From the IMG/VR virus record IMGVR_UViG_2882649382_000014: 20,000 nt of DNA. One strand, 5' to 3'. The notes under the pieces are model-generated. The model was not told the DNA's origin. It worked only from the letters and a program-made list of their open reading frames with translations, and did not search any database. Positions within the stretch are counted from its first letter, which is position 1, and each line of letters opens with the position of its first letter. The position numbers and the translations under genes were made by a program. This DNA comes from an uncultured virus (IMG/VR IMGVR_UViG_2882649382_000014) (taxonomy: Duplodnaviria; Heunggongvirae; Uroviricota; Caudoviricetes). This document shows positions 1 to 20,000 of the stretch, piece by piece.

Positions 1-380
1 TGAAAGAATGGAATAGCCAGACAGGGTTACAAGGGATCATCAAAAAAGCTATGTATTTTGTGCTAATCGGCGTGGCGTTTTTGATTGGTTACGGAATAAA
101 GACCATAGGGACACAGATAAGCCTTGATCTGGATTTTTCTATCTATATTGGTTGGTATGTAACGGCAGTTATGTTAATCAATGAATTTACAAGCATATTA
201 GAAAATCTATATGTTATCATGCCGGAAAAAGTGCCTACATGGTTAGTAAAGGTGTTAAGGGTTACGGATAACAAATTAGATAATACGATCAATGGTATTG
301 TGTGCAAAAATCAGAATTGCGAAATTTGCAGTATCAAAGATCGGTGCAACCACTACAAAACAAAAGAAATGGAGGGCTAA
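1..380 (+). CDS. Phage holin (holin family 4 / toxin-secretion-lysis type), 5' truncated by window edge
   Basis: Frame stays open upstream of ATG 51 (KEWNSQTGLQGIIKKAM...). Two hydrophobic segments, an 'INEFTSILENL...VP.WL' motif typical of Firmicute phage holins, and position directly upstream of an endolysin. Confidence 0.85.
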   Translation, partial: KEWNSQTGLQGIIKKAMYFVLIGVAFLIGYGIKTIGTQISLDLDFSIYIGWYVTAVMLINEFTSILENLYVIMPEKVPTWLVKVLRVTDNKLDNTINGIVCKNQNCEICSIKDRCNHYKTKEMEG

Positions 381-383
381 AAC

Positions 384-1265
384 ATGAGCGTAAAAATCGG
401 ACACGCAAGCATTGACGAACGCGGGAAAGCAAGAGGAGGAGCAGCAGGAGATCAGACCGGCAGGGAGGTTTGCACAAGAAACTGGTATAATAAACCGTGG
501 ATAGCGGTTATTAGACCGAAAAGCAGCACAGCAGCCGAGAAAATCGCAAAAGCTATGGAGGCGGCTTGCGCAAATAACAATATCGGCTACGACCAGAACG
601 AAAGGACGACGCTTTACATAAAGGCAAAGGCTAATAACTGGAATATCGCAGGCATTAAAAGCAAGTGCGAAACAGATTGTAGCGCGTTGGTTGCAGTATG
701 CGTAAACGCAGCCGGAATAAGCGTAAGCAAAGACATATACACCGGGAACGAAAAAAGCGCACTGGTGGCGACCGGGAAATTTACAGCGCACACGGAAAGT
801 AAGTATTTGACGACTGATAATTATTTGAAACGCGGCGACATTTTATTAGCAAGCGGTCATACGGCGGTAGTGTTGAGCAACGGATCCAAAGCAACAGCGG
901 GAGGAAATGCAAATGCAGACGCAAGCGCGCCGGATAAATACAAAGAAATCATTAGATCATTGCAAACGGCATTAAACAGCGAGTATAAAGCAGGTTTGGT
1001 GGTTGACGGAGTACCGGGTAGCAAGACTTTTGGGGCAACGCCAACGCTTAATAAGAAAACAAGGGCGAAGAAACCAAAGACGGTTAAGGCATTGCAGAGC
1101 CTTTTAACCTATTATGGTTATAAATGTGATGTAGACGGAGATTTTTACACAGCCACAGAAAAAATGGTTAAGAGTTTCCAGAGGGAAGTTGTAGGACAGA
1201 AAAACCCGGACGGAGAAGTAACGGCTAAAAATGCCACATGGAAAAAGTTGTTAAAGTTATCATAA
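384..1265 (+). CDS. Phage endolysin: N-terminal Cys/His (NlpC/P60-CHAP superfamily) catalytic domain plus C-terminal peptidoglycan-binding repeats
   Basis: IGYDQ...ETDCSALV...GDILLASGHTAVV catalytic motifs; low-complexity linker; LQTALN...VDGVPG and LQSLL...VDGDFYTATEKMVKSFQ PG-binding-like repeats; RBS GGAGG; follows holin. Confidence 0.88.
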   Translation: MSVKIGHASIDERGKARGGAAGDQTGREVCTRNWYNKPWIAVIRPKSSTAAEKIAKAMEAACANNNIGYDQNERTTLYIKAKANNWNIAGIKSKCETDCSALVAVCVNAAGISVSKDIYTGNEKSALVATGKFTAHTESKYLTTDNYLKRGDILLASGHTAVVLSNGSKATAGGNANADASAPDKYKEIIRSLQTALNSEYKAGLVVDGVPGSKTFGATPTLNKKTRAKKPKTVKALQSLLTYYGYKCDVDGDFYTATEKMVKSFQREVVGQKNPDGEVTAKNATWKKLLKLS

Positions 1266-1284
1266 TCAGAGGAGGTAAAGGAAA

Positions 1285-1551
1285 ATGGCAGCAGCAAAGA
1301 ACGCTACAGCGGCGAAAGAGGCAGCAAAACCGGCAAAGGAGTATAAAGTTACCGGTAAAGGTTTTAAGAGCAAATCAGAGGCAAATACAGAACTTAAAAA
1401 GGTATTTGAAAAAGGTTTTAAGAGTGCCGGGCTTATGGTGCAGGGCAGCGAATTTGTTATATTATTCGGGACATATACCACAGCGCAGATCGCAAAAGCA
1501 AACGCGGCAGCAGTAGAAAAGGCAGGATTTACAGCGACAGTAACAGAGTAA
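1285..1551 (+). CDS. Small SPOR-domain-like protein
   Basis: RBS GGAGGT upstream; YKV.G.GFKSKSEAN...FVILFGTYTTAQIAKANAAAVEKAGFTATV resembles SPOR repeats. Confidence 0.65.
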   Translation: MAAAKNATAAKEAAKPAKEYKVTGKGFKSKSEANTELKKVFEKGFKSAGLMVQGSEFVILFGTYTTAQIAKANAAAVEKAGFTATVTE

Positions 1552-1586
1552 AGGAAATGAAATACAGAAACGAAATTGAAAGAGTA

Positions 1587-1615
1587 GCCGGGGCAGACGC
1601 CCCGGCACTTTTTTT
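1587..1615 (+). terminator. Intrinsic terminator of the lysis module
   Basis: GCCGGGGC-AGAC-GCCCCGGC stem followed by a 7-T run. Confidence 0.9.
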
Positions 1616-1633
1616 ATTGGGAAAATTTATAAA

Positions 1634-1679
1634 ATATTACAGAATATGTATTGACATATTACAGAATATGTTATAAAAT
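1634..1679 (+). promoter_or_regulatory. Sigma-A promoter with two operator-like repeats
   Basis: TTGACA (1651-1656), 17 bp, TAAAAT (1674-1679); 16-bp direct repeat ATATTACAGAATATGT at 1634-1649 and 1656-1671, each quasi-palindromic. Confidence 0.8.
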
Positions 1680-1723
1680 AATAATGTAATCAGTTAAGGG
1701 GCTACACCGTAAAGGAGTAGCAA

Positions 1724-1849
1724 ATGATAATAATAAAAGTGCTTTTGGAAATAGCCATTGTAACAGTGACAATCTTAGAAGTGATAAAGGAAATTAAAAA
1801 AGGGGCTGACACCGACCAAGACGACAACCCCAAAGACCGTAAAGAGTAA
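1724..1849 (+). CDS. 41-aa hydrophobic peptide, candidate type I toxin (not in ORF track)
   Basis: RBS AAAGGAG at 1711-1717; MIIIKVLLEIAIVTVTILEVIKEIKKGADTDQDDNPKDRKE: hydrophobic N-terminus, charged C-terminus. Confidence 0.7.
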   Translation: MIIIKVLLEIAIVTVTILEVIKEIKKGADTDQDDNPKDRKE

Positions 1850-1879
1850 CTTGTAAACCAAGCCCCTTAACTTGGTTAC

Positions 1880-1908
1880 ACTTTATCACAGAAAGATAAT
1901 AAAGTCAA
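1880..1908 (-). promoter_or_regulatory. Antisense sigma-A promoter (candidate antitoxin RNA promoter)
   Basis: Minus strand TTGACT (1908-1903), 17 bp, TAAAGT (1885-1880) with extended -10 TG; fires into the 3' end of the 41-aa ORF. Confidence 0.65.
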
Positions 1909-1925
1909 GACAGGAGGTTTTGGAA

Positions 1926-2117
1926 ATGAGGACGAGCAAAGACGGAAAGGAATTTAATCAGATTGCCTACCAGAATGACTATAAACGAGAAAAGTATGAT
2001 CGTATGGAATTGCTACTACCAAAGGGGAGAAAAGAAATATTGAAGAAAAAAGCAAAAGCAGCGGGGGTAAGTATGAGCGAATATATAAATAGCTTATTGG
2101 AAAAAGAATTAGGGTAA
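1926..2117 (+). CDS. Ribbon-helix-helix (Arc/CopG-like) DNA-binding protein
   Basis: RBS CAGGAGG at 1911 favours ATG 1926; YDRMELLLPKGRKEILKKKAKAAGVSMSEYINSLLEKEL is an RHH pattern. Confidence 0.8.
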   Translation: MRTSKDGKEFNQIAYQNDYKREKYDRMELLLPKGRKEILKKKAKAAGVSMSEYINSLLEKELG

Positions 2118-2140
2118 ATTTGCACATGATACAACGCCAT

Positions 2141-2187
2141 AGAAAACGCCGCAGGCTACCGAAATGGGATAGCCTACGGCGTTTTCT
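2141..2187. terminator. Long hairpin (terminator/attenuator-like) just upstream of the transposase RBS
   Basis: AGAAAACGCCGCAGGCTA (2141-2158) pairs with TAGCCTACGGCGTTTTCT (2170-2187), one mismatch. Confidence 0.6.
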
Positions 2188-2206
2188 TGTGAGAGGAGGG
2201 TACACA

Positions 2207-3238
2207 ATGAGAACATTCAAGCAATTAACATTTAACGACCGCTTGAAAATAGAGGTATTATTAAAGGCGGGGCATAAGAAAAAGGAAATAGCGGATATTC
2301 TAAGCGTTCATATAAGCACTATATATAGAGAAATTAAGCGGGGGAGGTTTGAGGCGTTAAATTCTGATTACACAACAGAGGAAAGATACAGCCCGGATAT
2401 TGCACAGAAAAAGAAAAACGAGGCGTTAGCTGCTAAAGGCGCAGATATTAAAATAGGTAAAGAAAGAGAATTTGCAGACCGCATAGAGGAAATTATAATA
2501 AATGACGGCTACAGCCCGGCAGCAGCATTGGCAAAAGTAAAGGAGGAGGGCTACACATTTTCGATATGCGTAACCACGTTATACAGCTATATTGATAAAG
2601 GAGTATTCCTTAATTTAACAAACAAGCAGCTACCAGTAAAAAGAAAAGGAGAAAAGAGAGCCTACAGAAGAACGACAGCAAAGAGGGCAAGCAAAGGCGA
2701 AAGCATAGAAAAAAGACCAGAGGAAATAAACGAGCGTGAGGAGTTCGGACATTGGGAAATGGATACCGTAGTAGGGAAAAGAGGCGTTTCAAAAAAATCT
2801 CTTTTGGTACTCACAGAACGAAAAACACGAAAAGAAATTATTATGCTACTTAAAGAACATACGGCAGCAGCAGTGGTTAAAGCATTGGATCGACTGGAAA
2901 GAAGATTAGGGGCGAAATTTCGGGAAATATTTAAGAGCATAACCGTAGATAACGGATCAGAGTTTGCAGACTATGAGGGAATGAAACGATCCCGCAGGGG
3001 AAAGAAAGACCGTACAAGGATATATTATTGCCATCCCTACAGCAGTTGGGAGCGTGGGAGCAACGAAAATCAAAATAAGTTAGTCCGGCGGCATATCCCC
3101 AAAGGGACAGATTTTGACGATAAGACGCAAAGAGAAGTTGAAAAAATAGAGGAGTGGATCAATAATTACCCACGCCGCATATTTGATTACAGAACATCAG
3201 AACAGTTATTCGAGGAGGAGTTAAGAAAAGCGGCATAA
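2207..3238 (+). CDS. IS30-family DDE transposase
   Basis: RBS GAGGAGG, ATG 2207; N-terminal HTH (KQLT..DR..I...HISTIYREIKRG); FGHWEMDTVVG, LTERKTR, SITVDNGSEF, YCHPYSSWERGSNENQNKLVRR, INNYPRRIF are IS30 signatures. Confidence 0.95.
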   Translation: MRTFKQLTFNDRLKIEVLLKAGHKKKEIADILSVHISTIYREIKRGRFEALNSDYTTEERYSPDIAQKKKNEALAAKGADIKIGKEREFADRIEEIIINDGYSPAAALAKVKEEGYTFSICVTTLYSYIDKGVFLNLTNKQLPVKRKGEKRAYRRTTAKRASKGESIEKRPEEINEREEFGHWEMDTVVGKRGVSKKSLLVLTERKTRKEIIMLLKEHTAAAVVKALDRLERRLGAKFREIFKSITVDNGSEFADYEGMKRSRRGKKDRTRIYYCHPYSSWERGSNENQNKLVRRHIPKGTDFDDKTQREVEKIEEWINNYPRRIFDYRTSEQLFEEELRKAA

Positions 3239-3356
3239 GTACATTAACCGGCAGCAGAAAGGCAGCAGGCTTTATTTATTTTACTCATTTGTGCAAAATT
3301 AACAATAAAACAGCTCTATATATTGTGCAAAATGCTAAAAGTGCAAATTTGTAAAT

Positions 3357-3385
3357 TTTTTTCGCATTTAATGTTGACTTTTTCA
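3357..3385 (-). mobile_element. Probable IS30-type right terminal inverted repeat, putative prophage boundary
   Basis: Reverse complement TGAAAAAGTCAACATTAAATGCGAAAAAA starts with TG, resembles Firmicute IS30 IRs and contains an outward TTGACT (3374-3379); subterminal TTGTGCAAAAT repeats at 3289 and 3323. Confidence 0.6.
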
Positions 3386-3409
3386 GTGTAGCGCATGGAG
3401 GAGAATTTA

Positions 3410-3438
3410 TTGTAAAAATGACGGAAATGGATTATAAT
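3410..3438 (+). promoter_or_regulatory. Sigma-A promoter for 3494 onward
   Basis: TTGTAA (3410-3415), 17 bp, TATAAT (3433-3438). Confidence 0.6.
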
Positions 3439-3493
3439 AAATTCAGAAAGCAATTCTGATCCAAATGCAATGAGAGGATAGGGGACGGATATA

Positions 3494-3736
3494 ATGACAG
3501 TTATGAAAGAAAAATCCGTTGATATTATCAGCCGTATGCCTGAAGATAAAGTATATCATGCATTGCAGCCTCTTGAGGGGATTGAGGGACTAACTTGTAA
3601 AAATTCAGAAACGGATTCTATGGATATATCTGTAAATAAAAGCTCTGGAAGGAAGCTTGGCCCATTAGCCGGAGGGCTTATTTTCATGGCGGACGATTTT
3701 GACGAAACGCCGGATTGCTTTAAAGAGTACATGTGA
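3494..3736 (+). CDS. DUF2281-like small protein (antitoxin-like)
   Basis: C-terminal RKLGPLAGGLIFMADDFDETPDCFKEYM matches the R..G...G.....DDFD.P...F.EYM pattern. Confidence 0.65.
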   Translation: MTVMKEKSVDIISRMPEDKVYHALQPLEGIEGLTCKNSETDSMDISVNKSSGRKLGPLAGGLIFMADDFDETPDCFKEYM

Positions 3737-3764
3737 CGGGATTATTTAAAGGGAGCGAATCACC

Positions 3765-3979
3765 ATGTCAGTAACATTAGAGGAAAAGGTGATAAAAAAA
3801 GTAGCTGGTTTATCAGACGATAACCTTATGTTTCTTAGCGATGTGACAGATAAATTTATGGAATCACCGAAAGTGGAAAACACATCTAAGAGAATTGGCG
3901 TTGCAGAAGGTAAATTTGTGTACCGGATGATTTTGACATCTGCAATGATAAAACTGCGGAAATGTTTGGAACAGGATGA
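3765..3979 (+). pseudogene. Second DUF2281-like gene with a frameshift near 3920
   Basis: ...KRIGVAEGKFV continues in the -1 frame as VPDDFDICNDKTAEMFGTG* (stop 3977-3979), restoring the DDFD motif. Confidence 0.65.
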
Positions 3980-4044
3980 TGATGGAAGTCTGACTGATTT
4001 CCCTACTGCCAGACTGGAAAAATATTGCGAAAGGATAAAAGGAC

Positions 4045-4983
4045 ATGCAGAAAAAGACGCCTGATTACGATAATGTGTTTAAGACCATGAAGAGTAAACA
4101 CAAGAGATTATTCATATCCGTAATCAATGACATTTTTGATAAAGAATATCCGTTGGATGCAAAAGTAGAGGTTTTGCCGTCAGAAGGGTACCTGACTGAG
4201 AGTGAAACGGCAGACGGAAGCAAAGAAATAGAGGAGCAGATTTCAGATTTTCTGATTAAAATCGGAAGTGAAGTTTACTTATTGGAATGCCAGAGTTATG
4301 ATGATGGCTCCATGGCGATCCGGATTGCGGAATATGCTTTCATTGTTGCCAGGCAGTTCGCAACGTGGGATATCGGGCATGCGACCATTCCCATGCCGAG
4401 GTTTTCCGTAATCTATGTTAAGCGGACGGAAAGAACACCGAAAAACACAACTATTACTTTCAAATTTCCAGATGGACAGGAAGTAAATTATGACTCAGAA
4501 AACGTAATCATTGAGGAATTTACAAAGGAATATATTGTGGAAAAAAGGCTGTTCCCTTACATTCCGTTTTATATTGCAAGATACGAGAAGGAAATTGCAT
4601 CTGAAGGAAATATAGAAAATGCGGTAAGCGACCTGGAATATTTCAGGGATGAAATGATCCGCTTATATCAGACGGGGGAACTGTCTGATGAAGAACTGTT
4701 AGACTTAATGGGATTTGTAAACACCATTATTACGCATATCGCAAATGGAAATAAAAATGAAGAAAGGCTGGTGAATGTTATGGGAGGAACCGTAATTGAG
4801 ACTGAATCAGAGAGACTGCGCCGTGAAGGAATAAGTCAGGGTGAGGCCAAGATGCTTATAAAGATGGGAAAAAAAGATGGTCTTGACGATGAAACAATTT
4901 TGAAAAGGATGCAGGAATGGATAGGTTTGTCCTTAGAACAGGCAGCCGTTTATTTAGAGCAGTACGGAAAGCAGCCCATATAG
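4045..4983 (+). CDS. Rpn/YhgA-like PD-(D/E)XK nuclease family protein
   Basis: YDNVFKT N-terminus, ISDFLIKI...YLLECQS...MAIRIAEY nuclease motif, C-terminal ETESERLRREGISQG tail typical of the Rpn family. Confidence 0.8.
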   Translation: MQKKTPDYDNVFKTMKSKHKRLFISVINDIFDKEYPLDAKVEVLPSEGYLTESETADGSKEIEEQISDFLIKIGSEVYLLECQSYDDGSMAIRIAEYAFIVARQFATWDIGHATIPMPRFSVIYVKRTERTPKNTTITFKFPDGQEVNYDSENVIIEEFTKEYIVEKRLFPYIPFYIARYEKEIASEGNIENAVSDLEYFRDEMIRLYQTGELSDEELLDLMGFVNTIITHIANGNKNEERLVNVMGGTVIETESERLRREGISQGEAKMLIKMGKKDGLDDETILKRMQEWIGLSLEQAAVYLEQYGKQPI

Positions 4984-5042
4984 ATTTATGAAGATGGGCA
5001 ATAATGCCATATAAAAATAAGATAAACAACGAAATGGCCGTG

Positions 5043-5083
5043 AGGGTATTCTATCTCTATTTTGGATGGAATGCCCTTATTTT
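5043..5083 (+). terminator. Hairpin with T-rich tail (copy 1 of a repeated intergenic motif)
   Basis: AGGGTATTCTATC / GATGGAATGCCCT stem followed by TATTTT. Confidence 0.5.
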
Positions 5084-5172
5084 ACGTTCAAAATGGAGAA
5101 GGAGAACAAAAAGATTGGAGAAATATCATGCTTTTTGATAGCAGCTCAAAATGAAAGGAGGTCAGACAGTCT

Positions 5173-5409
5173 ATGAAAAACGGAAAAGAAGGATGGTGGA
5201 AAAGATTTTGCAGATTTCGGAAATCCAAAAAGAAGGGAAAAGAACCATCAAATCGGATGGATGAAATTTCAAGCCTAACTGATTCAGACGAAAAATCTGA
5301 ATATATATTCACAGATTCGGATGGTAATGTAATCGTGCCAAATGGTAGGAAGACGATGGAGATTATGCATCCAGGTTATAAAGAACACTTAAAAGAGGAA
5401 GGTTTTTGA
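5173..5409 (+). CDS. Hypothetical protein
   Basis: Strong RBS AAAGGAGGT; 78 aa; no family recognised. Confidence 0.6.
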   Translation: MKNGKEGWWKRFCRFRKSKKKGKEPSNRMDEISSLTDSDEKSEYIFTDSDGNVIVPNGRKTMEIMHPGYKEHLKEEGF

Positions 5410-5430
5410 TTATTATTGAAAACATATCTG

Positions 5431-5468
5431 GGGCATTCCATGAAGCTATATGGGATGCCCTGATTTTA
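5431..5468 (+). terminator. Hairpin with T-rich tail (copy 2)
   Basis: GGGCATTCCAT / ATGGGATGCCC followed by TGATTTTA. Confidence 0.5.
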
Positions 5469-5496
5469 TGCAGAAATCAAAAGGAAGGAGATTTAT

Positions 5497-5736
5497 ATGT
5501 GTGATTCTAAGGTGCTGTATTTGAAATTTGTAGGAATGGATTCGTGGGACAGGCCTGCGTATAAGGATGATGGTGGAACGCTATGGAAAGATGTAGATCC
5601 GAGAGCAGGAATAAAACCGAATTTATGTACTTCGGTAAATAATGAATTTGACGGTGAGCCGGACACAGACATGAAGTATTTGGAGAAATACCGGGGTGTG
5701 GCGGTTGCCTTTGAGCCGGAACGAATTGTGTGGTAA
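5497..5736 (+). CDS. Hypothetical protein (mobile-element type)
   Basis: RBS GAAGGAG; GMDSWDRPAYKD...LWKDVDP...FDGEPD looks like a conserved small protein of clostridial mobile elements. Confidence 0.7.
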   Translation: MCDSKVLYLKFVGMDSWDRPAYKDDGGTLWKDVDPRAGIKPNLCTSVNNEFDGEPDTDMKYLEKYRGVAVAFEPERIVW

Positions 5737-5755
5737 TAGGAAGGAGGATGCGGAC

Positions 5756-6394
5756 ATGGCAAGGAAAAGACCGATGACAACGGAAGAACTTTTCAACAGG
5801 ATAAATGGTATTTTGAAGGAGAAGGGCAGGCTGCCGGATATTCTGGATTACGGACTGGCAACGCACAGTCCTGTACCAATCACAAACTATGAGTATGGAT
5901 TGAAAAATAAGCTTGATTACGGAGGAAATGAAGGGCGCACAACGTCCGGTGGACGTTGGCTTTGCGCGGACCGAAGCGGAGCGGAGACCTATCTGGATAT
6001 GTGGATTGAATATACTGCAGACGGGAAAAGATGCGTAAGTGGTCTTGGTACTTTCAAGACTTTGCGGACGGATGACAAGGCTATGCATATTATGGCAGCC
6101 CTGTTAGCGGATTTCATCATAGAGGAGTATGCTTATGTCAACGCGAATTTAGATGACTTCACATGGGGCGCACGGCATCCGGGGGATGTCGGTTCTGCGC
6201 CGACCGGAGTGGAACGGAGAGGCGTAGATGTCCATGTGATTGAGGAATCAGGGGAGAAAAGCAAATGGGGATATTCCTGCGGGACAATGAAAGCGGCTCT
6301 GAAAAGAAAGGACGAACTGCTGATGAAATACAACAAAGTCATTGTCAGGGATAATGCGACAAGGAAAGAAAGAATCTATGAGAACGGGGGATGA
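5756..6394 (+). CDS. Hypothetical protein carrying two in-frame palindromic-repeat insertions
   Basis: RBS AAGGAGG favours ATG 5756; repeat-derived peptides RTTSGGRWLCADRSGAE and GARHPGDVGSAPTGVER. Confidence 0.75.
   Translation: MARKRPMTTEELFNRINGILKEKGRLPDILDYGLATHSPVPITNYEYGLKNKLDYGGNEGRTTSGGRWLCADRSGAETYLDMWIEYTADGKRCVSGLGTFKTLRTDDKAMHIMAALLADFIIEEYAYVNANLDDFTWGARHPGDVGSAPTGVERRGVDVHVIEESGEKSKWGYSCGTMKAALKRKDELLMKYNKVIVRDNATRKERIYENGG
5933..5988 (+). repeat. ~55-bp palindromic repeat, copy 1 (intragenic)
   Basis: GCGCA-CAACGTCC-GGT-GGACGTTG-GCTT-TGCGC-GGACCGAAGCGGAGCGGAGAC. Confidence 0.85.
6166..6220 (+). repeat. ~55-bp palindromic repeat, copy 2 (intragenic)
   Basis: GGCGCA-CGGCATCC-GGG-GGATGTCG-GTTC-TGCGCC-GACCGGAGTGGAACGGAGA. 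Confidence 0.85.
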
Positions 6395-6883
6395 ATATGT
6401 CTGTAAAAACGCATAAAAATACTACAAAAATAGACTGCAGGTGGGCAATCGGGCTACTCTTTGCGGAAGGGATTGCCTATGTTACTAAAATAGAGAACTA
6501 CCCCAAAAAATGTTTTTATTGGGAATCAGGAAAAGAGCTTCTCTATTTTGAAAGCAAGAGAGCTGCGGATGATTATGCTTTTGGCATGGAATATGTAACG
6601 GACGTGATACCGACGCCCGATTTTGTGGAAGTGCATGGAAGGGCTGGCGGTGATGATCTCTGTTTCCGTGTTTATCTATGAATTCTTCCAATATGCGGAA
6701 AATATTGAGAAGGAACATATAAATGCGTGCCTTATGTATGAGAATGTTATTGAGACACTCTACCAGCTCTACATAAAGTATGAGTACCTCAGATACAGCA
6801 GATGGGAGGATATCGAAGAAATGCACAGTGCACTGTTAGAAGAACAGAAGAAGTATGCGGAAACTGCAGAGTGCAGGAAATAA
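6391..6883 (+). pseudogene. Overlapping, probably fragmented hypothetical ORFs (6391-6681 and ~6650-6883)
   Basis: Two overlapping ORFs in different frames, the second lacking a clear RBS; looks like a deletion mosaic of mobile-element genes. Confidence 0.4.
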
Positions 6884-6897
6884 GCGGGGGTAATGGG

Positions 6898-7125
6898 ATG
6901 GGATGTTTAAAAGAAATCATTGATAACGAATTTTCAGCCGTTGTAATCGGTGTGATGAACTTTAAGCTTGACAGCATAAGCACATTGGCAGCAGAGCACA
7001 TGGATGCAAAGACGTATAAAGAGATTGACGGCGAAATGTCAAACCGCCTTGTGGAAATGTCAAAGGAGTTTTTCACGCAGGGCTTCCTTCGTGGTGTGGC
7101 TGCGGCGAAGGGCGGCGCTGTGTAG
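6898..7125 (+). CDS. Hypothetical small helical protein
   Basis: GGGGG RBS-like run before ATG 6898; ends in FFTQGFLRGVAAAK, a motif common in small clostridial mobile-element proteins. Confidence 0.55.
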   Translation: MGCLKEIIDNEFSAVVIGVMNFKLDSISTLAAEHMDAKTYKEIDGEMSNRLVEMSKEFFTQGFLRGVAAAKGGAV

Positions 7126-7204
7126 GGGCATAGCCGCATGGACTTATGGATATAAGATATGACCATGCCAAACCCCTTGATTTTCCGCAGTTATTCAAAT
7201 CACA

Positions 7205-7224
7205 TCAAAACTATTAAGTTTTGA
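7205..7224. promoter_or_regulatory. Palindrome, probable res site of the adjacent resolvase
   Basis: TCAAAACT-ATTA-AGTTTTGA about 100 bp upstream of a serine recombinase. Confidence 0.55.
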
Positions 7225-7229
7225 CCATG

Positions 7230-7274
7230 ATATCTCCGAAAGATGGCGGATTGCTTCTTTCGGAGATATTTTTT
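7230..7274 (+). terminator. Intrinsic terminator-like hairpin upstream of the resolvase
   Basis: ATATCTCCGAAAGA / TCTTTCGGAGATAT 14-bp stem followed by TTTTT. Confidence 0.7.
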
Positions 7275-7322
7275 CAGTGGAGAAAGAACAGCGGTAACGG
7301 AACATAGGAAAGAAGGTGGAAC

Positions 7323-7886
7323 ATGAAATACGGATATGCGAGAGTGAGCACCAAAGGACAGGCGAAAGACGGCAACAGCTTGGAGTATCAGGAACACGCC
7401 TTGAAAGATGCAGGGGCGGAAATCATATATATGGATGCATTTACCGGAACCAAATCACACAGGCCGGAACTGGATAAGCTGCTGAACGATATTCAGGACG
7501 GAGACATGCTGATCGTTACAAAATTAGACCGTATCGCCAGGAGCACCATGCAGGGGATTGAACTGATCGAGGCTCTGGTGGATAAAGGTGTGATTATCCA
7601 TGTACTGAATATCGGCATGATGGATCATTCACCGACAGGAAAGCTGATCCGGAATATCTTCCTCGCTTTTGCTGAGTTTGAGAGGGATATGATCGTGGAA
7701 CGTACGCAGGAGGGTAAGAGTATAGCGAAGCAGAATCCTGATTTTCGGGAGGGAAGGCCGAAAAAATATTCCAAAGCGCAGATAAGCCATGCTTTGGAAT
7801 TGTTGGATACATATTCTTATAAGAAGGATAAAGCGCGTGAATACAAGCGCTGTACTGCTGTTTATTGTCTTTGGCCATCCCGATGA
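7323..7886 (+). CDS. Serine recombinase (resolvase/invertase family), C-terminal HTH truncated by IS remnant
   Basis: [38 protein letters not shown]; sequence diverges into transposase antisense after ...LLDTYSYK (~7822), removing the recognition helix. Confidence 0.88.
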
Positions 7887-8474
7887 CGTCAAGGCCTCCT
7901 CTGGGGACAGCATGGATGAAAGGTTCGCTGGTGAACCACGTATCCATCAGTACACAGGATGCTTCAATGCCCGCTTCAAGCGCACTGTGGATCAGGGCAG
8001 CTGCAGCCTCCGGCTTCTTCATTATGGCATCTTCCCGCGCTTTTGCGCCATTGGTCCGCCTGTCAATAGATTCGTTTGCATGGTTTAGCAACAGCACAAA
8101 CCGTCTCCAGCTGTAATGGCAGTTGGACAGGAAATGGTAATATGTACTTTTCGCACACGCGGTGTCCTGCTTTTTGAACCAGGAAACCGGAACAGGTTTG
8201 TACCTTGGAACACCAGCATGAGGAGGAACTGGAAGATTTCAAACGCGGTACGCTTCTTCCCGCCATCCCCATTCCTGGAACGGCTGGCTTTACATATGTT
8301 GGACTGTTTTGTAGTATCATAAAGTTAGCATCTCCTCTCGTTTTTTTGAGTTTATGGGTTAACTTTATGATACCAGAGGCAGATGCTTTTTTCTATATCA
8401 ACAGGGCATTTTTTGTCTTAAATATATTAAGATTTATAAGGATTTCAGGTTGAAATCCTTATGGGAAAGTTGAG
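7823..8474 (-). mobile_element. Degenerate IS remnant (IS4/IS701-like DDE transposase pseudogene, frameshifted and internally deleted)
   Basis: Minus strand end CTCAACTTTCCC at 8474; RBS GAGGAG plus ATG 8320; fragments FEIFQFLLMLVFQG.NLFRFL, YSWRRFVLLL and IDRRTNGAKAREDA...VLMDTWF...LDVIGMAK in shifting frames. Confidence 0.75.
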
Positions 8475-8643
8475 TTATTAAGACTAAATAATTGCAGACT
8501 AAAAAGGTCGGAAATAAAGCATTTAAGGGGATTTACTCCAGAGTCAATATCAAAGTACCTAAATCAATACTTAAATCATATAAAAGGATATTAAGAGCAA
8601 AGGGTGCTATATGCAAGAAAATAAAATCTTACTCAGGTCTTTC

Positions 8644-8672
8644 TTGAATGAGCGTATAAGATATGTTAAAAT
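8644..8672 (+). promoter_or_regulatory. Sigma-A promoter upstream of structured leader and PfkB gene
   Basis: TTGAAT (8644-8649), 17 bp, TAAAAT (8667-8672) with extended -10 TG. Confidence 0.7.
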
Positions 8673-8679
8673 TTTCATA

Positions 8680-8796
8680 CGAAAAAGCCCTTCGACGGGG
8701 CGGCCGCCTCCCAAGCTGTCACTGTAAACTTAGCTGGTGTAATCTATGATTAGCCGGACTTACACCAGATGGGAGATGGCGCTGATGACAGATTAA
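8680..8796 (+). other. GC-rich structured leader RNA sequestering an SD-like sequence and an ATG of a 3-codon ORF
   Basis: GCCC/GGGC hairpin; CTCCCA (8708-8713)/TGGGAG (8770-8775); CTGTCA (8716-8721)/TGACAG (8786-8791); CTGGTGTAA (8734-8742)/TTACACCAG (8760-8768); ATG ACA GAT TAA at 8785-8796. Confidence 0.6.
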
Positions 8797-8852
8797 AGAA
8801 ATATATAATAACAATTTGTATTTAAAAACAGCTTTTGAAATAAAGCAGAAAG

Positions 8853-9785
8853 ATGAGGCAGAAAATGAGAGTAATAGTATCGGGATTAATTAATATTGAA
8901 ACAACACTAAAAGTTAGAAAGTTTCCAATTGATTATTATCCAATTGATTACCCTTTTTTTGGTATAAAATCAGGTGTTTCAGGTGTGGCTTATAATGTTG
9001 GAAAAGCTCTTTTGACATTGGGAAATGATATACAAATAACATCTTTTATTGGTGAAGATGAAGAAGGAGAGCGAATTTTATTAAATTTACAAGATGAAAG
9101 AATAGGAAATCAGTTTATTTATCGTGAATTAAAAGAAACGCCCGTTACAATAGCATTGTATGATGAGGAAGGAAAAAGACAAATATATTGTGATTTGAAG
9201 GACATTCAGGAAAAAAATATGGATTTTGATAGATTAGAAGCAACAATAAGAAATAGTGATTTGGTTGTTTTATGCAATACTAATTTCAACCGCTCATTAT
9301 TAAAAAAAGTAAGGGAGGCTGGGAGATTGATTGCTAGTGATGTTCATGTGTTAAGTGACATTGATGATGAATATAATAAGGAATTTATGGAATATGCAGA
9401 TATTTTATTTTTGAGTGATGAGCAATTGCCGAGTAGTGCAGAACGATTTCTTTTTGAAATGAAAGAAAAATATTTATCGAAAATTATAGTAATCGGACTT
9501 GGCCAGAAGGGAGCACTGTTATATGAACGTTCTAAAGATAAAATATACAGATTGGAGGCTGCTCATGTAGGTGATGTTGTGAATACTCTTGGTGCAGGAG
9601 ATGCATTATTTTCATGTTTTATTAATTATTACATGAAAGGATACTCAGCAGTAGAAGCCTTAACTCGTGCAGAGATATTTGCAGCGTTAAAAATTCGTTA
9701 TAATGGTGCAGCAAATGGATTTAGCAGCGAAGATATTGTGGAAAGGTATTATAGAAATGGTGGTGTAGCTGTACTAGTACAATAA
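8853..9785 (+). CDS. PfkB/ribokinase-family carbohydrate kinase
   Basis: SGVAYNVGKAL..LG N-terminal signature and VNTLGAGDALFSCF C-terminal signature; visibly AT-richer than flanking genes. Confidence 0.92.
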   Translation: MRQKMRVIVSGLINIETTLKVRKFPIDYYPIDYPFFGIKSGVSGVAYNVGKALLTLGNDIQITSFIGEDEEGERILLNLQDERIGNQFIYRELKETPVTIALYDEEGKRQIYCDLKDIQEKNMDFDRLEATIRNSDLVVLCNTNFNRSLLKKVREAGRLIASDVHVLSDIDDEYNKEFMEYADILFLSDEQLPSSAERFLFEMKEKYLSKIIVIGLGQKGALLYERSKDKIYRLEAAHVGDVVNTLGAGDALFSCFINYYMKGYSAVEALTRAEIFAALKIRYNGAANGFSSEDIVERYYRNGGVAVLVQ

Positions 9786-9857
9786 GGAAGGATAAGTTTC
9801 GGAGTTGTGTTCTATAATATAGCATCATGTATGGAAAATATGAATATAGCAGAAGAT

Positions 9858-10524
9858 ATTTATTCTGCGTAAAATTCATTCGGCATTTAACCGCCTTAGC
9901 AATATTTCCATGTAAATCTATATATCTTTATGCCAAATTGGTGTAGTAATGGTATAGTAACTTTAAAAAAGTTTGATGCAAATTCCCTATAGAAACAAAA
10001 TATTTTGGACACATGCATAGGTTCATGACAGGTAAAAGGATAAGGATTATCCTTAACTTGTTGTGGGCTTATTTTATTACTAAGGCGGTTAAATGTCGAT
10101 GTTTTTACTTGCCTAAATTTTTATCTGCTGCGTTGGTCTACGCTCCGCTACGGTCCGTGCTTAACAGATGTCCACCGGACATCTAGCACCATCAATCGCT
10201 GTAGCACTCGCTACAGCTCAATCTTTCGCCTTGCAGATAGAAATTTATTCTGCGTAAAATCCATTCGATATTTAACCGCCTTAGTAATATTAGGTGCTGC
10301 TGATTGGCTGGTTTTTATATAAAAGCAGTTTTTTGTGAATTGCTTTTATGCTTTTGTGAAAGAATTAATTGTAAGAAGCGGTTAAAAAATAATGCTGCCT
10401 TTTATGCAGTTATTTTTTTAACAATTCCTGAAGATGCAGTATAATGTTACTAAAGTGGTTAAATAGCAGTGTTTTTACCTGAGTATTCTGCGTAAATTTA
10501 CTGATATTTGACCGGCTTAGAATA
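9858..10524. repeat. Cluster of ~50-bp arms (core CTAAGGCGGTTAAAT) in alternating orientation, MITE/REPIN-like
   Basis: Arms at 9858-9906 (+), 10075-10128 (-), 10233-10291 (+), 10447-10483 (-), 10484-10524 (+); 9858-9906 and 10243-10291 match at 45 of 49 positions. Confidence 0.8.
10135..10190 (-). repeat. ~55-bp palindromic repeat, copy 3 (intergenic, nested in larger IR element)
   Basis: Reverse complement GGTGCT-AGATGTCC-GGT-GGACATCT-GTTA-AGCAC-GGACCGTAGCGGAGCGTAGACC. Confidence 0.85.
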
Positions 10525-10562
10525 GTTTTGTGGTAAATTCAGCAATCTGAGAGGAGAAAGTT

Positions 10563-11426
10563 ATGAAACGGATTATTAAAGAGAAAATGTTAGGGAATTT
10601 TGAAAGTTACCTGAAAAAAGCGGAAAAGAGCAAGGCTACCATCAGCAAGTATCTGTGTGATTTGCGGAAGCTGATAGAATATGCAGGCGGAAGGGAGATT
10701 AGCAAGGAACTGATGATTAATTATAAAGATAAGCTTTTAAACAAAGATGAGTACAAGGTTAGAAGTGTTAATTCTTTTTTGGCGGCTGCAAACTGTTTTC
10801 TGGAATATATGGGCTGGCATGATTTGAAGGTTAAGGCTTATAAGATACAGCAGGAAACGTTCTGCCCGGAAAATAAATGCCTTTCAAAAGAAGAATATTA
10901 CCGGCTTGTAGAGGCGGCAAAGAAAATGGGTAAGATACGGCTTGCAATGATTTTACAGACAATCTGCGCTACAGGCATCCGTGTCAGCGAGCTGGCGGCC
11001 GTTACTGTTTCTTCTGTGCGGAGTAATTCGGTGGTTATCCATAATAAAGGGAAAATAAGGGCAATCCTTTTGCCGGATGAACTAAGAAAGGAACTGCTTT
11101 ACTATATAGGGAGGAACGGAATACAAAAAGGGGCAGTGTTTTGTACCGCTTCAGGGAAGGCAGTGGACCGAAGCAATATCTGGAGGGAGATGAAAGCCCT
11201 CTGCAAAGTGGCAGATATTAATGAAGAGAAGGTATTTCCGCATAACCTGCGCCATTTGTTTGCCACTGTGTTTTATGCAATTAAAAAAGATATTGCAAAA
11301 TTGGCGGATATTCTCGGGCATAGCAGTATTGAAACAACAAGGATTTATATTAAAATGACCGGCAGGGAACACAAAAAGCAGCTTAACCGGATGAAACTTG
11401 TGCCGGTATGCTGTGCTACAGCGTAA
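10563..11426 (+). CDS. Tyrosine recombinase (XerC/D-like), probable DNA invertase
   Basis: RBS GAGGAG; full catalytic set TGIRVSE (R), NKGK (K), HNLRH, LGH, TTRIY (Y); N-terminal core-binding domain. Confidence 0.93.
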   Translation: MKRIIKEKMLGNFESYLKKAEKSKATISKYLCDLRKLIEYAGGREISKELMINYKDKLLNKDEYKVRSVNSFLAAANCFLEYMGWHDLKVKAYKIQQETFCPENKCLSKEEYYRLVEAAKKMGKIRLAMILQTICATGIRVSELAAVTVSSVRSNSVVIHNKGKIRAILLPDELRKELLYYIGRNGIQKGAVFCTASGKAVDRSNIWREMKALCKVADINEEKVFPHNLRHLFATVFYAIKKDIAKLADILGHSSIETTRIYIKMTGREHKKQLNRMKLVPVCCATA

Positions 11427-11527
11427 ATCTGACATGGCGGTGCAAAGATAAAGTATAGTATTTATGTTCGCGTGCACAACGGGCCAAACGCAGGCTTGCT
11501 TGCAGCGGAGGCTATAATTGTGGAAAG

Positions 11528-11560
11528 AAAAAAACTGTACGCTGCCTGCATACAGTTTTT
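11528..11560 (-). terminator. Bidirectional terminator, best on minus strand
   Basis: Minus strand ACTGTATGC-AGGCA-GCGTACAGT then TTTTTTCTTT; on plus strand the stem has a C-A mismatch and a 5-T tail. Confidence 0.8.
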
Positions 11561-11753
11561 ACAACATAATGATTATTATGTTATCCAAATACATATGCTA
11601 TTGTAACATGAAAGTCTTTGCATTTCAAGTTTTTTTCTGTTATTTCTATTATTTCCTCTTTTTACAGTTGGTGTTCATGAAATAACTAAATTCCGGGAAT
11701 TTTGGCATGGAATTTTGTTTAAATGCCAACATCATAATAATCATTATGTTGTA
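11560..11753. promoter_or_regulatory. Invertible segment bounded by perfect 21-bp inverted repeats, containing a minus-strand sigma-A promoter
   Basis: TACAACATAATGATTATTATG (11560-11580) and its exact reverse complement (11733-11753); minus strand TTGAAA (11628-11623), 17 bp, TACAAT (11605-11600) with extended -10 TG. Confidence 0.88.
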
Positions 11754-11783
11754 GGGCAATATTTTGAAGCAGGGAGGGGAATT

Positions 11784-12512
11784 ATGCCATCTATTTTATC
11801 AATTCCGAGAAATACAATGAGGAAGCGGGATGGGAATGCTTTGCTAAGGATTGAAAGGGCAACAGGGGAGAGCAGTACTTTTGTGTGCCAATTTAACCCG
11901 GATCAGTATCATATTAATGTAAAAGGTAAACTAAATAAAATAGAACGGCAGGGAGAAGATTCCCCAATTGTTCAGTTTATGGGGGGAAGCAGCTCTGTTT
12001 TGGATTTGAAATTATTTTTTGATACGAGTACGTCCTATGAAATTAAGACGGGAATGGGTTTTAGAAAGCCCAAGAAGGAAAAAGCACAGGATGTGTCTGT
12101 CTATACTGAGACACTGATGTCTTTGGTACGCATTGAGGGAAAGGCGTGCCGGCCGCCTTTAGTGACATTTTCATGGGGATCTCTTCTGTTTAGCGGGCTT
12201 GTGGAGAATGTAGATGTAAATTACACTATGTTTGAAAAAGGAGGGATACCGGTTCGTGCAGAAGTATCCTTGAATATTGTTTCTGCAAAATTAAAACCGC
12301 TGGATACGGTAAAATTAAAAGCAAAAGAGCCTTCGGCCGGTACGAAGTGTGTTACCATGACTTCGGACAGCAGTCTATGGGATATAGCGGAAAAAGAGTA
12401 TGGTGATGCGTCTCATTGGAAGGATATAGCTGAGGAAAATAATATACTGAATCCGTTAGAGGTTTCGGCCGGGACACAGTTAAAAGTCCCGGCATTGCCG
12501 GAAGTGAGGTAG
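11784..12512 (+). CDS. Contractile injection system tube-initiator-like protein with C-terminal LysM (Afp7/Pvc7-like)
   Basis: RBS GGGAGGGG favours ATG 11784; CQFNP..Y, QFMGG....L.L.LFFDT, RPPLVTFSWG, YTMF...G.PVRAEV; LysM DSSLWDIAEKEYGDASHWKDIAEENNILNP...GTQLKVP. Confidence 0.85.
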   Translation: MPSILSIPRNTMRKRDGNALLRIERATGESSTFVCQFNPDQYHINVKGKLNKIERQGEDSPIVQFMGGSSSVLDLKLFFDTSTSYEIKTGMGFRKPKKEKAQDVSVYTETLMSLVRIEGKACRPPLVTFSWGSLLFSGLVENVDVNYTMFEKGGIPVRAEVSLNIVSAKLKPLDTVKLKAKEPSAGTKCVTMTSDSSLWDIAEKEYGDASHWKDIAEENNILNPLEVSAGTQLKVPALPEVR

Positions 12513-12515
12513 GAT

Positions 12516-13598
12516 ATGCCGGATTTGATGACAGGGACATATACTTTTGAAGCATTAGCATCAAAATATGGAAATTTTTGTGTCCCGCTGATTAGAATTA
12601 GGATGAATGGCACAGAGCTGGTTTCGGCTTTGAAATTGTCTGTTGTGGATATCAAAGTAACTTTATCGCTTCATGCTGCAGGTATGGTGTTATTTAAGCT
12701 TGGAGGATTGTATGATGCAAAAAGCCACTCTTTTGATAAAAAGATAAAGAGTTACTTTGCACTGGGAAGTATTATGGAAGTGGAACTTGGTTATTTGTCC
12801 CATACATGCAAAATTTTTAAAGGGTTTGTAGCAATGCTTGGGGCAGAATTTAGCCGGGCGCCGTTTTTGGTAGTTACCCTGATGGATGCCAGAAGGCTGA
12901 TGATGTTAAGCGGAAGCCAATATATGCTCCATGAGGTGGTGAATTACTCTGATGCATTTAAAACAATTATTGCAAAATATTCTAAGCTTTGTTCGCCGGA
13001 AATTGATGCTACGGATGACAGCCTGGAAAGACCCTTGTCACAGACGCAGAATGATTATCTTTTTGTGACGAAGGAGCTGGTTAAGAATGGAAAAGTTGAC
13101 AGGGAATTTTTTGTGCTGGGGAGTAAGGTGTATTTCCGAAAGCCCAGGAGGGTGAAGCAGCCTATTATGACATTGCAGTATGGGCGTGAACTTTTGGCGC
13201 TGAAGATAGATGAAGAATACCAGGATTTAAAAGTAGAGGTAATAGGTTATGATGGCCAGGCGCAAAATGTTGTAGCCGGAAGCGCAGCAGTTAAGAAAAA
13301 TAAGAACCAAAAGAAGCTTTTTTCTTCTGCACAGGTATTTACTGTGGCAGATCCTGCGGTTAATACGCAGAAAAAGGCAAATGAAAAGGCAAGTGTTATT
13401 GCAAAAGAGAAGGAATGGAAAGCGCGCAGCGGACGGGGAGTTACCATGGGGCTTCCGGAACTGGTGCCGGGGCGTTTTGTTAAGGTAGAAGCCCTGGAAA
13501 AGGACTATGGCGACCATGAATATTATATTGAGAGCGTTGTCCATACAATTGATAATGAGAGTTTTCGGACAACCTTTGAGATTGGAGGCTGGGAGTAA
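12516..13598 (+). CDS. Phage late-control D / gp27-like baseplate hub
   Basis: EVELGY...IFKGFV, SQTQNDYLFV, VYFRKP, VEVIGYD, G.PELVPG..V.V.......YYIESVVHTI...FRTTFE. Confidence 0.85.
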   Translation: MPDLMTGTYTFEALASKYGNFCVPLIRIRMNGTELVSALKLSVVDIKVTLSLHAAGMVLFKLGGLYDAKSHSFDKKIKSYFALGSIMEVELGYLSHTCKIFKGFVAMLGAEFSRAPFLVVTLMDARRLMMLSGSQYMLHEVVNYSDAFKTIIAKYSKLCSPEIDATDDSLERPLSQTQNDYLFVTKELVKNGKVDREFFVLGSKVYFRKPRRVKQPIMTLQYGRELLALKIDEEYQDLKVEVIGYDGQAQNVVAGSAAVKKNKNQKKLFSSAQVFTVADPAVNTQKKANEKASVIAKEKEWKARSGRGVTMGLPELVPGRFVKVEALEKDYGDHEYYIESVVHTIDNESFRTTFEIGGWE

Positions 13599-14365
13599 TG
13601 GGAATGATTGGCGACTGGATTATCAGTGGTGCCGATGAAAGGATTTGCAGCGTCACGACCGGGCTTGTGAAAAATAATTGGGATGATGGGCATCCGGGGA
13701 TGGTGAAAGTAGAGTATTTTCTTGGGACGCAGGGAAAAAATGTGACCGGATGGCTTCCTGTAGCAGTTCCTTATGCATATGATAACTGTGGAATGTATAT
13801 GCTGCCGGAAATAGGTTCAGAGGTAGTTGTTGCTTTTAATATGGGGGACAGGAACTGCCCGATTGCCATTGGATGCCTCTGGAACCGGAAAAATAAGCTG
13901 ATGGGGGATACTGCGGCAGAGGGCAATAAAATTAAGCGCTTTAAGACAAAGGGAGGCTGTGAGGTAGTATTTGAAGAGGAAAAAGGAAAAGAAGTCATTG
14001 AGGTTCATACGCCGGCTGATTTGAAACTTCGGATGGAGGATGAGAACCAGACAGTAGCGATACAGGATAAAGAAAAGAAAAATGGTGTATTGATTGACGC
14101 AAAGGAAGGAAGCATAAAACTTTTTGCAGATAAGAAAATAACTTTTGAGGCGGGCGGGAAAGCAATGGTGGTATTGGATGGGAGTAAAAAATCTTTGGAA
14201 GTTAAGGCAGATGAGGTGAAAGGAGAAGCAGCCAGATCCTATACATTAAAGGGGCAGAATGTGCAATTAGAGGGAACACAGATGGACATTAAGGGGAAGA
14301 GCCAGTTATCTGTGCAGTCCGGTGGAATGGCACAAATTAAGGGTGCTTCAGTTAAGATTAATTAA
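13598..14365 (+). CDS. Baseplate assembly protein V / gp5-like spike (OB-fold plus beta-repeat)
   Basis: GLVKNNWDD...GMVKV...WLPVA.PYA...GMYMLPEIGSEVVVAF..GD...PIAIGCLWN; beta-rich C-terminus ending IKGASVKIN. Confidence 0.9.
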   Translation: MGMIGDWIISGADERICSVTTGLVKNNWDDGHPGMVKVEYFLGTQGKNVTGWLPVAVPYAYDNCGMYMLPEIGSEVVVAFNMGDRNCPIAIGCLWNRKNKLMGDTAAEGNKIKRFKTKGGCEVVFEEEKGKEVIEVHTPADLKLRMEDENQTVAIQDKEKKNGVLIDAKEGSIKLFADKKITFEAGGKAMVVLDGSKKSLEVKADEVKGEAARSYTLKGQNVQLEGTQMDIKGKSQLSVQSGGMAQIKGASVKIN

Positions 14366-14420
14366 GTATTGGGCTGGCATCCTGTTGCTGGGACAGTTTC
14401 TAAGGGAATGGGGGATATTT

Positions 14421-14834
14421 ATGGAACAGAGTGATCCGAAGGCGTTCCTGGGGGTGGGGGTTAAGTTTCCGATCCAGGCAGATAAAAATACAGGACGGAT
14501 TAAGGAGTCTTCTTATGAAGAAGATATTCAGGAGGCAATTCGCATTATTCTTTCTACCAGAAAAGGTGAGAGAATCCGTAATCCACACTTTGGATGTGGA
14601 ATCTATGATTATGCCTTTGAGGCGTTGGATGATACGACAATGAGCGCGGTGAAGCACGAGGTAGAAATGGCGTTGGTTTTGTGGGAGCCCCGGATTGAGA
14701 ATATAGAGGTGGCGGTTGATGCCAGGCAGGAGGAAGGCGTTCTTTTGATTGAAATAGGATATGTAGTTAGAAGTACGAATAATCCATTTAATTTGGTATT
14801 CCCATACTATATTAATGAAGGCTTTGGAGGATGA
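14421..14834 (+). CDS. GPW/gp25-family baseplate protein (Afp9-like)
   Basis: FLG.G.KFP, EEDIQEAIRIILSTRKGERI..P.FGCGI, WEPRI, NLVFPYY; start reassigned to ATG 14421. Confidence 0.92.
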   Translation: MEQSDPKAFLGVGVKFPIQADKNTGRIKESSYEEDIQEAIRIILSTRKGERIRNPHFGCGIYDYAFEALDDTTMSAVKHEVEMALVLWEPRIENIEVAVDARQEEGVLLIEIGYVVRSTNNPFNLVFPYYINEGFGG

Positions 14835-14837
14835 TAG

Positions 14838-17828
14838 ATGGAAGAGGGAATCAGTCAGGGGATACAGCGGAATATCCACAAACGGGCAGAGAGTTATACT
14901 CCGGAGTGGCGTTTTCAGCCAGAAAGTTTAGATATTGGTTCTGCACTGGCGGTTGTCTATGCAGAAATGATGGCAGGAACTGTTAAGGCGTTTTCTAAGG
15001 TTATGCTTAAAAACCGAATAGCTTTTTTGAATGGACTGGATGCTGACATATTGCCGGCAGTCCCATCCCATGGGTATATACAGTTTTCTCTTATTAATGA
15101 AGAGGTGGAAGGCGCTGAAGTGGAAACAGGCACAACAGTGACTGCCAATGATGATAACCTGCCGGACGGGCAGGCTGCCTTTGAAACCAGGGATGATATC
15201 TTTGTGACGCCGGCTGCAGTATCGGATATTTATCAGGTATGTGACAGGCGGGATTTGATTTACAGGCTTTATGACAGGCAGGAAATGGAATGGAACCCTT
15301 TTTCCATGTTTGGTTTTGGCGGCATAAATTTACAAAAGCATGAAATGTATTTTTGTTATGATAGCCTTTTGTATATCCGCACAGAGGCACATATTGATTT
15401 TCGCTGGCTTAGCTGGGGTGGTATGGAGCTAAACGCAGAATATATAAATTTGTTAGCGGATTCTAAAAAAGCTGCCTTTGAATATTATACAGCGGAGGGG
15501 TGGGCGGCATTTGACGAGGTGGAAAAGACAGGAAAAGGTTTAGCTTTCCATAAAAATAAATCTCAGCCACAATTTACAAAAAAGGAACTGGAAGGAAAAG
15601 AGGGTTACTGGATTCGATTGAGGATTCTGGACTTTGCATTGTTTTCTAAGATGAGTTTATCCTGTGTGCGTCTTTCGGCGCAGAGCCGGGATATGCTGCC
15701 TGATATCGTTTTCGGTACGGAAGGGGAGAGTAACCTGAACCGGTATTTTCCATTTGGGGAAAGGCTTGGGCTGTATCAGGAAGTTTACTTTGGATCAGAG
15801 GAGATACTGTCAAAAAAAGGGGCGCAGGTGACGCTTTCTTTTGGGATTCGTTTTGCAAAAATTCCTCTTGAAACAAATAGCGGGGATGAACTGCATTGGG
15901 AATGGATTATGAAGCAAAGCGACTTTAAGCAGGATGTATCGTTTGACGTTACGGTAGAATCGGTTATTTGGGAGTATTATAACGGTTTTGGGTGGACAAG
16001 GCTTTTTGCGGATGACCGGTATCACCGTATTTTCTCTGTTACAGACGGAACCGGAGGACAGTACAGGTCATTGCAGTTTATCTGTCCGGAAGATATAGAA
16101 AAAACGATAGTAAATGCGGCAGAGACTTACTATATACGTGCCCGTATTATGAAAATAAACAATCTGTATAAGCTGAAAGGGCATTATGTAGTTCCATGCC
16201 TGGAGAATACTTCCTTTTGTTACCGATATCCCGAGGAAGGGGCGGAGCCATTAGCATATATTTTTCATAATAATCTGATGAACAGCTTAATATATGGGAG
16301 GGATATCAGGGAAAAAGAACCTTTTTTGCCGTTTTGCCAGACGGACACGGAGAATACAGGCGTCTATTTTGGGTTTGAAGCGGCGCCAATGGGAAATCCG
16401 GTAAAGATGCTGTTTTGTATTGCAAATGACAGAAATCGCAGCCGGCAGCCGCTGCTTTGGGAATACTGGACAAGGAAAGGCTGGAAAAATGTGAATCCGG
16501 CAGATGAAACAGATTATCTTTCCAAGACAGGGATTATTACATTTGCGGGAAATACAGATATGGAAAAAAAGAGACTCTTTGGAAAAGAGCGATATTGGTT
16601 TCGGATTCGGGATATCGGAGATTCCTATTTTTCAGAAGAGGCTAAAGTGGATTTGCCAGTACTTCAAAGGATATATATGAACACAACAACGCTGCAAAAT
16701 ATATACAAAAGAGAACGGGAATATTTCAGGATGGAGATATTTCGGAAAGGACAGCGGTTTAGGCTTCTGGAAGGTAATGTATATGCTGCAAGGGTGTTTG
16801 TAGATGAGACTGGGTATCTGTCAGAACAGGAGTTGGAAAATCTGAAAGTGGAAGGGCTTATTTCGATTGAGGCAGATGATAACGGAATGCCAGAAAGGAT
16901 ATGGGTGGAATGGAAGCGGGTGCCTGATTTTTCAGAATCGGGTTCTACGGACCGGCATTTTGTTCTGTATGCTTTCCGTGGCGAATTGGTATTTGGGGAT
17001 GGAAGGCATGGGAGGATTCCTGCTATTTCCAGGATGGAAAACATTCGCATTGATTATTGCTGCGGGGGCGGGGCGTATACAAACCTGAAGGAAGGGAAAA
17101 TTGGCAGATTAGATAGGGCCATTGGATATATTAGCGGGGTGACAAACCCTGTGGCAATGTCCGGCGGCTGTAATGCAGAGACTCTGGAGGAAGCAGTGAA
17201 AAGGGAGTCGGCGGCGATACGGCACCAAAACAGGGCCGTTTCGGCGAAAGATTATGAGGAACTTGCCATGTGTGCGTCAAGGGAGATTCAATTGGCGAAA
17301 TGTTTTGCAGGGTATGATGCTTTGGGGAGACGCTCTGGTGGCGCAGTAACCTTGGTGGTACTGCCAAAACAGTTCCGTAAGGGGCAGATGGATTTTGCGC
17401 CTCTAAAGGAAAAAGTGCTGCAATATATGAAAGACAGGGTGAGCGTTTTTCTGCAGAACAGCCAAAAATTTTTTGTGGTGCATCCGGAGTTTATTGAAAT
17501 AAGGCTTTACATAGAGTTAAGTGTGGGAAATTTTAATGAGGTGTTTCGGGTAAAAAAAGAAATTCTGGAACGTTTAGAAAAGTTTTTGAGCCCTGCAGGG
17601 CGGCAGGGGGCAGAGGAAGGATGGGAGATAGGGAATTTTCCTAATATAATGCAGATACAAAATGCAATTAGTGATATCAGGGGAATTATTTATATCCGCA
17701 ATATTATGATGAGCACTTACACTGCGAATCCTGTCAGGCAGGAGGAGGTAGATGTTGAAAAGGTAAGGAAACACCGGTATGTTCTTCCGGTGAATGGGGA
17801 ACATGAAATTATCATTCATGTGGGATAA
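14838..17828 (+). CDS. Large baseplate J/gp6-like protein (eCIS type)
   Basis: YTPEW...DIGSAL, FET, WEY repeats, FGDGRHGRIP, YCCGGG...N, GG..AETLEEA...RAVSAKDYEELA, GAVTLVVLP. Confidence 0.88.
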   Translation: MEEGISQGIQRNIHKRAESYTPEWRFQPESLDIGSALAVVYAEMMAGTVKAFSKVMLKNRIAFLNGLDADILPAVPSHGYIQFSLINEEVEGAEVETGTTVTANDDNLPDGQAAFETRDDIFVTPAAVSDIYQVCDRRDLIYRLYDRQEMEWNPFSMFGFGGINLQKHEMYFCYDSLLYIRTEAHIDFRWLSWGGMELNAEYINLLADSKKAAFEYYTAEGWAAFDEVEKTGKGLAFHKNKSQPQFTKKELEGKEGYWIRLRILDFALFSKMSLSCVRLSAQSRDMLPDIVFGTEGESNLNRYFPFGERLGLYQEVYFGSEEILSKKGAQVTLSFGIRFAKIPLETNSGDELHWEWIMKQSDFKQDVSFDVTVESVIWEYYNGFGWTRLFADDRYHRIFSVTDGTGGQYRSLQFICPEDIEKTIVNAAETYYIRARIMKINNLYKLKGHYVVPCLENTSFCYRYPEEGAEPLAYIFHNNLMNSLIYGRDIREKEPFLPFCQTDTENTGVYFGFEAAPMGNPVKMLFCIANDRNRSRQPLLWEYWTRKGWKNVNPADETDYLSKTGIITFAGNTDMEKKRLFGKERYWFRIRDIGDSYFSEEAKVDLPVLQRIYMNTTTLQNIYKREREYFRMEIFRKGQRFRLLEGNVYAARVFVDETGYLSEQELENLKVEGLISIEADDNGMPERIWVEWKRVPDFSESGSTDRHFVLYAFRGELVFGDGRHGRIPAISRMENIRIDYCCGGGAYTNLKEGKIGRLDRAIGYISGVTNPVAMSGGCNAETLEEAVKRESAAIRHQNRAVSAKDYEELAMCASREIQLAKCFAGYDALGRRSGGAVTLVVLPKQFRKGQMDFAPLKEKVLQYMKDRVSVFLQNSQKFFVVHPEFIEIRLYIELSVGNFNEVFRVKKEILERLEKFLSPAGRQGAEEGWEIGNFPNIMQIQNAISDIRGIIYIRNIMMSTYTANPVRQEEVDVEKVRKHRYVLPVNGEHEIIIHVG

Positions 17829-17912
17829 AAAAAGGTATATATAGAAGGGAAAAGACCGCAGCTATGATTGCCTGATAAAGGGAAAGGTTCTGTAGGAAAA
17901 GGGGTGGTATAT

Positions 17913-20000
17913 GTGTTGCCAGACATCAGTTTGGATGAAAAAAGCTATGATGAAATACTGGATGAAGCGATAAACATGGTGATTAGCAAGTATCCTGGAT
18001 GGACAGATTTTAATGAGCATGATCCGGGAATTACCATGCTGGAACTTTTCGCTGTGTTAAAGGAAAGCCAGCAGTTTTTTGCAGGCAGGATTGGTGAAGA
18101 AAATAGGAAAAAGTACTTGAAATTGCTGGGAATGCAAAGAAAAACGAAACAGCCTGCAGAAAGCCTGGTTCATATTAAGGCAGATGGGAACTATGGGCTT
18201 CTTTATGGGCACAGGCTGGAGGCAGAAGGCCTTTGCTTTGAGACTGCGCATAAAAAGCAGCTGGCCGGGGAGGATGTTTGTGGCTGCATGGCAGTGAGTG
18301 AGGGGAAAATAGAGGATTTTATCAGCCGCAGGCAGATGGAGTTTAGTGGTATTCTGCGTTTTTGGAGTTTTGGGAAGAAGCCGGCACAGGGAAATACCAT
18401 GTATATTTGTTTTGGGGAAAGACTTCCAGAGAAGACGCTGTTAGATTTATTTGTAGAAGTATATAAAGGCTATAGTGTGAAAAGAAATCCACCGGAAGCC
18501 GGTTTTGTGCCGTTAGTGCAGCTGCAGTGGCAGTATTATACGGAACAGGGATGGAAGGAGTTAGAAAAGCTTCAGGATGAAACCTGTGCATTTCTTTTTG
18601 ATGGTTTTATTCGGTTTGTGTTGGAATGTCCTATGAAGCGGGCAGAAGTTATGGGGCGGCAGGGGTATTTTATCCGTGCAGTGCTTAGGGAAGGGGAATA
18701 TGATGCAGCCCCCGCCATAACAAGAATCAGCATGAATATATGCCGCGTAATACAACGTGAAACGCTGGTGGAATGTCTGATACAGGAAGAAATACAAAGC
18801 AGCATCAAAATTAGTACAGAACTTTGCGTCCTGGGCAGGAGTGAGATTTATATCGGAAAAGATGGGATTTTTTATCCCGTGGAAGACTTTACAAAAGATA
18901 TTTGTGAAGATGAGGGCGCAGTGAGATTTGATATTGAGGATGATAGGCTTGACAGCGCAGATTGTGTGATGGTACTTAACAGGGATCTATCATATCTTCA
19001 CAAAAGGAGAGCTGGTGTGGGAAATGGGTTTCCCGGCCAGGAAATTAATCTGGAGGATTTGCAGGTTTTATATGATGGTTTGGAAATATTGATACAGGAT
19101 GTGGAAAAGAAAGACGGTTTCTGCCTTTGGGAGAAAGTAGAGGATTTTGCAAGATCATCCCCGGAGGACAGGCATTACATATTTGATTCCGACAGGGGGA
19201 TGATTCGGTTTGGGGATTGTATTCATGGGATGGCGCCTGAAGGGGAAATTTTACTGGCAGGATATGTGAGGACCATGGGGAGTGATGGGAATGTGAAAGC
19301 AGGAAAAATCAACCGTTTCCGTATGCAGGGGCTGGAGGGGCTGAATCTTTCCAATATATGCGACGGAACCGGGGGATGCGATGAAGAAACGTTAGAGGAT
19401 AGTTTCTTTCGGGCAGGGCAGAGCCTGAAAAGGGCGGAATGTGCCGTTACAGGGCGGGATTATGAAGAATATGTCATGAAAACACCGGGGCTGATGATTG
19501 AAAGCTGCAAGATACTGCATCTAGACCATGTCAGGCAGTTTATCCAAAATGTTGATGAAATGACGGCTTATCTGGTGGTAAAACCGTATGGATGGAAAAA
19601 GGGCAGCCGGATAGAGGATATTTATGTACAAAATATTAAAAATTATCTGGAGCGTTACCGGATGGCTGGCAGCCAGGTGTTTATTTTTTTCCCGGAGTAT
19701 GTGGAGCTTGAGGTATATACAGAGGTAGTTGTTAAGCCGCAGTACCTTCATGTGGGAGAAAGGGTGAAACAGGCGGTTTACAGTTTTTTTGGCAGCTATC
19801 AGGAGACTTTTGGAAGCGTAATTGCCTATAGCAAACTGTATGGTTATCTTGACAGGCAGGAGTTCATTTTGGGCATCCGTTCCCTTAGCATGGATTGCAG
19901 GGGAAATAGCGTAAAAAGAAGCGCAGATGGGGATATTGTGCTGTCCCCTTATGGAATTGCCGTTTTGAAAGAGGTAAAGGCGGTATTGACGGCAGGTTAA
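17913..20000 (+). CDS. Second baseplate J/gp6-like protein (eCIS type)
   Basis: Probable GTG start 17913; LP.ISLD...Y, PGWTDFNEHDPGITMLELFA, IRFGD...G..P, GG.DEETLE, AVTGRDYE; stop TAA at 19998-20000. Confidence 0.88.
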   Translation: MLPDISLDEKSYDEILDEAINMVISKYPGWTDFNEHDPGITMLELFAVLKESQQFFAGRIGEENRKKYLKLLGMQRKTKQPAESLVHIKADGNYGLLYGHRLEAEGLCFETAHKKQLAGEDVCGCMAVSEGKIEDFISRRQMEFSGILRFWSFGKKPAQGNTMYICFGERLPEKTLLDLFVEVYKGYSVKRNPPEAGFVPLVQLQWQYYTEQGWKELEKLQDETCAFLFDGFIRFVLECPMKRAEVMGRQGYFIRAVLREGEYDAAPAITRISMNICRVIQRETLVECLIQEEIQSSIKISTELCVLGRSEIYIGKDGIFYPVEDFTKDICEDEGAVRFDIEDDRLDSADCVMVLNRDLSYLHKRRAGVGNGFPGQEINLEDLQVLYDGLEILIQDVEKKDGFCLWEKVEDFARSSPEDRHYIFDSDRGMIRFGDCIHGMAPEGEILLAGYVRTMGSDGNVKAGKINRFRMQGLEGLNLSNICDGTGGCDEETLEDSFFRAGQSLKRAECAVTGRDYEEYVMKTPGLMIESCKILHLDHVRQFIQNVDEMTAYLVVKPYGWKKGSRIEDIYVQNIKNYLERYRMAGSQVFIFFPEYVELEVYTEVVVKPQYLHVGERVKQAVYSFFGSYQETFGSVIAYSKLYGYLDRQEFILGIRSLSMDCRGNSVKRSADGDIVLSPYGIAVLKEVKAVLTAG

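Follow-up and report, generated by a model that had tools for sequence, protein, structure and literature searches.

The first 3385 nt of the window, the 20,000-nt stretch of DNA analyzed here, form the right arm of a myovirus-like, gut-bacterial prophage of 39,648 bp whose right end lies at A3385. The window spans three assembly contigs (1-4667 corresponds to C207:36831-41497, 4603-5159 to C165 and 5096-20000 to C182), and because positions 1-4667 belong to C207 the far end of the prophage could be read on that contig, which sets its bounds, both terminal inverted repeats (IRs) included, at G000:C207:568-40215. The lysis module, small regulators and intact transposase follow each other on the plus strand in the order originally described. 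The lysis block comprises the C-terminal part of a phage holin gene (3..380; PF05105, Phage_holin_4_1, E 3e-15; the entire gene, C207:36662-37210, scores E 5e-24), an endolysin with an endolysin-like domain (PF25309, E 5.5e-72) and a peptidoglycan-binding domain (PF01471, PG_binding_1, E 1.4e-9) at 384..1265, and, as its final gene, an 88-aa ORF from the ORF list (1285..1551) that matches neither Pfam nor PHROG. A terminator-like G+C-rich hairpin of 8 pairs, all G-C, followed by the T run ACTTTTTTTA (1587..1606) appears to close the lysis operon.

Downstream of this hairpin, a plus-strand promoter-like site (TTGACA-17-TAAAAT, 11/12 consensus) and its flanking repeats occupy 1636..1679. The sequence ATTACAGAATATG occurs there twice (1636 and 1658), once on each side of the −35 element, and the paired repeat is also present in relatives L041 and L077; we consider this region the putative operator-promoter of the regulator and transposase module. 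It is followed by a hydrophobic 41-aa ORF from the ORF list (1724..1849), for which tblastn finds relatives 5′ of the transposase at 3 out of 80 viral loci, and, directly 5′ of the transposase, by a gene for a ribbon-helix-helix (RHH), Arc-like small regulator (1926..2117; phrog_13890, E 8e-14; phrog_582 ‘Arc-like repressor’, E 9e-6). The Pfam NikA-like and FitA-like RHH matches of this protein are below their cut-offs, and an RHH protein precedes the transposase in 16 of the 80 viral loci. An inverted repeat with a 17-bp stem between the regulator and the transposase start (2141..2187), seen as a reverse-orientation self-match (C207:38971-39017) and not picked up by the terminator scan, is a possible attenuator. 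Two elements probably restrain transposase expression: the Arc-like protein, through the repeated operator (1636-1679), and the stem-loop (2141-2187). The transposase itself (2207..3238, plus strand) is an intact IS30-family DDE enzyme of 343 aa with HTH_38 and rve domains (Pfam) that reads outward to the prophage end and matches phrog_4646 ‘transposase’ (residues 1-341 of 344, E 9e-133). We take the motif-located residues D186, D248 and E287 to be its candidate catalytic triad. Three plus-strand subterminal copies of GTGCAAA (3291, 3325 and 3341; 3291..3347) lie between its stop codon and the terminal repeat; similar TGTGCA(A/T)A repeats were noticed by eye in relatives with long spacers.

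An IS30-like IR had been noted about 120-150 bp beyond the transposase gene, and the right repeat (IRR, 3356..3385, plus strand) is real: its end, ...TTGACTTTTTCA at A3385, lies 147 bp past the stop codon and is set by the boundary of the duplication described below, and it contains an outward-facing −35-like TTGACT at 3374-3379. The same IR, TCGCATTTAAT-R-TTGAC-W-TTTTC-A with variants, lies 3′ of the transposase in viral and genome-collection relatives, where it was called in 159 of 172 sources, 7 of these calls being later discarded as miscalls. We scanned the whole genome for IRs with a fuzzy pattern of 21-23 nt, allowing up to 4 mismatches, and a second scan looked for the 8-nt core of the IR. 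In agreement with the original prediction, no IRL-like sequence was found 5′ of the transposase, either in the window or within 2 kb upstream. On C207, the scans returned only the two terminal sites, a hairpin arm at C207:614 and a core match at C207:21246 in the capsid region. The left IR (IRL; G000:C207:568-597, GCAAAGTTTTAGAATTAAATGCGAAAAGAG) lies 39.6 kb upstream of IRR on the same contig, so that the partner repeat is indeed at the far end of the phage but is not close to the string that had been proposed, as it agrees with the reverse complement of IRR at only 20 of 30 positions, around a perfect 14-nt core, ATTAAATGCGAAAA. Judging from these scans, there is a single IR pair and there are no inner IRs. 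Inward of IRL lie two terminator-like hairpins, then a 62-aa ORF, an HTH-only paralogue of the N-terminal part of the transposase; RNAalifold recovered no more than the outer stem (7 pairs) of hairpin 1, with 2 covarying pairs.

The expected short target duplication was found as well. The 39,648 bp from one IR to the other are bracketed by an identical 15-bp direct repeat, GTGTAGCGCATGGAG, whose right copy (3386..3400) abuts IRR and whose left copy (G000:C207:553-567) abuts IRL. The same duplication length was obtained wherever both ends could be read (C168, G193, G143, G049b, G291, G230 and the L007/L115 pair from one sample); it is exactly 15 in G193, G049b and G291, and reads as 15-17 in the others because neighboring bases happen to coincide. 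Nine duplications read at both ends all differ in sequence. Inside these boundaries, the prophage carries a full set of tailed-phage genes (Rep, ParA/ParB, TerS/TerL, portal, protease, capsid, sheath, tube, tape measure, baseplate, fiber, DGR, holin and endolysin). As anticipated, no tyrosine or serine integrase is encoded: PF00589, PF00239 and PF07508 are absent from the 55 prophage ORFs and from the window ORFs, and the transposase and its HTH paralogue are the only members of the PHROGs ‘integration and excision’ category among them. The reading of the transposase as the integrase is therefore supported at the sequence level, by the IR pair and 15-bp repeat that bracket the element and by the lack of another recombinase.

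Transposase relatives were retrieved from viral contigs (200) and genome contigs (237). A stand-alone multicopy IS with its left end near 2120-2200 was not observed, since the genome holds one copy of the transposase at 100% and its sole paralogue (61% aa) lies at the end of another such prophage, on C168. Mobility is indicated by transposases 96-100% identical to that of the window at five different flanks (the window, L140, L141, L142 and L143). We consider it highly probable that the element is a temperate, contractile-tailed phage of the IScream/Lagaffe type whose sole recombinase is the IS30-family DDE transposase, and which forms a circle from its IR pair, integrates in register with promoters and generates a 15-bp duplication. 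The IRs, the duplication, the lack of another recombinase, the junction anatomy of the relatives and the target register can each be read directly from the DNA.

Circular contigs of relatives reveal how the ends meet. Among 22 relative loci, we obtained 19 distinct circular junctions, all of which consist of IRR, 2 nt and IRL with a 17-nt −35/−10 spacing; 17 of the 19 pass thresholds of ≤1 mismatch for the −35 and ≤2 for the −10, and one of the misses, that of L066, stems from a script artefact. Between otherwise near-identical junctions, the 2 nt vary. The relatives' junction promoter is TTGACA-17-TAnAAT; a promoter scan calls TTGACA-17-TAGAAT (11/12) at the junction of the L010 circular contig, and it gives no call at the integrated left end. 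The suggestion that TTGACT in the IR could contribute to a junction promoter fits exactly: with the ends of the window prophage abutted (TTGACT, TTTTCA, the 2-nt spacer, GCAAAGTTT), TAGAAT of IRL falls 17 nt past TTGACT, the circle and spacer being read from relatives with 55-82% identical transposases and not from the window prophage.

We also analyzed the localization of insertions relative to host promoters. Outside the prophage, a plus-strand promoter-like site that reads away from it (3410..3438; TTGTAA-17-TATAAT, 10/12 consensus) starts 9 nt past the duplication. In relatives the modal distance is 11 nt: with family F excluded, 50 of the 105 distinct right flanks of integrated elements carry TTGACA (≤1 mismatch) in this exact column, compared to 0-6 matches in non-modal columns and 6 and 3 in the adjacent ones. 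With TTGTAA at 9 nt, the window insertion thus belongs to the remaining 55 of the 105 flanks, in which the modal column holds no near-consensus TTGACA. Across the 105 flanks, the modal −35 columns hold T in 88, T in 90, G in 71, A in 58 and C in 60, and the alignment exhibits an A-tract upstream and TG-n-TATAAT downstream. A −10 element (≤1 mismatch) follows in 37 of the 50 modal-column flanks versus 8.8% of the AT-rich TTGACA-like sites of G000 (n = 11,806). The host −35 is always on the transposase (IRR) side, and the peak is absent from 17 distinct left flanks. In a subfamily with IRR TTCGCATTTACTCTTGACATTTAC, the promoter pattern was found in 0 of 12. In the stacked pair L118, exactly 15 nt separate the IRR of one phage from the IRL of another.

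Based on IS30 and on the relatives' circular contigs, we propose a four-step mechanism. The transposase would synapse IRL and IRR and produce a circle in which the IRs abut across 2 flank-derived bases. The −35 of IRR (TTGACT/TTGACA) would then lie 17 nt from the −10 of IRL (TAGAAT), creating a promoter that reads into the left arm and would exist in the circular or virion genome only; since two terminator-like hairpins separate this promoter from the first gene, read-through may not be productive. Next, cleavage at the two IR tips would open the junction, and its ends would be joined to the target strands at positions 15 bp apart, thereby generating the 15-bp duplication and dismantling the junction promoter. 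Finally, the target would be non-random, the duplication ending about 11 nt (here 9 nt) 5′ of a host sigma-A-type −35, with placement directed by the enzyme alone or via something bound at the promoter; because IRR always faces the promoter, the host gene would keep its core promoter. What we infer here beyond the anatomy is catalysis by the transposase, copy-out as opposed to excision, the activity of the promoters and what the HTH-only and Arc-like proteins do.

This class of phage is already in print, as FP_Lagaffe (Cornuault et al., Microbiome 2018, PMC5883640) and as the ‘IScream’ phages (Wirbel, Hickey et al., Nature 2025, PMC12823448), which the original prediction had named correctly. 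According to the main text of the latter paper, IScream phages are gut Clostridia prophages without tyrosine or serine integrase and with full phage structural and lysis genes; one of their ends carries a full-length outward IS30 transposase and the opposite one a truncated gene derived from IS30. They are modeled there as composite transposons. The terms ‘inverted repeat’, ‘target site’, ‘direct repeat’, ‘att’ and ‘promoter’ are absent from the main text. Our sequence reading departs from this account in four respects, some of which the supplements or figures of the paper may hold: one IR pair only, a junction with a 2-nt spacer and a promoter, a duplication of 15 bp, and a target in register with promoters. 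Passages of the FP_Lagaffe paper describe a myovirus of Faecalibacterium whose annotated integrase is an IS30-family transposase and which has a reverse transcriptase/DGR, flanking direct repeats that its authors called ‘surprising’, and hosts of different families; IRs, a junction promoter or a target rule are not described in these passages. FP_Lagaffe is a different phage (48.2 kb versus 39.6 kb), with a transposase 52% identical over 99% of the query. Relative to the Lagaffe passages and the IScream main text, the present analysis adds the single IR pair, the 17-nt junction promoter, the 15-bp duplication, the promoter register and the parallel with an IS. The closest named phage record, compared by its transposase match alone, is Clostridium phage Saumur (ON453901.1; 60% identity, 100% of query), in which the gene occupies the extreme end of the sequence (47-1084, minus strand).

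The composite-transposon model, in which two IS30 copies flank the phage as cargo and the left one has decayed, finds an echo in the left-end 62-aa ORF, which is homologous to the transposase N-terminus (24/45 identical, E 1e-14), and in the truncated inward IS30 genes of 183-4,175 nt noted in the IScream main text. We nevertheless regard it as unlikely, given that inner IRs were not found, neither an IRL-like site in the 2 kb 5′ of the transposase nor a complete IRR after the small ORF. This ORF is present in 16/16 diverse left ends kept for alignment, a count biased by their having been chosen for an HTH-like motif, and it matches a phage family of its own, phrog_11420, so that it looks retained rather than decaying; in addition, a compact IS relative with the same ends has its IRL only about 110 nt before the transposase start. 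The model is more about origin than about present mechanism and is compatible with our best explanation. Compact IS relatives, such as a four-copy element in G033 with a transposase 51% identical, also lend some credit to an ordinary IS30-family IS having landed by chance at the end of a prophage that integrates otherwise. This is very improbable and is contradicted by the matching IRL and 15-bp duplication around the full 39.6 kb; the gene is single-copy at 100% with no left IR nearby, other recombinases are absent, and relatives share this organization, among them circular contigs where IRR is joined to IRL and the left arm.

The IS30 transposase is reportedly able to perform site-specific recombination (Kiss et al. 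2003, as cited in PMC5883640), and direct repeats were noted flanking Lagaffe in the same paper, which raises the question of whether the 15-17-nt repeat is an att core instead of a target duplication. We find this hardly credible: the repeat differs at all nine insertions read at both ends, and the relatives' junctions contradict it, with only 2 variable nt between IRs in 19/19. Selection after random insertion, by which only harmless insertions survive, would account for promoter proximity without targeting, as prophages within genes would be counter-selected, promoters sit in intergenic AT-rich DNA, and the sites hit are genuine promoters whose good −10 elements the transposase need not read. 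Loss of insertions in genes must contribute to the enrichment. As a full explanation it is improbable, since it leaves unexplained the single-base register (50/105 in one column versus 6 and 3 beside it), the constant orientation, the re-use of the same 15 nt by a second phage in L118 and the same geometry in the compact IS.

Integration by the transposase, our preferred reading, invites comparison with other known systems. In the passages of PMC9333248 considered here, IS30 of E. coli has an HTH and DDE transposase and imperfect terminal IRs, moves by copy-out-paste-in through a circular intermediate whose abutted IRs form a strong promoter (Pjunc), and inserts non-randomly by hot spots and IR targeting. 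IS30 is 1.2 kb long and uses near-palindromic hot spots or its own IRs as target, whereas the window prophage has IRs 39.6 kb apart, an asymmetric sigma-A promoter target and a first gene behind the junction promoter that is not the transposase; its duplication, like that of its relatives, is 15 bp compared to 2 bp for IS30, and the analogy in chemistry is therefore not guaranteed in detail. The compact IS of the same subfamily, with four contig-end copies in G033, shares the IR types of the prophage (GGTAAGTTGTAAGATT... and ...CTTGCAATTTTCA), shows duplications of 15-16 bp and is found 11 nt from a −35-like hexamer that precedes tRNA genes; it differs by its size (~1.3 kb) and by lacking phage genes, hairpins and the HTH-only ORF. 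Phage Mu and Mu-like phages are likewise tailed phages integrated by a DDE transposase, yet a Mu-type transposase and MuB were not found in the window prophage, which differs from Mu by its rolling-circle Rep and ParA/ParB and by site-biased insertion with a 15-bp duplication instead of 5 bp. Consistent with the passages of PMC5883640, Lagaffe packages from a cos site and not, as Mu does, with host DNA.

The window follows a path across three contigs of its own genome (G000), with positions 1-4667 corresponding to C207:36831-41497, 4603-5159 to C165 and 5096-20000 to C182:1-14905. C207 is 41,497 bp long and so gives access to about 37 kb of sequence upstream of the window. When C207 was scanned with the prophage's right end in reverse complement, a single site was returned, near position 580. 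This left terminal inverted repeat (IRL; GCAAAGTTTTAGAATTAAATGCGAAAAGAG, C207:568-597) lies at the far left end of the prophage and shares 20 of its 30 positions, and a 14-nt core without mismatches, with the reverse complement of the right one (IRR; window 3356-3385, ...TTGACTTTTTCA at A3385, 147 bp past the transposase stop codon). The two therefore form imperfect terminal inverted repeats, and the same 15 nt, GTGTAGCGCATGGAG, stand directly outside both (C207:553-567 and window 3386-3400). They bound an element of 39,648 bp (C207:568-40215) whose G+C content, 0.414, is that of the genome. The original prediction had placed a terminal repeat ending exactly at A3385, its partner at the far end of the phage rather than upstream of the transposase, and called for a short target duplication; all of this is borne out, and no left-type repeat was found upstream of the transposase gene. 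The element is also unlike a composite transposon, as neither an inner IRL nor a complete inner IRR was found; the sole extra copy of the core is the 3′ arm of a hairpin at C207:614.

The right arm (window 1-3385) has its lysis genes, small regulators and intact IS30-family transposase all on the plus strand, as had been noticed. It begins with the 3′ part of a holin gene, followed by an endolysin gene, an 88-aa ORF and a terminator-like hairpin (window 1587-1606). A promoter-like site on the plus strand, TTGACA-17-TAAAAT (window 1651-1679), carries one of two ATTACAGAATATG copies on each side and precedes a 41-aa ORF and a ribbon-helix-helix (Arc-like) gene (window 1926-2117), from which a long stem-loop (window 2141-2187) separates the transposase gene (window 2207-3238). 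The encoded protein of 343 aa matches phrog_4646 over its full length and combines an N-terminal HTH_38 domain (PF13936, E 2.8e-10) with a DDE catalytic rve domain (PF00665, E 1.1e-8), in which D186, D248 and E287 are, judging from the motif, presumably the catalytic residues. Three copies of GTGCAAA lie between the transposase stop codon and IRR (window 3291-3347). Similar TGTGCA(A/T)A repeats occur in relatives with long spacers and are absent in relatives with 15-20-nt spacers; these subterminal copies may be accessory binding sites.

Gene content was assessed with Pfam on 55 prophage ORFs and the window ORFs, and with PHROGs on 30 ORFs. According to Pfam, the prophage is a complete contractile-tailed phage. 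It encodes replication and maintenance functions (rolling-circle Rep, RNase H, MazF-type toxin, C5 methylase, split Dam methylase, ParA, ParB, exonuclease), a packaging and structural set (TerS, TerL, portal, ClpP-type protease, major capsid, connectors, sheath, tube, chaperone) and further tail genes (tape measure, LysM protein, baseplate, fibre proteins), which together with a reverse transcriptase, holin and endolysin leave both the structural and the lysis sets full. No tyrosine or serine recombinase was detected inside the prophage by either profile collection, in agreement with the expectation that it would lack such an integrase, and the PHROGs labels for integration and excision or DNA binding fell solely on the transposase and a small left-end ORF. 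The latter (C207:719-907, 62 aa, HTH_38) begins 151 bp inside the left end and shares 53% identity with transposase residues 2-46, with a weaker alignment to residues 89-132; 147 bp separate the end of the transposase gene from the right end, so both IS30-family genes lie under 1 kb away from the prophage ends. The host island encodes, 3.9 kb beyond IRR, a small serine recombinase (window 7323-7886; Resolvase domain, E 2e-37) that does not belong to the phage.

The transposase gene could alternatively belong to a stand-alone, multicopy IS with its left end near window 2120-2200. It is present in its own genome as one copy at 100% identity, and its only paralogue (61% identical in amino acids) forms the end of a second prophage of the same build on C168. 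With a single copy, a sole paralogue ending another prophage and no other recombinase inside, neither a stand-alone IS nor a conventionally integrating prophage fits this locus. The inverted repeats and the 15-bp duplication likewise support the proposal that the transposase acts in the role of integrase.

Several genes of the prophage deserve mention on their own account. The Dam-type methylase is split over two overlapping ORFs (L004:5508-5714 and 5692-6003, on a stretch of this prophage) matching profile positions 7-63 and 63-145, which may reflect a frameshift or a programmed shift. Genes for the rolling-circle-type Rep, ParA and a ParB-like protein (L004:1792-2598, 6618-7502 and 7764-9122) hint at possible plasmid-like maintenance of the circular form. 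A diversity-generating retroelement is also present, its repeats located at L005:15055-15184 and 15859-15988 on a second stretch of the prophage (G000:C207:34055-34184 and 34859-34988). A DUF6273 fibre-like gene has the 130-nt variable repeat at its 3′ end, the template repeat lies upstream of the reverse transcriptase gene (L005:16198-17484), and all 15 of the 15 differences between variable and template repeats fall at template adenines.

Transposase relatives were collected from viral contigs (200) and genome contigs (237), with 80 loci kept from each; those kept from viral contigs are 55-82% identical to the transposase, and most viral contigs carry the gene no more than a few hundred bases from a contig end. 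Among 300 further genomes sampled from the family, the transposase is present in 26 (E <= 1e-60). Prophages that could be read at both ends carry direct repeats whose only common length is 15 bp. Besides GTGTAGCGCATGGAG at the prophage studied here, these are AGAAATCAATACTTT in G193, AATTCAGAAAAAAGC in G049 and GGAGTAAAATAGTTT in G291, all three bounded exactly, as well as GTTGCTGGGGGATTA in G143, AGAAAACGAAAATTA in G230 and TTTTTTGCAAAGTTG in the L007/L115 pair of loci; in G086 the repeat is 16-17 nt long with ambiguous borders. The repeats that are not exactly bounded read as 15-17 nt because adjoining bases coincide. The left ends of the G080 and G171 (contig 4) prophages were not found within the stretch fetched. 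A shared attachment-site core was considered as another origin of these repeats and rejected: their sequences are mutually unrelated and the circular forms hold 2 nt, not 15, between the ends, so the repeats represent target duplications. The second prophage of the same genome (G000:C168:1-48200) carries its own 15-bp duplication, AAATGACGAAAAATG, and its IRR is followed by the duplication and 11 nt, then by tandem rRNA-type promoters.

We analyzed the DNA flanking IRR in 172 sources, namely the 80 viral loci, the 80 genome loci, ten further stretches, the window and C168. IRR was called in 159 and not in 13, and 149 had at least 60 nt of flank, comprising 22 junctions and 127 integrated ends. 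Seven loci miscalled by the regular expression (L039, L041, L060, L077, L204, L074 and L075) were removed before counting, which left 117 distinct flanks; a subfamily of 12 flanks whose IRR is TTCGCATTTACTCTTGACATTTAC (subfamily F) was counted apart, and the tip of the inverted repeat was set by subfamily. Among the remaining 105 flanks, TTGACA with at most one mismatch occupies one and the same column in 50, located 11 nt past the 15-nt duplication, against 0-6 matches in every other column. Base by base, the columns give T 88, T 90, G 71, A 58 and C 60, and the flank consensus further shows an A-tract in columns 17-22, a G in column 48 and T-A-T-A-A-T in columns 50-55. A −10 hexamer with at most one mismatch follows at 16-18 nt in 37 of these 50 flanks, compared to 8.8% of 11,806 AT-rich TTGACA-like sites in the prophage's own genome. 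Many of the targets are recognisable as promoters of rRNA, tRNA or ribosomal-protein genes. No −35 peak was found in either orientation in 17 distinct left flanks; therefore the promoter always flanks the transposase end and points outward from the phage. At the prophage of the window, the site is TTGTAA-17-TATAAT (10/12), located 9 nt rather than 11 nt past the duplication.

The promoter pattern was found in 0 of the 12 flanks of subfamily F (for example L020, L056, L069, L169, L202, L215-L217 and L136), whose loci come mostly from MAGs labelled Oscillospiraceae or Scatosoma; one of these flanks is a terminator-like hairpin. On one viral contig (L118) the insertion is stacked: exactly 15 nt separate IRL from an IRR, belonging to another subfamily, in its left flank, which indicates that a second phage re-used the same 15 nt and that the target had been regenerated. 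Transposases 96-100% identical to that of the window adjoin five different flanks (the window, L140, L141, L142 and L143, the last being G080), which is evidence of recent mobility.

A compact IS has the same geometry. In genome G033, a transposase 51% identical to that of the window is present as four contig-end copies (L220 and L229-L231; G033:C51, C46, C60 and C74). The element is about 1.3 kb long, with IRL GGTAAGTTGTAAGATT... some 110 nt before the start codon and IRR ...CTTGCAATTTTCA. Its flanks, paired across contigs, show 15- and 16-nt duplications, and after each come 11 nt and a −35-like hexamer that lies upstream of a tRNA gene. Both the promoter register and the long stagger are therefore traits of this IS30 subfamily, inherited by the phages. 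Taken together, we consider it likely that the transposases of this IS30 subfamily, in phages and compact ISs, are promoter-register integrases that read a sigma-A promoter and insert in one orientation with a 15-bp stagger, the duplication ending 11 nt upstream of the −35 hexamer. The register could be read either from the −35 hexamer through one of the transposase's HTH domains or from RNA polymerase bound there.

The circular form was examined in the relatives. At 22 loci, 19 of them distinct, the sequence continues straight from IRR into IRL and the HTH ORF, the arrangement of a circular or permuted genome, and a spacer of 2 nt separates the repeats in 19 of 19 distinct junctions. This spacer varies between otherwise near-identical junctions (AT, AA, TA and GG, for example, within one group). 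The distance from TTGAC(A/T) in IRR to a TAnAAT-like hexamer in IRL is exactly 17 nt in all 19, and 17 pass a threshold of at most one mismatch at −35 and two at −10; the two others are a script artefact (L066) and a weak −10 (L072). A promoter scan called TTGACA-17-TAGAAT (11/12) across one such junction (L010); none was called in the integrated left end of the prophage studied here. By geometry, a circle of this phage would read TTGACT, then TTTTCA, 2 nt, GCAAAGTTT and TAGAAT, the same layout as in the relatives, which fits the earlier suggestion that the outward TTGACT of the repeat could form a junction promoter. We also compared Logan contigs from four runs of four studies to window 2700-3900. 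They covered the host flank (about 3390-3900) and a conserved transposase stretch of 30-100 nt, and the IRR-IRL joint is absent from these contigs, which leave window 2823-3355 uncovered; one contig shows a related IRR leading into a different flank. In G226 (L136/L137; C2:183513-234953), two identical transposase genes are separated by 49 kb and have an IRR-2 nt-IRL junction between them, close to a contig end; this junction in a chromosome contig corresponds to either a tandem prophage dimer or an assembled circular form.

The left ends share a further architecture. All 16 diverse left ends that were aligned have a hairpin behind IRL, in which the 5′ arm is the core of the repeat (AAATGCGA...) and the 3′ arm is its inverted repeat followed by a T run, and in most a second hairpin with its own T run precedes the HTH ORF. 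Of the first hairpin, RNAalifold on these 16 left ends retrieved just the outer stem of 7 pairs, with 2 covarying pairs, the inner stem being lost to alignment gaps. A terminator scan called the second hairpin in L010 and neither of the two in C207. Given this partial recovery and the result on C207, we refer to these hairpins as terminator-like only. They may shield a silent left arm against read-through from the host, or serve as a gate for the junction promoter.

This anatomy is compatible with the following mechanism, the chemistry and regulation of which are inferences from the sequence anatomy. The transposase would pair IRL and IRR to produce a circle with a 2-nt spacer, on which the junction promoter would be present and read into the left arm. 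For integration, the junction would be cut at both tips and joined to the target with a 15-bp stagger positioned by the host promoter, and this step would split the junction promoter. The Arc-like protein, its putative repeated operator and the stem-loop preceding the transposase gene probably keep the enzyme scarce, and the HTH-only paralogue may be a competitor for the same DNA or an aid in finding it.

The class to which this prophage belongs is already known, having been described in 2018 and named in 2025, and the prophage is ordinary for its class; its interest lies in the anatomy deduced from it and about 100 related insertions. The original prediction correctly pointed to the 'IScream' phages (Wirbel, Hickey et al., Nature 2025, PMC12823448), which according to the main text lack a canonical integrase; one of their ends bears a conserved IS30 transposase facing outward, and the opposite end a truncated IS30 gene of 183-4,175 nt. 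The same text reports 22 in the authors' data, 1,780 candidates in MGV and a circular, DNase-protected form in Blautia hansenii. Like them, our prophage has a full-length outward and a truncated inward IS30 gene within 1 kb of its ends, and full structural and lysis genes alongside the lack of a tyrosine or serine integrase. Lagaffe, as presented in the main text of its description (Cornuault et al., Microbiome 2018, PMC5883640), is a myovirus with an IS30-family transposase as integrase, an RT/DGR and a cos site; its virions were found in two host families, and direct repeats 'surprisingly' flank it. Among named phage records, Clostridium phage Saumur (60%) and FP_Lagaffe (52%) have related transposases. 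For IS30 itself, the available text of PMC9333248 describes abutted inverted repeats with a junction promoter and a 2-bp duplication. Our element resembles the IS30 family in its HTH and DDE (rve) transposase, its imperfect terminal repeats and a junction promoter with repeats spaced by about 2 bp, seen in relatives and, for this phage, by geometry alone. It is unlike that family, in which duplications measure 2-3 bp, in its duplication of 15 bp, shared with the other prophages read at both ends and 15-16 bp in the compact IS.

Mu-like phages combine a Mu-type transposase with a MuB-like partner, duplicate 5 bp and insert nearly at random. The prophage differs from them in its IS30-family transposase, its 15-bp duplication, its promoter-register target and the lack of a MuB-like ATPase among the Pfam matches. 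The junction, stagger and target rule were not found in the main texts of PMC12823448 and PMC5883640, figures and supplements aside, or, among the papers listed, in a literature search on target specificity and promoter-targeted insertion in the IS30 family.

If true, promoter targeting would parallel, in bacteria, the targeting of Ty3 or Tf1. Insertion in this register would leave the core promoter of the host intact and regenerate the target so that prophages can stack, and it would couple lysogeny to breakage of the junction promoter, possibly a lysogeny switch that dismantles an early promoter. The rule would also explain the reported, unusually broad host range, because every Bacillota genome has the same target, and thus offers a possible mechanistic account of such phages across bacterial families. 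With a 15-bp stagger, a position 11 nt upstream of the −35 hexamer and a fixed orientation, these enzymes would make natural 'safe-harbour' integrases for Bacillota.

A search for the empty site using the 182 nt to the left of the duplication (C207:386-567) found no uninterrupted site in 301 genomes of the family, with four short matches (30-79 nt, 75-90% identity) outside the prophage's own genome. C40, in the same assembly, holds a phage-free version of the island and was rejected as the empty site for being too diverged. To the left of the prophage, G000:C207:134-385 is a 5′ fragment of a uvrB-like gene, named by eye from its translation, that ends abruptly (...VSYY), and fragments 79-97% similar to it occur on C209, C40, C197 and C93. 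The truncated gene and its similar fragments place the prophage within a further inserted island. This island may be a hot spot for integration at which the 5′ end of the uvrB-like gene is duplicated. In the window outside the prophage, a repeat of about 215 nt (window 10068-10292) is found at more than 30 sites of the genome with 96-99% identity, some copies lacking the middle ~55 nt.

Follow-up and report, generated by a model that had tools for sequence, protein, structure and literature searches.

What decides whether a rodent-gut Lachnospiraceae cell produces the contractile injection system (eCIS) encoded in its genome? In the 20,000-nt stretch of DNA analyzed here (the window), a tyrosine recombinase gene, a short segment enclosed by inverted repeats and the opening gene of an eCIS cluster lie side by side, which raises the question of whether a flipping promoter sets the choice. 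The regulation of eCIS is poorly understood; the regulators named in the available excerpts of a published survey, RfaH, GerE/LuxR-type and BTAD proteins, are all transcription factors and none is a DNA switch (PMC8213781). We propose, with a probability of about 0.8, that the locus is a tyrosine-recombinase-driven inverton from a multi-copy family of mouse/rat-gut Lachnospiraceae, located before a complete eCIS cluster and assembled in the OFF state.

Architecture of the locus

The features of the locus are collected in Table 1. The two genes that flank the segment are those named in a preliminary description of the window, Pfam identifying Phage_integrase on the left and CIS_tube on the right. 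The recombinase matches Phage_integrase far above the cut-off of 27.1 bits and carries SAM-like N-terminal domains (24.1 and 22.7 bits, cut-off 22.3); its PHROG label is integrase. Tyrosine recombinases share the catalytic set R-K-H-R-H/W-Y, for which R140, K164, H227, R230, H253 and Y262 are the candidate residues here, and the motifs GIRVSEL, NKGKIR, HNLRH, GHSS and TRIY align with the XerC-like 4a8e and with XerA 5hxy. With the R..K..HxxR..H..Y series complete, the enzyme is intact and full length.

Between this gene and the first eCIS gene lies a perfect 21-bp inverted repeat, its arms 100% complementary and 152 nt apart. The longest perfect inverted repeat less than 600 bp apart reached at most 15 nt in 200 mononucleotide shuffles of positions 5096-20000, so the repeat already noted in the preliminary description holds. 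Both sites have the layout CATAA-TGATTA-TTATG, and the asymmetric 6-bp centre runs in opposite directions in the two; outward of the 21-mer the arms lengthen to ~10 bp with 8/10 positions matching (read by eye). The same description had spoken of an Xer/dif architecture. The arm-centre-arm layout is indeed present, but the recombinase stays under the NCBIfam cut-offs for XerA (its best match, 147.8 bits vs 220), XerD (112.7 vs 329.6) and XerC (106.4 vs 335.15), and where dif has one site per replicon the genome holds 13 copies, as inverted pairs beside paralogous recombinases. The likeness to dif is thus a resemblance of layout alone.

The left ~88 bp of the enclosed segment (to ~11669) form a conserved promoter module, and the remainder is locus-specific. 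The predicted promoter in this module matches the consensus at 10/12 positions, with TG preceding the -10 hexamer (TGnTACAAT) and an A-tract upstream; as assembled it faces leftwards, which is OFF for the eCIS. On the plus strand, a consensus scan of 11427-11784 found no promoter with at least 9/12 matches, the best reaching 8/12. Flipping 11581-11732 in silico moves the -35 hexamer to 11685 and the -10 hexamer to 11708-11713 (promoter 11685-11713, plus strand), with a predicted start at ~11720, 64 nt upstream of the ATG at 11784. Each of these points had been anticipated: a near-consensus promoter pointing away from the eCIS genes, no good rightward one, and a start some 60-65 nt before the ATG upon inversion. 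Inside the eCIS cluster, promoter-like matches number 9, 36 and 11 vs shuffle expectations of 16.6, 34.7 and 13.5; they lie at or below what is expected by chance and so give no indication of a competing promoter.

The recombinase gene and the left site are separated by an A-run, a 13-bp stem and a T-run. On the minus strand this hairpin, a listed terminator, folds at -23.3 kcal/mol (z -4.8; none of 200 shuffles equally good), and on the plus strand at -12.6 kcal/mol (z -3.0). It can be read as a two-way terminator, which would stop recombinase transcripts as well as OFF-promoter transcripts, the latter after ~65 nt. The switch promoter and the terminator are predictions only, made by consensus matching and by folding. 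Neither 9700-11900 nor the capsule-locus leader discussed below reached the gathering score of any Rfam family.

Table 1. Annotated features of the switch and of the eCIS genes within the window
Feature	Coordinates	Strand	Evidence
Candidate recombinase-gene promoter, TTAACA-16-TATAAT, 11/12	10418..10445	+	consensus match alone
Tyrosine recombinase, 287 aa, Xer-like two-domain build	10563..11426	+	Pfam PF00589, 89.5 bits
Predicted terminator hairpin, A-run / 13-bp stem / T-run	11530..11560		folding, terminator listing
IR-L, left recombination site, TACAACATAA-TGATTA-TTATG	11560..11580	+	sequence, repeat search
Putative invertible segment, 152 bp	11581..11732		alignment of 6 family members and pairwise with L048
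Predicted promoter inside the segment, -35 TTGAAA 11628-11623, 17-nt spacer, TG, -10 TACAAT 11605-11600	11600..11628	-	consensus scan
IR-R, right recombination site, exact reverse complement of IR-L	11733..11753	-	sequence, repeat search
Shine-Dalgarno-like AGGGAGGGG, ends 5 nt before ATG 11784	11770..11778	+	sequence, script
First eCIS gene, CIS tube-family protein	11784..12512	+	Pfam CIS_tube, 111.1 bits
gpD-like baseplate hub protein, weak match	12516..13598	+	Phage_GPD E 0.001 (under cut-off); PHROG tail protein
Spike protein, gp5/VgrG OB-fold domain	13598..14365	+	Phage_base_V, 65.5 bits
gp25-like baseplate wedge / sheath initiator	14322..14834	+	GPW_gp25, 84.1 bits
Baseplate J-like protein, 996 aa	14838..17828	+	Baseplate_J, 31.1 bits
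Second Baseplate J-like protein, 710 aa	17868..20000	+	Baseplate_J, 26.3 bits

The eCIS cluster

The genes to the right of the switch form a co-directional cluster of ~34 kb with short gaps between genes. In the first protein, residues 177-241 match PHROG baseplate and endolysin families, and its C-terminal part can be read as LysM-like, of the tube-initiator type. The cluster runs on past the window end (20000) with Tail_P2_I, a Pvc16_N cap protein, DUF4280, an AAA ATPase with WHD, eCIS_core/DUF4157, the sheath and two gp19 tube proteins, so that the baseplate genes come first and sheath and tube last; it ends at C183:1080, where convergent genes follow. The eCIS-specific domains score 90.5 bits (Pvc16_N, which we take to be the DUF4255 of the published eCIS core domain list), 100.7 bits with a WHD of 39.5 (AAA) and 44.8 bits (eCIS_core). 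With sheath, gp19 tube, gp25, Baseplate_J and spike in one cluster, the eCIS is complete by domain content. None of the cluster ORFs from 11784 to C183:1080 matches a phage head, portal or terminase Pfam family, 8 of them having no family above cut-off. A Cache-HAMP-SpoIIE sensor phosphatase is also encoded inside the cluster. The distribution of the eCIS is patchy: among 400 further genomes of the family, 15 have a homologue of its first gene, the best of them 47% identical. The start of the gp25-like gene may in reality lie downstream of 14322.

A family of switches before capsule-type operons

In the genome the 21-mer has 12 exact occurrences and one more with a single mismatch; the reversed control has 0 matches. 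Seven of these 13 sites lie just downstream of recombinase genes, and at least six modules of recombinase, inverted repeat and promoter can be recognized, the window's included. The full-length recombinase paralogues (C31, C70, C244 and C46) are 75-79% identical, and the partial ones (C121, C163) 78%. The terminator-type hairpin motif is present at 4/7 recombinase-side flanks in the genome (by script) and also at L044-L049 (flank sequences read by eye). Behind each of the five other cargo-side flanks lies an operon whose first gene encodes a DEAD/ResIII helicase, with HA domains in four of the five. In C46, C90 and C206 the helicase is followed by a DegT aminotransferase, a Bac_transf priming transferase and glycosyltransferases; C157 carries Bac_transf and a glycosyltransferase, and C33 a truncated helicase followed by nuclease-family genes. 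The sister modules thus precede capsule-type polysaccharide operons, the eCIS copy being the odd member of the family. Its segment measures 152 bp vs 257-331 bp in the sister switches, the right part is unrelated to theirs, and its cargo-side flank is without the conserved leader hairpin that five capsule loci have. The capsule-type switch family lies beyond what had been reported earlier for this DNA.

The same module of recombinase, inverted repeat and promoter is found in other Lachnospiraceae. Six completely assembled switches (the window, C46, L048, L049, C70+C157 and L044) could be compared by reading the segment against its conserved flanks. All six have the same -10 and -35 hexamers at the same spacing and share the ~88-bp promoter module; the remaining segment is not conserved. 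The promoter end faces the recombinase (OFF) in the window, C46, L048 and L049, and the cargo (ON) in two: C70+C157, two contigs of the same genome joined through a 55-nt overlap, and L044, from another Lachnospiraceae MAG, flanked by a 79%-identical recombinase and a helicase. This comparison, which the preliminary description had proposed, thus places both orientations within the family (4 OFF, 2 ON) and, together with the recurrence of the module within and beyond the genome, supports the invertible-promoter reading put forward there.

Related site pairs from four further genera have the CATAA/TTATG arms as well and differ in the 6-bp centre, which reads TTATTA in G107, TGATGA in G194, TAAATA in G214 and TGCTTA in G318 and is the same within each pair. 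The crossover regions of tyrosine recombinases must be identical in both partner sites, and the partner-identical centres therefore fit the site model.

The assembly itself hints at mixed orientation at a sister locus: 8/13 assembly junctions bear the promoter end vs at most 7 recombinase-side flanks, and C163 (recombinase side) and C90 (cargo side) terminate in the same promoter-end variant. Because contig-end walking gave no short contigs for the sister-switch interiors, the junction count stays suggestive and is not proof.

A point against the proposal is that the pairing of this site with an eCIS was found at the window alone among the genomes compared. The 24 genomes with the site (at most 2 mismatches) include none of the 15 in the family that have a homologue of the first eCIS gene, and none of the three other genomes with the exact site has a full-length homologue of that gene. 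Five of the 15 relatives' eCIS loci (L027, L029, L033, L035, L036) were examined ahead of the tube-initiator gene, and no arm there is similar to the 21-mer; in G098 this gene is preceded by another ORF.

Orientation at the eCIS locus and alternative readings

The OFF state proposed earlier for the window copy is the only one seen in the assembly, where 0 of 18 ON-specific 31-mers occur, and in the X1 and X5 contigs (8481 and 20575 nt, depth ~12), which reach from 11569 across the right site into the eCIS genes. The locus is recorded in 20 run entries from 9 studies, none of them listed as RNA. The run data are Logan contigs; no inverted joint was present in contigs from any of the four runs (depth 4.5-17), contigs being prone to drop rare variants, and those of X8 and X18 cover neither 11602-11786 nor a joint. 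Given that X1 and X5 may represent the source sample itself and that rare variants are lost in contigs, a minority ON form is possible. In public collections, a 38-mer from the cargo-side flank had 0 matches in metagenome_contigs and 0 in viral_contigs, and the 21-mer matched 2 AT-rich, apparently unrelated loci in metagenome_contigs and none in viral_contigs.

The exclusive OFF form would also be expected if the switch were a locked descendant of a capsule inverton that no longer flips, the eCIS being silent or under another, signal-dependent promoter, for which the Cache-HAMP-SpoIIE phosphatase in the cluster could be an indication. We consider this unlikely. Decay should bring mismatches, and both 21-bp sites are perfect and the same as the 11 other copies (one of the 13 having one mismatch), the promoter hexamers are unchanged, and the full-length recombinase retains its catalytic motifs. 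Neither the cargo flank nor the right half of the segment is related to the sister switches, it is true, and C182 is assembled straight across the window switch; this last point says little, however, because the breaks at sister loci stem from promoter ends common to the paralogues.

Far less probable still is that the recombinase and repeats are the integrase and the attachment sites or terminal repeats of a mobile element that brought or moves the eCIS island, with no regulatory switch. The patchy eCIS distribution, the recombinase at the edge of the island, its PHROG name and the serine recombinase, IS30-type transposase and MITE-like repeats upstream would suit such an element, but the repeats enclose 152 bp with a conserved promoter and neither the recombinase nor the island. 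The module likewise precedes five capsule-type operons, and the closest recombinase, that of L048 (91% identical), also stands before a helicase-led, capsule-type operon. Inverted sites, moreover, lead to inversion and not excision, and the segment is found in both orientations within the family. The least credible reading, in which the repeats serve as an RNA-level attenuator or a protein-binding palindrome (operator) with no DNA inversion, could draw on a small internal palindrome in each site that a minus-strand transcript can fold, but a stem with a 152-nt loop is atypical of attenuators, in C70+C157 and L044 the DNA of the homologous segment lies the other way round while its flanks are conserved, and a tyrosine recombinase adjoins every module.

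Proposed mechanism

Based on the above data, we propose the following mechanism for the invertible promoter. The window recombinase, or a paralogue with an identical site, would bind the ~10-bp arms of both sites and exchange strands within the asymmetric centre TGATTA. Exchange between two oppositely oriented centres would invert 11581-11732, which we infer for the window copy from its relatives. In the OFF state, the TTGAAA-17-TGnTACAAT promoter, if active, would fire leftwards through IR-L into the hairpin and T-run at 11530-11560, where the transcript would stop. In the ON state it would fire rightwards from ~11720 through IR-R, giving a 64-nt leader followed by the ribosome-binding site and the ATG at 11784. 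The resulting transcript would cover the genes for baseplate, cap, ATPase, sheath and tube, which share one strand, and might extend as a single RNA over the whole 34-kb cluster. Production of the eCIS would thereby become heterogeneous among cells, ON or OFF, heritable and yet reversible.

Relation to known systems and significance

The closest formal parallel is E. coli fimS, in which tyrosine recombinase genes, a short segment bounded by inverted repeats with an outward promoter, and a structural operon follow one another in the order found here and the promoter direction sets ON or OFF. There, the recombinases FimB and FimE act on 9-bp repeats around a ~314-bp segment that controls type 1 fimbriae; here, the repeats are 21 bp, the segment 152 bp and the cargo an eCIS. 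Further differences are one recombinase per locus, at least six loci with an identical site, a Firmicutes host and a conserved terminator hairpin opposite the OFF promoter.

In Bacteroides the global serine invertase Mpi flips most capsule promoters, whereas each locus described here has its own tyrosine recombinase; the phylum also differs, and the window's cargo is an eCIS, not a capsule. Excerpts of two Bacteroides papers describe several capsular-polysaccharide operons per bacterium behind invertible promoters with a common repeat and UpxY as first gene (PMC10403206, PMC11685472). Multiple capsule-type operons and a shared repeat are likewise found in the present family, where the first gene encodes an HA-domain helicase instead of UpxY. 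RecV of Clostridioides difficile is a single tyrosine recombinase that acts on several dissimilar sites, mostly not adjoining its gene, and part of these switches regulate a step later than transcription initiation. In this species, which belongs to the same broad bacterial group, inverted repeats before operons are likewise flipped by a site-specific recombinase in a RecV-dependent manner, and eCIS are not named among the RecV targets in the excerpts at hand (PMC7446863, PMC9286219). Site-specific inversion has also been tied to contractile phage-tail-like particles: in the tailocins carotovoricin Er and that of Xenorhabdus it swaps tail-fibre ends and alters the target range, according to the accessible part of the source (PMC10598620), whereas here it would switch the promoter of the whole machine.

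The excerpted eCIS survey lists gp19 tube, sheath, gp25, Baseplate_J, AAA ATPase, tail terminator and DUF4157 as core domains, a set that the window cluster shares along with control elements beside the operon, and it describes a depletion of eCIS in mammalian microbiomes, with Bacteroides and Parabacteroides as gut genera in which they are mildly enriched (PMC8213781). The present cluster differs from those surveyed there in its rodent-gut Lachnospiraceae host and in its order from baseplate to sheath and tube. The particles are released upon cell lysis in the same account (PMC8213781), which implies that production is costly for the producing cell. Control of the eCIS by the switch may accordingly be a form of bet-hedging; a flipping promoter, if true, would provide a simple genetic basis for a division of labour between few producers and many non-producers. 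The literature searches found no inversion-controlled eCIS, in line with the earlier remark that no phase-variable eCIS was known from gut Firmicutes, and no description of an invertible-promoter family of rodent-gut Lachnospiraceae before capsule-type operons.

More tentatively, and at somewhat less than even odds, a capsule-type phase-variation module may have been co-opted, making the whole eCIS a stochastic, heritable ON/OFF trait and the first case of an eCIS promoter controlled by DNA inversion. Since the site is identical to those of at least five capsule switches in the same cell, paralogous recombinases could cross-flip eCIS and capsule switches, coupling eCIS production and capsule type in one phase-variation network. 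Switch orientation can be read from metagenomes, and a switch locked in the laboratory could yield producing cultures. Beyond the eCIS, the finding reveals a family of recombinase-linked invertible promoters before capsule-type operons of rodent-gut Lachnospiraceae, analogous to that of Bacteroides.

Other candidates at the locus

An origin of the window from unrelated contigs glued together was rejected, as C207, C165 and C182 overlap by 64-65 nt. C164 and C165 do not represent an inversion bubble: over 557 nt there are 45 substitutions between them, with a direct identity of 0.89 and a reverse-complement identity of 0.27. An insertion of the eCIS that separated the switch from a former capsule operon was likewise dismissed, there being no orphan leader motif and only convergent genes after the cluster end. 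A second upstream switch at 9880-10465 (I1/I2 repeats) proved to consist of copies of a MITE-like element, whose terminal repeats have ~100 matches genome-wide, most of them paired at a distance of 137 or 190 bp. The candidate promoter of the recombinase gene overlaps a half-copy of this MITE-like repeat.

A probable invertible promoter between a recombinase gene and an eCIS operon

The region between the tyrosine recombinase gene and the first gene of an extracellular contractile injection system (eCIS) contains a perfect 21-nt inverted repeat, whose arms are 152 nt apart. Across 200 shuffles of window 5096-20000, no perfect inverted repeat with arms less than 600 bp apart was longer than 15 nt. 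Each arm reads CATAA-TGATTA-TTATG, with the asymmetric centre TGATTA opposite in direction at the two sites; read outwards, the site arms extend to ~10 bp with a symmetry of 8/10. The repeat and the arm-core-arm sites with inverted 6-bp cores are thus as the preliminary description had them, and its leftward promoter is also recovered by a consensus scan. The same scan agrees that a good rightward promoter is absent: from the recombinase stop to ATG 11784 no plus-strand promoter scores at least 9/12, the top rightward match in front of this ATG being 8/12. A scripted flip of the segment places the -10 at 11708-11713 and the start at ~11720, 64 nt upstream of ATG 11784 and within the 60-65 nt predicted earlier. 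This ATG is preceded by AGGGAGGGG.

A hairpin (A-run, 13-bp stem, T-run) sits between the recombinase gene and the site. It is stable on both strands, with a z of -4.8 on the strand transcribed from the OFF promoter (the one facing the recombinase), and is called as a terminator on that strand. It is present at four of seven recombinase-side flanks (script motif) in G000, the assembly containing the window, and also in loci L044-L049, as read from their flank sequences. Judged by sequence, the promoter would be active and the hairpin would terminate transcription at the window switch.

The recombinase aligns with the XerC-like structure 4a8e and with XerA 5hxy across the motifs bearing R140, K164, H227/R230, H253 and Y262, and scores under all Xer equivalog cut-offs. 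It, or one of its paralogues, is presumably the enzyme that acts on the switch.

Features of the window switch, its cargo and its relatives (unprefixed positions, window; C, contigs of G000; L, extracted loci; G, other Lachnospiraceae genomes)
Feature	Position	Strand	Detail
Tyrosine recombinase, 287 aa	10563-11426		Pfam Phage_integrase 89.5 bits, SAM-like N-terminal domains
Recombination sites	11560-11580 / 11733-11753		inverted
Invertible segment	11581-11732
Promoter	11628..11600	minus	TTGAAA-17-TACAAT, TG before -10; consensus scan
eCIS genes in window		plus	CIS_tube protein, gpD-like, gp5/VgrG OB-fold spike, gp25, two Baseplate_J
eCIS genes past window		plus	Tail_P2_I-like, MORN-repeat protein, Pvc16_N cap, DUF4280 protein
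eCIS genes past window, further		plus	AAA ATPase + winged-helix domain, eCIS_core/DUF4157, sheath, two gp19 tube proteins
Sister cargo flank	C46:57898-72000 (L016)		leader hairpin C46:58277-58298
Sister cargo flank	C90 (L017)		leader hairpin C90:87386-87407
Sister cargo flank	C206 (L018)		leader hairpin C206:44006-44027
Sister cargo flank	C157 (L021)		leader hairpin C157:70-91
Sister cargo flank	C33 (L015)		leader hairpin C33:84-105
Inverted site pair	L053 (G107)		centre TTATTA
Inverted site pair	L063 (G194)		centre TGATGA
Inverted site pair	L074 (G214)		centre TAAATA
Inverted site pair	L060 (G318)		centre TGCTTA
Inverted site pair	L058 (G100)

The eCIS cluster

All genes downstream of the switch lie on the plus strand. 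Their core domains are those listed in the accessible part of Geller et al. 2021 (PMC8213781), and head, portal and terminase families find no match in the cluster, which identifies it as an eCIS cluster of ~34 kb and not a prophage tail module. The C-terminal part of the CIS_tube protein appears LysM-like. In simple scans promoters are not enriched within the cluster and the spaces between its genes show no convincing terminator, a weak hint of few transcription units; a single transcript may span the whole cluster. The PAAR-like gene is separated from the ATPase gene by four genes without a known eCIS role (L024:9336-15855 = C182:23335-29854, on the contig carrying the switch): a formyl transferase, an ABC-type substrate-binding protein, a 779-aa MFS protein and a Cache-HAMP-SpoIIE(PP2C) sensor phosphatase.

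The last eCIS gene ends at C183:1080, where gene direction reverses, and is followed by a convergent Amidase_3 cell-wall hydrolase gene on the opposite strand (C183 1121-1660). The assembly splits this last eCIS gene between the right end of C182, C148 (L082) and C183:1-1660 (L081); the 605-bp C148 overlaps itself by 59 nt, which we read as a tandem repeat inside the gene.

Sister switches and relatives

The 21-mer occurs 13 times in G000 (12 exact copies, one with one mismatch; reversed control, 0). Seven sites stand directly after recombinase genes, and full-length recombinase paralogues are 75-79% identical to that of the window (two partial ones, 78%). Cargo adjoins the remaining six: the eCIS at one of them, and at five an operon that begins with a large DEAD/ResIII helicase, which in four of the five bears HA (helicase-associated) domains, 5-6 in number. 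On C46, C90 and C206 the helicase is followed by a DegT aminotransferase, a Bac_transf priming transferase and glycosyltransferases, and C157 carries Bac_transf and a glycosyltransferase; by gene content, these four are capsule or exopolysaccharide loci. On C33 a truncated helicase precedes Uma2 and PDDEXK_9 nuclease-family genes. By analogy, the helicase may be an operon-specific factor in the role of UpxY in Bacteroides. Aligning six complete switches shows that the promoter end of the segment is kept (sites, -10, -35 and spacing, ~88 bp in total) and the rest is variable. A leader hairpin (GGCTGTGTTGGCATGCGCAGCC inside CCGG...CCGG) lies 10-20 nt past the cargo-side site in all five capsule switches and nowhere else in G000, the eCIS switch included; it matches no Rfam family.

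The closest recombinase (91% identity, nearer than any G000 paralogue) is that of L048, a locus of another species, where it stands before a helicase-led operon. The two loci are collinear over the recombinase 3' end, hairpin, left site and promoter module to ~11669, interrupted by a 47-bp GC-rich insertion in the window (11467-11513, between recombinase stop and terminator hairpin), and are unrelated beyond ~11669. The first eCIS gene has homologues in 15 family genomes, none of which is among the 24 bearing the 21-mer, and the three other genomes with an exact site have no full-length homologue. The simplest reading of these sequences is that a capsule-type switch gained new cargo in the window lineage.

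Those 24 genomes, of 400 others in the family, have the 21-mer at two or fewer mismatches, and five contain inverted pairs, all in other genera. Four pairs retain the arms CATAA / TTATG around a 6-bp centre other than TGATTA, and in each of these the centre is identical within the pair. Strand exchange by tyrosine recombinases requires matching centres, and the paired identical centres therefore support the site model. The five pairs have different internal segments, and the G214 and G318 pairs have reverse polarity, with TACAAC ends facing each other.

Orientation of the segment

Orientation was scored against conserved flanks: recombinase and hairpin mark one side, leader and helicase the opposite one. 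In four cases (window, C46, L048, L049) the promoter end is on the recombinase side. In two it is on the cargo side, namely C70+C157, G000 contigs linked through their own 55-nt overlap, and L044, from another Lachnospiraceae MAG, where the flanking genes encode a recombinase of 79% identity and a helicase. The preliminary description suggested comparing orientation in related genomes; across the copies compared here, both orientations occur within the switch family. The promoter end is found at eight of 13 junctions in the G000 assembly, yet recombinase-side flanks number seven at most; C163, on the recombinase side, and C90, on the cargo side, terminate in one promoter-end variant. This is consistent with a sister locus present in both orientations. 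An unassembled extra copy or a strain mixture could also account for it, and the assembly does contain allelic bubbles. The window itself spans three contigs with overlaps of 64-65 nt; for the middle one, C165, the alternative C164 differs by 45 substitutions in 557 nt (window 4603-5159), indicating more than one strain or copy in the assembly.

The window locus is in majority OFF wherever seen. None of 18 ON-specific 31-mers of an inverted form occurs in the G000 assembly, and long contigs of X1 and X5, sequencing runs that may be the source samples, start within the left site and, in the OFF arrangement, cover the segment and the right site and reach the eCIS genes, at depth ~12. Logan contigs, as distinct from raw reads, contain no inversion joint in four of four runs, and the metagenome and viral collections scanned for the locus yielded nothing useful.

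We read the locus as an invertible promoter, captured OFF, that controls the eCIS (probability about 0.8). A fossil or locked switch would share the uniform OFF state of this locus; with both sites perfect, the recombinase full length and the promoter hexamers unchanged, we consider it unlikely. That the repeats are mobile-element sites is very improbable: they bracket a short segment with a conserved promoter, and neither the recombinase nor the eCIS island. An RNA-level or operator role, which the small palindrome inside each site might also suggest, is hardly credible given the segment's inverted arrangement between conserved flanks in C70+C157 and L044.

Comparison with known systems

The locus is a real, well-formed invertible-promoter switch; the kind of mechanism is known, and the cargo and family context are new. 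In layout it matches E. coli fimS with FimB/FimE. The C. difficile RecV switches are the phylogenetically closest known system, and the likeness to Bacteroides lies in invertible promoters at many loci before capsule operons. For contractile particles, the DNA inversions described in the accessible part of PMC10598620 swap tail fibres in tailocins. Within the main texts of the open full-text literature we found no account of the Lachnospiraceae switch family and no invertible promoter before an eCIS, including in the available text of PMC10598620, PMC8213781, PMC11602134, 10.64898/2026.10.01.755998 and PMC13121745; the preliminary description, too, was aware of no described phase-variable eCIS in gut Firmicutes. 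Large inverton catalogues could contain the window locus without comment. The window switch is a solid, testable case that brings a new regulatory idea to eCIS biology through a textbook mechanism.

Upstream of the switch

A MITE-like element occupies window 9880-10465, with 25-bp terminal inverted repeats (TATTACTAAGGCGGTTAAAT...) that have ~100 matches across G000, mostly paired at 137 or 190 bp. The recombinase is preceded by one full copy (10075-10289) and two half copies, of which one half copy overlaps the candidate promoter of this gene. A small serine recombinase of 187 aa (7323-7886; Resolvase domain, 129 bits) weakly resembles XisF and Mpi-type invertases and has no convincing inverted-repeat pair nearby. 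Farther away, 8-11 kb upstream of the switch, are genes for an endolysin-like protein (ELLD and peptidoglycan-binding domain, 384-1265) and a transposase (HTH_38 and rve integrase core, 2120-3238), which we take to be of the IS30 type.
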